Origin: an uncultured Anaerolineaceae bacterium
Lineage (GTDB): Bacteria > Chloroflexota > Anaerolineae > Anaerolineales > Anaerolineaceae
Length of the DNA stretch: 64,000 nucleotides
Assembly: GCA_927443345.1 (NCBI GenBank)
Contig: CAKMKJ010000039.1
Location: 2,372-66,371, forward strand
Direction: 5' to 3'
Shown here: piece after piece, positions 1-64,000 of the stretch
Position numbering within the stretch: the stretch's first letter is position 1
Layout of the letters: each line of letters begins with the position of its first letter
Program-made: the position numbers and the translations under genes
The notes under the pieces: model-generated
Database searches by the model: none
Told to the model about the DNA's origin: nothing
What the model saw: the letters and a program-made list of their open reading frames with translations, nothing else

Positions 1-359
1 TTTCCAGCCACTTCACCCGCATCCACTTCAACCACACGGATGTCTGTACGTTTCACCGGCCGGTCAAGCATGGATGAGTTAACCACCAGCAAGCCGCCTG
101 GTTTTACCTGATTTTCATATTTATCGAGTGAAGGCCGGTTCATGGCAATTATGGCTGCCGGGTATCGCACCAACGGAGAACCGATCTCTTCATCAGAAAT
201 GATGGCGGTGCAGTTGGCTGTTCCGCCGCGCATTTCAGGTCCATAAGCCGGGATCCAGGTGACGTGTTTACCTTCATCCAACCCGGCATAGGCCAGCAAT
301 TGTCCGCCAAAGAGCACTCCCTGGCCGCCAAACCCTGCAATAATGATTTCTGTTTGCAT
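1..359 (-). CDS. 2-oxoacid:ferredoxin oxidoreductase, gamma subunit (3' end cut by window edge)
   Basis: Absent from the ORF track because it runs off the edge. Hand translation of the minus strand from ATG 359-357 gives [50 protein letters not shown]... GGAGG lies 5 nt upstream, and the start is 13 nt after the beta-subunit stop. The GFGGQG and YGPEMRGG motifs are typical of the gamma subunit. Confidence 0.8.
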
Positions 360-372
360 GTCTGCCTCCGCC

Positions 373-1155
373 TTAGAGTTTGATCTCGGCCAAAGCCGGA
401 TGGATTTTGTAGTCACCCAAAGGATAGTAGGGAATCATTTTTTCTTCGAGCCACTTGATGCTGTTCAGGGGTGAGATGCCCCAGTTGGTTGGGCAAATCG
501 AGAGTAATTCCACCATCGAAAATCCCAACCCGCGCACCTGGGTTTCAAACGCCATACGAATGGCTTTTTTGGCCATGCGGATGTGCTTGGGGTCGTGCAG
601 GCTGCGGCGCACGATATAAGACGCACCATCCAGCTTGGAGAACATCTCGGATACCCTGATAGGAAAGCCCTGGGTTTCAACATCTCTACCGGTTTGTGAT
701 GAGGTCGTTTTTTGCCCAGGCATGGAAGTGGGGGCCATCTGGCCGCCGGTCATGCCGTAATTGGTGTTGTTCAAGAAGAACACGCTGATGTTTTCACCGC
801 GGGCCGCGGCATGCACAATTTCAGCCATGCCGATGGAAGCGAGGTCGCCGTCTCCCTGGTATGTAAAGACCATGCGGTCAGGCAGCACACGCTTGATACC
901 GGTTGCCATGGCAGGGGCTCTACCATGTGGAGCCTGAACAAAATCCATGTTGAGGTAGTTATAGATAAATACCGAACAGCCAACAGAAGCCACCCCGATG
1001 GTTTTTTCGCGCATGCCCATTTCGTCTATCACTTCTGCGATCAGGCGGTTGGCGATGCCGTGCGTGCAGCCGGGGCAGTAATGCGAGGTTGTGCCGGTCA
1101 GCGAGTCAGGTCGTTCAAAAACGGTGGTTTCAATTTCGCAATTTTCCAAGACCAT
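373..1155 (-). CDS. 2-oxoacid:ferredoxin oxidoreductase, beta subunit (TPP-binding)
   Basis: 260 aa. It has HYCPGCTHG near the N-terminus and the GDGD TPP-binding motif ([11 protein letters not shown]). It sits between the alpha and gamma subunits. Confidence 0.9.
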
Positions 1156-1166
1156 TCTTTTCTCCT

Positions 1167-2279
1167 TTACCCTTTTGCCAAAACACGGGCTAACCAGCGG
1201 TCGCGAGGATGACCGTCAGTTGAAATCGGCGTTTCTACCATGCGGTGAATTTCACCCAGCACTTCATCAGGAAAAGGCACCACACCACCGAGGCGGGCAA
1301 AGAAGTCGGTTGGCGTGCGATAACGATTGGCCGCCAAAACATCTTCTAACATCTGGCCAGCATTCATTTCGACCACCAACATGCCCTTGATCTTGTCAGA
1401 AAGATCGGCATAAACTTGCCGGGGGAAAGGACTCAAAGTAATGGGTCTGATCAAACCTACTTTTATTCCTTCAGCGCGTGCTATACGCACGGCACTTAAA
1501 GCAATTCTGGCGCTGGAGCCAAAACCGGTCACCACGTATTCCGCATCCTCCATGTAATATTCCTGGCAGCGGATTTCGTTGGCTTCCACATCTATCCAGC
1601 GTTTGAGCAGACGGTAGTTCATTTCTTCCTGGGCAGCGGGGTCAAGGTTAATCGAGGTCAAGAAACGTCGTTCTCTACCTTCACACCCTTGAACGGCCCA
1701 ATCTGCAAACGTAGTCTTCAACGGCTGCATGGGGGGCAGTTCACAGGCCTCCATCATTTGGCCAATGGAGCCATCTGTGAGGATGACAACAATGGAGCGG
1801 TATTTATCGGCCAGGTCGAAGGCCAGCACAGTTAAATCTACGGATTCTTGCACACTACAGGGAGCCAGAACAATACAGCGGTAATCGCCGTGGCCGCCAC
1901 CGTGCACCATCTGGTTGTAATCAGATTGTGCCGGAGCGATGTTGCCCAGACCGGGTCCGCCGCGCATTACGTTTACAATCACCATTGGTAATTCAGTGCC
2001 AGCGATGTATGAAACGCCTTCAAGCATCAGGCTGACACCAGGGCTGGATGAAGACGTCATCGTACGGTAGCCAGTGCAAGCCGCACCATAAACCATATTG
2101 ATAGCGCCTAATTCGCTTTCAGCCTGCACAAAAGCTCTTCCCAGTTCAGGCATGCGGTGAGACATATATTCAAGTAACTCAGTTTGTGGAGTGATGGGGT
2201 AACCAAAATATGAAACCACTCCCGCGCGCACTGCAGCTTCAGCAACGGCTTCGTTGCCTTTCATTAATTCTAGAGACAT
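1167..2279 (-). CDS. 2-oxoacid:ferredoxin oxidoreductase, alpha subunit
   Basis: 370 aa. The MKGNEAVAEAAVRAG..YFGYPITP N-terminus is typical of the KorA/PorA/VorA family. The gap to the beta subunit is 11 nt. Confidence 0.9.
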   Translation of the reverse strand: MSLELMKGNEAVAEAAVRAGVVSYFGYPITPQTELLEYMSHRMPELGRAFVQAESELGAINMVYGAACTGYRTMTSSSSPGVSLMLEGVSYIAGTELPMVIVNVMRGGPGLGNIAPAQSDYNQMVHGGGHGDYRCIVLAPCSVQESVDLTVLAFDLADKYRSIVVILTDGSIGQMMEACELPPMQPLKTTFADWAVQGCEGRERRFLTSINLDPAAQEEMNYRLLKRWIDVEANEIRCQEYYMEDAEYVVTGFGSSARIALSAVRIARAEGIKVGLIRPITLSPFPRQVYADLSDKIKGMLVVEMNAGQMLEDVLAANRYRTPTDFFARLGGVVPFPDEVLGEIHRMVETPISTDGHPRDRWLARVLAKG

Positions 2280-2289
2280 GCAGCGCCTC

Positions 2290-2532
2290 CTAGGCGGGGA
2301 TCCGGTTTACACCGGTTTTTTCACGATAAACGGTAATCGCGGCTTCAGGGCAGATGACAGAGCAAATGCCACAACCAGTACAGCCATCCGCGACCATTGT
2401 AGCAGGGTGATACCCTTTGGCAGTGATACGGTCATTGGCGAGAGCCAGCACTTCTTGCGGACAAGATGAGATACACAGTTCGCAACCCTTGCAATACTTC
2501 TCGGTGACTACGATCCGACCCTTAAGGGGCAT
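2290..2532 (-). CDS. 2-oxoacid:ferredoxin oxidoreductase, delta subunit (2x[4Fe-4S] ferredoxin)
   Basis: 80 aa with two CxxCxxCxxxCP motifs (CKGCELCISSCP, CTGCGICSVICP). AGGAGG lies upstream of the ATG. It is the first gene of the delta-alpha-beta-gamma operon. Confidence 0.85.
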   Translation of the reverse strand: MPLKGRIVVTEKYCKGCELCISSCPQEVLALANDRITAKGYHPATMVADGCTGCGICSVICPEAAITVYREKTGVNRIPA

Positions 2533-2632
2533 TCATACCTCCTGAAAGAAATTCCCGTCTCCGGGTGATTGGTGCTTCAAATCATTACCATTATCGTCCG
2601 ATTTGGCATTCTTGTGAAGTGTCAGAAATCCT

Positions 2633-2670
2633 ATACTGCCGATACAATTCTTCATCCGTATCGGCAGTAT
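2633..2670 (-). terminator. Stem-loop (13-bp perfect arms) downstream of the DinB/ClbS-like gene
   Basis: ATACTGCCGATAC (2633-2645) pairs with GTATCGGCAGTAT (2658-2670) around a 12-nt loop. It lies 28 nt after the stop at 2698. The U-tract is weak, so a terminator role is uncertain. Confidence 0.3.
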
Positions 2671-2697
2671 TTATATTTATCATGATAGACATGTTTT

Positions 2698-3192
2698 TTA
2701 TTGGGTTTTTCTGCCAGTGATCAGTTCGCGATGCTCCCGGTGATGGTCTAATGTGCCCTCAAGCACTGCCACCAGCGGAATGCCATTTAACCAGTGATAC
2801 TTATCAGGGTCTAAAAACTCATCTTCAGAGAGTAATGAACACACCAACAGAATCTCGGAAAACCGCTGTTCCCATTCCTTTTTAGCTTCCGACAGGGAAT
2901 GATCTTTGAAAGACTGGTAGATGTCTGCGTTAACCTTGTTTGTTTCTTCGTCAGATTCAGGGTCAACACCCGGAAACCATTTCGGGAATTCAGGTTCTTG
3001 TTTTAACCTGGCAGCAACCAATTTTGCCAGCGTCACTTCTTGCCAACTGGTCAGGTGAGCCAATACATCCTTTAGCGTCCAATGGTCATCTTGGGAGCAA
3101 TCTTCGGGTCTTTCTTTGCAGTTCAACAAAAGCCCCTGCCATATTTTTAATTCTATTCGCAAAGCATCAATAGCGTCTTTAACCGATGGCAT
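2698..3192 (-). CDS. DinB / ClbS(DfsB)-like four-helix-bundle protein
   Basis: 164 aa. WTLKDVLAHLTSWQE and the C-terminal LDHHREH resemble the DinB superfamily and ClbS-like proteins. The family assignment is by eye only. Confidence 0.5.
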   Translation of the reverse strand: MPSVKDAIDALRIELKIWQGLLLNCKERPEDCSQDDHWTLKDVLAHLTSWQEVTLAKLVAARLKQEPEFPKWFPGVDPESDEETNKVNADIYQSFKDHSLSEAKKEWEQRFSEILLVCSLLSEDEFLDPDKYHWLNGIPLVAVLEGTLDHHREHRELITGRKTQ

Positions 3193-3222
3193 GTGGTCTC
3201 CCCAAGAATATAAACTTCACTT

Positions 3223-4443
3223 TTAATCACCAATCCATTCAACAATGGTGGCTTCGCCTTGCCCAACCCCTACGCATAAGGTCGCCAATCCGTAGAAAGG
3301 CTTTTTTGCTGTTAAAGACTGTTTCTTCATTTCGTGGATCAATGTGGTGAGGATGCGTGCACCTGAACAACCCAACGGGTGCCCAAGGGCAATTGCACCA
3401 CCATTTACATTGACTATTGAATGATCGAGCCCAAGTTCGCGCATGACCGCCAATGCCTGAACTGCAAACGCCTCATTCAATTCCGCGAGTTGGATATCTA
3501 TGATACTCAAGCCGGCGCGTTTAAGTGCCTTTTGTGTGGCCGGCACAGGCCCCATGCCCATGATTTTCGGTTCCACACCTGCCGTGGCGGAGGACACAAT
3601 TCTGACCAGCGGTTTCAGCCCCAGTCCTTTGGCTTTTGCTGCGCTCATCACCAATAGCGCAGATGCGCCGTCATTCATACCGGAAGAATTGCCAGCCGTG
3701 ACGCTGCCATCCACCCGGAATGCGGGTTTAAGTTTTGCCAATGATTCAAGGGTGGTGTCACGCCGCGGACGTTCGTCCGTCTCGATCAGCAGCGGCTCGC
3801 CTTTTTTCTGCGGTACCGCCACCGGGATGATCTCGTTTTCGAATTTGCCTGCATCCATCGCGGCAACTGCCCGACGGTGGCTTTCGACTGCAAAATTATC
3901 CTGCGCTTCACGGGTAATACCGGTCAGTGCAGCGATGTTTTCAGCGGTTTCACCCATGGGCTGTGTGCCGTAAAGTTCCACCATGCGCGGATTCGGGTAG
4001 CGCCATCCGAGGGCGGTATCATAAGCTGTGATATTTCCAAATGGGAATCCGCCTTCAGCTTTGGGCAGAGAATAGGGTGCGCGCGACATGCTTTCAACCC
4101 CGCCGGCCAGAATGACTTCGCCTTCACTGGCAATAATGGTGTGAAAAGCAGCATTCACGGCACTCAACCCTGATGCGCACAGCCGATTGAAGGTCAATCC
4201 AGGTACACTGACCGGAAAACCCGCCAAAAGGGATGCCATGCGCGCAATGTTGCGGTTGTCTTCGCCCGCCTGATTGGCGCAGCCCAGGTAAACATCATCT
4301 ATGGAGGAGAGATCCAGATTGTTGCGTTCAGCCAGTTTGGCAAGCAGCATGGCTGCCAAATCGTCAGGTCGCACGCGCGCGAGTACCCCGCCCAGGGCTC
4401 CAATTGGAGTCCGAACTGCATCAACGATTACCGCATCTGACAT
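3223..4443 (-). CDS. Acetyl-CoA C-acetyltransferase (thiolase II)
   Basis: 406 aa. It has the active-site Cys motif [11 protein letters not shown], then [18 protein letters not shown] and CVGVGQG. Confidence 0.92.
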
Positions 4444-4708
4444 GGCTTCCCTCCAGGGATTAATCTGTTCATAAATTCTACCATTTTTGAATTAGTTGCG
4501 CTCATCCTTACAAAACCGTGAAATGAAGATGATAAATCTTAAAAAATCTTAATAATTGGTAATTATTCGTGTGTTCAGACCTGTGTCATAAATAACTTGA
4601 ATTGCATTTTGTCGTGTACCAAAGTTGAATGGGTAAAATGACTTTTTCCTGTGGCAAGCTACGGGGATCAAGTTTTATGATTCATTTATGGATAAAAATT
4701 CAATCTAA

Positions 4709-4805
4709 TACTCCGGCCTCTCCCCTGCCCCTCTCCATCCGCGGGATGGAGAGGGGCGCGAACTCTGTGTACCCGAGCGAAGCGAGTGGTATTGGGGTGA
4801 GGTAA
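4709..4805. repeat. Interspersed palindromic repeat, copy A
   Basis: The first 32 nt (TACTCCGGCCTCTCCCCTGCCCCTCTCCATCC) are identical to 7507-7538. There is an internal 12-13 bp hairpin (CCCCTCTCCATCC / GATGGAGAGGGG). The tail ends in GGGGTGAGGTAA. The element is intergenic. Confidence 0.85.
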
Positions 4806-4975
4806 TAATTACAAACCTGTTTTTGGAAATTTACTCTTTTGATCATTAATAGAGCAAATCAGGATGTATTGTTGTTCAATAATCATAAAAATATATCCAA
4901 CCCAGACGTGCGCGATAAAAGCATTTCATATATAATCATAATCAAGATTGTGATTAACAATTTTTGAAAGAAAAG

Positions 4976-6433
4976 ATGAGCCAGAAAATAAAAGTGTCAA
5001 AAACCCTGATAATGCTTGCCATGCCCGCCATGTTGATCTTTATGGCAGGCTGTTCACGCACAGTAGACACCTCCGCTTCGGGTAAGACTTACCCCGTCTC
5101 AGCTCCCCTGCAAGCTTTTTACGACCGCATGGGCGGCGAGGTTGTGCTTGGCCCGGCCATTTCAAAACTAAATGACAACACCACCGGACAATGCCAATAT
5201 ACCGTTAACGCCCTGCTTTGCCATAACCCCATGGTTGCCGGTGACGAAAGTTTTTCGTTTTATTCACTGGGCAATGAACTCAATGTGAGTGATGTTTCAA
5301 TCAACACCGACTCGACTGACGGATTAATCATTAACGGCTTTACGGTTTACGAAGAATTTGTACCCATCTTTGAACGCTTCTCTCAAACCACTTACGCGGG
5401 CAATCCCATTTCGCAGGTGCGTATCAATTATGCCCAGCAGCGCGTGGAACAATATTTTGAAAAAGTGGGTTTCTACCGCAACTTCAACGACCCGATTGGG
5501 ACGGTGAAACTGCTGGCTTATGGCGCCGCTGGCTGCACCAGGGGATGCAGTTACCAACCCGCGGTTGAAGCGGAATTGTCCAATCCTTCAATTTCACTCT
5601 CCGATCTGGATCTGATGGAAAAGTTGGGCATTCTGGTTGATAAATCCGCTTTTGGAAAGGCGCTCGACAAAGCGCACACAGCCGCGGATGGCAGCCTGGA
5701 ACAGGTTTATACAGGTGTGGTGCTGTTTCAAGATGTAACCGGTGTGGTTCGACCGCGTCCGCTTTCAATGATACTGGGGATGCCGGTGAAGCCACCAGCC
5801 GAGAAACAGTATGACTATTCAAGCGGCGTGGTTTTTTATACCGTCAACGACACACTCGGATACCATGTGCCCATTTTGTTTGATACATTCATCAACGCAC
5901 ACGGCGGAACTGCCATTTCTGGTGACCCAATTAACGAAGTTTTCGAATACGAACCCGCTCTCTTCAGGCAGTGTTTCACCAATTACTGTCTGGATTACGA
6001 CCCCTCAAAACGCGAAAACAAAATGATAACCCTCACTCCGCTGGGTAAACTGTATCTCGCCATGGATCAAACCGTGCTGCCCCAGGCAGTCACTCCGCAA
6101 CCCGATCCCTCGGTCATCAGTTTGCAGGTCAGCGAGACACTGCCCAAAGTATCCACTTCCGAGGCGCAGACGATCCACGTGATGGCTCTGAACACCGAAG
6201 ATCAAACACCCCTAAGCGGCATTGAAACCGAGATTACTATTTTCTTTCCAAAAGAGAAAACCTGGTCCGCGCTGCTGGCCCCCACCGCGGTGGATGGAAC
6301 GGCTGTCATTACGCTGCCGATCTTGAAGAACATTCAAAACGGCTCCATCCTGGCTTATAAAGTATGCACCGTCAATGCCTTCGCCAGCCAAACTTGCACC
6401 ACAGGCACTTACCTGGTGTGGACGGCTCCCTGA
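4976..6433 (+). CDS. Hypothetical secreted lipoprotein
   Basis: The ORF-track frame is 4964-6433 from a TTG. I prefer ATG 4976 (MSQKIKVSK...). A signal peptide with lipobox (LIFMAGCS) is present. I recognise no catalytic motif. Confidence 0.6.
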   Translation: MSQKIKVSKTLIMLAMPAMLIFMAGCSRTVDTSASGKTYPVSAPLQAFYDRMGGEVVLGPAISKLNDNTTGQCQYTVNALLCHNPMVAGDESFSFYSLGNELNVSDVSINTDSTDGLIINGFTVYEEFVPIFERFSQTTYAGNPISQVRINYAQQRVEQYFEKVGFYRNFNDPIGTVKLLAYGAAGCTRGCSYQPAVEAELSNPSISLSDLDLMEKLGILVDKSAFGKALDKAHTAADGSLEQVYTGVVLFQDVTGVVRPRPLSMILGMPVKPPAEKQYDYSSGVVFYTVNDTLGYHVPILFDTFINAHGGTAISGDPINEVFEYEPALFRQCFTNYCLDYDPSKRENKMITLTPLGKLYLAMDQTVLPQAVTPQPDPSVISLQVSETLPKVSTSEAQTIHVMALNTEDQTPLSGIETEITIFFPKEKTWSALLAPTAVDGTAVITLPILKNIQNGSILAYKVCTVNAFASQTCTTGTYLVWTAP

Positions 6434-7435
6434 TCAGGGATTGACTTCAGCAAAGAGGTCTACCCTGTCGATCTTTTCTCCGATGCTGTAAATATTAAGA
6501 GTAAAGGGTATCCATTCGCCCGGGTTCACTGCGCCTGGTGACATGAATCTGCGAATGCCTACAATTCCACCATTGGCATCATATGCCACGGCGGCGATCC
6601 ATATTTTGCCGGTAACCCCTTCAACGCCTTCAAATTTGGCCTGGGTATTAATCACCACTGAGAGACCATTCGCGCTGATGTTGATCCCGGATTGATCCAC
6701 GGTCACCAGCGCGGATTGCAGGGCTGTGGGTGTGCCGGTCAGGTTGACGCTGGTTGCAGTTATTAACTCTATACCGATTTGTGGGTTGACTGCCACAGGC
6801 GGCGGAAAATAGGCAAACAGGGGCAGCGTACCACCGCTGGCGAGGCGGTTCAACGGCACCAGGGCAGGCCGGGTAAGCACTTCACCAGTCGCGAGATCCG
6901 TCAGACTGAATTGTGCGCTAAGGCTGTCGACCATCATGGTCTGCGGGTTGAGCAGTTCCGCAAAGCAATAGGTTCCGCCTGAGCGTGAAGGGGTGCACAG
7001 CGGATCGCTGAAGGTCATGGGCCAGGGGGTTGCGACCGGCAGGTTTTGCGTTGGCGCGACACTCTGTCCGTTGGGTGCGGGGATGAAGATCACCGTGCCA
7101 GGGGCGAGCAAATAAGGGTTCACATCCGGGTTGGCAGCTTTAATCTCATCAAGGGTGAGGCCGTTTTTGGCGGCAATGCTGAATAAAGTATCGCTGCCCT
7201 TAACGGTATAAGAAATGGGAATGGCCGTCATGGTGGGTATCAAGGTTTCGGTGGCCGCCACCGATTGGGTGGCCGTGGCTGTGGGGGTTATGGTGGCTGT
7301 GGTAAAGGGGGTCAGCGCCTCACCTGGGAACAGAGAAGTCCCCTGGGTGGGTGTTGTGCCTTGCTGACAACCGTTTAATAGCAAAACCGTGATAAGAATT
7401 ATTATTGCTAAGTTAATGGTTTTCATGTTCCGCAA
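6434..7435 (-). CDS. LysM domain-containing lipoprotein
   Basis: 333 aa with lipobox LLLNGCQ, a T/P-rich linker and a LysM motif (YTVKGSDTLFSIAAKNGLTLDEIKAANP). Its stop codon abuts the stop of the convergent gene, sharing the sequence TGATCA. Confidence 0.75.
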   Translation of the reverse strand: MRNMKTINLAIIILITVLLLNGCQQGTTPTQGTSLFPGEALTPFTTATITPTATATQSVAATETLIPTMTAIPISYTVKGSDTLFSIAAKNGLTLDEIKAANPDVNPYLLAPGTVIFIPAPNGQSVAPTQNLPVATPWPMTFSDPLCTPSRSGGTYCFAELLNPQTMMVDSLSAQFSLTDLATGEVLTRPALVPLNRLASGGTLPLFAYFPPPVAVNPQIGIELITATSVNLTGTPTALQSALVTVDQSGINISANGLSVVINTQAKFEGVEGVTGKIWIAAVAYDANGGIVGIRRFMSPGAVNPGEWIPFTLNIYSIGEKIDRVDLFAEVNP

Positions 7436-7506
7436 ATGAATCCTCCCGGTAAAAAGCTACAGGGTAGTAAGTAATTGATATTGTTCATGAGAAGAAACCA
7501 CACATT

Positions 7507-7594
7507 TACTCCGGCCTCTCCCCTGCCCCTCTCCATCCAAAGATGGAGAGGGGTAAGCCCCCACACGCGAAGCGTCGGGGGTGGGGTAAGGCAA
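7507..7594. repeat. Interspersed palindromic repeat, copy B
   Basis: It has the same 32-nt head and the same GATGGAGAGGGG arm as copy A. The central module differs, and the tail is GGGGTAAGGCAA. It is intergenic, between divergent genes. Confidence 0.85.
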
Positions 7595-7744
7595 AATATA
7601 CTAACTTTTTATCGCAGCAAGCGGCAGAAAAACGCTCACTACCGCATTATACCTCTTCAAGGTGCTTGCTCGCCGCCGTTGGCTATGTTAAACTCAACTC
7701 ACAAGTTGATTCTAAACCATAAAAAGGCAACTTTGTAGACAACC

Positions 7745-10609
7745 GTGCGCAAAACCGACCTGACCCTCTTAATCAAAAAACGTCACGAGAAGCATTCCCG
7801 CAGAACCAACCGGGCAATGGCGATTTCGCACCGCTTTGCCATTGGAGCGCTTTCAATCTTGTTGATCGTTCTGGCAGGCGGATTGGTGTTTGCCGGGTTG
7901 TTTTACGCCAGGGTCACGGCCGACCTGCCTTCGCTGGCGGTGCTGCCCGTGCTGCTCAACCCGGTGGATGGCGAACTGCTGGAGCCCACCGTGATTACAG
8001 ACAACAGCGGTGAAACGGTGCTCTTCACGCTGGATAACCCCGGTATCGCACGCGCCTATCTGGCGGTCAACCCTGAAAAACCCGATCATTTCAGTCCGCA
8101 GCTCTTGCGGGCGGTGGTCGCCAAGCTGGACCCCACTTTCTGGGAAAACCCCGGTTACTCGCTGAAAGATTGGCGAAACCCCGAACCCGCCACCATTGCC
8201 GAACGGTTGGCCAGTGAATTGCTGCTGTGGCAGGAACAACCCTCCGCCATGCGCGCAGTACGGATGCGCCTGCTGGCCGCCCAACTAGTGTCTGAATACG
8301 GACGCACCCAGGTGCTCGAATGGTATCTCAACAGCGCCTGGTTTGGTCATCTCGCCACCGGCGCAGAAAGCGCATCACAACTCTATTTCAACAAATCCGC
8401 GCGCGATCTGACGCTGGCGGAATCTGCCATGCTGGCCGTGGTGATTGAAGCGCCCGCCTTGAATCCGCTGGATGCACCGGATCAAGCGCTGTCCATGCAG
8501 CAGCAATTCCTCGGCGAAATGGCGCAGTTGCAGACCATCACCCTGGATGAATTCGGCTCAGCTCTGCGCGAACCGTTGGCACTGCGCACCTCTATTAACG
8601 ATCCGGCGTCTCTGGCGCCTGCATTCACTCGCCACCTGCTCTCCAATCTAGACAGCCATTATTCGCAAAACCGCCTGCAGCGGGGCGGTCTGGTGATTCA
8701 ATCCTCACTCGATTGGCAGCTTCAAACCCAGTTCGCCTGCACGGCCAAAACACAACTTTTACGTTTGCAAGGCATTCTGGATGCACCATCTGATGACTGC
8801 CCCACTGCTTTGTTATTACCCACGCAAACCTTTGCCGGTCTGGATGCCAAATCTCTGGCCAGCGCAGGGGTGATCCTCAACCCGGCAAACGGTGAAGTGT
8901 TGGCCTATTTGGAACCCACAACCTACGACGGGGCACATCAAGCCGACAACGGCTACCAACCCGGCTCATTGCTCAGCCCGTTTGCCGCCGCCGCCGGTTT
9001 TGCCCGCGGACTTTCGCCAGCATCATTGCAATGGGATATTCCGTCAGATTTGATTGAATCAGCCAGCGGCTATCAAAATCGCAACCAAAAGTGGCACGGC
9101 GCGGTCAGTCTTCGCGAGGCCGTGGCCAATGACTATCTGGTGCCCATCACGGATGTGCTGCGTCAGGCCGGCGCTGTCAATGCCTGGCATCTGGCCGGCG
9201 CTTTGGGGCTTTCCTCTATGAATGATGCCGCAGAAAGCGCAGATCCGCTGTTTGCTGGATCGACCAACTCACTGATGGATGTGGCCGCTGCTTTTGGCAC
9301 GTTGGCGAATTCAGGCATTAGAAGCGGATTGGAAGACGCTGCAACTGGCGAGATCAATCCCGCACTCGTGCGCACGGTCAGCTCAACCACCGGCAGAATG
9401 CTGCTTGATCAATCCACGCCGCAGGTCGGCATTATTTTGAGTCAGCCGCTGGCGTATCTGGTCAATCATGTATTAAGTGACGAGAGCGCCCGTTGGCCGA
9501 CGCTGGGCTACCCCAACGCACTGGAGATCGGTCAACCCGCCGCCGCCAAACTCGGCACCACCCTGAACCATCAACAGGTCTGGACGGTAGGCTACACCCC
9601 TGACCGGCTGGTGCTGGTTTGGATTGGAGACACTTCTGAAAATTCACCACAGGCACTTGATCCGTTGATGGCTGCGGGCATCTGGCATGCGGTGATCAAA
9701 CAGACACTGCAAGAAGCCCCCAGCGTAGGCTGGCAGCAGCCCGAGGGCATTACCACTCTCAAAGTGTGCATCCCTTCGGGGATGAGGCCTTCTTTGGATT
9801 GCCCCGCCACCTCGGATGAGGTGTTTCTGATCGGCAACGAACCGACGCTGCCAGATACGCTGTATGAAAAGATCAAGGTTAATCGCGAAACAGGTCAACG
9901 TGCAACGGTGTTCACCGACCCCGCGCTGATAGATGAACAGCTTTTCATCAACGTGCCTGCCAAAGCCAGGCAGTGGGCCATCGAAGCCGGTTTGCAAGTC
10001 GCCCCGACTGGATATGACGCCATCCCTGTTAGTCAAACCAATGCCAACGCGCAGATCAGCGCTCCGGCCATCTTTTCGGCGGTGGGCGGCAAGGTCGGCA
10101 TTTTTGGCACGGCGACGCTTGAAAATCTCAATTCGTGGACCCTGCAGGTTGGCGAGGGCATCAATCCGCTCAACTGGCTGCAAATCGCCAGCGGCGATTC
10201 AGGCGTGACCTCTGGCGGCAGCCTGGCGGAGTGGGACACGACCGGCATCGACGGGCTTTACGCCATCCGCCTTACGGTGATTGACCAGAGCCAGCACGTG
10301 CAGTCTGCCACCATCCAGGTTACGGTGGATAACACACCCCCGCAGGTCAAGATCACCTACCCCTCCGCGGATCAGGAATTGCAGCCCGCGCAGGAATCTG
10401 TCACCCTGCAGGCCGTCATTGAAGACAATACCGGTATTCAGAAAGTGGAATGGTTTGTGGATGGAAAGCTGGCTGCCACACAGACTGACGGACCTTATTT
10501 GTATCTTATGCCCGCCGTTAGCGGAAAGCACAGCCTGATGCTGACGGTTGAAGATAAAGCAGGCAATATAACCTCGACTGAAAAGCTGGAATTTACCATT
10601 AAGAAATAA
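7745..10609 (+). CDS. Class-A penicillin-binding-protein homologue (GT51 + transpeptidase folds, C-terminal Ig-like domains) with degenerate catalytic motifs
   Basis: 954 aa from a GTG start, with an N-terminal TM anchor. The GT51 motif 4 is kept (RTQVLEWYLNSAWFG, DLTLAESAMLA). Motif 1 reads LDPTFWENPG instead of EDxxFxxHxG. SxxK reads SLLS, SxN is absent (ANDYL), and KTG reads KLG. Confidence 0.8.
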   Translation: MRKTDLTLLIKKRHEKHSRRTNRAMAISHRFAIGALSILLIVLAGGLVFAGLFYARVTADLPSLAVLPVLLNPVDGELLEPTVITDNSGETVLFTLDNPGIARAYLAVNPEKPDHFSPQLLRAVVAKLDPTFWENPGYSLKDWRNPEPATIAERLASELLLWQEQPSAMRAVRMRLLAAQLVSEYGRTQVLEWYLNSAWFGHLATGAESASQLYFNKSARDLTLAESAMLAVVIEAPALNPLDAPDQALSMQQQFLGEMAQLQTITLDEFGSALREPLALRTSINDPASLAPAFTRHLLSNLDSHYSQNRLQRGGLVIQSSLDWQLQTQFACTAKTQLLRLQGILDAPSDDCPTALLLPTQTFAGLDAKSLASAGVILNPANGEVLAYLEPTTYDGAHQADNGYQPGSLLSPFAAAAGFARGLSPASLQWDIPSDLIESASGYQNRNQKWHGAVSLREAVANDYLVPITDVLRQAGAVNAWHLAGALGLSSMNDAAESADPLFAGSTNSLMDVAAAFGTLANSGIRSGLEDAATGEINPALVRTVSSTTGRMLLDQSTPQVGIILSQPLAYLVNHVLSDESARWPTLGYPNALEIGQPAAAKLGTTLNHQQVWTVGYTPDRLVLVWIGDTSENSPQALDPLMAAGIWHAVIKQTLQEAPSVGWQQPEGITTLKVCIPSGMRPSLDCPATSDEVFLIGNEPTLPDTLYEKIKVNRETGQRATVFTDPALIDEQLFINVPAKARQWAIEAGLQVAPTGYDAIPVSQTNANAQISAPAIFSAVGGKVGIFGTATLENLNSWTLQVGEGINPLNWLQIASGDSGVTSGGSLAEWDTTGIDGLYAIRLTVIDQSQHVQSATIQVTVDNTPPQVKITYPSADQELQPAQESVTLQAVIEDNTGIQKVEWFVDGKLAATQTDGPYLYLMPAVSGKHSLMLTVEDKAGNITSTEKLEFTIKK

Positions 10610-10748
10610 CCAATCAAGCTTCAAATTTTAATTCGAGCATTGTTCTTCATTTACCCCCAAGATACCAGGGATTGAGTGCAAATACCCGGTATTTTATAGT
10701 CCCGCGCAGATTCTGCAGGGATCGTATCGAAGGTGAGGTTCTGTTTAC

Positions 10749-11435
10749 TTACCCCTGATCGGACGAAACCAATTTGCTGAGTTCCAATAAATCTTTGCAG
10801 ATCAAATCGGCGCCAGCCCGGCGCAGTTCTTTTTCTTCACCAAAGCCGCACAACAGCCCCACGGTTTGCGCGCCGGCAGTCTTGCCAGCCAAAATATCCA
10901 CGGTGGTGTCGCCGATCATGATGCATTCTTCAGCATTCAGCCCCATGGCATTTGCGGCAAATCTAACCGGGTGCGGAAACGGCTTGGTGTATTCGCAAGT
11001 CTGGTTGGTCACCACTGCGCGGAACAAACCGCCCAGCTCAAATTGATCGAGAAAGCGGCGAGTAGAAGCATCGTCACGCGCGCTGACCACCGTCATTGGG
11101 TAGCGCGTATTGGCAAGCTCCAAAAGTTCTTTTGCCCCGTTCATCAGTTGAAAAGGTCTGATGCTGTTTTTACGTTTTTGCATCAACTTATTATAGATAT
11201 TTGCGATATTGTCATCCAGGCTGAGATGGTCAAGCAAATGATACATGCCATTCATGGGGGTTTCTGTGGCCATCACAAACCAGCGCGCAAAGGGCTGCGG
11301 ATCGCATTTTTTGAAGAGAAAACGCACCAATCTCAATCTATGCACCAGATGCGCCACCCAGACGTCATCCATGTCGCTGAGTGTGCCATCCACGTCAAAA
11401 CACAAACCCTTTACTTTTGACAGATCAATCGCCAT
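10749..11435 (-). CDS. HAD-superfamily hydrolase (phosphatase-like)
   Basis: It has the DxDxT motif (CFDVDGTLSD) and a C-terminal GDTxxD (IGDTTVDI). I moved the start to ATG 11435 (MAIDLSK...). The longer track ORF would overlap the upstream gene. Confidence 0.75.
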   Translation of the reverse strand: MAIDLSKVKGLCFDVDGTLSDMDDVWVAHLVHRLRLVRFLFKKCDPQPFARWFVMATETPMNGMYHLLDHLSLDDNIANIYNKLMQKRKNSIRPFQLMNGAKELLELANTRYPMTVVSARDDASTRRFLDQFELGGLFRAVVTNQTCEYTKPFPHPVRFAANAMGLNAEECIMIGDTTVDILAGKTAGAQTVGLLCGFGEEKELRRAGADLICKDLLELSKLVSSDQG

Positions 11436-11439
11436 GGTT

Positions 11440-12765
11440 TTACTCAAAATTCGGAAATGCTGCCAGGGTATTGGCATAAGCCATGGAATCATTGGTAATG
11501 ATCCAAAGCACCTGGTCATCGTACAGGGTCATGCTGATGACATCCTGCCAGGTGACTTCATTTTCAGTGTCCACTGCGGGGGTACCCCAACGCAGCATGC
11601 CGTATTCTTTGCTGCTGGCGAAGAACTCCTCTGCATCTTGAGTACTATCCCAGACACTCTGCCAGGCTAATACAAAGGTGTCTGAATTGTCAGCATAATA
11701 AACATAAGCATCCCCGCCCCAGCCGGCAGCGGCTTCTGCCGCAGTGAAAGAGTCTAGTTGGAACTTTGAGTCAATGCCTGAACTTAGCACCAGAGAGGTG
11801 TACCACTCACCGATCACACCCTTGTCAATTTCAGTCCAGTCGTCACCCAAAACAGCGGTCAGGTCAGGCAAGTCTACATTCATCGGCTTTTCATTGGGAT
11901 ATTTTTCGGGATGCAAAATTTGCTCGGTCGAGACAGGCGGATTCGCATACGCGGCGTCTACCGACTCCCATTTATCCTCGCCGTATAACGACTGGACAAA
12001 ACTGAAACCCTGTTGATATGGAAAGAGAAAATCCTGTCTCATATAAGCCGGCGCAGAATCAAAAATTGGGCTCTGATAAGTGGCTTGAAATTCGCTCACA
12101 TCCGTTTTATCTTGATTTGTACTGTTCATTAGGAACCAATATTGTTCAGTAAGAACCGCATCACCTTCAACCAGTGCGGTGACCGCTGCGCAGTATTCAC
12201 TATCCGTCTCGCAGAAGTCTTCATTCAATTTCAACCCGTTCTCAAGGTCATAGTTCTGGTCTTGCAACACATGGGTAAACTCATGGGCATAAGTCATGCG
12301 CTCCAGCCCGGTAAAGCCTGCATCGCCGATCACATACATTTCTTTGGTAGTGCTGTCATAATAGCCAGCGATTTGTTCGCTGTATAAGTCGATATAGAAT
12401 TGCAGCAGTTCAAAATCAGGCTCCAACAAGCCCAGCGCGCTCAATACATCTGCGTCTTCCTGTGCCATCTCAGGCGTGTAATCGATGAAGAACTCATTCA
12501 TCACCACATCTTGCAATTCAGCTGAAGACATCATGGCGCGGTTTAACTCGGCGCTCAGCTCCAATCCACGGATGCCGCTGACTTCCTGCTGGATCAGATC
12601 CATTTGTGCGTCCACGCTGGGAGGTTCAGTGGCTTCAACAATAGGCGGCGTGTAATTTTTTTGAGATTGCAACAGAAAAAATGAACCGACGATTAAACCC
12701 GCGCTGATCAAAACACAGCCCGAGACTATGATTACCACCAATGATAAAGAGATTTTTTTGCCCAT
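11440..12765 (-). CDS. Membrane-anchored putative zinc metallopeptidase (HExxH)
   Basis: 441 aa with an N-terminal TM helix and an HEFTH motif (YAHEFTHVLQD). The family is not recognised. Confidence 0.5.
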   Translation of the reverse strand: MGKKISLSLVVIIVSGCVLISAGLIVGSFFLLQSQKNYTPPIVEATEPPSVDAQMDLIQQEVSGIRGLELSAELNRAMMSSAELQDVVMNEFFIDYTPEMAQEDADVLSALGLLEPDFELLQFYIDLYSEQIAGYYDSTTKEMYVIGDAGFTGLERMTYAHEFTHVLQDQNYDLENGLKLNEDFCETDSEYCAAVTALVEGDAVLTEQYWFLMNSTNQDKTDVSEFQATYQSPIFDSAPAYMRQDFLFPYQQGFSFVQSLYGEDKWESVDAAYANPPVSTEQILHPEKYPNEKPMNVDLPDLTAVLGDDWTEIDKGVIGEWYTSLVLSSGIDSKFQLDSFTAAEAAAGWGGDAYVYYADNSDTFVLAWQSVWDSTQDAEEFFASSKEYGMLRWGTPAVDTENEVTWQDVISMTLYDDQVLWIITNDSMAYANTLAAFPNFE

Positions 12766-12836
12766 TTTAATTAAATCCTGATTTTTGAAAGATTTGGTTT
12801 GTTAGCTTCAATGACTGATTATCTCATGAATGAGAC

Positions 12837-14084
12837 TTATGGTCTAACGGTCTCTAATGCTTTTTTAGCCACTTGATTACCCGGGTTAGCTTGTAGAGCC
12901 AGGTTAAAAAGGTTAATGGCACTCAGATGATCCCCTGCCAGCTCATAAGCCCAGCCCTTCCACAGCAGTGCTTCTTCTGAATCCGGTGTGATGTGCAGCG
13001 CGTAATCGACAAGCCGCGTAAGGTCTTTTGCGTCGCTGGTGTGGTAAGCGGCACTCAACGGACCGAACTGGTAACGCAGCATACGCGAAGGCAGACCGAG
13101 CGCTCTGGCGTTGTCGAAAGCCAAAAGTGCAGCGTCATACTGCTGAAGAGCGTTAAGGCTGCTGCCCAGATTGAACCAGGCATAGGCATTCGCCGGTTCT
13201 GACAGAACCTGATCTCGCAGCGCTGCAGCCGTCCACTCGAGGTTGGCCTCTAATGGCCAATCCTCCGCTAATAGTTGTTGAACATTTTGCAGATCATCTG
13301 TTGGAAAGATCACCAAATAAACATGGTTAAACGCCTCCCAGGCATCCGCTACATCAGCATATGTAAGCTGTCTGTCCGGTCCATGATAGCTGTCTTGCGC
13401 GATGAAGTACTGCGATTGTTTATCGTAGCCGGTCAGCAGAATATAATGCCCTGCCCACAGGTCATCCCCTGGCCAGGCGGATTTTTCGAGCTTAAAGGAT
13501 TCTTCAATAATCACCGGGTAGCCGGCTGCGATCAAAGCTTCAAGCAAAGTCAGATCGCCACCAACACGAACTTCAGCCTGCAATCCTTCAACGGACCCGT
13601 TGACATAGGCAGCCAATTCTTCGATGTTGACGTTTTTATCCTGTCGCTTGGGTCGGATCGCCTCGCTGATGGTGAATTGATCGCCCTGCCAGCCCCAGTA
13701 ACGCAGACCCAAAGCCAGGGTAGCAGGGCCACAGTTATTCCAATCTTGATAGTCTCGCTGCGGGTTGAACGCAGGAGCAGGCAGCACGACCGAAACCAAC
13801 ATTTCCGCATTGCCTTGTTTTGCGATCACATTATTAGTGGCGGCCTCGGATTGATCCTCCACGGTCATCAGATCGGGCAGCCAAAAGATTGGTTCCTGCT
13901 TTGATTTCACTTCAGCGGTGGGAAGCGCCTCGACAGGGTTTACAACTACCCTAAACCAGGTAAGTGCCTGGCTAGCCTTCATTTGTAATTCAGGGAGCCG
14001 GTAAAAAGCAAACACTCCCATGCTTGTAATGGCAAGCATAGATAAAAACAGCAGGAGTATCTTTAGCGGCTTCTTAACAAACAT
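12837..14084 (-). CDS. Membrane-anchored C39-like cysteine peptidase domain + TPR repeats
   Basis: 415 aa with an N-terminal TM helix. NNCGPATLALGLRYWGW resembles the Peptidase_C39_2 Cys motif. The C-terminal part carries TPR-like repeats (AWFNLGSSLNALQQYDAALLAFDNA...). Confidence 0.55.
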   Translation of the reverse strand: MFVKKPLKILLLFLSMLAITSMGVFAFYRLPELQMKASQALTWFRVVVNPVEALPTAEVKSKQEPIFWLPDLMTVEDQSEAATNNVIAKQGNAEMLVSVVLPAPAFNPQRDYQDWNNCGPATLALGLRYWGWQGDQFTISEAIRPKRQDKNVNIEELAAYVNGSVEGLQAEVRVGGDLTLLEALIAAGYPVIIEESFKLEKSAWPGDDLWAGHYILLTGYDKQSQYFIAQDSYHGPDRQLTYADVADAWEAFNHVYLVIFPTDDLQNVQQLLAEDWPLEANLEWTAAALRDQVLSEPANAYAWFNLGSSLNALQQYDAALLAFDNARALGLPSRMLRYQFGPLSAAYHTSDAKDLTRLVDYALHITPDSEEALLWKGWAYELAGDHLSAINLFNLALQANPGNQVAKKALETVRP

Positions 14085-14177
14085 AAGTCAATTTTATCCT
14101 GAAAAGTCAATAAATCTAATCAAATAAGATGCTTTTAGTAGTATTTAGCTTTTCATTTTATTGTTATAATCAGCCGA

Positions 14178-15491
14178 ATGAAATATCACGTATGGACTGA
14201 AGGCTGTCAAATGAATGTCGCGGATTCCGAGAGGGTATCTTCCGCGCTCGAACACCTGGGCTACAACTACACTCCGGTCATCGAAGAAGCGGATGTGGTC
14301 GTGCTGAATACTTGTGTGGTGCGACAATCCGCTGAAGAAAAAGCCTACGGACGTCTTACCACACTCTGGCCGACCAAACGCGCCCGCCCTGAAATGGTGA
14401 TCAACTTGATGGGCTGCCTGGTGGGCATTAGAGACAACCCCAAATTGCATAAACGCTTTCCATATGTAGACGTTTTTTCTGCCCCATCCGATCCCGGTCC
14501 GCTGGTCGAATATTTAATTGAACATCACGGGCACGCGGTTGACACTGCCGAGACCGTGCGCCGCTACGCCGTCATGGATGGCGATCTGGTTCTGCCAGAG
14601 CCTGCGGTGGGCAAGCAAGTCATCGGCTGGATTCCAGTGGTTTACGGCTGTTCGCATGCCTGCACTTATTGCATCATCCCCTACCGCCGCGGCATCGAAC
14701 ACAGCCGTCCGCCTGAAGAGATTCTCAAAGAAGCGCGCGCGCTGGCTGCACAAGGCATTAAAGAAGTTACTCTGCTCGGTCAAATCGTTGACCGCTATAG
14801 TCTGGATAACCCGACCTATCCCACCCTCGCCAGGCTGATGAATCAGATCAGCGAGATTGACGGCATTGAGCGCATCCGCTTTTTGACCTCACATCCCAAC
14901 TGGATGAACGACGAACTGCTCGATTGTGTGGCTGAGAACCCCAAGGTCATGCCGCATATCGAAATCCCAAACCAGGCTGGTGACGACACCGTGATTGAGA
15001 ACATGAAACGCGGCTACACCGCGGACCAATACCGCCGCCTGGTGCAAAAGATCAGGGCGCGCATTCCAGGGGTGTCAATCGCCACGGATATCATTGTAGG
15101 CTTCCCGGGCGAGACTGACCAGCAATTCCGCAACACTTACGATTTGTTGGCCGAGTTGAAACTGGATAGCGTGCATCTGGCGCGATACTCCGCGCGAGCC
15201 GGCACCGTTTCTGAACGCACGATGGTGGATGATGTCTCTGAAGACGAAAAATGGGAGCGTTTTAGGGCGATTGAGAAACTGCAGGAAGGTATTTTTGCAG
15301 AAATTCATGCTGCCTATCTGAATAAAGAAGTAACCGTGCTCTTTGAAGAAAAGATGAAAAACCGCTGGAAAGGCCGCACGCCAAACAACAAACTGGTCTT
15401 CGTAGATGGGGATGAATCTCTGCTTGGCCAGGTCAGACAGGTGCATATCTATTGGACAGGCCCCTGGTCCATGATAGGAAAACTGGCGTAA
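14178..15491 (+). CDS. miaB: tRNA-2-methylthio-N6-dimethylallyladenosine synthase (radical SAM methylthiotransferase)
   Basis: 437 aa. It has the N-terminal UPF0004 Cys pattern (TEGCQMN), the radical SAM motif CSHACTYC, and a C-terminal TRAM-like domain. Confidence 0.85.
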   Translation: MKYHVWTEGCQMNVADSERVSSALEHLGYNYTPVIEEADVVVLNTCVVRQSAEEKAYGRLTTLWPTKRARPEMVINLMGCLVGIRDNPKLHKRFPYVDVFSAPSDPGPLVEYLIEHHGHAVDTAETVRRYAVMDGDLVLPEPAVGKQVIGWIPVVYGCSHACTYCIIPYRRGIEHSRPPEEILKEARALAAQGIKEVTLLGQIVDRYSLDNPTYPTLARLMNQISEIDGIERIRFLTSHPNWMNDELLDCVAENPKVMPHIEIPNQAGDDTVIENMKRGYTADQYRRLVQKIRARIPGVSIATDIIVGFPGETDQQFRNTYDLLAELKLDSVHLARYSARAGTVSERTMVDDVSEDEKWERFRAIEKLQEGIFAEIHAAYLNKEVTVLFEEKMKNRWKGRTPNNKLVFVDGDESLLGQVRQVHIYWTGPWSMIGKLA

Positions 15492-15496
15492 GTCTC

Positions 15497-16210
15497 ATGA
15501 AAAAGTTCATCCTCTTTGTTTTGTCGGTGCTGGCGATTGCAGGCATCGTGGCGGTCTATTTTTTCTTCATCTCCTCTGACCGCAGAAAAAACGGTACGAC
15601 CTTCGTCATCCCCTTCATTCGCAACGCTGAAGCCCACCAGGATTGGGTGGTCGAAGCACTATCCACATGCAACGACGCACCCTTTGTCATGCCCACGCGC
15701 GGATTGATCGGCTACCTGTGGAATGACGCTTTCAAGATCGGTCACCATCATCAGGGCATTGATATTTTTGCCGGCACTGACATTGGCATCACCCCAGTCT
15801 ATGCCGCCTATGACGGCTATCTCAGCCGCCAATCTGATTGGAAATCCACCCTGATTATTCGCATCCCCTCCGATCCGCTGCAGCCTGGCCGACAGATTTG
15901 GACGTATTACACTCACTTGGCTGGCCCGGATGGCACCCCTCTGATCGCCGCGGATTTTCCGCCTGGCACGACTGAAGTCTTCGTCAAAGCCGGCACTTTG
16001 CTGGGCTACCAGGGTAATTATTCAGGCGATCCGCTTAACCCGGTCGGCGTTCATCTGCACTTTTCGATCATCAAAGACAACGGCAGCGGCCAGTATCTCA
16101 ATGAACTTGAAATCGCCAACACTATTGACCCATCCCCATATCTCGGCCTGTCACTCAACAAGAACGATCGGCCAACATTCCCCATTAAGTGCGAAACCAG
16201 AACAAATTAA
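15497..16210 (+). CDS. M23 family metallopeptidase, membrane anchored
   Basis: HHHQGIDIF (HxxxD) and GVHLHFSI (HxH) are present. The start is set at ATG 15497 (MKKFILFVLSVLAIAG...), 6 nt after the miaB stop. Confidence 0.8.
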   Translation: MKKFILFVLSVLAIAGIVAVYFFFISSDRRKNGTTFVIPFIRNAEAHQDWVVEALSTCNDAPFVMPTRGLIGYLWNDAFKIGHHHQGIDIFAGTDIGITPVYAAYDGYLSRQSDWKSTLIIRIPSDPLQPGRQIWTYYTHLAGPDGTPLIAADFPPGTTEVFVKAGTLLGYQGNYSGDPLNPVGVHLHFSIIKDNGSGQYLNELEIANTIDPSPYLGLSLNKNDRPTFPIKCETRTN

Positions 16211-16314
16211 TCTCCATCATCCTTACAAAAGGCTTAGGAAGTTAGGCTGAACAACCCGAGGTTGGCTATGCTATACTGAACATAGTCTAGTACTTGTATT
16301 TATGAAACTTTTGA

Positions 16315-17892
16315 ATGAGGATATTTATGGATCAGGATATCACTCTATCGCCTCTTGAAATTCTTTACTCGATTAGCCGTGAATTAGCTACGTCGCTGGA
16401 TTTACGCAAGGTGCTGGCAAATATTCTCACCTTGACCACAGAAAACATGAATGTCGAACGCGCCAGCCTGGTCGTTCTTGATATCCATGGCAAACCGATG
16501 GATGCAGCCATCATGTATAATGGCTCGCTAATCTCACATACCGTGGATCAACTGCATGACGTAGTCACCTCCGGTTTGGCAGGCTGGGTGGTCAAAAACC
16601 AGAAATCTGTGCTAATCAATAACACGCAGCAAGATGAACGCTGGCTGGTGCGCCCCAACCAGGAAATCATCGATCCGGCGCGCTCTGCATTGTGTGTGCC
16701 GCTGATGGCCCAGGAAGTGCTGGTAGGTGTACTCACCATCGTCCACCGCGAGGTTAATTTCTTCACCCAGTCACAGTTTGCCTTGCAGCAAGCCATAGCT
16801 GACATGGCAGGCATCGCCATCCGCAACGCCCAGCTCTACCAGGAAGTCGAACACGCTCATTTACGTTACCGCGATCTCTTTGACAAAAGCATTGACCCGA
16901 TCATGGTTACCGCCATGGATGGTATGATTGTGGCTGTCAATCAAAAATCTTTTGAAGCAACCCAAAAAACGGGCAAAGAGATCATTGGTCGAAACATTAA
17001 TGCGCTTCAGGAATTACCTGAAAAAGTAGTGGATAATCTTTTTGAACAAATTGAAAAGAACCAATCCCTGATTTATGAAGCCAGCCTGCTCAATACCAAA
17101 GGTGAAAAAATCCCTGTGGAAGCGCATGTTTCTATCATCAACTTGCAGGGTCAGCCTTCATTGCAGTGGATCTTCCGCGATATCAGCGAGCGCAAGAATC
17201 TTGACCTGCTGCGAGAAGACCTTTCGGCCATGATCTACCACGACCTGCGTTCTCCGCTGGCCAATATTGTCTCCAGCCTGGAGTTGATGAAAGAGCCTAT
17301 CGCGGCCACAAAAGATGCCTCCATGATCCAGTTATTTGAGATCAGCGACCGGGCCACTGAACGCATGAATCGGTTGATCAGTTCTCTGCTGGATATTAAC
17401 CGCCTTGAAGCAGGACAACCCATCACCAACAAAAAAATGACAAATGTTGAAACCCTGATGGATGACGCCATTGAAACCCTGCACACCTTATCAAAAAGCA
17501 AGCAGGTGATGGTGGAAAAAATGGTCTTTAGCAAAATTGCCCCCATATTGGTGGATGAAGACATGATCCGCCGGGTGTTGATCAACCTGCTCGAAAATGC
17601 GATCAAATTCTCGTCAGAAGGCGACAAGACCGCCATTGGCGCCAAGGCCAACGGCGACACGGTCACCATCTGGGTTGAAGATCACGGCCCCGGCATTCCC
17701 TCAGAATCGCTGGAAAAAATATTTAGCAAGTTCGTGAGACTGCACGGCAACAGCATTGCCAAAGGTCTTGGATTGGGTCTGTCTTTTTGCCGTACCGCAG
17801 TATTATCTCACGGTGGTAAAATTTGGGTTGAAAATGTTACCGGCGGCGGCTCAAGATTTATACTGACACTTCCAACCGCAGCCATCAAATGA
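16315..17892 (+). CDS. Cytoplasmic sensor histidine kinase (GAF-PAS-HisKA-HATPase_c)
   Basis: 525 aa with no TM segment. The H-box is YHDLRSPLANI and the G-boxes are DHGPGIP / GLGLGLSF. It has an N-terminal GAF-like domain and a central PAS-like domain. Confidence 0.85.
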   Translation: MRIFMDQDITLSPLEILYSISRELATSLDLRKVLANILTLTTENMNVERASLVVLDIHGKPMDAAIMYNGSLISHTVDQLHDVVTSGLAGWVVKNQKSVLINNTQQDERWLVRPNQEIIDPARSALCVPLMAQEVLVGVLTIVHREVNFFTQSQFALQQAIADMAGIAIRNAQLYQEVEHAHLRYRDLFDKSIDPIMVTAMDGMIVAVNQKSFEATQKTGKEIIGRNINALQELPEKVVDNLFEQIEKNQSLIYEASLLNTKGEKIPVEAHVSIINLQGQPSLQWIFRDISERKNLDLLREDLSAMIYHDLRSPLANIVSSLELMKEPIAATKDASMIQLFEISDRATERMNRLISSLLDINRLEAGQPITNKKMTNVETLMDDAIETLHTLSKSKQVMVEKMVFSKIAPILVDEDMIRRVLINLLENAIKFSSEGDKTAIGAKANGDTVTIWVEDHGPGIPSESLEKIFSKFVRLHGNSIAKGLGLGLSFCRTAVLSHGGKIWVENVTGGGSRFILTLPTAAIK

Positions 17893-17912
17893 TCTGGCCA
17901 CAAGGAGCCTTC

Positions 17913-18761
17913 ATGCAAGAAATTGCACCGCATATTTTTATCGAAACAACCTACCCCGGTGTCACTCTTGGCGCCATCAACTGGCCCCACGGCTTGATTT
18001 TGATTGATGCCCCGCTGCGACCAGATGATATTCGTTTATGGCGCAGCACCCTGGCTAATATGAACGGCGGCATTGACCGGCTTCTGGTCAACCTCGACGA
18101 GCATTTTGACCGCACCATTGGAGCACGCCAGGTTGAATGCATGGTCGCCGGTCACGAAAAAATGAACCTGTTGTTCCGCGACCGCCCCATCACTTTCAAG
18201 TCGCAGACGGTTGAGTCTGGCGCCGATTGGGAACTGCAAAACGGGCTGGGCAGCATCCGCTGGGCGCCGCCCGACATTTCATTCAGCCATCAACTGCGCA
18301 TCAGTTGGGATGCCGATCCCATCCTGCTTGAATACCATCCCGGCCCCTCCGCCTGCTCCACCTGGGTGGAACTGCCCAACCAAAAGATTGTGTTCGTCGG
18401 CGATACCGTGGTGCCCAACGCCCCGCCCTTTATTGGCAGCGCTGACCTCACCGCCTGGAAGGTTACTCTCAATCTGCTGCTTGATCCACAATACAAGGAT
18501 TACATCATTGTTTCTGGCCGCGGCGGAGTGGTAGATCACAACACGGTAAAAGAACAGCTCAAATTCCTTGAGAAGGTTGAACATCAGCTTCTCAAGCTGG
18601 CCGAAAAGAAATCCGCCCCCATTGAAGTGGAAAGAGCCGCCCACGGACTGCTCAAAAATTTCGAGGTGGATGGCGACAAGGCCGCCCATTATTTGCTGCG
18701 CCTCGCCTGGGGCATGCAGCAATACCTCAAACACCATCCAGAACTTGAACAAGCTGGATAG
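17913..18761 (+). CDS. MBL-fold-like protein with divergent metal motif
   Basis: The track ORF starts at 17889 (an ATGA overlap with the kinase stop). ATG 17913 has AAGGAG 5 nt upstream. DEHFDR stands where HxHxDH is expected. A later HPGPS and GDTV fit the MBL fold loosely. Confidence 0.45.
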   Translation: MQEIAPHIFIETTYPGVTLGAINWPHGLILIDAPLRPDDIRLWRSTLANMNGGIDRLLVNLDEHFDRTIGARQVECMVAGHEKMNLLFRDRPITFKSQTVESGADWELQNGLGSIRWAPPDISFSHQLRISWDADPILLEYHPGPSACSTWVELPNQKIVFVGDTVVPNAPPFIGSADLTAWKVTLNLLLDPQYKDYIIVSGRGGVVDHNTVKEQLKFLEKVEHQLLKLAEKKSAPIEVERAAHGLLKNFEVDGDKAAHYLLRLAWGMQQYLKHHPELEQAG

Positions 18762-18772
18762 CTAGCCCCGCG

Positions 18773-19435
18773 ATGGAAACCAAATCAGAAGCTGCCAGGC
18801 TCGTATTGACCCGCCTGCTGGATGCCTACGGCATGCCGACATGGCGTGACCCCCTGCCAGCAGTGGACGAACTGGTTTCCACCATCCTTTCTCAGAACAC
18901 CAACGATATCAACCGCGATAAAGCCTTCTTTGCGCTCAAGCGCCATTTTGCTGAATGGGAAGAGGTCAGGCTTGCCCCTGAAGCGGAGATCATTGAAGCC
19001 ATCCGCCCTGCCGGGTTGGCCAATCAAAAAGGTCCGCGCATTAAGGCGGTGCTTAACGAGATTTTCGCCGAGCGCGGCAATCTGGATTTGGGTTTTCTTG
19101 CAGAACTGCCGCTTGAAGACGCCCGCCAGTGGTTGTTGAAGTTTAAAGGCGTCGGGCGCAAAACCGCCGCCATCGTGCTGCAGTTCTCGCTCAACCGTCC
19201 TGCCTTCCCCGTGGATACCCATATCTACCGCATCACAGGCCGCCTGGGTCTGCGCCTCGAAAAGCTCAACCTTGAGCAGACTCATGACCTGATGGAGAAG
19301 CTCATTGATCCCATGGATTATTACGCCGGGCATCTCAACCTCATCCGCCTGGGACGGGAAATCTGCCATGCTGGAAAGCCCGATTGTTTACACTGCCCGG
19401 TCAACGATTTGTGCGAATATTACAAGAATCAGTAA
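18773..19435 (+). CDS. Endonuclease III-like HhH-GPD DNA glycosylase with [4Fe-4S] cluster loop
   Basis: 220 aa with the HhH motif FKGVGRKTAAIVL, a catalytic-region FPVDTH, and a C-terminal CHAGKPDCLHCPVNDLC. Confidence 0.8.
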   Translation: METKSEAARLVLTRLLDAYGMPTWRDPLPAVDELVSTILSQNTNDINRDKAFFALKRHFAEWEEVRLAPEAEIIEAIRPAGLANQKGPRIKAVLNEIFAERGNLDLGFLAELPLEDARQWLLKFKGVGRKTAAIVLQFSLNRPAFPVDTHIYRITGRLGLRLEKLNLEQTHDLMEKLIDPMDYYAGHLNLIRLGREICHAGKPDCLHCPVNDLCEYYKNQ

Positions 19436-19485
19436 TAAATAGGAAGTAGAAATTTTCTCCAAATCTACCCATCCATATTTTTAGT

Positions 19486-20133
19486 TTACGAATGCAATTT
19501 GCGATACATTGCTACAGAAACTAAATAGGATCCAATAAAAATCCCTATTAAAGTAGCAACGCTTAATCCCATAAGAAGTGTTATTTGTGAAGGGGTCGGA
19601 GAGAGTGAAAAAATATCAAAGTTCGCTTTTTTTATTATAACTACCACACCGATAAAAATAATCGCTAATATAACCAAGACCCACACCGACACTTCCAGCC
19701 CTTTGGTGAAGCTAGTCGGCAGGATTAAAAAACCAAATAACAATGAAACACCTAAGCCAATAAATGCAGATGCCAGATGAAGTGTAATTGAATGGTCTTG
19801 AAACCAAAAGTATACGCCGATATTCAAAGCAAGAGAAAACAAAAAATAAGCTATGCTTATAATACTGCATGACAAATATCTGCTTGCAACTATTTGTTTT
19901 TTTGATACAGGCAGAGAAATGGCATATGTATCCCATTTCCATTGTTCATCGGATGCCCTAAAGGTAAAAGGTGTAAATATAGTTAGGAATGGGAGTACCA
20001 CCGCCCCAAGAAGAAGCGCTCCCGTACTTTGCCAGAATATTAAAAAGGCAATAGTGGTGAACAGGAGTCCCGCTATTGTTGAAATTTTTTGTTTTTCCAG
20101 GGTGATTAAATCCTTAATAATTAATCCGTTCAT
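19486..20133 (-). CDS. ABC-2 type transporter permease
   Basis: 215 aa with about 6 hydrophobic helices. It overlaps the ATPase gene by 4 nt. GC is visibly low. Confidence 0.55.
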   Translation of the reverse strand: MNGLIIKDLITLEKQKISTIAGLLFTTIAFLIFWQSTGALLLGAVVLPFLTIFTPFTFRASDEQWKWDTYAISLPVSKKQIVASRYLSCSIISIAYFLFSLALNIGVYFWFQDHSITLHLASAFIGLGVSLLFGFLILPTSFTKGLEVSVWVLVILAIIFIGVVVIIKKANFDIFSLSPTPSQITLLMGLSVATLIGIFIGSYLVSVAMYRKLHS

Positions 20134-20990
20134 TTCTTTTCTCCCTTTACATGTAATAGCATGATTTCGCTAATAGTAACGCTATCTATGATGCACTTTC
20201 TATATTTGCGGCGAGCTTCTTCTTTATCGGCGACTAGAACTTGCCATTCATAATCTTGTTTCCTGTAGGCAATAATATCTGCTTTTTCAATTTGGTTAAA
20301 CGTTTCCGCTCCACATTTAATCAGGCCATAATGATAAAGAAGTTCATCTTTTGTTTTACTAAAAAGCAACTTCCCTTTGTGAATGAAGGTAATGTAGTCG
20401 GTAATTTTCTCTAAATCATCGGTGATATGTGAAGAGAAAAGCACTCCATTTTTTTCGTCCTGGATAAACTCCAAAAGTATATCCAACATTTCATCGCGCA
20501 TCACCGGGTCTAAACCACTGGTTGCTTCATCCAAAATCAACAGCTGCGGCTGATGAGAAAGGGCCACCGCGAAAGACAACTTGACTTTCATGCCTTTAGA
20601 AAAAGCTTTAATTTGTTTATCCAGGGGGAGTCCAAACCGGTTTAGGTAATCTCGATATGTTTTGGGCTGCCATGTTGCATAAATGCCTTTCAAAAACAGT
20701 TCCATTTCATTGGCGTTGAACAAATCGGGAAAATGAAAATCATCAAAGACGACACCAATTCTCTCTTTGACGGCCTTTTCGTACTCCAAATGGTCTTTTC
20801 CAAAGATTTTTATACTTCCGCCATCTTTTCTCATTTCATTTAAAATCAAATTAATGGTTGTCGTTTTCCCTGCACCGTTTTCACCAATCATCCCCATAAT
20901 CGTGCCTTGAGGAATTGAAAAGCTTAATGAGTCCAATGTAAAATCAGGATATTTTTTCGATAAATTTTCTATTTCCAAAATATTACCCAT
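20130..20990 (-). CDS. ABC transporter ATP-binding protein
   Basis: 286 aa with Walker A GENGAGKTT, an ABC signature region, and Walker B LLILDEATSGLD. Confidence 0.9.
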   Translation of the reverse strand: MGNILEIENLSKKYPDFTLDSLSFSIPQGTIMGMIGENGAGKTTTINLILNEMRKDGGSIKIFGKDHLEYEKAVKERIGVVFDDFHFPDLFNANEMELFLKGIYATWQPKTYRDYLNRFGLPLDKQIKAFSKGMKVKLSFAVALSHQPQLLILDEATSGLDPVMRDEMLDILLEFIQDEKNGVLFSSHITDDLEKITDYITFIHKGKLLFSKTKDELLYHYGLIKCGAETFNQIEKADIIAYRKQDYEWQVLVADKEEARRKYRKCIIDSVTISEIMLLHVKGEKK

Positions 20991-20991
20991 A

Positions 20992-21369
20992 TTAATCTTC
21001 CTTCAAATAAAAAAGGGTTAAAAGCTCGATTAGTTTTTCGACCGAAATGCCGTTTGCACGGCCAATCTCGACAGCCTCCTGCAAGTGTTCCTCGGCTTTT
21101 TTCTGTTGTTCCTCCAGAATAAAATTTCGATTTTGGATGGCAACAAAGCTGCCGCGGCCTGTTACTGTTTCAATAAACCCATCACGCTGCAAATCCTCAT
21201 AAGCTCTTTGGGCTGTTATGACGCTGATATGTAATGATTTTGCCAATGCCCGCATAGAAGGGAGCATATCGCCCGTTTCGAGTAATCCGTTCATAATCAT
21301 CGCTTTTATTTGCAATGTAATTTGTTCGTAAATGGGCTTACTACTCTTATTACTAATGATTATCTCCAC
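20992..21369 (-). CDS. GntR family (YtrA-type) transcriptional regulator
   Basis: It has the winged-HTH KPIYEQITLQIKAMIMNGLLETGDMLPSMRALAKSLHISVITAQRAYEDL and a short C-terminal part, as in the YtrA subfamily. I set the start at GTG 21369, with AGGAGG 9 nt upstream. The longer track ORF would run through the promoter. Confidence 0.8.
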   Translation of the reverse strand: MEIIISNKSSKPIYEQITLQIKAMIMNGLLETGDMLPSMRALAKSLHISVITAQRAYEDLQRDGFIETVTGRGSFVAIQNRNFILEEQQKKAEEHLQEAVEIGRANGISVEKLIELLTLFYLKED

Positions 21370-21390
21370 ACGCCAAGTCCTCCTTGTGCT

Positions 21391-21444
21391 TATAAGTACA
21401 TATTGTATAAGTACATTATAGCACACACAAATGATCAATGTCAA
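21391..21444 (-). promoter_or_regulatory. Consensus sigma-70-type promoter plus direct-repeat operator of the GntR/ABC cassette
   Basis: On the minus strand the promoter reads TTGACA (21444-21439), an 18-nt spacer, then TATAAT (21420-21415). Two copies of the 11-mer TATAAGTACAT (plus-strand 21391-21401 and 21406-21416) follow it directly and cover the predicted transcription start. Confidence 0.55.
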
Positions 21445-21563
21445 TTTTAAATTTATAACCTTTGAGAGCCTTATGAATTCTGCCGCGTCTGGAAGTCTGA
21501 TCTGCTTTGCCCATTTTGCGACTCTACGATTTGTTCAAGCAACATCTTGTATAATCGAGTCTA

Positions 21564-22130
21564 ATGGTTGAAATCACCCTCGTCAGACACGGACAAACCG
21601 ATTGGAATGCCGCCCGCCGTTTTCAGGGGCAGACAGATATTGCCTTGAACACAACGGGTATCGAACAAGCCAACAAACTGGCTGCGATACTTGCCGATGA
21701 TCATTTTGATGCTATTTACGCCAGCGACCTCAGCCGGGCTTCACAAACAGCTAGCATCATTGCCGATACCCTGGGCTTGCCTGTCACCAAAGATGCCCGC
21801 CTGCGAGAGATTTGCAAGGGTGTTTTCGAAGGCATGGTTTATGACGAGGTAAAAGAAAAATATCCAGTTGAACTGCAGCGAGATCATGACGACCCGATAA
21901 ATTCACGCACCCCGGGGGCTGAAACCGTTGCTGAAGTAGCCATGCGCATGCGGGCCGCCGCGGACGAGATCGCCGGGCGCCATCCTGGCGGACGGATTTT
22001 GCTTGTTTCGCACGGGCTGGCCGTCTCGACCTTATACTGTCAGGCTAACCAGATTTCACTTGCCGAGGTCTATCACCACATCCCCGATAACGCCGTCCCC
22101 ATGCAGATTGTATGGGGATATCACAATTAA
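21564..22130 (+). CDS. Histidine phosphatase family protein (phosphoglycerate mutase-like)
   Basis: 188 aa with the RHG motif (LVRHGQTDWN) and a distal SHG. Confidence 0.85.
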   Translation: MVEITLVRHGQTDWNAARRFQGQTDIALNTTGIEQANKLAAILADDHFDAIYASDLSRASQTASIIADTLGLPVTKDARLREICKGVFEGMVYDEVKEKYPVELQRDHDDPINSRTPGAETVAEVAMRMRAAADEIAGRHPGGRILLVSHGLAVSTLYCQANQISLAEVYHHIPDNAVPMQIVWGYHN

Positions 22131-22192
22131 AGTGACAAAAACAAGGCGTTTGTATCGTTTAGACCAATTTTAGAACAAATTTGCTAAACCTA

Positions 22193-22221
22193 TTGACTTT
22201 TTAGAATTCTTGTTCTATAAT
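22193..22221 (+). promoter_or_regulatory. Near-consensus promoter upstream of the membrane protein gene
   Basis: TTGACT (22193-22198), a 17-nt spacer, then TATAAT (22216-22221). AGGAGG lies 7 nt before ATG 22268. TAGAACAA (22171-22178) and TTGTTCTA (22210-22217) form an 8-bp inverted repeat bracketing the -35. Confidence 0.5.
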
Positions 22222-22267
22222 GTGACTGTTCGTTCTAATCAGAAGCAATCGTTCAGGAGGCACAGTC

Positions 22268-22990
22268 ATGAACCTAACCAGCACCCGCTCTTTCTTTCGC
22301 AGTCCACTGCAAACCCTTGCAAAATCCGGCATCCGCTCAAACACCATCTACGGCATGATCATCATCCTTGCCATGTTCGCCTTCGAGGCGTTCAACTACG
22401 GCACAACCAACTATGCCTTGAAGGATCTTTTAGGCGACCTACGTTTCGCCGGCATCCCCTGGGCCACGCTGATGGCGCTGGCCTTCTGCGGTCTGGATTT
22501 TGCCGGTATCGCTCGTTTAATCACCACCAACGGTCGTGAAGAGAACCCGAGAGCATCATGGTACCTGTTTGGCGCATGGCTGATTGCCGGAACTTTCAAT
22601 GCCATCCTCACCTGGTGGGGTGTCTCAATTGCCATCTCTTCTCACACCACCGTGAGCGCTGCCCTGGCGAGCACCCAATCACTCACTACGATCGTCCCTG
22701 TTATGGTGGCCGTCATGGTGTGGATCATCCGTATTCTCATCATCGGATCACTTTCAAGTGCGCTCGAAAAAACACAGAACGCCAGCCGTCGCTCTCAGCC
22801 TGCTGCCAGAACTGCCAACACAAGCACCCCGCAGCGCTTCAATCCCAATCAGGAACGCCCGGCTGCCAACCTTCACCGCATCGTCCCATCGCAGCAGCGA
22901 CCTACTGGCTCTGTTGCCGCCAGTGCCCCCCGCTCGGAACCTACCTATCACAAGTTCGATTCCAGCGACCATTCATCCAGAACGATGTGA
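22268..22990 (+). CDS. Hypothetical membrane protein with low-complexity C-terminal tail
   Basis: 240 aa with about 4 TM helices, then an S/P/Q/R/A-rich tail. It has a good SD and promoter. I recognise no family. Confidence 0.55.
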   Translation: MNLTSTRSFFRSPLQTLAKSGIRSNTIYGMIIILAMFAFEAFNYGTTNYALKDLLGDLRFAGIPWATLMALAFCGLDFAGIARLITTNGREENPRASWYLFGAWLIAGTFNAILTWWGVSIAISSHTTVSAALASTQSLTTIVPVMVAVMVWIIRILIIGSLSSALEKTQNASRRSQPAARTANTSTPQRFNPNQERPAANLHRIVPSQQRPTGSVAASAPRSEPTYHKFDSSDHSSRTM

Positions 22991-23000
22991 CATAATAGAT

Positions 23001-23030
23001 CGTAGGGGCGGTTCATGAACCGCCCCTACG
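23001..23030. repeat. Perfect 30-bp palindrome (GTAGGGGCGG family, copy 1), terminator position
   Basis: CGTAGGGGCGGTTCA|TGAACCGCCCCTACG, located between two convergent genes (stops at 22990 and 23073). Related copies are at 31740-31767 and 42971-43006. Confidence 0.85.
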
Positions 23031-23072
23031 AATTTACAAATTTTCTTTTTGGATTTTTCTTACTTATTCGAT

Positions 23073-23750
23073 TTATTCCTTTTCCTTCAGCACGTACCCC
23101 ACACCCCTGACTGTGTAAATCAACTTGGATTCCTTGCTGGATTCCAGTTTTTGACGCAAATAGCGGATGTACACATCCAGCACATTGCTCTCACCGCCGA
23201 AATCATAACCCCACACGCGATCAAAAATAACCTCACGGGTCAACACCTTGCGCGGATTACGGATGAAGATTTCAAGCAGATCATATTCTTTGGCGGTCAG
23301 ATGAATCACACGCCCATTGCGTAAAGCCTGTCTTGTTGATGTATCCAGGGTGAGATCGCCAAAAGTGTAGATCATCGACTGGTCAAGTTGGGTTCTGCGC
23401 AGCAAAGCTCTGATGCGCGCCATAAGCTCTTCGGTCTCATATGGTTTGACCATGTAATCATCTGCGCCTGCATCCAAGCCCAGTACCCGGTCTTTGGTAG
23501 ATTCCTTGCCGGTCAACATCAAAATGGGTTGGGTTCCGATTTGCCGAATTCGACTGCAAACTTCAAGACCGTCCATTCCCGGAAGAATCCAATCGAGAAC
23601 CACCAGGTCAGGTGAATTCTCGGTGAATTTAGCTAAACCGCTCAATCCATCCTCAGCAATATCCACCAGGTATCCCTCAGCTAATAATGCTCTTTTGACT
23701 AAACCTGCGAATCGATCATCGTCGTCTATCAGTAATATTTTTGAACTCAT
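23073..23750 (-). CDS. OmpR-family response regulator (canonical receiver)
   Basis: It has LLIDDDD, DLVVLDWILPGMDG (phospho-acceptor Asp present), a KP motif, and a winged-helix C-terminus ending in VRGVGY. The start is set at ATG 23750, with GGAGGG upstream. Confidence 0.88.
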   Translation of the reverse strand: MSSKILLIDDDDRFAGLVKRALLAEGYLVDIAEDGLSGLAKFTENSPDLVVLDWILPGMDGLEVCSRIRQIGTQPILMLTGKESTKDRVLGLDAGADDYMVKPYETEELMARIRALLRRTQLDQSMIYTFGDLTLDTSTRQALRNGRVIHLTAKEYDLLEIFIRNPRKVLTREVIFDRVWGYDFGGESNVLDVYIRYLRQKLESSKESKLIYTVRGVGYVLKEKE

Positions 23751-23876
23751 TTTCCCTCCATTACACTCTAGCAATACGAATAATTATCTAATTATTGCAC
23801 ACTTTGTCATATTAATAAACCATCAATCCTGATAACTCTATACAAAGAATGGCGCTCAAAGCGTTATAATTCGCTC

Positions 23877-25019
23877 ATGGACATCGCTCCCTGTAAACCC
23901 GCTGTTTGGGTGAATACTTCGCAAGGCTTGACCGAAGCATTCCAGGCCTTAGAATCTCAAACCCGTATCGCTGTTGATACTGAATCAAACAGCCTTTTTT
24001 CTTATCAAGAAAAAGTCTGCCTGATTCAAATTTCTTCCCCTGAAACGGATTATGTTTTTGACCCTTTTGAATTTACTGACCTTTCGCTGCTTGGCCTGCT
24101 ATTCCAAAATCCAAAGCAGGAAAAAATCTTTCACGCTTCTGAATACGACCTGATCTGCCTTAAAAGAGATTACCATTTCACTTTTGTCAATATTTTTGAC
24201 ACCATGATAGCGGCACGCATTTTAGGTGCCCCACAAGTAGGATTGGGATCTCTTTTACAAAAATATTTCGACATCAATCTGGAAAAAAAATATCAACGCG
24301 CCAACTGGGGATTGCGTCCGCTGCCGCCTGAAATGCTCGATTATGCCCGCCTAGACACATATTATTTATTTAAACTGCGTGACATCCTCGAATCGGAATT
24401 ATCCACACACGAGCTGCTTGATCTTGCGCTTGAAGATTTCTCCAACGCCTGCAATGCTGCTGGCCATGCCAGCGGAAACGGCCACGACCCGTGTTGGAAG
24501 CTGGCTGGCTCAGGCCACCCCGACCCCCGCCAGGTCACTATTTTGAAAGAATTGTGTATATACCGTGATGAACAAGCCAAAAAAGCAGATTTGCCGCACT
24601 TCAAAATTCTTTCCAATGACATGCTGGTGGAGGTCAGTCTCCATCGTCCAACAACCTTTGATGAACTTAGTCTGGTGCCTCATTTTTCTGACAAATTGGT
24701 CAAACGCCACGGCATTGGACTTTTAAAAGCAGTCGCCAGGGGTGAAAACGCGCCGCTGGTAACGCGAACAAAAAACCATCGGCCTGACGACGCCTTTCTA
24801 GCCAGGATTGACTGCTTAAAAAACTGGCGCAAGAACACTGCCAAGAAACATGAAGTCGAGTCTGATGTGGTTTTACCAAGAGAAATGTTGGAACACATTG
24901 CATCGACCAACCCTGCCACAAAAATGGAACTCAAAACGGCTATGGGCAACTCACCCATCCGCTACAAGAAGTTTGGGGCTTTAATCATGAAAGCGTTGAA
25001 GAAAACGGAGAACCTATGA
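23877..25019 (+). CDS. rnd: Ribonuclease D (DEDDy 3'-5' exonuclease + HRDC)
   Basis: 380 aa with VDTESNSL (DxE), HASEYDL and YARLDTYYL (YxxxD). The C-terminal part is HRDC-like. Confidence 0.8.
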   Translation: MDIAPCKPAVWVNTSQGLTEAFQALESQTRIAVDTESNSLFSYQEKVCLIQISSPETDYVFDPFEFTDLSLLGLLFQNPKQEKIFHASEYDLICLKRDYHFTFVNIFDTMIAARILGAPQVGLGSLLQKYFDINLEKKYQRANWGLRPLPPEMLDYARLDTYYLFKLRDILESELSTHELLDLALEDFSNACNAAGHASGNGHDPCWKLAGSGHPDPRQVTILKELCIYRDEQAKKADLPHFKILSNDMLVEVSLHRPTTFDELSLVPHFSDKLVKRHGIGLLKAVARGENAPLVTRTKNHRPDDAFLARIDCLKNWRKNTAKKHEVESDVVLPREMLEHIASTNPATKMELKTAMGNSPIRYKKFGALIMKALKKTENL

Positions 25020-26410
25020 AAATATCATTTGATGGTGCAGCTCAAACCGTAACCGGTTCCAGACACTTGATCGAAGTCAACGGGCACAGAATTTTATTGG
25101 ATTGCGGTCTGTTTCAAGGCAAGCGTGCTGATAATTACGACAAGAATCAAAAGTTTGATTTTGATCCCGCTTCGCTTGATGCGGTCATCCTCTCTCATGC
25201 GCACATAGACCACAGTGGCAACCTGCCTAACCTGGTGAAAAATGGATACAAAGGACCAATCTATGCCACACCGCCCACCGTCACACTGGGCGAGATCATG
25301 CTGCAGGATTCTGCTCACATCCAGGAGCAGGATACCCTCTACGTTAATAAAAAACGCGCCAAACGCGGTTTGCCCGCCATGGAGCCGCTTTATACTTTAG
25401 CCGATGCACTCGAAGCCATTGAAAAATATTACCCGGTTAAATATGAAGAAGCTTTCTCGCCGGTTCCCGGTGTGACGGTGCGCTTCTTTAATGCTGGTCA
25501 TATACTTGGTTCCGCTGCCATCCGACTTGATATAGTCGAGAACGGCCAGCACAAGAGCCTGTGGTTCTCTGGCGATATTGGCCGTAAAGACCTGCCCCTT
25601 CTGCCTGAACCCGTCTTCCCCACTGATGTGGACTATTTGCTGATGGAATGTACCTACGGCGACGAAAATCACGACAGCGTGGATTCAGCCTACGAAAAAT
25701 TTAAGGCAATCGTCATGAAGACCATCAACCGCGGCGGCAAGATCATCATCCCTGCCTTTGCTGTGGGCCGCACCCAGGAAATTGTCTATTTTCTAAATAT
25801 GATGAAATCGGAAAACCTGATCAATGACCTGCCTGTTTTCGTAGACAGTCCGCTGGCAGTGGCCGCTTCAAAGATTTTCAAAGGTTACCCCGATTATTTT
25901 GATGAAGAGACATTTGACTTCATTCGCAACGAAAAAAGCCCAGCCCTTGATTTTACCGGATTGCGCTATGTCAGCTCCGTTGACGAATCCAAGGCGATAA
26001 ACGATAAAAAAGGACCTATGGTGATCATCTCGGCGTCAGGCATGTCTGAAGCTGGACGCATCTTGCACCACCTCAAAAACAACATTGAAGACCAAAACAA
26101 TACCGTGCTGATTGTTGGCTGGCAAGCCCCCAACACCCTGGGTCGGCGCCTGGTGGATAGGGAACGCATGGTCAGAATTTTCGGCGATGAGTACGACCTG
26201 CGCGCAGAAGTGGTCACCATCAATGGTCTCTCAGCCCACGCCGGTCAGGATTACCTGCTGCAATATGCCTCTGCCGTCAAAGGCCGCGTCAAAAAGATAT
26301 TCCTCGTCCACGGCGAAGCGGAAGCTGCTGCAGTTTTTATGGCTAAACTCAAAGAGGCAGGCATCGGTCCGGTCGAGTATCCGACTTACCAACAACAAGT
26401 GGAAATTTAA
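25016..26410 (+). CDS. MBL-fold beta-CASP family ribonuclease
   Basis: 464 aa with HAHIDHSGNLP and downstream beta-CASP-like motifs. Its start overlaps the rnd stop (ATGA). Confidence 0.8.
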   Translation: MKISFDGAAQTVTGSRHLIEVNGHRILLDCGLFQGKRADNYDKNQKFDFDPASLDAVILSHAHIDHSGNLPNLVKNGYKGPIYATPPTVTLGEIMLQDSAHIQEQDTLYVNKKRAKRGLPAMEPLYTLADALEAIEKYYPVKYEEAFSPVPGVTVRFFNAGHILGSAAIRLDIVENGQHKSLWFSGDIGRKDLPLLPEPVFPTDVDYLLMECTYGDENHDSVDSAYEKFKAIVMKTINRGGKIIIPAFAVGRTQEIVYFLNMMKSENLINDLPVFVDSPLAVAASKIFKGYPDYFDEETFDFIRNEKSPALDFTGLRYVSSVDESKAINDKKGPMVIISASGMSEAGRILHHLKNNIEDQNNTVLIVGWQAPNTLGRRLVDRERMVRIFGDEYDLRAEVVTINGLSAHAGQDYLLQYASAVKGRVKKIFLVHGEAEAAAVFMAKLKEAGIGPVEYPTYQQQVEI

Positions 26411-26436
26411 GTTTTTCGGTTATAATCTTGCCATTC

Positions 26437-26527
26437 GGAGAGGTGCCAGAGTGGCTGAATGGGGCGGTCTCGAAAACCGTTGTGGCCTTCCGGGTCACCG
26501 TGGGTTCAAATCCCACCCTCTCCGCCA
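26437..26527 (+). tRNA. tRNA-Ser (anticodon CGA), CCA encoded
   Basis: The acceptor stem is GGAGAGG/CCTCTCC. The anticodon loop CTCGAAA has U33 and CGA. It has a long variable arm (TGTGGCCTTCCGGGTCACCG), a T-arm GTGGGTTCAAATCCCAC, discriminator G, and CCA. Confidence 0.9.
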
Positions 26528-26625
26528 AAAGCATGGCTCCAAGGGTGCTAACATCGCGACCACTCTCCGCCAAAAGCATGGCTCTTAGGGCGCTAACCCT
26601 TATGACTCCGCAGCCCTCTTCGCCA
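26518..26625 (+). repeat. Tandem reiteration of the tRNA-Ser 3' end
   Basis: Two 45-bp units run 26518-26562 and 26563-26607. Their first 22 nt (CTCTCCGCCAAAAGCATGGCTC) are identical, and 32 of the first 35 match. A third degenerate acceptor-end copy, CCCTCTTCGCCA, lies at 26614-26625. Confidence 0.8.
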
Positions 26626-26785
26626 GGTTTCAATTATTCAACCAGCAATTGATTCATAATCGGACTTTGTTCTGCTGAACAAATAATTCACATAACAAAC
26701 AACACTACACCAGGGTAACATTTGTCACTATGCCTGGAGTTAACTCAAACTCCTATAATCAATCCATTGTTCACAAAAGAATATT

Positions 26786-27538
26786 ATGCAGACTGAATCT
26801 ATTAAACTCCTTCTGGAACAAGTTAAATCCGGCGCCGTAGACGTGGACGCCGCCATGGAAAAACTGCGCCACCTGCCCTACGAAAATGTGGATAATTTCG
26901 CCATGCTTGATCATCATCGCAGCATGCGCAACGGTTTCCCTGAAGTGATTTTTGCGCAGGGTAAGCAGCCCAGCCAGGTGGTCACGATTGCCCAAAAATT
27001 GGCTGAACGCAGCGATAAGGTCTTGATCACGCGGATCGATCAAATTACTGCCGAATTGGTACTATCCGCCCTGCCTGAAATGACGTATCATCCGATTCCA
27101 AGGCTGATGATTCTCGACCGCTCAAACGCAACAGTCAAGAAACCAGGCATCCTGGTGTGTTCCGCCGGCACCGCGGATATGCCCGTGGCCGAAGAAGCCG
27201 TCATGACCGCCGAATTGATGAACAACAAAGTGGATCGCATCTATGATGTTGGCGTCGCCGGCATCCACCGTCTGCTGGATAAAGTGGACCAACTCTGGGA
27301 AGCCCGCGTAATTATCGTCGCTGCTGGCATGGATGGCGCTCTGCCCAGTGTGATTGGCGGATTGGTCTCGGTGCCTGTCATCGCCGTCCCCACCAGCGTG
27401 GGATACGGCGCAAGTTTCAACGGTCTAGCCGCCCTGCTCACCATGCTAAATTCCTGCTCTACGGGCGTTGGTGTGGTCAATATCGACAACGGTTTTGGCG
27501 CAGGTGTGCTTGCCAGTTCGATCAATCAGCTTAAGTGA
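26786..27538 (+). CDS. larB: Nickel-pincer cofactor biosynthesis protein LarB (PurE-like carboxylase/hydrolase)
   Basis: 250 aa. It has a PurE-like core (VCSAGTADMPVAEEA, VIIVAAGMDGALPSV) and the extra N-terminal domain typical of LarB. Confidence 0.8.
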   Translation: MQTESIKLLLEQVKSGAVDVDAAMEKLRHLPYENVDNFAMLDHHRSMRNGFPEVIFAQGKQPSQVVTIAQKLAERSDKVLITRIDQITAELVLSALPEMTYHPIPRLMILDRSNATVKKPGILVCSAGTADMPVAEEAVMTAELMNNKVDRIYDVGVAGIHRLLDKVDQLWEARVIIVAAGMDGALPSVIGGLVSVPVIAVPTSVGYGASFNGLAALLTMLNSCSTGVGVVNIDNGFGAGVLASSINQLK

Positions 27539-27543
27539 GACTG

Positions 27544-28377
27544 ATGAACCTGTCTGAAATGGCACAAACCCTGCCGCAAGAACTGCTTGCGCGCTGGAAC
27601 CTTCTGCTGGATTATTTCAAAAAACAACCCTCCGCGCTGGTTGCATTTTCTGGCGGAGTAGATAGCGCCCTGCTATGTGCCGCTGCCTACGCCGCCCTCA
27701 AGGACCGCATGCTGGCTTTGACCATCCATTCGCCAGTGGAATCTGCCGAGAGCATTGAAGTTGCCAAGGCGCATGCCGCTCAAATTGGCTTTCGACACCT
27801 CGTGATTGAATATAACGATCTCGAAAATCCACGTTTCGTAGCAAACCCGCCAGAGCGCTGTTACATCTGCAAGAGAGCGCGCTTTGAAAAACTGATCGAA
27901 TATGGCAAGCGCGAAGGCTTTGTGACCGTGGTTGAGGGCACCAACGCCGATGACATGGATGATTACCGCCCAGGCCGCAAAGCCGTGCTCGAACTCGGCA
28001 TTCAAAGCCCTCTGTTGGCGTTAGGATTCTCAAAAATCGAGATTCGGGCACTTTTGAAAGCATTAGGGCTAACCATTTGGGACCGTCCCAGCGCGCCGTG
28101 TTTTGCCACCCGCTTTCCATACGGAGCACCGGTCACACAGGAAGGGCTGCAGCAGATTATCACAGGCGAGGCGTTCTTGCGCGATCTTGGCTTTGACACC
28201 GTACGCGTACGCAACCACGGTGAAACGGTCAAACTGGAAGTGGATCCGGCCCAATTTGAAGGATACATTACCCATCGCCTTCAAATTCTGGAATTCTTTA
28301 CTGCTTTGGGTTTTAAATATATTACTGCTGACCTGGCGGGCTACCGCCGGGGAAGCCTGAATGAGGTGTTGAAATGA
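27544..28377 (+). CDS. larE: ATP-dependent sulfur transferase LarE (PP-loop)
   Basis: It has the PP-loop AFSGGVDSALL. It carries CYIC plus PSAPCFATRFPYG, three Cys in total. The track start, GTG 27535, overlaps the larB stop. ATG 27544 is an alternative, so the start is uncertain. Confidence 0.8.
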   Translation: MNLSEMAQTLPQELLARWNLLLDYFKKQPSALVAFSGGVDSALLCAAAYAALKDRMLALTIHSPVESAESIEVAKAHAAQIGFRHLVIEYNDLENPRFVANPPERCYICKRARFEKLIEYGKREGFVTVVEGTNADDMDDYRPGRKAVLELGIQSPLLALGFSKIEIRALLKALGLTIWDRPSAPCFATRFPYGAPVTQEGLQQIITGEAFLRDLGFDTVRVRNHGETVKLEVDPAQFEGYITHRLQILEFFTALGFKYITADLAGYRRGSLNEVLK

Positions 28378-29537
28378 AAATAGCCTACGCAGATTGTTTC
28401 TCGGGTGTCAGCGGCGACATGTTTTTGGCCGCCTTGCTGGATGCCGGTTTGCCGCTCGAAGTCTTGCAGCAAAACATTGATAAGCTGAACCTCCCCGAAA
28501 AAGTGGAATTGAAACTGACCGAAACGCATAAAGGGGCTTTACGGGCCGCGAGCCTTGAGGTTATCGTTCCGCACAGCCACAACCACCGCCATCTTTCGGA
28601 TATTCTGCAGATGATTAACACAAGCGATCTCTCAGAGAAGGTAAAAGCCACGGCCTCAAAAATCTTCGCGCTTTTGGCCGAAGCGGAATCGCGCGTGCAC
28701 GGTGAACCCGTTGAACACGTCCACTTTCACGAAGTCGGTGCGCTTGATTCGATCGTAGATATCGTCGGCGCGGCTATTGGTCTGGATTATTTGGGCATTG
28801 AGCAGTTATATGCCTCACCGCTGCCATATGGCTCGGGCACCATCAACAGCGATCACGGCCTGCTGCCGCTGCCTGCCCCTGCCACCCTCGAGGTGCTTCG
28901 CCTGATCAACGCCCCCCTTAGCCCATCCTCCGCGGAAGTTGAACTCGTCACTCCGACAGGAGCCGCTATTTTGGGCTGCATGGCTGAATTCAAACGACCC
29001 AACCTGGTGATGACCCATATCGGCATTGGCGCAGGCAAACGCGACCTTGAATGGCCCAACATCTTACGCCTGATGATCGGCATGGTTCCCGAAGCAGAAC
29101 AAAACGAAATGGTGCAGCTCGAAACCAACATCGACGACATGAATCCACAGTTCTTCGGCTATCTGATGGATAAGCTTTTTGCTTCGGGAGCCCGAGATGT
29201 CTTCATGACACCCATCCACATGAAAAAAAACCGTCCGGGGATAATGCTGGGTGTGATCGCCCTGCGCAAAGACGAAGCCGCCCTCGCGGAACTGCTGCTA
29301 CGCGAAACCACCACCCTCGGCTTGCGCGTGCAGCCCATCGGCCGCTACGAAGCCAGCCGCGAATTCCGCCAGCTTGATACCCGTTTTGGCAAGGTCACCA
29401 TCAAGGCAAAAATCATGGATGGCAAGGTGATTCATACCACACCTGAATACGATGACTGTGTACGCCTGGCCAAAGAGAATCAGGTCAGCCTGCTCGAGAT
29501 TTATCAAACCGTCAATCAACACTTGAAAACAGATTAA
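28374..29537 (+). CDS. larC: Nickel insertion protein LarC (DUF111)
   Basis: 387 aa. The N-terminus is MKIAYADCFSGVSGDMFLAALLDAG, followed by HFHEVGALDSIVDIVG. There is an ATGA overlap with larE. Confidence 0.85.
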   Translation: MKIAYADCFSGVSGDMFLAALLDAGLPLEVLQQNIDKLNLPEKVELKLTETHKGALRAASLEVIVPHSHNHRHLSDILQMINTSDLSEKVKATASKIFALLAEAESRVHGEPVEHVHFHEVGALDSIVDIVGAAIGLDYLGIEQLYASPLPYGSGTINSDHGLLPLPAPATLEVLRLINAPLSPSSAEVELVTPTGAAILGCMAEFKRPNLVMTHIGIGAGKRDLEWPNILRLMIGMVPEAEQNEMVQLETNIDDMNPQFFGYLMDKLFASGARDVFMTPIHMKKNRPGIMLGVIALRKDEAALAELLLRETTTLGLRVQPIGRYEASREFRQLDTRFGKVTIKAKIMDGKVIHTTPEYDDCVRLAKENQVSLLEIYQTVNQHLKTD

Positions 29538-29569
29538 GCACTAATAGATCATCCAGGAGGAACAAAAAC

Positions 29570-30733
29570 ATGCAATATCGACACTTTGGAAAATTAGATT
29601 GGAAAGTCTCTGCCCTTGGTTTTGGTGCCATGCGCCTGCCGATTCTGGACGGAAAAAGCAGCAACATAGATCAAGCAAAAGCCACTGAAATGATCCGCTA
29701 CGCCATCGACAATGGCGTGAATTATTTTGATACCGCCTATGTTTATCACGACCAAAAAAGTGAGGGTGCCGTTGGACTTGCCTTGAAGGACGGCTACCGT
29801 GAACGCATCAAAATAGCCACCAAACTACCCATATGGTTGGTAAAAACGACCGCAGATTTTAACAGGCTGCTCAACGAACAGCTTGAACGCCTGCAAACGG
29901 ATCATATCGATTTTTATCTGCTACATGCCTTAAACAAGGGTTCATGGCAGAAAATCCTCGATCTAAATTTGATCGAGGAGGCTGAAAAAGCCCTCGCTGA
30001 CGGACGCATCCGCCACCTCGGATTTTCCTTCCACGACAAACTTGACACCTTCAAGCAGATCGTGGATGGCTATGACAAATGGACCTTCTGTCAGATTCAA
30101 TACAACTTCATGGATACAGAATTCCAGGCGGGCAAAGAAGGCTTGCAGTACGCAGCCGCCAAAGGCCTTGCAGTTGTGATCATGGAACCCCTGCGCGGCG
30201 GAAAACTGGCCGCGGATATTCCTGCCGCCCGCCCATTATGGGAATCAGCAGCCATTCAACGCAAACCCGCTGACTGGGCATTGCAGTGGCTTTGGAATCA
30301 ACCTGAAGTGGCTGTCGTGTTGAGCGGTATGAGCACCCTGGATCAATTGAAAGAAAACGTAGAATCTGCTGCCGTTTCAAGTATTGGCTTACTTTCAGCC
30401 CAGGAATTGGAACTGGTTGAAAAGGTCAACAAAGAATTGACCGCCCGCAGTCCGATCCCTTGCACGGCCTGCGAATACTGCCTGCCCTGCCCACATGGCG
30501 TCAACATCCCACGCAATTTTGAATCATACAATAATGCGGCCATGTACAACGATGTAAACGACAGCCGCATGGATTACAAAATGTGGATTTCTGATCCAGA
30601 GAAGGCGTCAGAGTGCATCCAATGCGACGAATGCCTCGATAAATGCCCACAGCAGATTGCCATCAGCACCTGGATGCCCGTGATTGACAGCGTCTTGGGT
30701 CAGGGTCAGCCCTTTGTCGAAAAAGTAGCCTGA
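29570..30733 (+). CDS. Aldo/keto reductase fused to a C-terminal 2x[4Fe-4S]-type Cys cluster domain
   Basis: 387 aa with an AKR N-terminal fold (GFGAMRLP, DTAYVYH, YLLH). The C-terminus has CTACEYCLPCP and CIQCDECLDKCP. A strong SD (AGGAGG) is present. Confidence 0.8.
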   Translation: MQYRHFGKLDWKVSALGFGAMRLPILDGKSSNIDQAKATEMIRYAIDNGVNYFDTAYVYHDQKSEGAVGLALKDGYRERIKIATKLPIWLVKTTADFNRLLNEQLERLQTDHIDFYLLHALNKGSWQKILDLNLIEEAEKALADGRIRHLGFSFHDKLDTFKQIVDGYDKWTFCQIQYNFMDTEFQAGKEGLQYAAAKGLAVVIMEPLRGGKLAADIPAARPLWESAAIQRKPADWALQWLWNQPEVAVVLSGMSTLDQLKENVESAAVSSIGLLSAQELELVEKVNKELTARSPIPCTACEYCLPCPHGVNIPRNFESYNNAAMYNDVNDSRMDYKMWISDPEKASECIQCDECLDKCPQQIAISTWMPVIDSVLGQGQPFVEKVA

Positions 30734-30762
30734 TTCTTTACACGCACAATAAAATACTTAAC

Positions 30763-30793
30763 AAAGAGTCCGAAAACCAAATCGGACTCTTTT
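30763..30793 (+). terminator. Rho-independent terminator after the AKR gene
   Basis: An 11-bp stem, AAAGAGTCCGA / TCGGACTCTTT, closes an 8-nt loop and runs into a T-rich tail (TTTTGTATT). Confidence 0.7.
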
Positions 30794-30923
30794 GTATTCA
30801 AAATTGCCTTAGAAATTAAGTGGTTATATGGATAATTTTTATCATATTTCTTATATTTATCTTGTATACTGGAACTTATAAGGAGAGTTTATCTCCTGTT
30901 GGTTTGTCAGGTCAGGAGTCAAG

Positions 30924-31730
30924 ATGAAGATAACAAATAAAGTTTATGTGGTTACCGGCGGCGGAAATGGCATTGGCCGAGAGCTGGTGATTCAATTAGT
31001 TAATCGTGGCGCCCGTGTGGCAGCCGTGGATATCAGCGAAGCAGGCATGCAAGAAACAGTAAAACTGGCCGGAAGTCTGGGCGACAAGATATCCACTCAT
31101 ATTGTGGATATTACCGACTCCGCTGCAGTTGAAGCACTGCCCGAAAAAGTGATCGCCGCGCACGGCAGCGTGGATGGATTAATCAACAACGCCGGCATCA
31201 TCCAACCTTTTGTAAGAGTTGTAGATTTAACCTTTCCCCAGATCAACAAGGTCTTTGATGTCAATTTCACCGGCTTAATGTTCATGACCAAAGCCTTTCT
31301 GCCATACTTGCTCAAACGCCCCGAAGCCCACATCATCAACCTTTCCAGCATGGGCGGATTCCTGCCAGTGCCCGGTCAGACCATTTACGGCGCTTCAAAA
31401 GCCGCCGTCAAATTGTTTACCGAAGGCCTGCATTCAGAACTTCTCGACACCCAGGTGCATGTCACGCTGGTCTTCCCTGGCGCCATTAAAACCAACATCA
31501 CCGTCAACTCAGGTATTATGACCCAGGAGCAAGTCGACAAACAAGACATGGGACAGTTCAAAATGACTGAGGCTGACAAAGCGGCTGAAATAATCATCTC
31601 TGGCATCGAAAGAAATGCTTACCATGTGTTTGTTGGCAGCGATTCAAAGATGATGAATTTTCTCGTCCGCCTGGCGCCAAAGCGGGCAGCCAAACTCATT
31701 TTTGACCAGATGAAGTCATTACTGAAGTAA
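30924..31730 (+). CDS. SDR family oxidoreductase
   Basis: 268 aa with TGGGNGIGRE, NNAG and YGASKAA. Confidence 0.88.
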   Translation: MKITNKVYVVTGGGNGIGRELVIQLVNRGARVAAVDISEAGMQETVKLAGSLGDKISTHIVDITDSAAVEALPEKVIAAHGSVDGLINNAGIIQPFVRVVDLTFPQINKVFDVNFTGLMFMTKAFLPYLLKRPEAHIINLSSMGGFLPVPGQTIYGASKAAVKLFTEGLHSELLDTQVHVTLVFPGAIKTNITVNSGIMTQEQVDKQDMGQFKMTEADKAAEIIISGIERNAYHVFVGSDSKMMNFLVRLAPKRAAKLIFDQMKSLLK

Positions 31731-31739
31731 ACTACACGC

Positions 31740-31767
31740 GTAAGGGCAATTCGTGAATTGCCCTTAC
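31740..31767. repeat. Palindrome of the GTAGGGGCGG family, copy 2, terminator position
   Basis: GTAAGGGCAATTC GT GAATTGCCCTTAC, located between convergent stops at 31730 and 31781. It differs from copy 1 at 3 stem positions, each changed in both arms. Confidence 0.8.
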
Positions 31768-31780
31768 ATTTAATAATCAA

Positions 31781-33274
31781 TTAACCCTTGATTTCCGTCG
31801 ATCCCATCAAAAAGCGATCCACTTCGCGGGCTGCGCCGCGCCCTTCGCGGATGGCCCAGACCACCAGACTCTGGCCTCTGCGCATGTCACCAGCCGAGAA
31901 CACGCCGGGGATGCTGGTGCCGTAATGTTCGCCATCCGCCAACACATTGGAGCGTGCATCACGCGCCACGCCCAACTGTTCAAGCATTTGATCTTCGGGT
32001 CCCAAGAAGCCCATTGCCAAGAAGACTTCCTGCACCTGCCACACCTTCTTGGTGCCCGGAATTTCTTTAGGCGTCATGCGTCCGTTGGCGTCTCTGACCC
32101 ATTCCACCTGAACGGTGTGAGCTTCTTTGACATTGCCATTTTCATCACCCACAAAGCGTTTGGTGGTGATACTGAATTCTCGCGGATCATGCCCATAAAA
32201 CGCCATGGCCTCTTCCTGCCCGTAATCCACTTTTAGCACTTTTGGCCACTCCGGCCACGGATTGTCCGTCTGGCGCGCATGCGGAGGTTCCGGCAAAATT
32301 TCAAATTGGGTCACGCTGCGGCAGCCGTGCCTCAGCGAGGTGCCAATGCAATCGGTGCCTGTATCGCCGCCGCCGATCACCAGCACATCCTTGTTGCGTG
32401 CAGAAATGGTGACCGCATCTGCCTCGCGGTTCAAGCCGCCCAGCAGGTTGCGCGTGTTGGCGTGCAAAAAGTCCATGGCAAAGTGGATGCCATTGAGTTC
32501 GCGGCCTTCAACCTGCAGATCTCGGGGTTTGGTTGCGCCGCCGCACAAGACCACGGCGTCGTAATCTTTCACCAGCATGTCGGCAGGCATGTCTTTGCCC
32601 ACTTCAGTTTTAGTAACAAATACAATACCTTCATCTGCCAGCAGGTTCACCCGGCGCTCGACCACACTTTTATCCAGCTTCATGTTGGGGATGCCGTACA
32701 TCAACAATCCGCCGATGCGGTCAGCCCGTTCGAAGACGGTTACGCAGTGTCCGGCGTGGTTGAGCAAGTCAGCACAGGCCAACCCAGCAGGGCCGGAGCC
32801 CACCACCGCCACCGTCTTACCCGTCCGTTTAAGCGGCGGTTGGGGATGGATCCAGCCTTCTTCAAATCCTTTTTCAATGATGGCGTGTTCAATGGATTTA
32901 ATAGCCACAGGTGAAGTGACCAGCCCGGCTGTGCAAGAACCTTCGCACGGCGCGGGGCAGACTCTTCCCGTGAATTCGGGGAAGTTGTTGGTTTTCATCA
33001 GCCGTTCGAGCGCCTGCTTCCACAACCCGCGGTAGACCAGTTCGTTCCACTCGGGGATCAGGTTGTGAATGGGGCATCCAGATGCCATGCCGTTGATCAT
33101 GCTGCCGGTGTGACAGAAGGGGGTGCCGCAATCCATGCAGCGTGCGGATTGCCGGGTGAGTGCTTCTTCGGGGAAGGGTTGGTGAAATTCCTTCCAATGC
33201 AAAATACGTTCCTGAGGTGGAAAATCCGTCTGGTTCTCGCGACTGTAATCCATGAATCCGGTTGGTTTTGCCAT
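31781..33274 (-). CDS. gltD: Glutamate synthase (NADPH) small subunit
   Basis: 497 aa with an N-terminal Fe-S Cys pattern ([18 protein letters not shown]) and two dinucleotide folds ([21 protein letters not shown]). Confidence 0.92.
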
Positions 33275-33283
33275 GACTGCCTC

Positions 33284-36200
33284 TTAATTCCCGCTTACGC
33301 GCGAGAGTTCTTTGCTGTTCAGTTCAAACGCGGCTTTGACTGCCTCGTCTCCGCTCAAGCCAGCGGCTTTCACTTCTTCAAACGCTTTCAACATGCGCTG
33401 ATAATCTTGCGGAATAACCTTCACAAACATGGTTATGAAATGCATCCAGTCTTTTAAGATGCGCCCAGCCAGCGGACTGCCGGTCAAGGTTTGGTGCTTT
33501 TCAATCATAGATTTAACATCATTGATCTCAAATACATCCTGCAGCGGTTCGAGGTTGACCATTTCAAGGTTGCAGCGCGATTTGAAAGCGCCATCCCAAT
33601 CGATCACGTAGGCAATGCCGCCAGACATGCCTGCCGCGAAGTTGCGGCCGGTCTTGCCCAGAATGACCACGCTGCCGCCGGTCATATATTCACAGCCGTG
33701 ATCGCCCACACCTTCCACTACGGCTTTGGCACCGCTGTTTCGCACGCAGAAACGCTCACCGGCCAGACCACTGATGAAAATTTCACCTGAAGTCGCGCCG
33801 TAAAAAGCCACGTTGCCAATAATAATGTTCTCATCCGGTGCAAAAGGCGACCCCTTGGGCGGATAGACGATAATCCTGCCGCCGGAGAGCCCCTTGCCGA
33901 TGTAGTCGTTGGAATCCCCTTCAAGCTCCATAGTCACGCCGCGCGGAATGAAGGCGCCAAAGCTCAAGCCTGCCGAGCCCAGGCAGTGGATGTGAACTGT
34001 ATCATCAGGCAATCCTTCCAGACCATAACGCCGCGTCACGGCGCTGCCGACCTGCGAACCGATCACGCGATGCACGTTGCGCACGGCGATATCCACGGCA
34101 ACACGCTCACCGCGTTCGATGGCTGGTGTACATTTTTCGAGCAACACCTTTTGATCAAGCGATTTCTGCAAGTTATGCTGCTGCGGGGTGGTATAACGCA
34201 GCCCTACGGATGCATCCACTTCAGGGCGGTAAAGCAAGGCTGAAAGATCTATGCCGCTGGCTTTCCAGTGGTCCACGGCTTGTTTGGCTTCAAGTTTGTC
34301 GGTGCGCCCGATCATCTCATCAATGGTGCGGAAGCCGAGGATCGACATCCACTCACGCATTTCTTGCGCGATGAAATACATAAAGTTAACTACGTAAGCC
34401 GGGTCGCCCGCGTAATTCTTGCGTAGTTCAGGGTTCTGGGTGGCGATGCCTGTCGGACAGGTATCTTGATGGCAGACGCGCATCATCACGCAACCCAGCG
34501 TCACCAATGGTGCCGTGGCAAAGCCAAATTCTTCGGCCCCAAGCAGGGCGGCCACAATCACATCGCGGCCGGTTTTGAGCTGACCATCCGTTTCAACAGA
34601 AATACGGCTGCGCAGGTTGTTGAGCACCAGGGTTTGGTGGGTCTCCGCCAAACCGAGTTCCCAGGGCAGGCCGGCATGTTTGATGCTGGTCTGTGGTGAG
34701 GCGCCAGTGCCGCCGTCGTGTCCGCTGATTAAGACCACATCCGCGCGCGCTTTGGCCACTCCTGCAGCCACTGTACCCACGCCAACTTCAGACACCAGTT
34801 TGACGTTGATGCGCGCCTCGGGGTTGACGTTCTTCAAGTCGTTGATCAACTGCGCCAAATCTTCAATCGAGTAAATATCATGATGCGGCGGAGGCGAGAT
34901 CAAACCCACCCCCGGCGTGGAATGTCTGGTCTTTGCAATTTCAGGATAAACTTTGCGCCCGGGGAGCTGCCCTCCCTCGCCGGGTTTTGCGCCTTGAGCC
35001 ATCTTGATTTGCAGTTCGCGCGCATTCACCAGGTAATAACTGGTTACGCCAAAACGAGCGGAGGCCACCTGTTTGATGGCGCTGTTGCGAGAATCGCCAT
35101 TGGCGTCTATCTCATAGCGGGCGGGATCTTCGCCGCCCTCGCCAGTGTTGCTCTTGCCGCCGATGCGGTTCATAGCGATGGCCAGCGCTTCGTGAGCTTC
35201 TTTGCTAATCGAGCCGTAAGACATGGCGCCGGTCTTGAAGCGTTTGACAATGGCTTCCACCGGTTCCACTTCATCCAATGGGATGGGCGTCTCGGCCAAC
35301 TTGAAATCGAGCAGACCACGCAGGGTGGTGAGTTGAGTAGATTGATCATTGACCAAAGCCGAATATTTCTTGAATAAGGCATAATCATTATTGCGAGTGG
35401 CCTGCTGTAAATAATAAATGGATTCCGGGTTGAAAAGATGGTGTTCACCGTCTTCTCGCCATTGATATTTGCCTCCGGCATCCAGGGGTTCCAAATCACC
35501 AGGCCGCTTGGGGAATGCCTGCTCATGGCGCATGACCGCTTCACGGGCGATGACCTCAATGCCTGCGCCGCCAATGCGTGAGGGTGTACCGTTGAAATAG
35601 CGCTCCACAAATTCCTGATTCAGGCCGACGGCTTCATAAATTTGCGCACCGCAGTAGCTCTGAATGGTCGAAATACCCATCTTGGAGCACACCTTAATAA
35701 TGCCCTTGACCACGGCTTTGCGGTACTTTTGTGAGGCTGTACGGTAATCCATGTCCGTCAAAAATCCCTGGTCGATCATATCGCGGATGGTGTCAAAAGC
35801 CAGATAGGGATTGATGGCCACTGCGCCGTAGCCCACCAGTGTGGCAAAATGATGCACTTCACGCGGCTCGGCAGACTCCACCACCAGGCCAATGTGAGTG
35901 CGGGTTCCCTTGCCAATAAGATGATGGTGCAGCCCCGCCACCGCCAGCAGCACGGGGATGGCCGCATGTTCAGCGTCCACACCGCGGTCAGACAGAATCA
36001 GAATGTTGGCTTCGTCGTTGGCGATGATCTCATCCGCGCGGGCAAACAACCTCTCCAAACCCGCTTCAAGCCCTGGCCCTCCCTCTGCCGGGTTGAACAA
36101 AATCGGAATGGTCATGGTGTGGAAGTGCAGTCGGTTGAGGTGGCGCAGTTTCTCAAGCTTTTCATTCGTCAGAATTGGGTTTTTGAGTTTGATCTGTCGG

Positions 36201-37924
36201 CAGTTTTCAGGCCGCGGTTCCAGCAGGTTCTGCTCCGAGCCGATCATGATCTCGGTGGCAGTCACAATCTCTTCGCGATTGGCGTCGATTGGCGGATTGG
36301 TCACCTGGGCAAATAATTGTTTGAAATAATCAAACAACAGCACCGCTTTGTCAGAAAGCACTGCCAGAGGTGTGTCGTTGCCCATCGAGCCGATGGGTTC
36401 CACGCCATTCTTGGCCATCGGTCCGATGATGACGCGTAAATCTTCATAAGTGTAACCAAAGGCGCGCTGACGTTTGAGCACATCCTGACTGCGTTCGTAA
36501 CCTTCCTTTTTGCGCTCCACTTCGAGGTTAACAGGGTCAGGCAGGTCTTCAAGGTTGATCAAAAATTCATTCAACCACTTTCGGTAAGGTCTGGCAATTG
36601 AGATGTTGTGTTTGATCTCTTCATCGCTAACAATGCGTCCTTCTTCGGTGTCGACCCACAGCATACGTCCGGGTTCGAGACGGCCTTTTTTGATCACATT
36701 TTCAGCGGGCACATCCAGCACACCCACTTCAGAAGCAAGGATTACGCGGTCATCGCTGGTGACGTAATAACGTGAAGGCCTCAATCCGTTGCGGTCAAGA
36801 CAGGCGCCGATGCCAACGCCGTCGGTGAAGACCATAGAGGCGGGTCCGTCCCAGGGTTCCATCAGCGAACTGTGATACTCATAGAAGGCTTTCTTCTCTT
36901 CGCTCATGCTCTCGTGCTTTGACCACGGTTCAGGAATCATCATCATCATGGCTTCAGGCAGGGTTCTGCCCGCCAGCACCAGCAATTCAAGCACATTGTC
37001 GAAAATGCCAGAGTCCGACCCATCAGGGTTGATCACGGGCAGCACCTTTTGCAGGTCATTGCCAAAGCGGTCAGAATGGAATTTGGTCTGCTGTGAATTA
37101 AGCCAGTTGACATTGCCGCGCAGTGTATTGATCTCGCCGTTGTGTGCCAGCATGCGGTTGGGATGCGCCCGATCCCATGACGGGAAGGTGTTGGTTGAAA
37201 AACGAGAATGCACCATCACCATGGCGGTTTCAATGTCAGGGTCTGAAAGATCAGGGAAGTACGCCTCAACCTGTTTGGAGGTTAACATCCCCTTGTAGAC
37301 CAGGGTTTTGTAAGACATGCTGCAAACATAAAACTGGTCGCCGCCGGCCATCTCTGAGTAGCGGATGGTGTGTTCGGCACGTTTGCGGATGACATAAAGT
37401 TTACGTTCAAAAGTCATGCGGTCTTTAATAGTCTTGTTGCGCTCCACAAAAAGCTGTCGGATCACTGGCTGGGCGGCTCTGGCAGTGGGGCCAAGTGTGC
37501 GGTCATCCGTGGGGACGGTGCGCCAACCCAAAACGTGCTGCCCCTCTTCTTCACAGATCGCTTCAACGATACCTTCGAACTGATGACGCAGCGCTTCATC
37601 CTGCGGAAGAAACAACATGCCTACGCCAAAATAGCGTTCTCCCGGAAGGCTGAATCCCAACCTTGCGCTTTCGCGTTGGAAGAATTTGTGCGGCACCTGA
37701 ATCAAAATGCCAGCGCCGTCACCTGTATCCGTTTCGGAGCCAGTAGCACCGCGATGGGCTAAATTATCGAGAATGGTCAGACCCTGACCAATGATTTCGT
37801 GTGAGACATTCCCCTTAATATTCACCACAAACCCTGTACCGCAGGCGTCATGTTCAAACCGGGGATCGTAAAGCCCTTGTTTCTTGGGAGCGGTCAATTG
37901 GGGAAGTTCGCGTTCATTCATCAT
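33284..37924 (-). CDS. gltB: Glutamate synthase large subunit
   Basis: 1546 aa. It has the N-terminal amidotransferase Cys (HDACGTGFV), FMN and 3Fe-4S domains, and a GXGXG C-terminal domain. It lies 9 nt upstream of gltD. Confidence 0.95.
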
Positions 37925-38495
37925 GGTGAGTCCTTAATGATGCATTTTTGATATGACAAAAAGACCTGTTGGCAGGCGTCAATGTTTAGAACGTTTTGGC
38001 TCTAAATTGGGCTGGATTTGCGGTGCATGCCGAACAATGCAATAATACTTAGTGAAAAGGTGATCCTTCACCGTTCGTTAATAATATAATGGATTGTTTA
38101 TACCACTTTTTCAAGATGAAAATTTCGTTTTTTATGGAATTTTGATATATTGGGTAATGATTGTATGACTCATTTCTTCGGTTCGCCTTTCATCCAAAAA
38201 GCGCAATGGCTCACAAATAGCAATTTAGTTATTGGGTTGATTGTCACTCATAACAGGCATCCGGGGATATTCAAATTGACAGATGGCAGAATACTTCAAC
38301 ATCGATCAGCGTCATCAAAAGATACATCAGCCTGACTTGAAATGAAACTTTTTCAAACACTTCAATGACAAATTGAAAATTATTGGCTTTTGTACTTTTT
38401 CAGTGTGTTTCGTGTGGTAGTATGTTTGCTTCAGAGGTTATATTTCTGTTTTTTTCCAAAAGAAGATCTTCTTTGCGTCCTCGCGGACTTGGTGC

Positions 38496-38515
38496 ACCCG
38501 AGCGAAGCGAGTGGT
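38496..38515. repeat. Partial copy (module) of the interspersed repeat, copy C
   Basis: ACCCGAGCGAAGCGAGTGGT is identical to 4771-4790 in copy A, with similar flanks. The head hairpin of copies A and B is absent. Confidence 0.7.
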
Positions 38516-38640
38516 GTTGCGTCTTCCCTGGCACTTGCAGCCTCATCGTCCCGATGTCCTTCGGGAGGGCAAGTGTGCGAGAGATAAGGTTTTTCAAAAA
38601 CTTTGTGAAGACTTCGTGGTTAATGGTTTTTAATCAATAA

Positions 38641-38668
38641 AGCCCTGACGCATATCGCTATCAGGGCT
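38641..38668 (-). terminator. Stem-loop downstream of the SWIM gene
   Basis: AGCCCTGA (38641-38648) pairs with TCAGGGCT (38661-38668). On the minus strand it is followed by TTATTGATT. It starts 19 nt after the stop at 38687. Confidence 0.5.
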
Positions 38669-38686
38669 TATCCATTTCTATTGAGT

Positions 38687-38938
38687 TTAATTTGAAACTG
38701 CTACATCGATGGATTGAGTCATTCCGTTTAAAATAGATTCGAGCGACATTGTATGTACGCATCGATCATGCGTGATGAAGAATTCGCAGTCGCATTGCCA
38801 TTTTCCTTCTGTGTATGTTACTTCGTGTGAATTATTATCACCCTTCACGGTCACAGAGAACGTATGAAATTCAAAACGATCTCTTTCTTGCGCATAACGT
38901 TTTGCTTTTTCAATTTTGCCGATCATGCTGTAATCCAT
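38687..38938 (-). CDS. Small SWIM-type zinc-finger protein
   Basis: It has the CxCx9CxH signature (CDCEFFITHDRCVH). I moved the start to ATG 38938, with AAGGAG 11 nt upstream. The track start at 38989 is a GTG inside a strong hairpin. Confidence 0.55.
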   Translation of the reverse strand: MDYSMIGKIEKAKRYAQERDRFEFHTFSVTVKGDNNSHEVTYTEGKWQCDCEFFITHDRCVHTMSLESILNGMTQSIDVAVSN

Positions 38939-38975
38939 GTGATGTGGTTCTCCTTTGTTTGGTAAGGAAGATGTT

Positions 38976-39009
38976 AAAACAAAAGGCACGCGGAAATAAC
39001 GCGTGCCTT
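38976..39009 (-). terminator. Intrinsic-terminator-like hairpin in the leader of the SWIM gene
   Basis: On the minus strand, AAGGCACGCG-7 nt-CGCGTGCCTT (10-bp stem) is followed by TTTTGTTTT. It lies about 40 nt upstream of ATG 38938 and downstream of a candidate minus-strand promoter. Confidence 0.45.
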
Positions 39010-39075
39010 AATGACTACCCTCAATTATCAGTGCTTCAATTACTCGCATAATAATGCATCTCCTGTATTGGGTAT

Positions 39076-39104
39076 ATAGTATAACTTCCATGGCTATTTG
39101 TCAA
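39076..39104 (-). promoter_or_regulatory. Candidate promoter reading toward the SWIM gene
   Basis: On the minus strand: TTGACA (39104-39099), a 17-nt spacer, then TACTAT (39081-39076). Confidence 0.35.
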
Positions 39105-39123
39105 TAACAAATCCTTAACATAT

Positions 39124-39140
39124 TTAACAATTATTGTTAA
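39124..39140. promoter_or_regulatory. 17-bp palindrome in the divergent SWIM / response-regulator intergenic region (candidate operator)
   Basis: TTAACAAT-T-ATTGTTAA has perfect 8-bp arms. A second, weaker palindrome, ATTTGTCAATAACAAAT (39095-39111), overlaps the -35. A possible extended -10 for the plus-strand operon, TGCGATAAT, is at 39174-39182. Confidence 0.4.
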
Positions 39141-39220
39141 CAACTGAAAAAATCCGCAATCATCAACAAATTGTGCGATAATTAAACATTGAAACTAATC
39201 AAGAGGAGCGGCATCTTTCT

Positions 39221-39934
39221 ATGTCACCAGAAAAAATTCTCATCGTGGATATTGATTCAAAATCTATTTCGCTTTTGCGCCAGGTTTTGTCGTCAGCCGG
39301 GTTTGAAGTGATCAGCGCCAACAAACCAGACCGGGCATTGCAGTTGGTGACCGAAGAAATTCCCATCCTGGTCATCACCGAAGCCAGGCTGGATGGTACC
39401 CTGGACGGTTTTGGTCTGCTTCACGATATACGCGAAATTTCCAATATTCCTTTGATTATATTGTCTGAAAGACCCAACTCTGACGATGAACTGCGTGCGC
39501 TTGAAAACGGTGCGGATGATTACCTCCCCAAGCCCTTTGATTCGCGCATCCTCCTGGCACGCGTGAAATCCATCCTCCGCCGCAGCAAGAATACACCGGC
39601 CGCACCAGAGATCATCCAGTGCGGTTCACTCACCATCAACCAGGTTTCACGCCAGGTCAGCGTGGATGAGGTGGCTGTATACCTCACTGAAACCGAGTAC
39701 AACCTGCTGCTCGAACTTGCCAAACATCCAGATCAGGTCATGCTGCACGAACAGCTTCTGCGTGAAGTCTGGGGACCCGAATATCGTCACGAACTCGATT
39801 ATCTTCGTTCATACGTTCACATTCTGCGTAAGAAACTTGAAAAAACACCTTCTCAACCTGTCTTGATTGTCAGCCTTTCGGGCATTGGCTACAAGCTGGT
39901 TTCAAATCCTTCAACCAAAACCAAAGGCAAATAA
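39221..39934 (+). CDS. OmpR/KdpE-like response regulator lacking the phospho-acceptor Asp (Glu at that position)
   Basis: 237 aa. In the receiver domain, beta3 reads PILVITEARLDG where PDLxxLDxxLP is expected, so there is no Asp at the end of beta3. The conserved Ser (ILSER) and Lys (PKPF) are present. The winged-helix C-terminus is LRSYVHILRKKL...SGIGYKL. Confidence 0.8.
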   Translation: MSPEKILIVDIDSKSISLLRQVLSSAGFEVISANKPDRALQLVTEEIPILVITEARLDGTLDGFGLLHDIREISNIPLIILSERPNSDDELRALENGADDYLPKPFDSRILLARVKSILRRSKNTPAAPEIIQCGSLTINQVSRQVSVDEVAVYLTETEYNLLLELAKHPDQVMLHEQLLREVWGPEYRHELDYLRSYVHILRKKLEKTPSQPVLIVSLSGIGYKLVSNPSTKTKGK

Positions 39935-39937
39935 GCC

Positions 39938-41227
39938 ATGGATAGCGACGGCTCCTTTAACCTCTTTGAAATGGCACAAAAGCAGTTTGACCGTTGTGCA
40001 GACTTGCTCGATCTTGAGCATCCTGTTCGCGAGTTCCTGCGGCTGCCCATGCGCGAAACACAGTTCAGCCTGCCCATCAAACTGGATACTGGAGAGTCAA
40101 AGGTATTACGCGGTTTTCACGTGCAATTCAACGACAGCCGCGGACCGGGCAAAGGCGGTGTGCGTTTTCACCCTGCCCAAACCCTCGACACCATCCGCGC
40201 CCTGGGCATGTGGATGACCTGGGAAACCGCCATTGTCAACCTGCCCCTGGGCGGCAGCGCCAGCGGTGTGGCTTGCGACCCGCACAGCCTTAGCCCATTT
40301 GAAATGGAACGCATCTGCCGCGGATTTGTGCGTAAGGTCGCCCATCAATCCGGCCCCGATTGGGATGTACTCGGCCCTGACATAATGACCGGCCCTCAGC
40401 ACATGCTGTGGATGCTGGATGAATATGAAACCATCGTCGGCCATAAAAGCCCAGGTTTCGTCACCGGCAAGCCTCTCCATCATGCAGGGTCGCAAGGACG
40501 CAAAGAAGCCCCGGGTTACGGGGTGATGATTGCCGTGCGTGAAGCACTCAAAGACATGGGTATTGCGGTTGAAAAGACCAGCGCCAGCATTCAAGGCTTC
40601 GGCCTGGTGGGCATGCACGCAGCGCAGCTTTATCACCAGATGGGCGGCACCATTCAGTGCGTGGCCTGCTGGAACCAAACCGATCGCACGACTTACGCTT
40701 TTCGCAAAAAGGAAGGGATTGATTATGACCAGCTCGTTTCAATCACTGACCGATTCGGCGAGATTGATAAACTCAAAGCCCTGTCACTCGGCATTGAGTG
40801 CCTGCCCGGCGACGCCTGGCTTCAGCAGGACGTAGACATTCTCGTACCAGCCGCACTCGAGAACCAGATCCGCGCTGATAACGTTAACCTGATCAGCCCC
40901 AAGGTAAAGATCATTGCCGAGGCCGCCAACGGCCCCACCAACCCGGTGGTGGACCCCGAATTGACCAAACGCGGCATCCTCATCATCCCCGATATCCTCG
41001 CCAATTCTGGAGGCGTTGTTTGCAGCTACTTCGAACAGGTGCAGAGCAACATGAACTATTTTTGGAGCAAGGATGAAGTCTTAAGCAAGCTGGATTCACT
41101 GATGACCTCGGCTTACATTGACGTCTCAACCTTTGCCAAAAAGAACAACACCACTACCAGAGATGCAGTCTACATGCTCGCTGTGGATCGCGTAGCGCGC
41201 GCCTGCCTCGATCGCGGTCTGATCTAG
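39938..41227 (+). CDS. Glu/Leu/Phe/Val dehydrogenase-family paralogue lacking the catalytic lysine (probable pseudoenzyme)
   Basis: 429 aa, starting 3 nt after the regulator stop. GPGKGGVRFHP, GFGLVG and ANSGGV are conserved. WMTWETA replaces WMTWKTA, and GGSASG replaces GGxKGG. Confidence 0.8.
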   Translation: MDSDGSFNLFEMAQKQFDRCADLLDLEHPVREFLRLPMRETQFSLPIKLDTGESKVLRGFHVQFNDSRGPGKGGVRFHPAQTLDTIRALGMWMTWETAIVNLPLGGSASGVACDPHSLSPFEMERICRGFVRKVAHQSGPDWDVLGPDIMTGPQHMLWMLDEYETIVGHKSPGFVTGKPLHHAGSQGRKEAPGYGVMIAVREALKDMGIAVEKTSASIQGFGLVGMHAAQLYHQMGGTIQCVACWNQTDRTTYAFRKKEGIDYDQLVSITDRFGEIDKLKALSLGIECLPGDAWLQQDVDILVPAALENQIRADNVNLISPKVKIIAEAANGPTNPVVDPELTKRGILIIPDILANSGGVVCSYFEQVQSNMNYFWSKDEVLSKLDSLMTSAYIDVSTFAKKNNTTTRDAVYMLAVDRVARACLDRGLI

Positions 41228-41243
41228 CCGCAGTCCTCCCTCC

Positions 41244-42971
41244 ATGATAAAGATTGCCGAGCATTTTCAATTATTATCCATGCGCCGCGTCTCCGAGTTG
41301 GAACGTATGGCCGTCGGCGATGGTCGAGAAGAGCTGGGCGGTAAAGCCCAGGGCTTGCTCTCCGTACATCAAACCCTGATCGAACTCGACCAATCTTCCT
41401 TCCCTGAGATCAAACTGGATATTCCCAAACTGACTGTACTGGGCACCAGTATTTTTGAAGCCTTCTTGAAGCGCAACGCGTTGGAAGATATCGCGCACTC
41501 CGGTCTTTCTGACGCGCGTATTGCCAATGCTTTTCAACGTGCAGATATGCCCTTTGAAGTACTTGGTAAATTGCGGGCACATTCAGACGCATGGAGGACC
41601 CCCCTGGCCGTCCGTTCCTCGGGGTTGCTTGAAGATCAGACTCACCGTCCCTTTGCCGGTGTCTATCTCACCAAAATGATCCCGAACAACCAACCAGACC
41701 CTGACACACGTTTTGCTAAATTGGTCGAGGCGGTCAAGTTCGTTTGGGCTTCAACTTTCTTCAAAATTGCACGAGATTACTGCCAGGCAACCGGTCTGGA
41801 TATCTGCCAGGAAAAAATGGCCGTCATTTTACAGGAAGTCATCGGCGGCCGCCATCACGATCGCTTTTACCCTGAGCTTTCTGGTGTTGCCCGTTCTTAC
41901 AACTTTTATCCGCTCAAGCCAGCCAAACCTGAAGACGGAGTGGTTAATCTGGCGCTGGGATTGGGCAAAACCATCGTAGACGGCGGACGCTGCTGGATCT
42001 ATTCACCAGCGTACCCCGAAATGCCACCGCCTTACGACTCAACCGACGAGCTGCTCAAAGAAACCCAGACCGATTTCTGGATGATTAACATGGGAGAACC
42101 GCCCGAGTTTAACCCCATCAAAGAAACCGAGTTTTTGCAGATCGAAAACCTGATGACCGCCGACAAAGACGGCACCCTCGCCCACCTGGCATCTACATAC
42201 GATCCAAAGTCTGAAAGAATGATGATCGGCACTGGCTCGAAGGGTATTCGCGCATTGACCTTTTCGCCCCTGCTGGTGATAAAGGTTATTCCCGTTAATG
42301 CGTTGATCAAGCGAATGTTGGCAAGCTGCGAAGCCAAACTCGGCTGCCCCGTGGAAGTTGAATTTGCCATGACCTTTGATCCGCCTCGCTTCGGTTTTCT
42401 GCAAGTACGCCCCATGGTAGTGCCCGAAGGCAACCTTGAAATCTCGGATGACGAAATGCAGAACCCCAAAGCCCTGGCCTCTTCTGAAGTGGTGCTGGGC
42501 AACGGCGTGGATGACGAGATCACCGACATTGTTTATGTTATTCCGGAATTTTTTGAACTGAAGAACACCCGTCTGATGGCTGAGGAACTTGAAGCGCACA
42601 ACCGCAGGCTGCTGGATGAAAACCGCAAATACCTTTTGATTGTCTTTGGCCGCCTGGGTACAGAGGATTCCTGGTTGGGTATCCCCGTTACCTGGGGGCA
42701 GATTTGCGGCGCCAGCGTGATCATTGAAGCTACCCAACAAAACGTCAAAGTGGAATTAAGCCAGGGGTCGCATTACTTCCACAACATCATCAACCTGGGC
42801 GTCAAACACTTTTCGATGCCATTCACCAGCCCCTATCGCGTGGATTGGGATTGGCTTTTGCAGCAGCCCGTTGAAAATGCCATGCACTTCACCCGCCACA
42901 CCAGGCTGACGGAACCCCTGCACATTAAGGTTGATGGCCGCCACGGCCGCGGCACCATCCACCACTCATAG
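41244..42971 (+). CDS. PEP/pyruvate-binding (PPDK_N-type ATP-grasp) domain protein without phosphohistidine swivel domain
   Basis: 575 aa, starting 16 nt after the GDH-like stop. GGKAQGL and LAVRSSGLLEDQTHRPFAGVY match the nucleotide-binding domain of PEP synthase/PPDK. There is no GGxTSHAAI-like motif. The C-terminal ~170 aa are unassigned. Confidence 0.7.
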   Translation: MIKIAEHFQLLSMRRVSELERMAVGDGREELGGKAQGLLSVHQTLIELDQSSFPEIKLDIPKLTVLGTSIFEAFLKRNALEDIAHSGLSDARIANAFQRADMPFEVLGKLRAHSDAWRTPLAVRSSGLLEDQTHRPFAGVYLTKMIPNNQPDPDTRFAKLVEAVKFVWASTFFKIARDYCQATGLDICQEKMAVILQEVIGGRHHDRFYPELSGVARSYNFYPLKPAKPEDGVVNLALGLGKTIVDGGRCWIYSPAYPEMPPPYDSTDELLKETQTDFWMINMGEPPEFNPIKETEFLQIENLMTADKDGTLAHLASTYDPKSERMMIGTGSKGIRALTFSPLLVIKVIPVNALIKRMLASCEAKLGCPVEVEFAMTFDPPRFGFLQVRPMVVPEGNLEISDDEMQNPKALASSEVVLGNGVDDEITDIVYVIPEFFELKNTRLMAEELEAHNRRLLDENRKYLLIVFGRLGTEDSWLGIPVTWGQICGASVIIEATQQNVKVELSQGSHYFHNIINLGVKHFSMPFTSPYRVDWDWLLQQPVENAMHFTRHTRLTEPLHIKVDGRHGRGTIHHS

Positions 42972-43006
42972 AACCGTAGGGGCGGGTCCGTGACCCGCCT
43001 GGTTTC
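42971..43006. repeat. Degenerate copy 3 of the GTAGGGGCGG palindrome family
   Basis: GAACC GTAGGGGCGGGTC CGT GACCCGCC TGGTTTC. The 8-bp core stem is GGCGGGTC/GACCCGCC. It lies directly after the stop of the ATG-grasp gene (the PEP-utiliser ATP-grasp gene). Confidence 0.6.
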
Positions 43007-43134
43007 ATGACCGTAGTGTTTTACATTTTCATCCGTTTTCATTAATTCTTAATTAACTCCTCCCTTTTTTTTAGCATTTCTTGACGCCCAATATGTTATA
43101 CCTTTTTAACTTTTCATTTCTCGGGAGGAAATCT

Positions 43135-44490
43135 ATGTCACTCATTCAAGATGTCATTTCACGTGTTCATGAGAAAGAAACCGGCCAGCCAGAATTTTTG
43201 CAAGCCGTTCAAGAAGTGCTCACTTCGTTGGAACCTACTGCGATAAAACACCCCGATTTTGTGAAGGCCAAGATTTATGACCGCATCGTTATTCCAGATC
43301 GCGCCATTCTCTTTCGTGTGCCCTGGGTAGATGATAGCGGCGAAGTTCAGATCAACCGGGGATTTCGCGTCCAGTTTAATAATGCCATCGGACCTTATAA
43401 AGGCGGCTTACGCTTCCATAACTCTGTGAACCTGGGAATCATCAAATTTCTCGGCTTCGAACAGATTTTTAAGAACTCCCTTACCACGCTACCCATGGGC
43501 GGTGCCAAGGGTGGTGCAGATTTTGACCCCAAGGGTAAGACAGACAACGAAGTCATGCGCTTTTGCCAGGCTTTCATGCGCGAACTTTATCGTCACATCG
43601 GCCCCAACACAGACGTCCCCGCCGGGGATATCGGCGTAGGCGGGCGTGAAATTGGCTTTCTTTATGGCTATTACCTCAAGATCGTCAACGCCAACAATAG
43701 TGTGCTCACCGGCAAGGGTCTTGAATACGGCGGAAGTTTGATCCGCCCCGAAGCGACCGGCTACGGCGCAGTTTATTTCGCCGCGGAAATGCTAGCCACC
43801 CGCGGTCAGCAGATCGACTCAAAATCTGCTGCAGTCAGCGGTTCAGGCAATGTAGCCCAATACACGGTTGAAAAACTCAACCAACTTGGCGCTAAAACCA
43901 TCACCCTGTCAGACTCAAACGGCACGATCGTGGATGAGGCTGGTATTGATACCGATAAACTTGAGTTTGTTTTCGAACTCAAGAACCACCGCCGCGGACG
44001 CATAAGCGAATACGCCGATAAATACAAAGTGCCTTACTATGCTGATAAAACCGTATGGGAAGTGATAAAGGAACAAAACTTAAAGGTTGACCTGGCTTTC
44101 CCCTCTGCGCATGAAAACGAAATCCACAAGGCTGAAGCTGAAGCCATGGTTAAAAATGGCTGCTATTGTATCTCTGAAGGTGCCAACATGCCCTCAGATC
44201 TTGAGGCTGTGCAGGTCTTCCTCGACAATCACGTACTTTACGGACCTGGAAAAGCTGCTAATGCTGGCGGTGTGGCCGTCAGCGGACTCGAAATGTCGCA
44301 AAATGCCATGCGCATGAGCTGGTCTCGCGAAGAGGTAGACCAAAAGTTGCAAGTCATTATGAAAAATATCCACGCTTCAACTCTTGAAGCGTCTGAAGAA
44401 TACGGCTGCAAGGGCAATTACGTGGTAGGCGCGAACATAGCCGGCTTTCTCAAGGTCGCCAAATCCATGTTGGCTTATGGTATCGTATAG
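43135..44490 (+). CDS. gdhA: NADP-type glutamate dehydrogenase (E. coli GdhA-like, canonical motifs)
   Basis: The start is set at ATG 43135, with GGGAGG upstream. GPYKGGLRFH, FKNSL, GGAKGG and DVPAGDIGVGGRE are all present. Confidence 0.92.
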   Translation: MSLIQDVISRVHEKETGQPEFLQAVQEVLTSLEPTAIKHPDFVKAKIYDRIVIPDRAILFRVPWVDDSGEVQINRGFRVQFNNAIGPYKGGLRFHNSVNLGIIKFLGFEQIFKNSLTTLPMGGAKGGADFDPKGKTDNEVMRFCQAFMRELYRHIGPNTDVPAGDIGVGGREIGFLYGYYLKIVNANNSVLTGKGLEYGGSLIRPEATGYGAVYFAAEMLATRGQQIDSKSAAVSGSGNVAQYTVEKLNQLGAKTITLSDSNGTIVDEAGIDTDKLEFVFELKNHRRGRISEYADKYKVPYYADKTVWEVIKEQNLKVDLAFPSAHENEIHKAEAEAMVKNGCYCISEGANMPSDLEAVQVFLDNHVLYGPGKAANAGGVAVSGLEMSQNAMRMSWSREEVDQKLQVIMKNIHASTLEASEEYGCKGNYVVGANIAGFLKVAKSMLAYGIV

Positions 44491-44611
44491 ATTAAGAATG
44501 TTTTTGGGGCGTTGCGTGCCACGCCAATATGTTTTTTATAAGACTCCGGCAGAATTGAAGTCTGCGGGGTCAGTTCAATATAAAGAATAATGTCGTTCTC
44601 AAACGTGAGGG

Positions 44612-45202
44612 CTATGTTTTAGATTCTTTAATCTGCTCCAGCTTTAACAATATTTTATCCATTTCTTCAAAGGCCCCTGGTATCACACATCGATTTCGAA
44701 TTATTTTTCTCGGTTGGAAATCATTTTCAACAAAATCCATTGCCTGACTGCGATCTTCTTGAAAGCAGTAGACAGGGTTTATACCAAAAACCACAAGACT
44801 TCCATCACATCTTTTTTTGATTTTGTCTACATGCAACAGTCGATATTCGTAGAAATGTGTAAAACCATAATCAAACTCGTAGCCTACCCAAAGCCGCCTG
44901 AAAAAAACAACATGATCAGGTTTGATTAAAAGGTAGCTTTGCTTTAAAAGAGATCGCTGGACAAAAAAAATAATAATCGGGACTGATTTTAACAATAGAG
45001 CATTTATTAATAACATGAGCAAAAAATCCACCAGCAAGGAACCAACACTCTGACTCACTATGCGGCTATTGGCAATGATCTTTTCAAACAAGCGGAAAAG
45101 TAAAATTCCATCTAGCAAGAGAGAAGGAGATAAAGAAATCCACAACCATAAAGGGGGTTTCTTAAGAAAAGCCCGATGATCAAGTAAGAGTTTTTTTGAC
45201 AT
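44612..45202 (-). CDS. Hypothetical membrane protein
   Basis: 196 aa with two or three hydrophobic segments. GC is very low (hand-counted lines are about 32-37 %). I recognise no family. Confidence 0.4.
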   Translation of the reverse strand: MSKKLLLDHRAFLKKPPLWLWISLSPSLLLDGILLFRLFEKIIANSRIVSQSVGSLLVDFLLMLLINALLLKSVPIIIFFVQRSLLKQSYLLIKPDHVVFFRRLWVGYEFDYGFTHFYEYRLLHVDKIKKRCDGSLVVFGINPVYCFQEDRSQAMDFVENDFQPRKIIRNRCVIPGAFEEMDKILLKLEQIKESKT

Positions 45203-45217
45203 CCAATTAATTATCCA

Positions 45218-46618
45218 TCATTTTATTATTGCTTTTTGAGATTTCACAAACGCTATCACCGTCCTGCTGATATCTTCTTCGGTCGTAGCCCACGAACATA
45301 CACTCACCCTGATCACAGGCGTGTTACACCATTTGCCGCTGCCACACCAGCACTCCCCGGACTGCTGAAGATTTCTCAATGTGGAGGCTGTCTCATCAGG
45401 TGTACCGCAAGTTATCAGCACCTGGTTGAAAACCACATCATTCAAAACCTTGAATCCTTCGGCCTTAATCTCGTCTGCAAATTGGGACGCACGCTCGCAT
45501 AGACCATCTACCAGTTCTTCGACGCCGCGCTTGCCCAACAGTTTGAGCGTCGCCCACAACTCCACCGCACGACCCCGGCGCGACATATCGGGCGAATACA
45601 ACATGCCATCGCGCTGGTCACTATAGAGGATGTAATCTCCGTTGGCCTGCATGGCGGTGATCATGGCGTTGCGGTCTCTGCAGATCACGATGCCGCAATC
45701 ATAGGGCGTGTTGAGCGTTTTGTGCCCATCCACTGACCACGAATCCGCTTTTTCCATGCCTTTGGTCAAATAGCGTTTACTCTCTGAAGCCGCAGCCCAT
45801 AAGCCGAATGCGCCATCCACATGCACCCAGGCACCGGTTTTATTCGCCATATCGCATAATTCATCTATCGGGTCAAACGAACCTGAATTCACATTGCCTG
45901 CCTGCAAGATCAGCAGCGTGTTGCCATCCAGCTGCGGAACCAAATCCACGCGCATGCGGCCCTGGTCATCCACTGGTACGAGTTCCACCCGATCTTTACC
46001 CAGCCCTAAAATCGCCAATGCTTTAAACACCGAGCTGTGAGCTTCAGCGCCAACCACCACGCGAATAGGCGGCGCGCCAAAGAGACCTTTGGTGTTGACA
46101 TCCCAACCGGCACGGCGCAGCAATTCGTAGCGTGCGGCGGCAAAACCCGCCATCGTCGCCATGGATGTTCCACTAACCAGCCCCATAGCGCAATCTTTTG
46201 GCAAGCCGAGCAGTTCGTTCATCCACTGCTCGCACACGGATTCCAACTTGCCCATGATCGGCGAGGTCACATATAACGGCGCAAGTTGGTCCCATACATC
46301 CGTCAGCCACTTCACAGCCATCACCGGCGCGAAGGAGCCGCCCACCACCAGCCCAAAGTATCTGCCACCTGTAGTGGCTACTGTCGCCGGGGACCCGTAG
46401 TCATGCAGCAGCTTCAATATTTTGTTAGGATCATCCGCTTCAATTGGCATGGGTTCGTCGAAGTGCTTCAGATTTTGCAGCGCCTGCTCATTAGGATAAA
46501 CCTCACGTTCAAAAACACCGCCCAGGTAATCAAAGGCATAATCTTTGGCTTGTTCAAACATCGCTCGATCTTTTGCCAGCTTATTCATTCTGGTCTGAAG
46601 ATTTTTTGATACCGCCAT
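45218..46618 (-). CDS. Pyridoxal-phosphate-dependent decarboxylase (group II fold)
   Basis: 466 aa. VHVDGAFG and the SVDGHKTLNTPYDCG lysine motif are typical of group II amino-acid decarboxylases. The substrate is unknown. Confidence 0.7.
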   Translation of the reverse strand: MAVSKNLQTRMNKLAKDRAMFEQAKDYAFDYLGGVFEREVYPNEQALQNLKHFDEPMPIEADDPNKILKLLHDYGSPATVATTGGRYFGLVVGGSFAPVMAVKWLTDVWDQLAPLYVTSPIMGKLESVCEQWMNELLGLPKDCAMGLVSGTSMATMAGFAAARYELLRRAGWDVNTKGLFGAPPIRVVVGAEAHSSVFKALAILGLGKDRVELVPVDDQGRMRVDLVPQLDGNTLLILQAGNVNSGSFDPIDELCDMANKTGAWVHVDGAFGLWAAASESKRYLTKGMEKADSWSVDGHKTLNTPYDCGIVICRDRNAMITAMQANGDYILYSDQRDGMLYSPDMSRRGRAVELWATLKLLGKRGVEELVDGLCERASQFADEIKAEGFKVLNDVVFNQVLITCGTPDETASTLRNLQQSGECWCGSGKWCNTPVIRVSVCSWATTEEDISRTVIAFVKSQKAIIK

Positions 46619-46641
46619 ATTGGCTCCTTAACTAAAACGGA

Positions 46642-47190
46642 TTACTTTTCGCCATGCATCAACAACCTTGCGTCAGGGTAAATACTCTTGTAAATGCCAA
46701 ATAGTTCATCCACCGCATACCCCAAAGGGATGGAACCGGTTTGCTTATAAGCTTTTTTGTAATGGCAATATTGTTTATGGTTTTGTAGGTCAAACAACAT
46801 CATTTGTCCAACCTCTCCGCCCTGCCACGGAATTTGATATTTTGTTTGCACATAAGCGATGGCTTCCTGTGAAAACGGATTAGTGGAAAGGGCAGCCACA
46901 ACCATATTCGGCAAGGTCATGCGCCAGCCGTGCGGAACATGGAAATCTTTATTAACCACTTCACTAAAGCTTTTCTGCGCAGCAATCAGCGCATCCGACC
47001 GGCTATAAAGATCATTCTCCCAGTCAAGAAATAGATAATAGTTGATGAATTTAATCGGACCAAAGGTAGTCAGTTTTGGAGAAACTGCCTGGATCAATCC
47101 GCGCACACCTGGGATGGTTGCGTCTTGAATGACGGAGTAATTTTTATTTTTTAATTCTTCGGTGAAATGAGTTAACACTTCTTCCATCAT
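46642..47190 (-). CDS. Hypothetical protein
   Basis: The track ORF extends to 47223. ATG 47190 has AAGGTGG 6 nt upstream. I recognise no motif. Confidence 0.45.
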   Translation of the reverse strand: MMEEVLTHFTEELKNKNYSVIQDATIPGVRGLIQAVSPKLTTFGPIKFINYYLFLDWENDLYSRSDALIAAQKSFSEVVNKDFHVPHGWRMTLPNMVVAALSTNPFSQEAIAYVQTKYQIPWQGGEVGQMMLFDLQNHKQYCHYKKAYKQTGSIPLGYAVDELFGIYKSIYPDARLLMHGEK

Positions 47191-47274
47191 TATTTTCCAC
47201 CTTTTAATTTTGTTGTTAACCATCGCGTTTGTGATTTTACTATTAGCATTTACAAAAAAATTTCAGAACTATTA

Positions 47275-47550
47275 CTATGACAAAAAAGATAGTCCTGCTT
47301 CTTCCATTGCTGTTTTGATCTTTGTTATTGCGTTAGGGCCAATACCATGCATTTTGGCCAATTCACTTTCTGAGAACTTTGTGAAATCTGCCAATTGTTT
47401 TATATCTGCAGAAGCCAGCGCACGCAATGCAGGCTGCCCCAGCTTGGCAGGAAAGCTGGCCTTTATTACCGCGGTTGCATGGTTCGCTATTTCACGTTTG
47501 AGTGGATCAGCCATGATCGGGCAGTTACTTTGGGGTTTAGTTTTTGCCAT
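47275..47550 (-). CDS. Small helix-hairpin-helix protein (RNA polymerase alpha-CTD-like motif)
   Basis: FSESELAKMHGIGPNAITKIKTAMEEAGLSF resembles an HhH / alpha-CTD fold. I shortened the ORF to ATG 47550 to avoid an out-of-frame overlap with the upstream ORF. There is no clear SD. Confidence 0.4.
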   Translation of the reverse strand: MAKTKPQSNCPIMADPLKREIANHATAVIKASFPAKLGQPALRALASADIKQLADFTKFSESELAKMHGIGPNAITKIKTAMEEAGLSFLS

Positions 47551-47567
47551 ATCTGTACTTGATTTTC

Positions 47568-48044
47568 TTATTGAATCGTTTTTACTTTTTGATAAACCAT
47601 GCGTGTGGAAGGAAGTAAAGTTAAAAGAATTAATAAACCACTCCATCCGTAATACAAATAATGCAAAAAACCGATTTCCACCCAGATCAACTCAACCGTC
47701 AACCAAATGATCACGATGGCTGCGGATGCCAATGAACCTGCCCAACTCCAATGGATACCCTTAAAAGGATTGATGACATTGGGCCATTTCCAGCCGGGAT
47801 GTTTCCATAATCCAAATGCGACACATGATGAAAAAACACCCACAAATAAAAATAAAATCAAACCGGGGATGAAGAACCCTTTAAAGGGTGATCCTTCAAT
47901 CAAACTGAGAGGCATTTGCATCAATTTTCCATCCGGCGAGATCATCAAAAATGCACCGCTGAAAACAGCCCCGAATCCTAATAAAACTTGAAGCCAAATT
48001 AATAACTTAGCGCTAAATGGCAAAATGCTTTTTTGTTGATCCAT
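47568..48044 (-). CDS. Hypothetical membrane protein (about 4 TM helices)
   Basis: 158 aa and strongly hydrophobic. It sits in the same-strand gene string 48465-44612. Confidence 0.45.
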   Translation of the reverse strand: MDQQKSILPFSAKLLIWLQVLLGFGAVFSGAFLMISPDGKLMQMPLSLIEGSPFKGFFIPGLILFLFVGVFSSCVAFGLWKHPGWKWPNVINPFKGIHWSWAGSLASAAIVIIWLTVELIWVEIGFLHYLYYGWSGLLILLTLLPSTRMVYQKVKTIQ

Positions 48045-48081
48045 ATGAACCCTCCGGATTGTATTTTTGAACCAGAGGCGA

Positions 48082-48465
48082 TTATACCAATTTCTTTTTA
48101 GCTGCTTTGGCCAGGTTCTCTTTCAAGCGAAATCTCACAATTTCACGCACCAGGTCCATCGGGATTTCCTCATTAAGCGGAAACTGCACCGTTCCCTTTG
48201 AGGTCTTGTATTTTGCCAATTCATCCTTGAAATTCTCAATCCCGGAGGGCGCAGGGAAGAACCCAATGTGATTTTTAAAATATGCGAAATGCACCAGGTT
48301 GCCATTCTGACTGAAGGTGGGCATGGCATAGGCAATGCGTTCTTCCGCATCAGGAACCTCAGCTTTTATTACAGTTCTTAAATTATTAAGTCTTTCTTGA
48401 ACTTCTTGAGGTGCTTCTGAAATATATTGATCTATGGTTGTTGCGATTGCTTTTGTTTTTTCCAT
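48082..48465 (-). CDS. DUF1801 (YdhG-like) domain protein
   Basis: 127 aa. RIAYAMPTFSQNGNLVHFAYFKNHIGFFP is typical of DUF1801. Confidence 0.6.
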   Translation of the reverse strand: MEKTKAIATTIDQYISEAPQEVQERLNNLRTVIKAEVPDAEERIAYAMPTFSQNGNLVHFAYFKNHIGFFPAPSGIENFKDELAKYKTSKGTVQFPLNEEIPMDLVREIVRFRLKENLAKAAKKKLV

Positions 48466-48543
48466 TCTGACTCCCGATTACAAGGCAAATAAACTGATAT
48501 TATTTGTCAATATTATCTAGTATTTTTTCAATTATTGCAAATT

Positions 48544-50100
48544 TTAATTACTTTTGTTATTTGGTATTTGCGCCATGATATATTCTGCCAGAGCGGTAAT
48601 GGTCAAAGCAGGGTTGGCGTTGAGATTTACAGGCACCACAGAGCCGTCAGCCACATACAGCCCTTGATAACCAAAAACCCTGCCTTCATGGTCCGCCACG
48701 CCCTCAGATGCGGATTTTCCCATCACACATCCTCCCAAAATATGGGCGGTCGTGGGGGCATCCAGCAGCACTTCAAACCAACTGCCTTTCGCAAAACCAT
48801 TCATTTTTTCGGCCATCTTGCGCGTCACTTCGTTGGCAATGGGGATGTAAGTGGGGATGCGCTGACCGTCTTCTGACAATCTTGAATTCAAGCCAAAACG
48901 AGTTCGCTTCAACTGTATAAAATTTTCAGTGGATTGCATCACCAGTATCACAGATGACCGCGCACTTTGACCTGGGATCCACAAACCACGCAAAAACTGC
49001 AGCGGATGCCTGAGAATATTTCCCAAAAAGCGCACCACCCTCGGAATTTTTCCGCCACCGTTGGTCAACACGGTTGCCAGGGCATACATCACGTCAGACC
49101 CTTTGTTGTATCTGACCACTTCAATATGGGTATTTTTATCAGGGTAAATTCCTGATGTAATGGCGATATGATCATTCCAATCTTTGCTTTGGTCGCGTGA
49201 ATCCACACCTAAAATGGCTTCAGAATTGGTACGGGTGAAATCACCTAATTTGTCAGAAAGATTGGGCAAAAATCCTTTTTCTTTGCAATCCATAAGCAGT
49301 TTCACCGTGCCCAACACACCACCGCTGAACACCACATTTTTGCAGTTGAAAGTGAGATTTTTCTTGCTTAAACCATGTGAAGTCACCGCCATGACCTGAT
49401 AGCAGTGATTGGCAACCGGTTTTACACCACTGACTTCGGTTTCGGATATGATTTTGACGCCCAGTTTCTCGGCCAGGTAAAGATAGTTTTTATCGAGTGT
49501 ATTCTTGGCGCCATTTGGGCAGCCGATCATGCAGGCACCGCAAAACTTGCAACCCGTGCGTTCCGGTCCTTCACCATCAAAATAGGGGTCGGCGACCGTT
49601 TTATCTGGTTCGCCGAAGAAAACACCCACCGGATTGACATGAAAAGTATCTTCACCGCGCAGTTCCAATCCCACTTCACGCAAAACTTCATCCGCATTGC
49701 CGATGCTTGGGCAGGTTACCGCACCCAACATTCGGCTGGCTTCTTGATAATGAGGAGCCAGCTTTTGTTTCCATCCGCTCCCGCCCCACTCAGGTTTTTC
49801 GAAGATTGAATCTTCAGGAACAATCAATTGATTGGCGTAGACCAGACTGCCGCCGCCGACTCCCACCCCGTTCAGCACTAAAACATGCCGCAGCAGCGTC
49901 AGAGATTGAATCCCCAGCATCCCCAATTTGGGCATCCAGATGGATTTGCGCAGATTCCAGTTGGTTTTGGGGAAATCCTCATTTAGATAGCGCAGCCCTT
50001 TTTCGAGCACGGCCACTTTGTATCCTTTTTGCGCCAGCCTCAAAGCGGATACTGCCCCGCCAAAACCTGATCCGATCACAATGAAATCATAATAATCCAT
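48544..50100 (-). CDS. GMC family FAD-dependent oxidoreductase (cholesterol-oxidase-like)
   Basis: It has the FAD fold DFIVIGSGFGGAVSALRLAQKGYKVAVLEKG and a C-terminal GMC region (HILGGCVMG, LYVADGSV). The start is set at ATG 50100; the track gives 50139. Confidence 0.8.
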   Translation of the reverse strand: MDYYDFIVIGSGFGGAVSALRLAQKGYKVAVLEKGLRYLNEDFPKTNWNLRKSIWMPKLGMLGIQSLTLLRHVLVLNGVGVGGGSLVYANQLIVPEDSIFEKPEWGGSGWKQKLAPHYQEASRMLGAVTCPSIGNADEVLREVGLELRGEDTFHVNPVGVFFGEPDKTVADPYFDGEGPERTGCKFCGACMIGCPNGAKNTLDKNYLYLAEKLGVKIISETEVSGVKPVANHCYQVMAVTSHGLSKKNLTFNCKNVVFSGGVLGTVKLLMDCKEKGFLPNLSDKLGDFTRTNSEAILGVDSRDQSKDWNDHIAITSGIYPDKNTHIEVVRYNKGSDVMYALATVLTNGGGKIPRVVRFLGNILRHPLQFLRGLWIPGQSARSSVILVMQSTENFIQLKRTRFGLNSRLSEDGQRIPTYIPIANEVTRKMAEKMNGFAKGSWFEVLLDAPTTAHILGGCVMGKSASEGVADHEGRVFGYQGLYVADGSVVPVNLNANPALTITALAEYIMAQIPNNKSN

Positions 50101-50215
50101 GAGTCGTAACCCTTTCACACCAAGGCATAAACCTGACAAACAAGTTACTCGTTAGGTTTATTAACCCTGGTTCTTGGGTTAGTTATGCAAAGATTTGGAT
50201 AAATTCACGGATTAA

Positions 50216-50590
50216 TTAATGGGGCTCGCCGATTTCAAGCACATATCCATCAGGATCGTAGGCACGAAATATTCGTTCCCATGGCAGTGTAATGATTTCA
50301 TGCACAATGGATACTCCTGCAGATTTCATAAAAGTAAAACAATCATCCAGATTATCACTTTGAAGGTAGATTACCACATTTGCGCGCCCCTGCACGCCTG
50401 CCTGGACGAAATTACCTGTCTCCTCAATGGGCTGCAGCAAATCTACCTGATGAAGTGCCAGGCGGTCTTTATAAACCACCATCGCTCCCCAATCATGCAA
50501 ATTTTCCAATTTTAGTATTTCTGAATAAAAACGTTTTGAGACATCGATGTTTTGCACCATCAATATTGTATCTATTTGTTTGAGTTGCAT
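50216..50590 (-). CDS. VOC (glyoxalase/bleomycin-resistance) family protein
   Basis: 124 aa with a beta-alpha-beta-beta-beta module pattern and a C-terminal DPDGYVLEI. Confidence 0.65.
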   Translation of the reverse strand: MQLKQIDTILMVQNIDVSKRFYSEILKLENLHDWGAMVVYKDRLALHQVDLLQPIEETGNFVQAGVQGRANVVIYLQSDNLDDCFTFMKSAGVSIVHEIITLPWERIFRAYDPDGYVLEIGEPH

Positions 50591-50602
50591 TTTCCCTCTT
50601 TT

Positions 50603-51979
50603 TTAGTTCTTCAAACTGTGAATTGGCGCGGGGATCTTGCCGCCGAAGGCGATAAACCGCCCCGACTTGCCCACACTGCGCACCGGCGCAATCGTGCTTT
50701 CACCAAACAGGCCGCCAAATGCCACAAACTCGCCGGCTTCTTTGCCCGGCACGGGAATCAACCTCACCGCGGTGGTCTTGCCGTTGATCATACCAATCGC
50801 CATTTCATCAGCGATGATGGCCGATATTGTCGCTGCATCCACCGAGCCGGGGATGGCAATCATATCCAGACCGACCGAACATACGCTGGTCATGGCTTCG
50901 AGCTTTTCAAGACTCAAACTGCCGTCGCGTACGGCATCCGCCAGGTATCGGTCTTCACACACCGGGATGAAAGCACCGCTCAAGCCGCCTACGCTCTGGC
51001 TGGCAAAAGCGCCGCCTTTTTTGACTGCATCATTAAGCATGGCTACAATGGCCGTCGTGCCGGGGGCACCAATGGCATCCATACCCAGAATCTTCATGAT
51101 CTCACCCACGCTGTCACCCACATTGGGGGTCGGCGCCAAAGAAAGATCCACCACCCCAAAGGGGATCTCTAATTCAGCAGCCACACGGCGGCCGATTAAT
51201 TCACCGCAGCGTGTCACGCGAAAGGCAGTCTCCTTTATTTCTTCAGCCAGGTCGTGCAAGCCTAAATTCTCTGCACCGTCATTGGCGATACGTCGCTCAA
51301 GCGCGCGGGCAATCACCCCCGGACCGCTGACGCCCACATTGATTACCACCTCATGCTGATCCAACCCGTGGATGGCGCCAGCCATAAAGGGATTGTCACC
51401 CGGCTGGTTGGTAAAGACCACGAACTTGGCCGCTGCAAAACCGCCGGAATCCGCGCTGCGTTCAGACAGCTCCTTGATCACATGACCCAGCCGTGCCACG
51501 GCATCCATGTTGATGCCGGCGCGCGTGGAACCCACATTGACCGAGGAACAGATTTTTTGGGTGGTGCTCAGCGCCTCAGGGATGGAATTGATCAGTTCGG
51601 TATCGCCTGAGGTAACGCCATTGGCCACATCTGCGGAATAGCCGCCCAGAATATCAATGCCTACCAATGAAGCAGCTTCGTCTAGGGCACGTGCAATCTG
51701 GATGAAACCGTCGCGATCAAACCCTGAGCCAACATGCGCAATCGGAGTCACGGAAATGCGTTTATTGACCACAGGTACGGCATATTCACTGCTGATCTGT
51801 TCGCAAGTTTGCACGAGCTTACCAGCATGGCGGTTGATCTTTTCAATGATCGCCTGACAGGTTTGTTTAGCATCCGCACGATGGCAATCCAGCAGGCTGA
51901 TGCCCATGGTCACAGCGCGCACATCCAGGTTTTCTTTCTGGATCATTTCGACAGTTTTAAGAATATCTTCAGAACGCAT
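50603..51979 (-). CDS. UPF0210 (DUF711, PFL-like) family protein
   Basis: 458 aa. The N-terminus ILKTVEMIQKENLDVRAVTMGISLLDC matches the UPF0210 family. It starts 2 nt after the ACT-protein stop. Confidence 0.75.
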   Translation of the reverse strand: MRSEDILKTVEMIQKENLDVRAVTMGISLLDCHRADAKQTCQAIIEKINRHAGKLVQTCEQISSEYAVPVVNKRISVTPIAHVGSGFDRDGFIQIARALDEAASLVGIDILGGYSADVANGVTSGDTELINSIPEALSTTQKICSSVNVGSTRAGINMDAVARLGHVIKELSERSADSGGFAAAKFVVFTNQPGDNPFMAGAIHGLDQHEVVINVGVSGPGVIARALERRIANDGAENLGLHDLAEEIKETAFRVTRCGELIGRRVAAELEIPFGVVDLSLAPTPNVGDSVGEIMKILGMDAIGAPGTTAIVAMLNDAVKKGGAFASQSVGGLSGAFIPVCEDRYLADAVRDGSLSLEKLEAMTSVCSVGLDMIAIPGSVDAATISAIIADEMAIGMINGKTTAVRLIPVPGKEAGEFVAFGGLFGESTIAPVRSVGKSGRFIAFGGKIPAPIHSLKN

Positions 51980-51981
51980 AA

Positions 51982-52569
51982 TTAATGCTCCCTTTTGGGG
52001 CGGATGGGCAGACTGATCTCGTTGACCGCTTTGAATATGTCGTGATGCTGCAGAACCACGCGCAGCATGTTTTCCCGGCCAAAATCAACTAATGCGGTTC
52101 TAACCTCACTGATTGAGGCGCAGCGGCTCAGATCAACCTCCAGCATCATCACAAATTCGCCCTGCGAGAGCGTGGTTGAAAGGTCAAGGATGTTGATCTG
52201 GTACTTCACACAGAATCCAGCTACCCGCGCCACAAAACCAATCTGGTCAGCGCCGCTGGCCGTCAACACATAGCGGTTTTCAGGGCTTCCCATGATGGCG
52301 AGAGGTTCGTCTATCGAATTGACCAAAATGTTGAGCGGGGTAGGGCTTTTCCGATCCACCTCGGCCAGTTTAGCTTCAATGGTTTGTCGGGTAACCTCCA
52401 CCGGAAAGCTCGCCCGCATGATCATAGTGTAGTAACCGCACATCACACTCTGGCGTGAATCCGCAATATTGCCGGCCAGTTCAGCCAGCGCAGCTGATAT
52501 TTCATAGACGATGCCGATGCGGTCTTGCGAGGTGATGGAGATGATATATTCAATGGATTGGGTTGACAT
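51982..52569 (-). CDS. Tandem ACT-domain protein (GcvR/UPF0237-like)
   Basis: It has two ACT-like modules (IISITSQDRIGIVYEISAALAELAGNI; VLTASGADQIGFVARVAGFCVKYQINI). The start is set at ATG 52569 (the track gives 52614) and is uncertain. Confidence 0.6.
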   Translation of the reverse strand: MSTQSIEYIISITSQDRIGIVYEISAALAELAGNIADSRQSVMCGYYTMIMRASFPVEVTRQTIEAKLAEVDRKSPTPLNILVNSIDEPLAIMGSPENRYVLTASGADQIGFVARVAGFCVKYQINILDLSTTLSQGEFVMMLEVDLSRCASISEVRTALVDFGRENMLRVVLQHHDIFKAVNEISLPIRPKREH

Positions 52570-52700
52570 AACTTTACCTGATGGACCAAGATTTAGTGGG
52601 TTCATTATACCCAATAGCTGTTTTGGAATTGGATTGAAAAAGGCAATGTTTTCATCGACAGTGAAAACATTGCCATAAACCCTTTGATTATCGATTTGTT

Positions 52701-53576
52701 TTAATTCCGCGGATGTTCCTTTACAAACGCCTGGATGTAGTCCATGATATCTACCGTAGTTTGCCAGCCCAATTCCTCCCGCGCCTTGGATGTGTCGTTC
52801 GCCGACTCCTCACGGCCAGGATAGCCTTCAATGAACTCGATCTGGCCGCCAAAAGCCTCGGCAATTTCAAGCACTGAGTGGCTTTGTTCTGCACCAAGGG
52901 CGTAACCATCCCCCCAGCCTTTTTCGCCAGTCAGCATGATGCCCCGTGCCAGGTCTTTTACGTAGGTAAAAGCGCGTTTCTGCGTCCCCGGTTTGACCAC
53001 CGTCAGAGGCTGTCCATGTAGATATTGATGCTCATACCTGGCAACCACGGTCGCATACTTGCTGTCTCCCCTTTCACGCGGACCGAAGCCGTTGTAAAAA
53101 TAGCAAATTGCATAAGGCAGATCGTACCATTTGCCGTAATCGTTGATCAAATCAACATTAACTGACTTGGTGAAGGAATATGGATTTTGATGCCGTCCGT
53201 TGCCTTCAACCGCAAAGCGCGTACTGGAGGCCGCATAAACGAGTTTCTTTACCTTGTGCTCGCGACAATACTCCACAACCGCGAAGGTGCCCGTAATATT
53301 CATATCATAAACCAGCGCAGGTTCCTCTCGCGACGGTGTGATGCGTGCGTACTCGCCAAGGTGGTAAACCATGTCGGGGGTCTCAGGCACCAGCGTCTCT
53401 ATATCTTTGGTGTGTCCGCGCAAATACTCCGCACCGGGGATGTGATTTTCCTCGCTGCCGTTGAAATAATTATCGAGAGAGATAACATGGTTATTAGGGT
53501 CTGCCACCAGCAATTCAACCAGGTGGGATCCTACATGCCCAGCGCCGCCGGTAACCAATATAGTCTGTTGGCTCAT
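52701..53576 (-). CDS. NAD-dependent epimerase/dehydratase (extended SDR)
   Basis: 291 aa with VTGGAGHVGSHLV and YxxxK (YSFTK). Confidence 0.8.
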   Translation of the reverse strand: MSQQTILVTGGAGHVGSHLVELLVADPNNHVISLDNYFNGSEENHIPGAEYLRGHTKDIETLVPETPDMVYHLGEYARITPSREEPALVYDMNITGTFAVVEYCREHKVKKLVYAASSTRFAVEGNGRHQNPYSFTKSVNVDLINDYGKWYDLPYAICYFYNGFGPRERGDSKYATVVARYEHQYLHGQPLTVVKPGTQKRAFTYVKDLARGIMLTGEKGWGDGYALGAEQSHSVLEIAEAFGGQIEFIEGYPGREESANDTSKAREELGWQTTVDIMDYIQAFVKEHPRN

Positions 53577-53625
53577 TCAATCCACCTTGCAATAAAGATA
53601 CTGGTATTATCACCTATTTTGTGAA

Positions 53626-54426
53626 TTAATGGGTGATCCAGGGCACTCCCCCATGTGTTTGAGTCGCGATGCGACCTAATTCAGCACCGGCTAAAAGTGC
53701 TGCGGTGACATTTCGTGATTTGAAATACTCATAAGTAAATGCAGCCTGAAAAGCGTCGCCACAGCCAGTGGTGTCAATCACTTTTTCGACCGACAATGCA
53801 GTTTGCCGATACACTTTTTCATCGACGAATGCCCTGCTGCCTTCTGCGCCGAGGGTAAGTACAACAATTCCTTTTCGGCCATTGGCCAACCGGGCAAGGT
53901 CTTCTGCCATATCTGGAGTGCCGCCAAAAAAAGCAATACTGATAATATCCAGACTGTCTTCAAGCAGTCCATATTCCTTGAAGTGTAAAAAGTCGACTCC
54001 CATTAAGATGTGCCTGGGTTTGCGTTTCAATGCCTCGCGAAAATTCGGATTATTGGCATGAGTTACCCAGATATCAGAATCAGCCATGTACTTCCAATCT
54101 TCTTCACTAAGTAGGTATGTTTCATAAACGCCGCCGTTCCAGGCATCATCTACGCCAAAACGTTCTCCCTTTTCGTCATTAAATATGCGGTTGGTGGCGG
54201 TTTTACCCTCAACACGATGACAATGTGCCAGGTTTACGCCTACACCGCGCAGCAACTCTTCAATACGATCGCCATTTTCATCAGTACCCAATGCACCAAC
54301 AAAGGAGGTGTCAAGTCCAAGCTGTTTCATGCGAATCGCTTGATTAAGAGAATTTCCTCCAGCAAAATAATCTTTTTGCTGTGGAAAAAAATCCAGTGCT
54401 GCCACACTAAAACAAGCAACTTTCAT
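53626..54426 (-). CDS. PfkB-family sugar kinase, fructoselysine-6-kinase (FrlD)-like
   Basis: 266 aa. It has GGNSLNQA near the N-terminus and a C-terminal DTTGCGDAFQAAF. The overall layout resembles E. coli FrlD as I recall it. Confidence 0.65.
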   Translation of the reverse strand: MKVACFSVAALDFFPQQKDYFAGGNSLNQAIRMKQLGLDTSFVGALGTDENGDRIEELLRGVGVNLAHCHRVEGKTATNRIFNDEKGERFGVDDAWNGGVYETYLLSEEDWKYMADSDIWVTHANNPNFREALKRKPRHILMGVDFLHFKEYGLLEDSLDIISIAFFGGTPDMAEDLARLANGRKGIVVLTLGAEGSRAFVDEKVYRQTALSVEKVIDTTGCGDAFQAAFTYEYFKSRNVTAALLAGAELGRIATQTHGGVPWITH

Positions 54427-54446
54427 TATTAATCCTCAATATTTGG

Positions 54447-55292
54447 CTATTTTTCACAAACCATCAACAGGTAGTCACCTGATTCATCGCCATGCCCCGG
54501 CCAATTGGCATAAAACTGCAACTTCGAGAATCCGCATTCACCTGCCATGATGCGTAAATCCTCTTCTTTATAAGCCTGATGGTTATCAGCCATCTGCTGC
54601 ACCTCGCCGCTGGCCGTATCAATCACGAACATTCTGCGGGTGGCCGCTTGCATCTCTTCATTCCAAAAACTTTCTTCCATAAAGAGATAAGGCTGATCAG
54701 AGAACAGTCCACTTTGACTGGTATGCCAGCTTGAGGCAGCCAACCCAAAGGCATGCAGGCAGGAGTATGAATTTAATTCAATCAACAAGCGTCCGTCAGC
54801 CTTTAATGCCTCATTAGCTTTCGTCAAAATGATACGGGCATCCGGCTTGCGGAAGGTGTTGAACTCACCGTAAATTAACATTATGAGATCATAATCACTG
54901 CCAAACTCGAAGGTGCGCAAATCATGGTGAAAAAAAGTATTGCTGGCTTGTTCCGACTCATTCTGCTTTTTTGCATATTCGATTGAGGCAGGCGAAAAAT
55001 CAACCCCTGTGCATGCGTGACCCAATGCGGAGAGGCGCGATACATAGAATCCTGGCCCGCACCCCAGGTCTAACACCTTTGAAGGTTGTTCCTTCAACAA
55101 CTCATAATGAATCCAATTGACATGCTGGTCAATGATCTCAAACCTGCGGCTGGCTGCGTCATGGTCTTGCGAAAGATGCTCACGCAGCATGCGTTGACTG
55201 AACGCCGGTTCATCCCACGGGATTTTTTCACCCTCGGACCATGGAATCGCCTTTTCGCTTCGATTGACAATATCACTCAGGTTCATATTCAC
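54447..55292 (-). CDS. Class I SAM-dependent methyltransferase
   Basis: 281 aa with motif I VLDLGCGPGFY. Confidence 0.75.
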   Translation of the reverse strand: MNMNLSDIVNRSEKAIPWSEGEKIPWDEPAFSQRMLREHLSQDHDAASRRFEIIDQHVNWIHYELLKEQPSKVLDLGCGPGFYVSRLSALGHACTGVDFSPASIEYAKKQNESEQASNTFFHHDLRTFEFGSDYDLIMLIYGEFNTFRKPDARIILTKANEALKADGRLLIELNSYSCLHAFGLAASSWHTSQSGLFSDQPYLFMEESFWNEEMQAATRRMFVIDTASGEVQQMADNHQAYKEEDLRIMAGECGFSKLQFYANWPGHGDESGDYLLMVCEK

Positions 55293-55341
55293 CTCACATT
55301 TCCCGACACTGCCATAATTATAGTGGGTAATGCCTTAAACC

Positions 55342-55379
55342 AAAAAGTGCCTTCCACTATTAGCTGAATAGTGTAAGGC
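55342..55379 (-). terminator. Rho-independent terminator after the lipoprotein gene
   Basis: On the minus strand, GCCTTACACTATT-loop-AATAGTGGAAGGC (13-bp stem with one mismatch) is followed by a 3-nt spacer (ACT) and a T-rich tract TTTTTGGTTT. It starts 24 nt after the stop at 55403. Confidence 0.65.
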
Positions 55380-55402
55380 GCTTTACGCAATTCTCTAGTG
55401 AT

Positions 55403-56662
55403 TTATTCTGCTGTGCGTGAGAGCGTGGCTTCCAAAGGCAAGTAAAACTCGCCGGCTGGCGCTGTGATAATCTTCCACTGGATAGTGTTGAAATCAATAT
55501 AGGTGATCTCGGCAGTCCCAGGCTGGTCGGTGAACGAGCTTTGGAACTGCACAGTCGCCACCTTACCTTTTATCCACCCATTGATGGAAGCTTCAAGCGA
55601 ATCGATTTTGCTGCCATCTTGAACCACAACCACGTGCTGACCATAAACCTGTTTCCAATTTTGATAGAGCTCCAGTGTGAAGCCGGTGTTGGCATCCACC
55701 CAGCGACCGTCCATCGAAAAATCGGCGGTATTTTGCGCTGTTGTAACCTCAACTGAATAGATTTTCTGCTCCGGGGATAAACCGCAGGCATCCAACGGCT
55801 GGTCAGCGGGACATTCCACACCCATCTCAGGTTTCCAGTTGACTTTGATCAGCATCAAGCCCATGTCGCGATACAAACCCGCAGCCGAACCAGTGACACC
55901 GTCAGCCGCATAATCCTGCGCTTGAGTCCAGCCAGTACCAACTGTACTAATCAGTGTGTTGACCACACTGCGCGGATCGGAGAACTCCGCACCGGTGCCG
56001 GCGGCAGTCAGACGGCAGCCTTGCCCTGCTTCACGGCCAACAGCATCCAAAAACGGTGCATAAGGTTCAGGATATACCTCTTTATTAAGTGCTGTGGTCA
56101 TTTCTTGTTGCAATAATTGGCACACACTTAAATCTATGGGTTCATAAACCGCGCCGGATGCCGGGTCAACCGTCTCAGCCGGGATTTCGATTCGATATGA
56201 ATACAAGAGTTCTTCTTTCGCCAATGATTTGATTTCAACCGTGTAGGTTTGATTAACAGGCAAAACCTGGCTCCAGTAAGTCAGCGGTTCACTGGTCAAA
56301 ATAGTTCCAGACGCATCCATAATGGTTAGGGTGGCCAGAGGCGCTTCTGCGGATGCCGGTTCAGTGGTCAGCCACATTGATACTTGCTGCCCTTGTAGAG
56401 CACTGACCGTAAAGCGGATGGCTGTATAGGGCTTCAAGTCGCCAGGAGTCTGCATGAAAGTAGTGCCTGGGTTGAATTGTAATGGTCCGGCATCCGTAAC
56501 CTGCCAGATCGTTTGAGCAGTTTCTGTTGCGGTGTCTGCTGCTTCATCCGTGGATGTCTGTGTCGCAATTGGAATCACTGCTGCCGGCTGGGAACAACCC
56601 GCCAACAACACAAAGGTTAATAATAAGGCAAAAAACAAATAGATCTGGTTTTTCAATGACAT
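55403..56662 (-). CDS. Hypothetical secreted lipoprotein
   Basis: It has lipobox LLAGCSQ. The start is set at ATG 56662, with AGGAG 10 nt upstream; the track gives 56698. I recognise no catalytic motif. Confidence 0.55.
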   Translation of the reverse strand: MSLKNQIYLFFALLLTFVLLAGCSQPAAVIPIATQTSTDEAADTATETAQTIWQVTDAGPLQFNPGTTFMQTPGDLKPYTAIRFTVSALQGQQVSMWLTTEPASAEAPLATLTIMDASGTILTSEPLTYWSQVLPVNQTYTVEIKSLAKEELLYSYRIEIPAETVDPASGAVYEPIDLSVCQLLQQEMTTALNKEVYPEPYAPFLDAVGREAGQGCRLTAAGTGAEFSDPRSVVNTLISTVGTGWTQAQDYAADGVTGSAAGLYRDMGLMLIKVNWKPEMGVECPADQPLDACGLSPEQKIYSVEVTTAQNTADFSMDGRWVDANTGFTLELYQNWKQVYGQHVVVVQDGSKIDSLEASINGWIKGKVATVQFQSSFTDQPGTAEITYIDFNTIQWKIITAPAGEFYLPLEATLSRTAE

Positions 56663-56804
56663 GTTCGTTATTCTCCTGATGGGTAATAAGTGCTTCAATC
56701 ATTATAGGCCAGGTTTCTGCTGAATTGATAAACTCACCCTGATTACCTTTTGACGCATCGCTTTAATGCCATCAAGGGCCACGACAGTTTATTGGATATT
56801 TAAT

Positions 56805-56858
56805 TGTAATGTCGCTGTAATGTCAAAACCTTGTAATCGCGAATTATCAGGCTATACT
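56805..56858 (+). promoter_or_regulatory. Candidate flp promoter with three TGTAAT direct repeats
   Basis: TTGTAA (56831-56836), a 16-nt spacer, then TATACT (56853-56858). TGTAATGTC occurs at 56805 and at 56816 (11-bp phasing), and TGTAATC at 56832 overlaps the -35. Confidence 0.4.
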
Positions 56859-56895
56859 TTAATTAACATTCATTTATTGAACAAGGAGAAATAAT

Positions 56896-57051
56896 ATGTT
56901 ATTCGCCCCGAAAGAAAAAGGTCAAGGTTTGATTGAATACGCACTGATCCTCGTGCTCATCGCTGTGGTCGTAATTGTTGTCTTGCGCTTGCTCGGACCT
57001 CAAATTGGTGATGTCTTCAGCAAGATTAACAATTCACTTTCTGCTGTCTAG
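56896..57051 (+). CDS. flp: Flp/Fap family type IVb pilin (51 aa, missing from the ORF track)
   Basis: Hand translation gives MLFAPKEKGQGLIEYALILVLIAVVVIVVLRLLGPQIGDVFSKINNSLSAV. It has the Flp prepilin motif G/xxxxEY followed by a hydrophobic helix. AAGGAG lies 7 nt upstream, and a strong terminator follows. Confidence 0.8.
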   Translation: MLFAPKEKGQGLIEYALILVLIAVVVIVVLRLLGPQIGDVFSKINNSLSAV

Positions 57052-57069
57052 TACGATTCATTGCACAAC

Positions 57070-57111
57070 CCAAATAAAAACCTCGAGCGATCGCTCGAGG
57101 TTTTTATTTGG
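57070..57111. terminator. 42-bp perfect palindrome, bidirectional terminator
   Basis: CCAAATAAAAACCTCGAGCGA|TCGCTCGAGGTTTTTATTTGG has a GC-rich core stem flanked by an A-tract and a T-tract. It lies between the convergent flp and SDR genes. Confidence 0.8.
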
Positions 57112-57115
57112 GCAA

Positions 57116-57820
57116 CTACTTTTGTAACATGCTGTAATCCTGGGCTGCATAAAACTGACCTGTTGGGCCGTTATCCTCCAACAGCGCAGGCACCAGAGCT
57201 CCAGGCAGAACCGTCTCAACATCATGTTCTGCGTTAGCGCCACCCATATCCGTTTTCAACCAACCCGGATCGAGAAAATTCACCAACACGTTGCTTCATC
57301 TTAATTCATAAGCCAGATCGCGGCTGTATTTATCCACAGCCGCCTTTGAAACACTATACGGGGTCAATTCGGGGTTGTCTTTGATCCCCGAAGTTAGATT
57401 GATTATGCGGCCAAACCCTCGCTCCTTCATCCCCGGCGCAAAAGCCGTGCATAGTTGAACCATGGCACACAGGTTTGTCTGAAAAACTCTCAGCCATTCA
57501 GCTTGTGGAATCTGCCACATGGGCTGCCACTTGCTCATAATAGCCGCGTTGTTATAGAGAATATCCAACTTGACCGGCAGCGCTTCTACTGCGCGGATGA
57601 TTCCCTCCACCCCCTCAACACTATCCAAAACACCAGTCACTACATGTGTTTTTACGCCATAAGGTTTTAAGAGCCCAATCGTTTTATCAGCATTTTCTGC
57701 CTTACGCGCATGCACGATGATGTTACATTTGCGTTCCGCCAAACCCATTGCAATCTGCTGTCCGATTCCCCGGCTTGAACCGGTGATCAGCGCCCATTTG
57801 TTTTCAAGTAATTTCATCAC
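57116..57820 (-). pseudogene. SDR family oxidoreductase interrupted by a single in-frame TGA
   Basis: The track ORF 57296-57820 ends ...SKAAVDKYSRDLAYELR*. Reading on in the same frame past the TGA (57298-57296) gives SNVLVNFLDPGWLKTDMGGANAEHDVETVLPGALVPALLEDNGPTGQFYAAQDYSMLQK*, the expected SDR C-terminus. Confidence 0.7.
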
Positions 57821-57840
57821 TCAATCCTTAATATACTTTT

Positions 57841-58551
57841 TTATTCCAAAAAATCTTGCATAACTTTAATCGTTTCTTCTTGGAACGGGATGTTCAAATG
57901 ATGGCAGTTCATCACTTTTTGCAGATCGCATCCTGGGATAATATCAGCCAAATACAAAATGTGCTCCTCTTTGATCATGTCTCGTTCGGCATACAGAATC
58001 TTCACCCTGGTCTTGATGTTTTGCAGATCACCCTCGTTGATTCCGGTATCGGTCAGCATGAGCTCATAGCGCATGATTTGCTTCTTATTCGGAAAGCCAA
58101 ATTTTCTCAGCCGCTTCATGGTCACAAGACGCCGGTTGATGGCTGCAATCACCCCACCTTTGTTGCCGCTGGCCAAGGTATTAGGCGAAATGGCTATTAC
58201 TTTTGAAAAAATTTCAGGTGTTTTCACTGCCAGCCACAAAGCCAGGTTTCCGCCATCACTGTAGCCAATCACTTTTGCTTGTGTGATTCCTTTGACTCTA
58301 CAGAAATTCATAACATCCACACTTTGCTGCTCATAAGACAGGCTGTAATCTTTAGATCGGCTCTGGCCGTGTCCGCGGCTGTCGAGGGCCATGGTGTGAA
58401 ATTGCGAGAAATAATCAAGTTGATAATTACAAAAAAAATCTTTACTGCCTGAGTTGCCGTGCAGCAGCAGTAAATTTGAACCATCACCGTGTTGGGTAAA
58501 AGCAATTTGTATATCATCCAGTTTAAGATACTCTGTTTTCAACTTAATCAT
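57841..58551 (-). CDS. Alpha/beta hydrolase
   Basis: 236 aa with an oxyanion-region LLLHGNSGS, the nucleophile elbow GYSDGG, and a C-terminal His (CHHL). Confidence 0.75.
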   Translation of the reverse strand: MIKLKTEYLKLDDIQIAFTQHGDGSNLLLLHGNSGSKDFFCNYQLDYFSQFHTMALDSRGHGQSRSKDYSLSYEQQSVDVMNFCRVKGITQAKVIGYSDGGNLALWLAVKTPEIFSKVIAISPNTLASGNKGGVIAAINRRLVTMKRLRKFGFPNKKQIMRYELMLTDTGINEGDLQNIKTRVKILYAERDMIKEEHILYLADIIPGCDLQKVMNCHHLNIPFQEETIKVMQDFLE

Positions 58552-58575
58552 CCACCTGACCTTCGATTTTTAGAA

Positions 58576-58977
58576 TTATACGTTAGGAGAAGTTTCCATA
58601 TTTTTGAGTACTTTTATTGCCTCGGATGCTCGTTCGATGGGGACAAATATATGGTCATGATAAGCACCCGCCACCACATTACAGCTTATCCCGGCCTTGC
58701 CCAATGCACTGGCAAAAGCCGCGGTCAGCCCTACTGCCTGCAAATCAGAGTTGACCGTGAGTGTTATCCACCCCGCAAGGAACATGATCGGCAGTCCGAG
58801 CGACACCGCATCACTTTCTGCAATCACTGCAGAATAGCCTTCAGTCTCACAAATTGAGGCAATCACCCTGACGGATTTTAATACCTCGGCACTCTGTACC
58901 GAGACAAACGCAAACACACCGGGGTTTAAGACCGGTTCCATACTTTTTATCAGTTGGTCGAGATCAGTTATGGGCAA
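58576..58977 (-). CDS. ACT-domain-like small protein
   Basis: 133 aa. The N-terminal LDQLIKSMEPVLNPGVFAFVSV pattern resembles ACT_7-type proteins. This is a recollection only. Confidence 0.4.
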   Translation of the reverse strand: MPITDLDQLIKSMEPVLNPGVFAFVSVQSAEVLKSVRVIASICETEGYSAVIAESDAVSLGLPIMFLAGWITLTVNSDLQAVGLTAAFASALGKAGISCNVVAGAYHDHIFVPIERASEAIKVLKNMETSPNV

Positions 58978-59008
58978 GCTTAATGCGACCTTTTCAACAA
59001 ACTAAAAA

Positions 59009-59407
59009 TCAAGCGCTTTGTGCCGGGTTGGTTTTTCTTAGCCCTGAAATTGCCAACACAATACACATCACGGAAAGCATCAACCCCGGCCAATGCGTGC
59101 TAAGAAAATCATTTGCTTTGGGTAACACTCGGTATCCGTTCGAGATCATTAGAAAAGCCATGGCGGCCATCATAATCAACAGCAGCCATTCAAAAGCAGT
59201 CTTGAAGCTCTTTTCTGGCAATTGAGGTTGAGAATCAATAGCAACCTTATTTACTCCAAATAATGTAGCAATTCCAGAAACAGCCAACATAAAACCAAGT
59301 AATTCAAAACCCTCAACCAGATGTAACCCGATGCTAACCGCTCCAGCCACAAGTGAAAAAATAATCATCATGCGGTAACTCATCACAAACCGTTTTTTGG
59401 TATTCAT
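59009..59407 (-). CDS. Hypothetical membrane protein (4 TM helices)
   Basis: 132 aa, hydrophobic, with no motif I recognise. Confidence 0.4.
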   Translation of the reverse strand: MNTKKRFVMSYRMMIIFSLVAGAVSIGLHLVEGFELLGFMLAVSGIATLFGVNKVAIDSQPQLPEKSFKTAFEWLLLIMMAAMAFLMISNGYRVLPKANDFLSTHWPGLMLSVMCIVLAISGLRKTNPAQSA

Positions 59408-59503
59408 GGAAAAGCCCTCCTTATTACAACAAAAAAGAATAAGTGCAATCCATTACACTATAGCAAAAATCTTGTGTAATAAAAAGGGGGTAACGACAGC
59501 TTT

Positions 59504-60265
59504 TTAGGTGGCCACCACCTTGTCAAAACGGCTGTCCAGACAGACGCTCAGGTCGGTGGTGACAAATTTGCCATCTTTGAACAGGCTGAAGATGGTTGCC
59601 GGCGTCGGCGCGGATTGAGCCTGTTCCATGCTTTCCAATTTGATAATTTTCAGCGGCAGATTGCGTTTAGCTGCGGTCTCCACCAGCACTTCATTGACAA
59701 AATACTCGCAAAACGGACAGCGATTGGTGTAGTAAACCACCAATCCAGTCTTCTCGGGGCATTCTCCGCTTTTCACACAATCCTTGAATGCTGGTTTACC
59801 TTTTGACTCACCAAATTTCAGCACTAACAAGTCAAAACCTGCTGGCGTGGTATCGCAAACCTCAAACCCCTGATCCAGCAGCCACTTGGTGTCACTCATA
59901 AAGTGAAACTTCTTGGTGCCGGCCACGGTTACAACGCCGTCTTTGCCCTGTCGTTTGGCATCTTCAGTCACAGAATCAAGCAAGGCCTTGCCGTGACCCT
60001 TGCCTTTATAACTGCCTGATACCCAGAAACAGCCCAGCATCAAGGTGTTTGGGGCGCTTACCGGCAGCCAGGCGGATTCAGAAGGTCCATATTCGACAAA
60101 CACCTTCGCGCGTTCATCTAATCTACGAAAAACGAATCCGCGCTCAAATTGATTGGTGAGCCAGGCTTTCTTAAGTTGGGTCCCCTCGTTGCATTTTTTG
60201 TCGGAAAATCCGCAGCAAATGTGTTCTGCGTCGATATTGATTTTTGATAAACCTATATAGCCCAT
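59504..60265 (-). CDS. GNAT N-acetyltransferase with YoaP-like C-terminal domain
   Basis: It has a GNAT motif A-like region, GSYKGKGHGKALL, and a C-terminal thioredoxin-like CPFCEYF segment as in YoaP-type proteins. The start is set at ATG 60265 to avoid overlapping the upstream gene. Confidence 0.5.
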   Translation of the reverse strand: MGYIGLSKINIDAEHICCGFSDKKCNEGTQLKKAWLTNQFERGFVFRRLDERAKVFVEYGPSESAWLPVSAPNTLMLGCFWVSGSYKGKGHGKALLDSVTEDAKRQGKDGVVTVAGTKKFHFMSDTKWLLDQGFEVCDTTPAGFDLLVLKFGESKGKPAFKDCVKSGECPEKTGLVVYYTNRCPFCEYFVNEVLVETAAKRNLPLKIIKLESMEQAQSAPTPATIFSLFKDGKFVTTDLSVCLDSRFDKVVAT

Positions 60266-60278
60266 GATAACCAACTCC

Positions 60279-60935
60279 CTAAAGTGTGTATTGTGCCGCA
60301 ACAATCAACCGTTTTATATCTCGCAAACCAATTGTCCCTTTGAAATAATTGCCCTGTTTATTAACGCGATTCATTGCCTCAAATAATTCATTCCCGTCAG
60401 CAGTAGTAACTTTCTGACAGGTTTCATAACCCGCTTCGATCAGCATTCGGCCAGCAGTAGGGCTTACCCATTGAACCCTGCAGAGCGACGCCAGATTTGC
60501 CAAATAGCCCATCATTTCGCGGTCAATGCCAGTTTTATCGGCAAAAAGAATTCGTGATTGCAGATCGCTGTACTTTGAATAAAGCTGGTCAGAACTGGTG
60601 ATGCCATCATTTAGCAACTTTTTAATCACCTCTTGCGGCACCCAATCAATGACATTCAGATTAAAAAGCTTTGGGAGATAACCTTCAATTTCTCTTCGCA
60701 AAAGAACCAGATATTCAAAATCAATCCCGGATTTCTTGGCAAAATCTTCAATTTTCTTCGGGTTTTTAATGGCTTTCTGAAGATCCAGCCAGGTTTGCAA
60801 CCCTTGTTGCTTGAGTTTATCAAAAACGGTGTCAATCTCTTCCATTAAAACCGACCGGCTCGGAACCAGGTCAGTCGATATAATGCGCTCTCGCAAATCA
60901 TCCAGGCTGACCGTTTCAGGTTTGGAATAATCCAT
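60279..60935 (-). CDS. Hypothetical protein (possible DUF4332/HhH-like)
   Basis: 218 aa with no catalytic motif. It bears a weak resemblance to DUF4332 proteins. Confidence 0.35.
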   Translation of the reverse strand: MDYSKPETVSLDDLRERIISTDLVPSRSVLMEEIDTVFDKLKQQGLQTWLDLQKAIKNPKKIEDFAKKSGIDFEYLVLLRREIEGYLPKLFNLNVIDWVPQEVIKKLLNDGITSSDQLYSKYSDLQSRILFADKTGIDREMMGYLANLASLCRVQWVSPTAGRMLIEAGYETCQKVTTADGNELFEAMNRVNKQGNYFKGTIGLRDIKRLIVAAQYTL

Positions 60936-60965
60936 GGTTATACCTCCTGTTATCTCGTTCTCCTG

Positions 60966-61808
60966 TTATTTTACAGGAATCAAGATAGTTAGCGCTCGTT
61001 CTTTTGAGCTCTTTTCTTTTTTCCAACTGCAGATCGTCATTTCTACATTTTCAACCAGCCCTACCCGCGGAATCCAGGTGGTATGCAGATAAGCCGACGC
61101 AAGCGATAATTCCGATTCAGGCACTTGCATTTTCACAAAACGACCTTTATGAATGGTTTGACTGACAAAAAGCGCAGATTCATGCTGAATCTGATTCTTT
61201 TCAGCGCCAACAAAACAATACCGTTTTCCTATCTGATGATTCAAGCGAATTTCCATTTCATAGATTTGTGCGTTCTCCTGCAGGCTGATTTCAGATAAAA
61301 AATCATCGCAAACCTGCTTCCGTAGAATCGCTGCTTTTTTATCATTATCATCAAGGGCGGTCATTAATCCAAACAAGGTCAAGTCGTCTTCCTCAACCAC
61401 CAGTGGTGTGCTGAAGTGATCGCTGTTGATAAATTTTAGTTCAGCATGTGTCTTGGCTTGCAATAAAAATTGAAAGGGGATGCCGTTCTCTTTTCTGCAT
61501 TGACTTGGCGTCATTTGGAACATCTTGCGAAAAACCCTTGAAAAGGTTTCTTGATCATTAAAGCCGAAATCCTGCGTAATATCAATAATCCTCTGCTCGC
61601 TGCGGATTAAGGCTTTGGCAGCCTCGGTCAATCGCCTGCGCATCAGATAATCATAAGGGGTATGATGAACGACCTGATTGAACTTGCGCATGAAATGAAA
61701 AAGCGAATATCCCGCCGCATCAGCAATTTGTGCAACGCTAATATCCTCTTTGAGGTGGCTTTCGATGAACTCAATCGCCTTAAAGATTACAGCTACTTGA
61801 TCGTGCAT
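60966..61808 (-). CDS. AraC-family regulator with GyrI-like effector-binding domain
   Basis: 280 aa with an N-terminal double HTH (ISVAQIADAAGYSLFHFMRKF...FGFNDQETFSRVFRKMFQMTPSQ) and a C-terminal GyrI-like half. Confidence 0.8.
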   Translation of the reverse strand: MHDQVAVIFKAIEFIESHLKEDISVAQIADAAGYSLFHFMRKFNQVVHHTPYDYLMRRRLTEAAKALIRSEQRIIDITQDFGFNDQETFSRVFRKMFQMTPSQCRKENGIPFQFLLQAKTHAELKFINSDHFSTPLVVEEDDLTLFGLMTALDDNDKKAAILRKQVCDDFLSEISLQENAQIYEMEIRLNHQIGKRYCFVGAEKNQIQHESALFVSQTIHKGRFVKMQVPESELSLASAYLHTTWIPRVGLVENVEMTICSWKKEKSSKERALTILIPVK

Positions 61809-62323
61809 CAGTCAGATTTCTTCGTAATTGGAATATACACATCCAACACCGATTCATTGATTCGATCCAACCCTTTAAAACGGTCGTCGTAATATTGAAA
61901 ATTGTAAGTGCCAGCGCTCTTATAATCTGATTCAGACATCCAGGCTTCAAGGATTTTCTCCCAATCAGAATTGATCTCTTCGCCTTTAAACGTGAAAATG
62001 GCATACTGGCTAGCAGGCAGGTTTTTTACCAATAATTGAGATGGCAAATCAGTCACTCGCTCCAGTTCAATTGTTACCCCGACAAAAACTTCGAAGAGTC
62101 CTTTTGCCTGTGTTTCTTCAGAGTGGATGTGGACCTCATACCACGCACTGGATTGCGAGAGGGAAGAGAAAACGGCATCCTTTTGTAGAAAAGCGAATAA
62201 GCGCTTCCACAGGAGTCCGATTTGATTGTCTTCATCCCAGCCGGCATGGGTATCAAACGGATCCCCATAAAACGACATCCCCACAAGGGTGATTGGTTTG
62301 GATTCAATTATTTTTGGCTGCAC
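61808..62323 (-). CDS. Stand-alone GyrI-like small-molecule-binding protein
   Basis: 171 aa with KPITLVGMSFYGDPF... Its stop overlaps the AraC start by 1 nt (TGATG). Confidence 0.6.
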   Translation of the reverse strand: MQPKIIESKPITLVGMSFYGDPFDTHAGWDEDNQIGLLWKRLFAFLQKDAVFSSLSQSSAWYEVHIHSEETQAKGLFEVFVGVTIELERVTDLPSQLLVKNLPASQYAIFTFKGEEINSDWEKILEAWMSESDYKSAGTYNFQYYDDRFKGLDRINESVLDVYIPITKKSD

Positions 62324-62399
62324 AATTATCTCTCAGAATTGGATTTTTAAATATCATACTCCCCCTTTGCAATAAACACAAAAGGGGAGTTTGAAACCA

Positions 62400-62906
62400 T
62401 TAACAACCAAAATCGGTTTGGTGCGAGGCAAAATAGGCCCCCGCTTCTTCCATCCATAACGGCCAATCAGAAATCCAATCTGCGACCTTCACATCGCGGA
62501 TGCGATCCGAGGAAGGCATGTAGGGTTTCAGATCAATCACCGGAGTGCCATCGAATGCATCTATCCATGGCAGCGTGACAATGCCTTGTGCATGGTCAAT
62601 CGCCATAATGGGCATTGTGGTGATACCAACCGGGTTGGGACGGTACTCGCTGCGGCAGGCAAACACACCAGCCTTTACACCAGGCGCATAGGGCAGTTCT
62701 GTCGAAAGTAAGCTGCGGTCTTTATCATTATCGTGCTTGTCTGCCCACCAGACGATCATTACATGGCTGAATGCTTCCAATTGCATCAGCGCTTCTCGAT
62801 ACTCCGGCAACACCTCGATGCAGTATTTTCCCTGCTCGTCTGATACCTGCACAACGCCAATCGGATTGATGACTATGGGTTTTATTGCTGTTTTGGTTTG
62901 AACCAT
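62400..62906 (-). CDS. trmO: TsaA/TrmO-like SAM-dependent tRNA methyltransferase domain protein
   Basis: INPIGVV..., RPNPVGIT and DGTPVIDLKPY are typical of the UPF0066/TrmO family. The start is set at ATG 62906, with GGAGG 8 nt upstream. Confidence 0.6.
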   Translation of the reverse strand: MVQTKTAIKPIVINPIGVVQVSDEQGKYCIEVLPEYREALMQLEAFSHVMIVWWADKHDNDKDRSLLSTELPYAPGVKAGVFACRSEYRPNPVGITTMPIMAIDHAQGIVTLPWIDAFDGTPVIDLKPYMPSSDRIRDVKVADWISDWPLWMEEAGAYFASHQTDFGC

Positions 62907-63142
62907 TTGATATGCCTCCATTAATTATTTACCGGTATTCAAAGCATATCAAAATGCCAGCACACAGTCTTGATTATTATTGCTGTAAAATCAGATAATC
63001 TATAAGAGGTATGACGAATATTGCTCTTCAGACCTATTTCTTCCACCCTGCATAAGACATTTGGCTGAATCACAGTGTTAGTATCAATTTCCCTCACCTA
63101 ATCAAAAAACATCTTGAATTGATACCCACAAGGTCAATGGAA

Positions 63143-63826
63143 TTATGCGATTCGCTTTTGGGTAGACATACTTATTAATCTGGATACCACCATTGCCACA
63201 TAACCAACCCCCGTAAATTGAGTCAACATCACAAGGATTCTTCCAGTTGGGCTTATCGGCATAATATCACCCAAACCAGTAGCCGTTAAGTTAGTAAAAC
63301 TTAAAGATAAATATTCAATAAAGGTGAATGGGCGATCAATAATCATCGAACTAACAAAGCTATTCGGAATCCAGATTTGACAAACCATGTAAAGATATGC
63401 AAAACCCCACGCCAACAATGTAAAAGTTGCTCCCAATGCAAATAATTCATCTGTAGTAACACGATCATCACCAAGCATATAAGCTATTAAGCTGCCGGCG
63501 GTATAAAAATAGAGCACGGCCTCAATCAATGACGACAAGGCGAACAAGATTGTGTTGGTAAAGATCGCAGACAACACAGATAAAACAAAAGTCGGCACCG
63601 CAAGTCCCCAGGTCAGCCATGCAATAGATGAACTTGCGCTAACCACCCAGACCACCAGGACCAGTATTCCTGCACTAAACGCGCTGATTAACGCGCGTTG
63701 ACTGTGAGATCCGTCAAAGATCGCATACAAAATAAGCATGATCAATTGAGCGACCAGCAAAAATGCGGATGGATGAAATCGAAGTAATCTTCGTTTAACA
63801 GGTGAAAAATCATGATGTGTGCGCAT
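63143..63826 (-). CDS. Two-TM-pore ion channel (K+ channel-like selectivity sequence)
   Basis: TATGLGD resembles the TxGYGD filter, and there are several TM helices. The start is set at ATG 63826. The track start at 63877 is a TTG lying inside a terminator hairpin. Confidence 0.6.
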   Translation of the reverse strand: MRTHHDFSPVKRRLLRFHPSAFLLVAQLIMLILYAIFDGSHSQRALISAFSAGILVLVVWVVSASSSIAWLTWGLAVPTFVLSVLSAIFTNTILFALSSLIEAVLYFYTAGSLIAYMLGDDRVTTDELFALGATFTLLAWGFAYLYMVCQIWIPNSFVSSMIIDRPFTFIEYLSLSFTNLTATGLGDIMPISPTGRILVMLTQFTGVGYVAMVVSRLISMSTQKRIA

Positions 63827-63876
63827 GCAAAAATTATAACCAAAAAATAGCAAGAACAGGTTGTTTTCAATAATCA

Positions 63877-63912
63877 AAAAGGCTCCTTAGCATTATGCAT
63901 GGGGAGCCTTTT
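63877..63912. terminator. Bidirectional terminator-like hairpin
   Basis: AAAAGGCTCC (63877-63886) pairs with GGAGCCTTTT (63903-63912) and is followed by a T-run. The loop itself contains GCAT-T-ATGC. Confidence 0.55.
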
Positions 63913-64000
63913 TATTGATCTTATTCCGATTTTTTCCTGGATGCCGAGTAACGAAACAGGAAAATTCAGTAGTTTCCCTTTTCTTTCTCCCAACCAAATT

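Follow-up and report, generated by a model that had tools for sequence, protein, structure and literature searches.

The gene cluster at 39221-42971 of the window (the whole 64,000-nt stretch of DNA from an uncultured Anaerolineaceae bacterium analyzed here) is a reduced, Anaerolineaceae-specific form of a widespread and uncharacterized module linked to glutamate dehydrogenase (GDH), for which we found no literature description. The conserved core of this module is a GDH gene paired with a gene for an ATP-grasp protein (P1), and not the trio of regulator, GDH homologue, and ATP-grasp protein put forward in the preliminary description. The module probably controls nitrogen assimilation. Our preferred reading, held at slightly below even confidence, is that the GDH homologue, predicted to be catalytically dead, works with P1, as a non-catalytic partner, to control glutamate/ammonium assimilation post-translationally, by a mechanism that we infer, with the regulator acting only on transcription.

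Organization of the cluster and its control region

Three co-directional genes make up the cluster, with gaps of 3 nt (regulator/GDH homologue) and 16 nt (GDH homologue/P1); coordinates and gaps are as first described. The genes and their context are as follows.

31781-37924, minus strand: gltB (33284-37924) and gltD (31781-33274), glutamate synthase, context genes (Pfam)
38687-38989, minus strand: divergent small gene with a weak SWIM-like match, conserved in loci L003-L008 (Pfam, synteny)
39221-39934, plus strand: OmpR/PhoB-type response regulator with a pseudo-receiver (Pfam PF00072 and PF00486, KdpE alignment, orthologue comparison)
39938-41227, plus strand: GDH homologue of the small hexameric (T. 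maritima/archaeal) type (Pfam, alignments, dN/dS)
41244-42971, plus strand: P1 (575 aa), dikinase-type ATP-grasp with a new C-terminal domain (Pfam, AF2 model, Foldseek)
43135-44490, plus strand: canonical NADP-type gdhA with GGAKGG (Pfam, NCBIfam)

Residue alignments and domain searches agree that all three proteins are non-canonical, as had been claimed, and alignment to KdpE and to Lys-bearing GDHs restored neither the catalytic Lys of the GDH homologue nor the acceptor Asp of the regulator. The setting between gltB-gltD and a canonical gdhA also stands: Pfam confirms gltB and gltD, and gdhA, which is probably the catalytic GDH of the cluster, scores 721 bits against the NCBIfam NADP-GDH equivalog cut-off of 536. 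The divergent gene, earlier called a SWIM-finger gene, reaches only 18 bits, under the Pfam cut-off of 19.6, and is probably 83 aa long with its start at ATG 38938.

Three elements were located in the noncoding DNA.

39115-39140, no strand: TTAACA-N3-TTAACA direct repeat overlapping the perfect palindrome TTAACAAT-T-ATTGTTAA (candidate operator)
39171-39184, plus strand: TTGTGCGATAATTA, invariant in the window and six relatives (alignment of relatives)
42980-43000, plus strand: core stem of a GC-rich hairpin just 3' of the P1 stop (extended 42966-43010), without a U-tract (folding)

The hairpin that was thought to close the unit is real (core stem: -24.5 kcal/mol, z = -3.5), but it lacks a U-tract and is not called as a terminator, and so is not a canonical one. 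Because a terminator-like site is found instead 3' of gdhA (44508-44525), gdhA may belong to the same unit as the three genes. The upstream region had been described as palindrome-rich; it holds one perfect 8+8 palindrome (39124-39140), but only one, and this is not conserved in the closest relatives. At the place equivalent to the TTAACA repeat, relatives carry ACGATT-N5-ACGATT. The invariant TTGTGCGATAATTA is probably the extended -10 of the operon promoter.

The GDH homologue has lost its catalytic lysine but stays under purifying selection

The GDH homologue has the ELFV_dehydrog_N (PF02812, 8e-44) and ELFV_dehydrog (PF00208, 1e-60) domains. Two alignments bear out the original observation of a missing catalytic Lys: wmtwKta..ggGKGg of T. 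maritima GDH corresponds to wmtwEta..ggSASg, and FKNSL..GGAKGG of the window's gdhA to WETAI..GGSASG, so that the catalytic Lys is replaced by A108 and the second substrate Lys by E96. The protein also falls under the NCBIfam GDH equivalog cut-off (best model NF040817, 399 bits vs. 750), and from its active-site residues we predict that it is catalytically dead. It keeps the GxGxxG NAD(P) motif, the PDI Asp, and the ANSGGV motif; across its clade the dinucleotide motif QGFGLVG is invariant, and of the motifs only this NAD(P) one is kept uniformly. The homologue would probably still bind NAD(P)(H). It is closer to 3aoe_A (E = 1e-89), which we take to be the catalytic GdhB of Thermus thermophilus, than to 3aoe_E (6e-65), presumably the inactive GdhA, and for this reason its loss of Lys is independent of that in Thermus GdhA.

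The catalytic Lys is missing in all 120 best homologues (63-97% identity). In Anaerolineae it is replaced by M, then S, then A, and across loci by M, S, A, E, N, F, or Y, a variability that would suit a functionless relic carried along beside P1. This reading is scarcely credible: dN/dS is 0.022 for the GDH homologue, as low as for the active gdhA (0.027) and compared with 0.049 for P1, which effectively refutes it; its 97% identity to L006 exceeds that of the other proteins of the cluster; and more than 120 homologous clusters are intact, with NAD(P) and fold motifs invariant. Purifying selection acts strongly on the dead GDH, which is about as constrained as true gdhA. In a neighbor-joining tree Lys-bearing forms are basal and there are at least two separate Lys-less clades. 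An active-site comparison of Lys-less and Lys-bearing module GDHs found systematic differences only at the catalytic Lys and three further positions, and about 50 subfamily-specific invariant positions are common to both.

P1 joins an intact ATP-grasp domain to a new C-terminal domain

Pfam finds PF01326 (PPDK_N) alone in P1 (6e-33; residues 29-393 of 575, nt 41328-42422). GGK34, R124-S-S, E371-x-E373, and Q387-x-R389 are invariant, and the catalytic Lys, Arg, Glu, and Gln of a dikinase ATP-grasp are all present; we take the motif residues to correspond to PPDK K22 and R337. The AF2 model (pLDDT 86) matches in Foldseek the ATP-binding domains of rifampin phosphotransferase, PEP synthase, and PPDK (E from 4e-14 to 1e-7). 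P1 is swivel-less, as had been noted, with PF00391 and PF02896 both absent; for the phospho-His swivel (PF00391) there was no Pfam match at E = 10, no PDB profile match, and no Foldseek match, and Pfam returned no acceptor-binding domain (PEP/pyruvate TIM barrel or equivalent). The remainder of the protein forms one further feature.

42441-42968, plus strand: new C-terminal domain of P1, residues 400-575 (175 aa) (alignment, domain and structure searches)

This C-domain, present in 1697 cluster representatives, has the invariant motif GRxG..LGxP..E..SxG[ST]H[YF]F, the His being H510 in P1. It had no Pfam match at E = 10 and no PDB sequence-profile match, and Foldseek found no counterpart in the PDB (best E = 0.02, TM < 0.3). 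That H510 has a phospho-His role is guesswork, because the domain has no recognizable fold. No GDH-P1 fusion occurs among the 150 best C-domain representatives. Fusions of P-family paralogues to receiver domains are frequent. Neither the GDH homologue nor P1 matched the PADLOC anti-phage defence models.

The conserved core is the GDH-P1 pair

A synteny survey of a genome collection gave at least 585 matching stretches, and we fetched and analyzed 80 loci from among them. The module GDH is directly followed by P1 in about 67 of these 80 loci, from ten or more named phyla. The arrangement regulator-GDH homologue-P1 does recur, in 21 fetched loci and often with the 3-nt gap, but only GDH and P1 form the core: the regulator is missing from roughly half of the Lys-less loci, and other phyla pair P1 with a Lys-bearing GDH and no regulator.

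In loci from outside Chloroflexota, the GDH next to P1 still has its Lys and is presumably active, the regulator is missing, and the gene order is Lys-bearing GDH, P1, P2, and a convergent metallophosphoesterase gene. P2 is a 1060-aa paralogue of P1 that consists of an N-terminal region, PPDK_N, a P1-type C-domain, and a Pol-beta-type nucleotidyltransferase. P2 and the phosphoesterase make a modification cycle plausible, yet both are absent from the window.

GDH and P1 genes are tightly packed in Anaerolineae (median gap 12 nt vs. 84 nt). Such coupling, together with intact ATP-grasp residues and the lack in P1 of an acceptor-binding domain of its own, could indicate a two-protein metabolic enzyme, with P1 as a split dikinase or ATP-grasp ligase and with the GDH homologue as the subunit that binds a small-molecule substrate (such as 2-oxoglutarate, glutamate, or a nucleotide), analogous to phenylphosphate synthase, itself a split dikinase. 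We consider this unlikely, as the partner is a fully canonical GDH in other phyla, the substrate-binding Lys residues decay once the catalytic Lys is lost, and receiver-fused P-family paralogues fit signalling better than metabolism.

A Lys-bearing GDH was found in the fetched DNA of 29 of 45 Lys-less loci vs. 1 of 24 Lys-bearing loci (Fisher P = 5.6e-7, inflated by shared ancestry, most Lys-less loci being from Chloroflexota). In most Anaerolineaceae loci gdhA lies about 100 nt 3' of P1, and outside the Anaerolineaceae group a canonical gdhA is followed by another PPDK_N gene in six of the seven evaluable loci. This usual adjacency would suit a hetero-oligomer in which the dead GDH co-assembles with the neighboring gdhA product as an allosteric regulatory subunit; in T. 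thermophilus the inactive GDH subunit GdhA works as a regulator of GdhB, in a complex to which an accessory protein that senses AMP also binds (PMC9570180). We regard it as very unlikely here: the two proteins come from separate GDH subfamilies and have 29% identity, which makes mixed hexamers improbable, the closest relatives L003-L005 have no adjacent gdhA, and the universal pairing with P1 would be left unexplained. The distance and strand of gltB vary among the loci with this gene in the fetched DNA (L008, L009, L013, L017, L027, and the window); in L013, L017, and L027 gltB/gltD immediately precede the regulator and share its strand.

The regulator is an optional, Asp-less addition

In a HMMER alignment E54 of the regulator aligns with the acceptor Asp of E. 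coli KdpE (in LIILDLGLP), which bears out the earlier reading of an Asp-less protein. S82, K103, and the winged-helix domain are kept; the acidic pair is D10-I11, and thus, although REC and Trans_reg_C domains are present, the protein lacks the acceptor Asp and acidic pair of a canonical response regulator. By its residues it is a pseudo-receiver, that is, a receiver fold without acceptor Asp (PMC4395418, PMC12632262), a class in which Glu takes the place of Asp more often than any other residue and can mimic the phosphorylated form (PMC12632262). No cognate histidine kinase adjoins the gene; the sole kinase-like match in the window is about 22 kb off. In Anaerolineales relatives, the Lys-less GDH stands with a canonical Asp-bearing regulator and a GAF-HisKA kinase immediately upstream, and the Asp/Glu state of the regulator matches the presence or absence of this kinase exactly, the Glu forms being precisely those without it. 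This shows that the regulator descends from a canonical GAF-kinase/Asp-regulator pair, and that this lineage lost the kinase and has Glu at the acceptor site. Because the Lys-less GDH coexists with that pair in Anaerolineales, the loss of Lys predates the loss of Asp, and the dead GDH therefore did not originate as the sensor of an orphan regulator. The regulator, with dN/dS = 0.066, is optional among Lys-less loci.

These results bear on the model originally proposed, akin to a trigger enzyme, in which the dead GDH senses a ligand and both binds and controls the Asp-less regulator while P1 provides an ATP-dependent modification. The 3-nt gap is kept in many loci, a regulator without kinase and Asp needs some other input or none, and the GDH homologue retains its NAD(P) motif and most pocket residues. 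We nevertheless find the model improbable, given how often the regulator is missing and that the Lys-less state, which coexists with a kinase/Asp-regulator pair in Anaerolineales, came first; moreover, the acceptor Glu may simply render the regulator constitutively active. The loss of the second substrate Lys (K to E) in the window's subclade further argues against the suggested role as a dedicated glutamate/2-oxoglutarate sensor.

A proposed role for the dead GDH and P1

We return to the reading of the dead GDH as a partner of P1. The ancestral role of P1 would have been post-translational control of GDH, P1 using ATP, possibly via the invariant H510, and acting on or with a GDH-type hexamer. 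A second, NADP-type gdhA may then have taken over catalysis, the old GDH, no longer catalytic, being kept to serve P1 as a scaffold or sensor subunit, and the pair would now modulate glutamate/ammonium assimilation, most likely the neighboring gdhA. The E54 regulator would be phosphorylation-independent, probably constitutively active-like, and an autoregulated activator of the operon; it would only drive transcription and not receive a signal from the GDH. It is from synteny that we infer a contact between GDH and P1, an ATP-dependent step, and the target. An inactive GDH subunit with a regulatory part has a precedent in T. thermophilus (PMC9570180). Several results count against this reading: no gdhA adjoins the pair in L003-L005, GDH-P1 fusions are missing from the 150 best C-domain representatives, and neither P2 nor the phosphoesterase is encoded in the window.

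A bolder and rather doubtful extension is that P1, P2, P3, the receiver-fused PPDK_N/C-domain proteins, and the metallophosphoesterase form an unrecognized ATP-driven system of covalent-modification or allosteric control of GDH, the target of which became a pseudoenzyme subunit in Anaerolineae. If true, this system would be to GDH, across ten or more phyla, what GlnE/GlnD is to glutamine synthetase, and Anaerolineae would have converted the original GDH target into a dedicated pseudoenzyme subunit of its regulator.

Comparison with known systems

PEP synthase, PPDK, rifampin phosphotransferase, and split dikinases share the ATP-grasp domain and catalytic motifs of P1; unlike them, P1 has no PEP-utilizers swivel or acceptor-binding domain and carries the new C-domain instead. 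The GlnE/GlnD nucleotidylylation cascade controls glutamine synthetase, and the full module likewise places P2, with its Pol-beta-type nucleotidyltransferase, and a phosphoesterase beside a central ammonium-assimilation enzyme; however, there is no homology to GlnE or GlnD beyond the nucleotidyltransferase fold, the target is putative, and the window encodes neither P2 nor the phosphoesterase.

In Bacillus subtilis, RocG/GudB and GltC exert trigger-enzyme control of gltAB, RocG being catalytically active and acting on the LysR-type regulator GltC. The proposed system would resemble it in that a GDH protein bears regulatory information for GOGAT and glutamate homeostasis, but the window's GDH is predicted to be dead and its regulator is an OmpR-type pseudo-receiver, dispensable in half of the loci.

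With Asp-less OmpR/PhoB regulators (such as ChxR) and the orphan nitrogen regulator GlnR, the window's regulator shares REC and winged-helix domains, an acceptor Glu, and the lack of a partner kinase (PMC4395418, PMC12632262, PMC3960148), although actinobacterial GlnR keeps the acceptor Asp, unlike the E54 regulator. In contrast to the ChxR/GlnR group, the transition is caught here, as sister lineages keep both Asp and the GAF kinase. The T. thermophilus system of GdhA/GdhB and AMP-sensing TTC1249 also has an inactive GDH paralogue beside an active GDH gene and a nucleotide-binding accessory protein (PMC9570180); it differs in that the window's inactive and active GDHs are of separate subfamilies, and that the accessory protein is a dikinase-type ATP-grasp in the window and a phosphoribosyltransferase homologue in T. 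thermophilus.

Gene layout and flanking sequence

The OmpR-type regulator (RR, 39221-39934), the GDH-like protein (39938-41227) and the 575-aa protein P1 (41244-42971) are encoded on the plus strand exactly where the preliminary description placed them, with gaps of 3 and 16 nt, and form an operon-like unit. RR carries the Pfam domains REC and Trans_reg_C, the GDH-like protein both ELFV dehydrogenase domains, and P1 PPDK_N as its sole Pfam domain (residues 29-393 of 575). The neighbours are also what they were taken for: gltB-gltD is a true glutamate synthase (gltB: GATase_2, Glu_syn_central, Glu_synthase, GXGXG) and gdhA a true NADP-GDH (NF006929, 721 bits vs. a cut-off of 536). Profile (HMM) searches and alignments bore out the three defects claimed for the cluster, namely an RR without its acceptor Asp (E54), a GDH without its catalytic Lys (A108), and a P1 without a swivel domain.

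The hairpin after the P1 stop codon is stable (-24.5 kcal/mol, z = -3.5), but a role as the terminator that closes the operon, as had been proposed, was rejected: it lacks a U-tract and was not scored as a terminator, and a terminator-like site is found instead after gdhA. The 16 nt ahead of the P1 start codon (CCGCAGTCCTCCCTCC) hold the complement of a Shine-Dalgarno sequence, not the Shine-Dalgarno sequence itself, and the GDH-like start is likewise without a clear ribosome-binding site upstream. Since the first ~25 residues of P1 are poorly conserved, its true start may be further downstream. Next to gdhA the window contains:

44612-45202, minus strand: ORF of 196 aa that has hydrophobic stretches, matches nothing in Pfam and separates gdhA from the decarboxylase gene
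45218-46618, minus strand: group II PLP-dependent decarboxylase (PF00282)

The decarboxylase gene, possibly one more gene for glutamate or amino-acid metabolism in this neighbourhood, is kept directly downstream of the cluster in the related loci L003-L007, and in L003-L005 it directly follows P1, with gdhA absent between them.

Control region upstream of RR

The region upstream of RR had been called palindrome-rich; it contains one perfect 8+8 palindrome only (39124-39140), which the closest relatives do not share. Six relatives (L003-L008) and the window have in common TTGTGCGATAATTA, likely an extended -10. In the same six relatives the direct repeat ACGATT-N5-ACGATT is present once, ~90-150 nt ahead of the RR gene in the -35/-60 region; an OmpR-type activator site would be arranged in this way, which suggests that RR may regulate its own gene through this candidate site. 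At the aligned position of the window (39115-39140), TTAACA-N3-TTAACA and a perfect 17-bp palindrome replace the ACGATT repeat, so that one candidate operator seems to have taken the place of another. The window RR is 87-90% identical to those of the closest four (L003-L006), yet the upstream repeat differs. The TTAACA repeat is perfect at 39115 only, with near matches at chance level, and the ACGATT repeat occurs once per relative locus, solely upstream of RR, with window matches at chance level. A common operator for the RR operon, gltB and gdhA was rejected because neither repeat recurs upstream of gltB or gdhA.

Between the terminator of a small SWIM-like gene and the gltB start lie ~760 nt without a convincing ORF (37925-38686), within which a sigma-70-like promoter is predicted (38114-38086, minus strand). 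Rfam at gathering threshold returned only one tRNA in the whole window and no match in this gltB leader. The 5′ end of the SWIM-like gene has one further feature:

38983-39009, minus strand: GC-rich hairpin of 10 bp with a T-run behind it

It overlaps the GTG start of a 100-aa ORF, lies upstream of a likelier ATG at 38938, and looks like a terminator or attenuator within the leader of the SWIM-like gene.

Conservation of the GDH and P1 pair

The P1 alignment was searched against one genome of each species and gave at least 585 matching stretches; 80 loci were retrieved for ORF/BLAST analysis. A GDH and P1 are paired in ~67 of the 80, and the conserved core is therefore GDH plus P1. Three arrangements were distinguished. 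Group C crosses phyla, its loci being named as Bacteroidota, Ignavibacteriota, Zixibacteria, Acidobacteriota/Aminicenantes, Gemmatimonadota (this one by a family name), Calditrichota, Planctomycetota, Fibrobacteraceae, and Alpha- and Deltaproteobacteria; its order is a Lys-bearing GDH (GGGKGG, GGSKGG or GGAKGG), P1, and P2, a ~1060-aa protein composed of an N-terminal region, PPDK_N, the same C-terminal domain (C-domain) as in P1, and a Pol-beta-type nucleotidyltransferase. A convergent metallophosphoesterase gene (~289 aa) comes next in 30 loci overall (group C plus some of group B). The full module was found outside Anaerolineaceae in:

L041, L045, L046 and L050-L083 (e.g., L060:6490-12862, L002:11248-15168)

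Group B (other Anaerolineales) has a GAF-HisKA kinase, an RR with Asp, a Lys-less GDH (K to M), P1, P2 and the phosphoesterase, with canonical gdhA 3-4.4 kb downstream and then a third PPDK_N paralogue. In Anaerolineaceae (group A, to which the window belongs) the order is an optional RR with Glu, a Lys-less GDH (S for K, with A in the subclade of the window), P1, and canonical gdhA ~100 nt downstream; P2 and the phosphoesterase are absent from the group, and neither was found anywhere in the 64-kb window. The fetched DNA includes gltB in the window, L008, L009, L013, L017 and L027, and in the last three gltB-gltD-RR-GDHlike-P1-gdhA is colinear with very short gaps. The median GDH-to-P1 gap is 84 nt for Lys-bearing and 12 nt for Lys-less GDHs. 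In 6 of the 7 evaluable loci outside group A, canonical gdhA has a PPDK_N gene of its own behind it, so two GDH subfamilies are repeatedly paired with the P family. A 995-aa PPDK_N protein with the His motif of the C-domain lies directly downstream of canonical gdhA in L050 (1011-3998, minus strand). Because the module is present in cultured Leptolinea tardivitalis YMTK-2 and Anaerolinea thermolimosa IMO-1, it is directly testable.

Loss of the catalytic Lys under strong constraint

In the alignment with T. maritima GDH, wmtwKta..ggGKGg reads wmtwEta..ggSASg in the GDH-like protein, and WETAI..GGSASG stands opposite FKNSL..GGAKGG of the window gdhA; in C. symbiosum numbering, E96 stands in place of K113, and A108 in place of the catalytic K125. 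The catalytic Lys is absent in all of the best 120 homologues (63-97% identity, those named being Anaerolineae), which read GGSSSG, GGSMGG or GGSASG, while the clade keeps the NAD(P) GxGxxG motif, the PDI Asp and the ANxGGV motif without exception. Such a protein could be a pseudogene or relic, but its dN/dS against the L006 orthologue is the lowest of the cluster (GDH-like: 0.022; gdhA: 0.027; P1: 0.049; RR: 0.066), which makes it the most conserved gene; we rejected this reading and give it practically no weight. The survey thus reveals that the catalytically dead GDHs make up a large clade, on which selection is no weaker than on the active enzyme. All members are currently annotated as "glutamate dehydrogenase", which will mislead metabolic reconstructions of Anaerolineae, organisms that abound in anaerobic digesters and sediments.

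Most Lys-less proteins retain the second substrate Lys (MTWK); some, the window's subclade included, have E, R, N or Q in its place, and no replacement was seen among Lys-bearing proteins with a readable motif. The substrate-binding constraint thus relaxes after catalytic death. The module GDHs are one subfamily, with ~50 private invariant positions common to Lys-bearing and Lys-less forms, between which the only systematic differences are at the catalytic Lys and three further columns. In a rough NJ tree, the Lys-bearing forms are basal, the Chloroflexota Lys-less proteins form a clade, and L056 (E), L062 (S) and L075 (N) form a separate nested Lys-less group, with L050 (M) apart, pointing to at least two independent losses. 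L062 (Aminicenantales by its record) has, 6 kb apart, a Lys-less copy (GGSSGG) beside P1 and one that bears the Lys, apparently the outcome of a separate, more recent duplication after which one copy was inactivated:

L062:1136-2533 and L062:8651-9937: two GDH copies of the same subfamily

A Lys-bearing GDH is found within the fetched DNA of 29 of 45 Lys-less loci, as opposed to a single one of 24 Lys-bearing loci (Fisher's test: P = 5.6e-7, ignoring phylogeny and with many "negatives" being truncated contigs). One might then expect the GDH-like protein and gdhA to form mixed hexamers, as in Thermus (PMC9570180); the two share only 29% identity overall, however, and we consider such hexamers very improbable.

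The regulator and kinase loss

The acceptor position of RR is E54, opposite the Asp of LIILDLGLP in E. coli KdpE (HMMER alignment), its acidic pair is D10-I11, and the conserved Ser/Thr (S82) and Lys (K103) are retained; by sequence it is a pseudo-receiver regulator. Glu is the commonest acceptor-position residue in pseudo-receivers and can be phosphomimetic (PMC12632262); an aspartate-less receiver class (PMC4395418) and ChxR (PMC3960148) have been described. RRs with the canonical Asp and a DD/DE pair have a GAF-HisKA kinase immediately upstream wherever upstream sequence exists, whereas no such kinase precedes any of the RRs with Glu and a degenerate acidic pair (Asp-bearing L015, L016 and L039, at contig ends, being left out), so the Asp-less state is derived and coincides with kinase loss. 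The sequences place the loss of the RR Asp after that of the GDH Lys. These loci form a natural series from a two-component regulator to an orphan pseudo-receiver upon kinase loss. The sole histidine-kinase-like sequence in the window (16315-19435) is ~22 kb from the orphan RR, and is 29% identical to the L002 GAF-HisKA kinase over the kinase core.

Conservation of the trio held in part. In 21 loci, which all seem to be Chloroflexota, an RR orthologue lies 1-3 nt upstream of a Lys-less GDH, but RR is optional: it is absent from about half of the Lys-less loci having enough upstream DNA (including L001, L014, L018-L021, L023, L024 and L028). The preliminary description had the GDH-like protein sensing a ligand and signalling to RR, which we regard as unlikely.

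P1 and its C-terminal domain

The AlphaFold2 model of P1 (54 homologues) is confident (pLDDT 86). Foldseek finds its structural counterparts in the ATP-binding domains of rifampin phosphotransferase, PEP synthase and PPDK, with E values of 4e-14 to 1e-7. Because the dikinase ATP-grasp residues are invariant (GGK34, R124-S-S, E130-D131, E371-x-E373, Q387-x-R389), P1 most likely binds and uses ATP. P1 has neither a swivel nor a PEP/pyruvate domain, and we consider it unlikely, to about the same degree as signalling to RR, that the GDH-like protein and P1 constitute a split dikinase acting on a small molecule.

The last 175 residues of P1 are a domain of their own, in which the motif GRxG..LGxP..E..SxG[ST]H[YF]F is invariant. 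Its SQGSHYFHN followed by a helix locally resembles the swivel GGxTSHAAI, but neither Pfam at E = 10 nor a PDB sequence profile gave a match, and the best Foldseek match of the stand-alone model (pLDDT 88) had E = 0.02 and TM below 0.3. We therefore rejected a recognisable, if diverged, phospho-His swivel of PEP-utilizers; P1 remains swivel-less and its C-domain is new to the PDB. A phospho-His role for the motif His, H510, is speculation. The C-domain profile matched 1697 cluster representatives among 1.84 billion (clusters at 50% identity), in 580-aa proteins of the P1 form, ~1000-aa proteins with weak receiver (Response_reg) and DUF5752 matches in the N-terminal half before PPDK_N and the C-domain, and ~1640-aa proteins read as P1-P2 fusions, one with two PPDK_N stretches (long forms from representatives P0252, P0311, P0329 and P0241). 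No GDH, and hence no Rosetta-stone GDH-P1 fusion, occurs in the best 150 representatives, and membership in a defence system was rejected, as PADLOC had no match for the GDH-like protein or P1. GDH synteny gives this orphan family of ~1,700 clusters a functional context.

Proposed mechanism and relation to known systems

We propose that GDH hexamers are the partners or targets of P-family proteins, whose action would depend on ATP. By analogy with GlnE and glutamine synthetase, the nucleotidyltransferase and phosphoesterase of the full module could plausibly form a reversible covalent-modification cycle. In Anaerolineae, the original GDH partner may have become a non-catalytic scaffold or sensor for P1, the chemistry would be done by the NADP-type gdhA, and the E54 regulator would merely drive transcription. 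As a whole this proposal is tentative, with a probability somewhat short of even.

GDH stands at the carbon-nitrogen branch point, and to our knowledge very little is known of its post-translational control in bacteria. NCBIfam, PADLOC and the open-access literature yielded no description of GDH pairing with PPDK_N/C-domain proteins, of the P2/phosphoesterase extension, or of the Lys-less GDH clade, and the open-access literature nothing relevant on PPDK_N with GDH, on DUF5752, or on Anaerolineae GDH with a dikinase. We consider it possible, but less likely than not, that the module amounts to a separate and new control system for GDH. Its single elements are known, and pseudoenzyme-based regulation and pseudo-receivers are known kinds: the GDH-like protein has its analogue in the inactive regulatory GDH subunits of Thermus, the window RR in aspartate-less OmpR-type regulators, and the P1 ATP-grasp in those of dikinases.

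Follow-up and report, generated by a model that had tools for sequence, protein, structure and literature searches.

A glutamate dehydrogenase homologue without the catalytic lysine, encoded with an ATP-grasp dikinase-like partner in Anaerolineae, is a predicted pseudoenzyme

Genes at the locus

The window, by which we mean the whole 64,000-nucleotide stretch analyzed here, belongs to an uncultured Anaerolineaceae bacterium (contig CAKMKJ010000039.1). In it, a gene for a glutamate dehydrogenase (GDH)-like protein lies between a response regulator (RR) gene and a gene for a dikinase-like protein, hereafter the partner, and a second GDH gene follows. The features, in window coordinates, are as follows.

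31781 to 33274, minus strand: gltD, glutamate synthase, divergently oriented to the RR operon
33284 to 37924, minus strand: gltB, glutamate synthase, likewise divergently oriented
39221 to 39934, plus strand: OmpR/KdpE-type RR, with its stop 4 nt before the GDH-like start
39938 to 41227, plus strand: GDH-like protein, the predicted pseudoenzyme (429 aa, short hexameric-GDH type)
40223 to 40225, plus strand: Glu96, at the position of the α-carboxylate lysine K113 (2tmg alignment)
40250 to 40267, plus strand: degenerate glycine-rich loop GGSASG (G105-G-S-A108-S-G110, equivalent to GGxK125GG; 2tmg alignment)
41244 to 42971, plus strand: partner, an ATP-grasp (PPDK_N) dikinase-like domain and a C-terminal domain of ~180 aa (575 aa; Pfam PPDK_N, 6e-33)
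43135 to 44490, plus strand: canonical NADP-type gdhA (451 aa; NCBIfam PRK09414, 721 bits against a cut-off of 536, passed)

The GDH-like reading frame starts with ATG, runs unbroken for 429 amino acids, and stops 16 nt before the partner start. The original prediction had proposed an alignment against Pfam; there, the protein matched both domains of the ELFV (Glu/Leu/Phe/Val) dehydrogenase superfamily at full length, namely ELFV_dehydrog_N (PF02812; residues 37–164, profile positions 1–128 of 129, 148.9 bits, 1e-44) and ELFV_dehydrog (PF00208; residues 184–427, profile positions 2–241 of 241, 205.9 bits, 1e-60). It shares these two domains with the short hexameric GDHs of Thermotoga maritima (PDB entries 2tmg and 1b26), Pyrococcus/Thermococcus (1gtm and 1euz), and Bacillus subtilis RocG (3k92). 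The top PDB match in HMMER was 2tmg (352 bits, residues 8–428), aligned without gaps across the N-terminal half (residues 8–230), inside which the active-site motifs lie. The protein is a full-length homologue of the short-type (Thermotoga/Pyrococcus-like) GDHs, and it scored below all NCBIfam GDH equivalog cut-offs, with GdhA_Arch as the best model (399 bits against a cut-off of 750).

The neighboring gdhA had been called canonical, and K89, K113, K125, and D165 (Clostridium symbiosum numbering, used throughout) are indeed all intact in it. It is 31% identical to the GDH-like protein, differs from it in length (451 versus 429 amino acids), and falls under a different NCBIfam model. Because it is separated from the partner gene by 163 nt, with a GC-rich hairpin followed by an AT-rich spacer, gdhA probably has its own promoter. 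A promoter/terminator scan found promoter-like sites as often as expected from shuffled sequence and terminator-like sites at ~2-fold the shuffled level, and we drew no operon evidence from it. The 1.3 kb between gltB and the RR gene gave no structured RNA in Rfam at its gathering threshold; the only match was a tRNA elsewhere in the window.

Active-site residues and their conservation

K125 of GDH is the general-base/water-activating lysine and is required for catalysis. It lies in the GGxKGG loop and corresponds to K114 of A. niger (residue roles in PMC13179614). We established residue correspondence through an HMMER alignment to 2tmg and a MAFFT alignment with the window's own gdhA, and both agreed with the central claim of the original prediction, that this GDH paralogue has lost the catalytic lysine and the lysine at position 113: Ala108 (nt 40259–40261) stands at the K125 position and Glu96 at the K113 position. 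WMTWKTA of 2tmg pairs with WMTWETA, and LPFGGGKGGV pairs with LPLGGSASGV. In the MAFFT alignment, K89, K113, K125, and D165 of gdhA pair with K72, E96, A108, and D148, respectively, which reproduces the pattern proposed earlier (first and last kept, the middle two lost). Residues 97–125 contain no lysine, as had been stated for the surroundings of GGSASG.

The motifs reported as conserved, GPGKGGVRFHP, VLGPDIMT with its D148, GFGLVG, and ANSGGV, are all present. The dinucleotide fingerprint GxGNV(G/A) reads G220-F-G-L-V-G225, in which the glycines are preserved and the asparagine is replaced, and the PA of DVPAPD ahead of D165 has become LG. The contacts to the γ-carboxylate and other parts of the substrate and the proton-relay aspartate are preserved as K72 (K89), R188 (R205), N356 (N373), S363 (S380), and D148 (D165). 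These equivalents and GxGxxG are shared with the short hexameric GDHs, from which the protein differs in the catalytic lysine, K113, the PA pair, and the asparagine of GFGNVG. Of the marks of a competent GDH, it lacks the catalytic lysine, the K113 lysine, and an NCBIfam equivalog score. Because the general-base/water-activating lysine is gone and, here, the α-carboxylate lysine as well, the protein is predicted to be incapable of oxidative deamination or reductive amination.

Conservation was assessed in the 120 closest database homologues (63–97% identity, Anaerolineae). None has the catalytic lysine; the loop reads GGSSSG, GGSMGG, or GGSASG, with serine in 109, methionine in 8, and alanine in 3 sequences at the K125 column. 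The same column holds lysine in 129 of 147 diverse representatives at 50% identity, so the loss is not a chance substitution. The closest homologues retain K89 (118/120), D165 (120/120), R205 (117/120), N373 (120/120), and S380 (117/120). Position 113 is still lysine in 113 of the 120 and glutamate in 4, with K113E confined to the window, the Anaerolineae loci L006 and L009, and their closest relatives. The picture of a dismantled active site therefore stands for K125, whose loss is clade-wide, whereas the change of K113 to glutamate is recent and sublineage-specific.

Comparison with the 95%-identical relative in L006 gave a dN/dS of 0.027 for the GDH-like gene (dS about 1.0), with 0.033 for the RR and 0.049 for the partner. 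These values indicate purifying selection and favor a selected, non-decaying variant. The protein thus combines an orthologue-wide loss of an essential residue with purifying selection, which is how we define a pseudoenzyme, and recent strain-specific decay is ruled out by the same two observations. The absence of two key lysines could also be expected from a pseudogene that has begun to decay or from a sequencing error; however, the frame is intact, the same changes occur in independent assemblies (L006, L009, P0001, and P0002), and the lysine loss extends over at least 120 clusters, which makes this explanation hardly credible.

In a neighbor-joining tree, the Lys-less sequences nest within a Lys-bearing GDH clade of many phyla, from which the GDH-like protein appears to descend; the grouping of the non-Anaerolineae Lys-less sequences in this tree could reflect long-branch attraction. 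The family-specific insertions CWNQTDRTTYAFRKKEG and ITDRFGEIDKLKA, which lie around residues ~244–260 and ~270–282, occur otherwise only in the PPDK_N-linked GDH clade. The Lys-less clade is separated from its Lys-bearing sisters by K125S, G126S, and PA to LG before D165, and is also relaxed at the asparagine of GFGNVG (100% in the sisters, but L, M, or T here) and at R/H of RVQHN. These clade-distinguishing substitutions cluster in catalytic motifs. The loops form an erosion series from GGSMGG through GGSSSG to GGSASG with K113E; preceded by an active GDH with its partner, it could show in nature how a central enzyme becomes a pseudoenzyme. The idea that the Ser-rich GGSSSG loop serves as a fixed phospho-acceptor was also rejected, since its middle residue is alanine here and methionine in basal members.

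The original prediction had left a choice between a pseudoenzyme and a changed chemistry, and that pair of readings is supported by the absence of lysine from all 120 homologues, the low dN/dS of the gene, and the 94–100% conservation of its substrate-contact residues. A changed chemistry would make the protein an NAD(P)-dependent oxidoreductase independent of K125, one that reduces an already formed imine or a cyclic imino acid, frees 2-iminoglutarate without hydrolysis, or uses a phosphorylated substrate made by the partner; alternatively, the partner could supply the missing basic residue in trans. Apart from the selection, this would fit the retention of the carboxylate and hydride-transfer-side residues and of GxGxxG, a pocket around C2 enlarged by the small Ser/Ala residues at 107–109, and the close coupling to an enzyme that depends on ATP and whose family transfers phosphate to carbonyl or hydroxyl oxygens. 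Yet position 125 itself varies, and the constraints at the GFGNVG asparagine, R61, and H64 are relaxed instead of re-fixed, with K113 lost here as well. The independent or early Lys-less forms differ from one another (SMG, SAG, and ATG), a pattern more in keeping with loss than with a new mechanism, and a search over the whole protein revealed no new conserved lysine, arginine, or histidine in the clade. We therefore consider a changed chemistry unlikely. A pseudoenzyme appears better supported, because no such residue has been gained, other active-site motifs are eroded, and a canonical gdhA stands beside nearly every Lys-less copy.

The dikinase-like partner and its gene module

The partner, which the original prediction had not noticed, is the main clue to the function of the GDH-like protein. 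Its AF2 model (pLDDT 88) gave rifampin phosphotransferase, PEP synthase, HpeI, and PPDK as best Foldseek matches (E 1e-13 to 1e-8). With the ATP-grasp dikinases (PEP synthase, PPDK, rifampin phosphotransferase, HpeI, and PigC/RedH) it shares GGKA, VRSS, E-x-E-F, and LQxR, and it thus carries the Lys/Arg/acidic/Gln-Arg residues of the nucleotide-binding domain of PEP-utilizing dikinases. R124, E371, E373, Q387, R389, and H510 are invariant, and K34 is found in at least 90% of sequences. The ATP-grasp residues are preserved even in lineages whose GDH has lost its lysine; regulating that lost GDH activity is therefore not the partner's only role.

Unlike those dikinases, the partner has no detectable PEP-utilizers swivel or TIM-barrel domain, and its C-terminal domain matched no fold in the PDB. 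It ends at residue 575, and a PEP/pyruvate-binding TIM barrel was not found in it. The C-terminal domain has no Pfam match at E ≤ 10, and its 181 residues modeled alone (pLDDT 89.5) had no significant match in the PDB (best E 0.026, TM < 0.3). This domain contains an invariant motif, SQGSH510YFHN, in which G-S-H510 sits at a helix N terminus where the larger paralogue described below has G-T-H. For a swivel phospho-His domain (PF00391, G-G-x-T-S-H), Pfam and the PDB gave no match, and the motif is left as a hint; aligned with the swivel region of rifampin phosphotransferase, the partner scored a non-significant 0.8 bits. The partner also scores far under every NCBIfam cut-off.

A PPDK_N-like neighbor accompanies the GDH in 39 of 44 loci of the Lys-bearing clade, directly downstream on the same strand in 27, and in none of 26 loci of more distant short GDHs. 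The small partner is kept in all eight Lys-less loci with enough flank. GDH and small partner are often followed by a larger PPDK_N-nucleotidyltransferase (NTase) paralogue (~1000 aa) and a metallophosphoesterase. The resulting four-gene module, GDH, PPDK_N-like S (~580 aa), PPDK_N-NTase L, and metallophosphoesterase, occurs across phyla, among them Ignavibacteriota, Acidobacteriota, Planctomycetota, Calditrichota, Cloacimonadota, Bacteroidota, Caldisericota, Thermoplasmatota, and Methanomassiliicoccales; L and the phosphoesterase are missing from the locus in the window lineage. A canonical gdhA adjoins 7 of 8 loci without the lysine and 7 of 46 loci with it (p = 1.3e-4 in Fisher's test, with loci counted regardless of kinship). 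The analysis thus exposes a widespread GDH/ATP-grasp dikinase-like gene module; in the literature searched, we found no described GDH/PPDK_N association or Lys-less GDH clade, only the Thermus precedents.

Tentatively, and well short of an even chance, the four genes may form a cross-phylum switch, a counterpart for GDH of GlnE/GlnD. ATP-dependent phosphoryl or nucleotidyl transfer would be coupled to glutamate dehydrogenase as GlnE/GlnD are to glutamine synthetase, and in Anaerolineae the GDH component would have turned into a dedicated dead sensor or adaptor subunit. Alternatively within this tentative reading, the dead GDH would be the substrate-binding subunit of a two-protein dikinase for glutamate or 2-oxoglutarate.

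We know of no member of the PPDK_N family that modifies proteins, and this weighs against a covalent-modification system in which the dikinase-like protein modifies GDH and the dead copy is a substrate, a decoy, or an adaptor toward gdhA; in other phyla, the NTase-containing paralogue and the phosphoesterase would also act. The writer/eraser logic of the four-gene module across phyla would suit such a system, and a review cites ATP-dependent histidine phosphorylation of Escherichia coli GDH. On the other side, L and the phosphoesterase are lost from the window-lineage locus, and we identified no modifiable residue that is conserved; the middle serine of GGSSSG is alanine here. We regard this system as very unlikely. 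PADLOC flagged neither the GDH-like protein nor the partner, and a role in anti-phage defense was rejected. The NTase of the large paralogue alone gave weak PDC-S09 matches in PADLOC.

Proposed role and comparison with known systems

The explanation we favor, which has about an even chance of being correct, is that the protein is a GDH-derived, ligand-binding pseudoenzyme working with the dikinase-like partner, while the neighboring gdhA carries out catalysis. It would most likely be a metabolite sensor or regulatory subunit, not an enzyme. Its ancestor would have been an active GDH already coupled genetically to the ATP-grasp dikinase-like enzyme; once a canonical gdhA was present next door, the GDH-like copy could have lost catalysis and retained a non-catalytic role. 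The protein keeps the GDH fold, the residues that hold glutamate or 2-oxoglutarate, and most of the dinucleotide cleft. Ligand-driven opening and closing of its two-domain cleft would convey glutamate/2-oxoglutarate (possibly NAD(P)H) status, through physical interaction, to the co-translated partner, which we conjecture to be the output enzyme of the module. In Anaerolineae, the signal would probably also reach the co-encoded OmpR-type regulator. Such signaling would tune nitrogen assimilation genes or enzymes, with the neighboring gdhA and, here, gltBD as candidate targets. In this strain, K113 to glutamate and the lost asparagine of GFGNVG may weaken the ligand binding that a sensor model needs. 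If the module is regulatory, it would control the carbon-nitrogen node at a new level. Thermus GdhA, the Lys-less ADLP, and RocG/GltC are precedents.

Thermus thermophilus GdhA is the catalytically inactive regulatory subunit of the GdhA-GdhB heterohexamer (PDB entry 3aoe). Like it, the window protein is a GDH homologue encoded beside a catalytic GDH, and it is predicted to lack GDH activity and to be retained for a regulatory function. The window protein scores 304 bits to the catalytic GdhB chain 3aoe_A versus 223 bits to the GdhA chain 3aoe_E, and since it is closer to GdhB, its origin appears independent of Thermus GdhA. It nests in a separate, PPDK_N-linked clade and is not an orthologue of that protein. 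Unlike in Thermus, the adjoining catalytic GDH is of another subclass, and where Thermus has an APRT homologue the conserved partner here is an ATP-grasp protein of the dikinase-like type. A Thermus-type regulatory subunit, in which the dead GDH would join the neighboring gdhA in a hetero-hexamer and confer allosteric control on it, would agree with the Thermus precedent and with the frequent adjacency of gdhA to Lys-less copies. However, mixed hexamers are improbable because the two proteins belong to different subclasses, gdhA lies beyond a hairpin here and in differing positions at other loci, and the retention of the dikinase-like partner would go unexplained. We find this arrangement quite unlikely.

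ADLP of T. thermophilus is an AlaDH-like protein whose catalytic lysine is replaced throughout its clade; it binds NAD(H), senses NAD+, and regulates a CoA transferase encoded next to it, in an experimentally demonstrated complex (bioRxiv 10.1101/2025.10.31.685773). The evolutionary logic is the same as that proposed for the window protein, but the superfamily is AlaDH/PNT instead of ELFV and the partner a CoA transferase instead of a dikinase-like protein. NAD(H) binding and complex formation were shown by experiment for ADLP and are putative for the window protein.

Another related system, with which we also group the cryptic GudB of B. subtilis, is RocG-GltC: RocG, an active short-type GDH of B. 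subtilis, conveys glutamate status to GltC, the activator of the glutamate synthase (GOGAT) genes. In the window, translational coupling links the GDH-like gene to that of a transcription factor, and gltBD lies divergent. In B. subtilis, however, RocG is active and GltC is LysR-type and encoded elsewhere, whereas here the GDH is predicted dead, the regulator is an OmpR-type RR, and the interaction is putative. Trigger-type control of this style would have the dead GDH bind the RR in a glutamate/2-oxoglutarate-dependent manner and thereby control gdhA and/or gltBD. Several features point that way. The RR stop lies 4 nt before the GDH-like start, and six loci of Anaerolineae have an RR gene ahead of the GDH-like one (the window, L004, L006, L008, L009, and L019). 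In the window sublineage, the receiver has glutamate at the phospho-acceptor Asp position (Glu54 here, nt 39380–39382, with the acidic pair reduced to D10-I11). With this glutamate and with no histidine kinase gene adjoining the RR, the regulator would need another input. Against this, the RR has the canonical Asp in L004 and L019, two basal Lys-less loci, L004 also has a GAF histidine kinase, and the RR is absent at the Anaerolinea thermolimosa locus (L001) and at non-Anaerolineae Lys-less loci. The divergent gltBD, seen in the window and L006/L007, is missing in L008, L001, L004, and the 97%-identical L009; we rejected its adjacency as a conserved feature and treat it as context only. The universally conserved neighbor is the dikinase-like protein, not the RR. 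We hold trigger-type control to be rather unlikely on its own, and it may be an add-on to the favored sensor pseudoenzyme instead of an alternative to it.

Anaerolineae are abundant in anaerobic digesters and sediments. Because public records name such proteins "glutamate dehydrogenase" (A. thermolimosa WP_062195935.1; "glutamate dehydrogenase (NAD(P)+)" at JGI), metabolic reconstructions of Anaerolineae include a GDH that almost certainly does not catalyze its reaction. A. thermolimosa is a cultured carrier of the gene, and the proposal is directly testable there.

Active-site residues and selection on the GDH-like gene

The GDH-like gene is an intact ORF in the following setting.

39221-39934 (+), OmpR/KdpE-type response regulator (RR), with Glu-54 at 39380-39382
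39938-41227 (+), GDH-like gene, 429 aa
41244-42971 (+), 575-aa dikinase-like partner, starting 16 nt after the GDH-like gene
43135-44490, canonical gdhA, whose Lys-89, Lys-113, Lys-125, and Asp-165, counted from its own Met, carry the classical Clostridium symbiosum numbers

Both ELFV dehydrogenase Pfam domains were matched end to end in the GDH-like protein. Its nearest solved structures are short hexameric GDHs (Thermotoga maritima 2tmg, 352 bits; Pyrococcus/Thermococcus 1euz, 342 bits), and its N-terminal half aligned with 2tmg without gaps, WMTWKTA reading WMTWETA and GGGKGG reading GGSASG. In a MAFFT alignment, Lys-89, Lys-113, Lys-125, and Asp-165 of gdhA corresponded to Lys-72, Glu-96, Ala-108, and Asp-148, and Arg-188, Asn-356, and Ser-363 are the equivalents of Arg-205, Asn-373, and Ser-380. 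The 2-oxoglutarate contacts in a review (PMC13179614), namely Lys-78, Gln-99, Lys-102, Lys-114, Asp-154, Arg-193, and Asn-346 in A. niger numbering, are the same set, offset by 11. The original prediction, that Glu replaces the Lys of WMTWKTA and GGSASG replaces GGxKGG, with Lys-89 and Asp-165 kept and Lys-113 and the catalytic Lys-125 lost, is therefore confirmed in every particular. The protein fell far below all NCBIfam GDH equivalog cut-offs, whereas the adjacent gdhA passes. The GDH-like protein is very probably not a functional GDH. Such proteins are labelled "glutamate dehydrogenase" in public sources, including that of the cultured A. thermolimosa (WP_062195935.1).

We examined the 120 best database matches (63-97% identity), whose source names, where given, were Anaerolineaceae, Anaerolinea thermolimosa, Levilinea, and Leptolinea, with one labelled Bacteroidetes. 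In the catalytic-Lys column, 109 of them have Ser, 8 have Met, and 3 have Ala; Lys was never found there. The substrate-contact residues were kept: Lys-89 in 118/120, Asp-165 and Asn-373 each in 120/120, Arg-205 and Ser-380 each in 117/120, and Lys-113 in 113/120. Replacement of Lys-113 by Glu is restricted to the window's sublineage (4 of the 120, plus loci L006 and L009). Compared with the 95%-identical copy at L006, which also carries K113E, the gene had a dN/dS of 0.027 (Nei-Gojobori; dS ~1.0), and the flanking genes gave comparably low values. The gene is clearly maintained by purifying selection, and the loss of the catalytic lysine is not, as had been considered, decay unique to one strain; a selected variant is favored. 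Given this ratio and the loss in all 120 homologues, a pseudogene has virtually no chance of being the explanation. The closest public relatives of the locus, L009 (DAIEPS010000047.1, Anaerolineaceae bacterium isolate clean1174) and P0122 (Chloroflexi bacterium HGW-Chloroflexi-4), are 97% identical in the GDH-like protein and 89% in the partner, and assign the window to a lineage of uncultured Anaerolineaceae.

Lysine-bearing relatives and the order of changes

We scanned one genome for each species and kept the best 80 loci out of >600 matching stretches; in all 80, ORFs were called and profile-scored, and active-site columns were read. Among these loci, short GDHs with 52-62% identity and an intact catalytic set (KKGKGDRNS) occur in Ignavibacteriota, Acidobacteriota, Zixibacteria, Planctomycetota, Calditrichota, Cloacimonadota, Bacteroidota, Caldisericota, Clostridia, Thermoplasmatota, and Methanomassiliicoccales. 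They have two family-specific insertions in common with the window protein, CW(D/N)Q.D...Y.F.K..G and ITD.FG.ID..KA. In a neighbor-joining tree, the Lys-less sequences are nested within the PPDK_N-linked GDH clade in the order Bacteroidales (GGATGG), Holophagae (GGSMGG), an Acidobacteria MAG (GGSAGG), and Anaerolineae, where GGSMGG is basal, GGSSSG derived, and GGSASG with K113E at the tip; this tree is compatible with one loss followed by transfer or with several independent losses.

Comparing 127 Lys-less with 42 Lys-bearing clade members, we found nine positions conserved within each group yet differing between them. Four lie in catalytic motifs (K125S, G126S, and the PA of DVPAPD changed to LG); at the remaining five, one hydrophobic or small residue conservatively replaces another (I/L, V/I, A/G, F/I). 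Among the residues invariant in the Lys-bearing group and relaxed in the Lys-less one are the Asn of GFGNVA and the Arg and His of RVQHN. DVPAPD, GFGNVA, and RVQHN are still present in basal GGSMGG members, and therefore the lysine was lost first and the other motifs eroded later. Such an order is that expected of a pseudoenzyme, not of a re-engineered catalyst, and no new conserved Lys, Arg, or His appeared at any position in the Lys-less group. Of the two outcomes originally envisaged, the pseudoenzyme is thus favored, and a changed chemistry is unlikely.

Beyond the Anaerolineae clade, Lys-less homologues have apparently emerged several times, because the catalytic Lys is also replaced, by M, R, C, V, H, F, Q, or A, in ~13 of a diverse set of 147 GDH representatives at 50% identity (P0268, P0296, P0300, P0313, P0334, P0349, P0351, P0352, P0358, P0369, P0375, P0380, and P0381); several have also lost Lys-89 or Lys-113.

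The dikinase-like partner and the response regulator

PPDK_N-like neighbors of GDH genes, among those of the best 80 loci with at least 2 kb downstream
GDH group: loci with PPDK_N-like neighbor
Lys-bearing, 52-62% identity: 39/44
Lys-less: 8/8 (small partner)
More distant short GDHs, 41-43% identity: 0/26

In the 44 Lys-bearing loci, a ~580-aa PPDK_N form was present in 30 (directly downstream on the same strand in 27), a ~1000-aa paralogue with an added C-terminal nucleotidyltransferase domain in 34, and a ~290-aa metallophosphoesterase in 18. The ~1000-aa protein consists of an unknown N-terminal domain, PPDK_N, the partner's type of C-terminal domain, and the nucleotidyltransferase. The order, GDH, ~580-aa protein, ~1000-aa protein, and often the metallophosphoesterase, recurs in at least 10 bacterial and archaeal phyla (loci L010-L061, e.g. 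L011 8001-15139; also L004 8001-15168), and our literature searches yielded no account of such a four-gene module.

The partner's model is confident (pLDDT 88), and structure comparison matched the ATP-grasp part of the protein to rifampin phosphotransferase, PEP synthase, HpeI, and PPDK (E 1e-13 to 1e-8). Across 121 orthologues from Lys-less lineages, Arg-124, Glu-371, Glu-373, Gln-387, and Arg-389 are invariant and Lys-34 nearly so (≥90%). On the basis of motif matching, we take these to be PPDK Arg-92, Asp-321, Glu-323, Gln-335, Arg-337, and Lys-22, respectively. The C-terminal ~180 residues contain an invariant S-Q-G-S-H-[YF]-F (S-F-G-T-H-F-F in the large paralogue); because no Pfam or PDB relative of this domain was found, a phospho-histidine carrier function is conjecture. 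The partner apparently stays competent where the GDH is dead, so regulating the catalysis of that GDH cannot be its sole purpose. Either the GDH-like protein informs the partner, or both act jointly on something else.

We give roughly even chances to a GDH-derived pseudoenzyme that would sense a ligand and work together with the dikinase-like partner, and in the window lineage probably also with the RR, while the neighboring gdhA would carry the glutamate dehydrogenase chemistry. The closest precedents include the trigger enzyme RocG, ADLP (bioRxiv 10.1101/2025.10.31.685773), a Lys-less alanine-dehydrogenase-like NAD+ sensor, and Thermus GdhA, of which the window protein is not an orthologue; a Thermus-style hetero-hexamer with a catalytic GDH is very unlikely. 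That the protein is a substrate or decoy of a modification system is more improbable still.

Among the loci examined, those with an RR gene in front of the GDH-like gene are all from Anaerolineae. L004 and L019, which are basal, carry a canonical RR that retains its phospho-acceptor Asp; in L004, a GAF-HisKA-HATPase kinase is encoded upstream. In the window and in relatives L006 (7283-7996), L008 (7287-7988), and L009 (4615-5355), this Asp (KdpE Asp-52) is Glu-54, the acidic pair is cut to D-I, D-N, or D-H, with the acidic pocket incomplete (D-I-D), and no histidine kinase gene is adjacent. By these features, the RR would be a receiver that lacks the aspartate and acts independently of phosphorylation, having evolved within the lineage in which Lys-113 was lost. 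Such a receiver would need a non-phosphoryl input, for which the co-translated dead GDH is an obvious candidate by analogy with RocG-GltC. As a rival to the reading above, a trigger function directed at the RR is quite unlikely.

gdhA and other genes of the window

The RR, GDH-like, and partner genes are separated by 4 and 16 nt, and 163 nt with a GC-rich hairpin and an AT-rich spacer lie between the partner gene and gdhA. The hairpin, GGGGCGGGTCCGTGACCCGCC (42979-43000), directly follows the partner stop and may be a terminator or attenuator splitting gdhA from the upstream operon; a simple terminator scan did not call it. Among the best 80 loci, a canonical long-type gdhA lay within 8 kb in 7/8 Lys-less versus 7/46 Lys-bearing loci (Fisher p = 1.3e-4, loci counted regardless of kinship), consistent with catalysis having become dispensable through redundancy. 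Upstream, gltB and gltD are divergent, an adjacency common only to the window and L006/L007.

The AT-rich 1.3-kb gltB-RR intergenic region holds a small ORF (38687-38989 (-), ~83-100 aa) with no Pfam match, whose C-x-C...C-x-H pattern (WQCDCEFFITHDRCVHT) recalls a SWIM-type zinc finger; L006 also has a gene called at the matching place (6747-6998 (-)). On the strand opposite to gdhA and immediately beyond it, a PLP-dependent group II decarboxylase (45218-46618 (-)), whose substrate may be glutamate or a different amino acid, lies between two ~195-aa ORFs (44612-45202 (-) and 46642-47223 (-)) with no Pfam or NCBIfam match. Elsewhere, LarB-like (AIR carboxylase), LarE-like (ATP-pyrophosphatase), and LarC-like (nickel insertion) genes (26786-29537 (+)) form a nickel-pincer cofactor biosynthesis set; after it comes a gene for an aldo-keto reductase with a fused 4Fe-4S dicluster domain (29570-30733 (+)). 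A DUF711 protein adjoins a two-ACT-domain protein in an uncharacterized gene pair (50603-52614 (-)).
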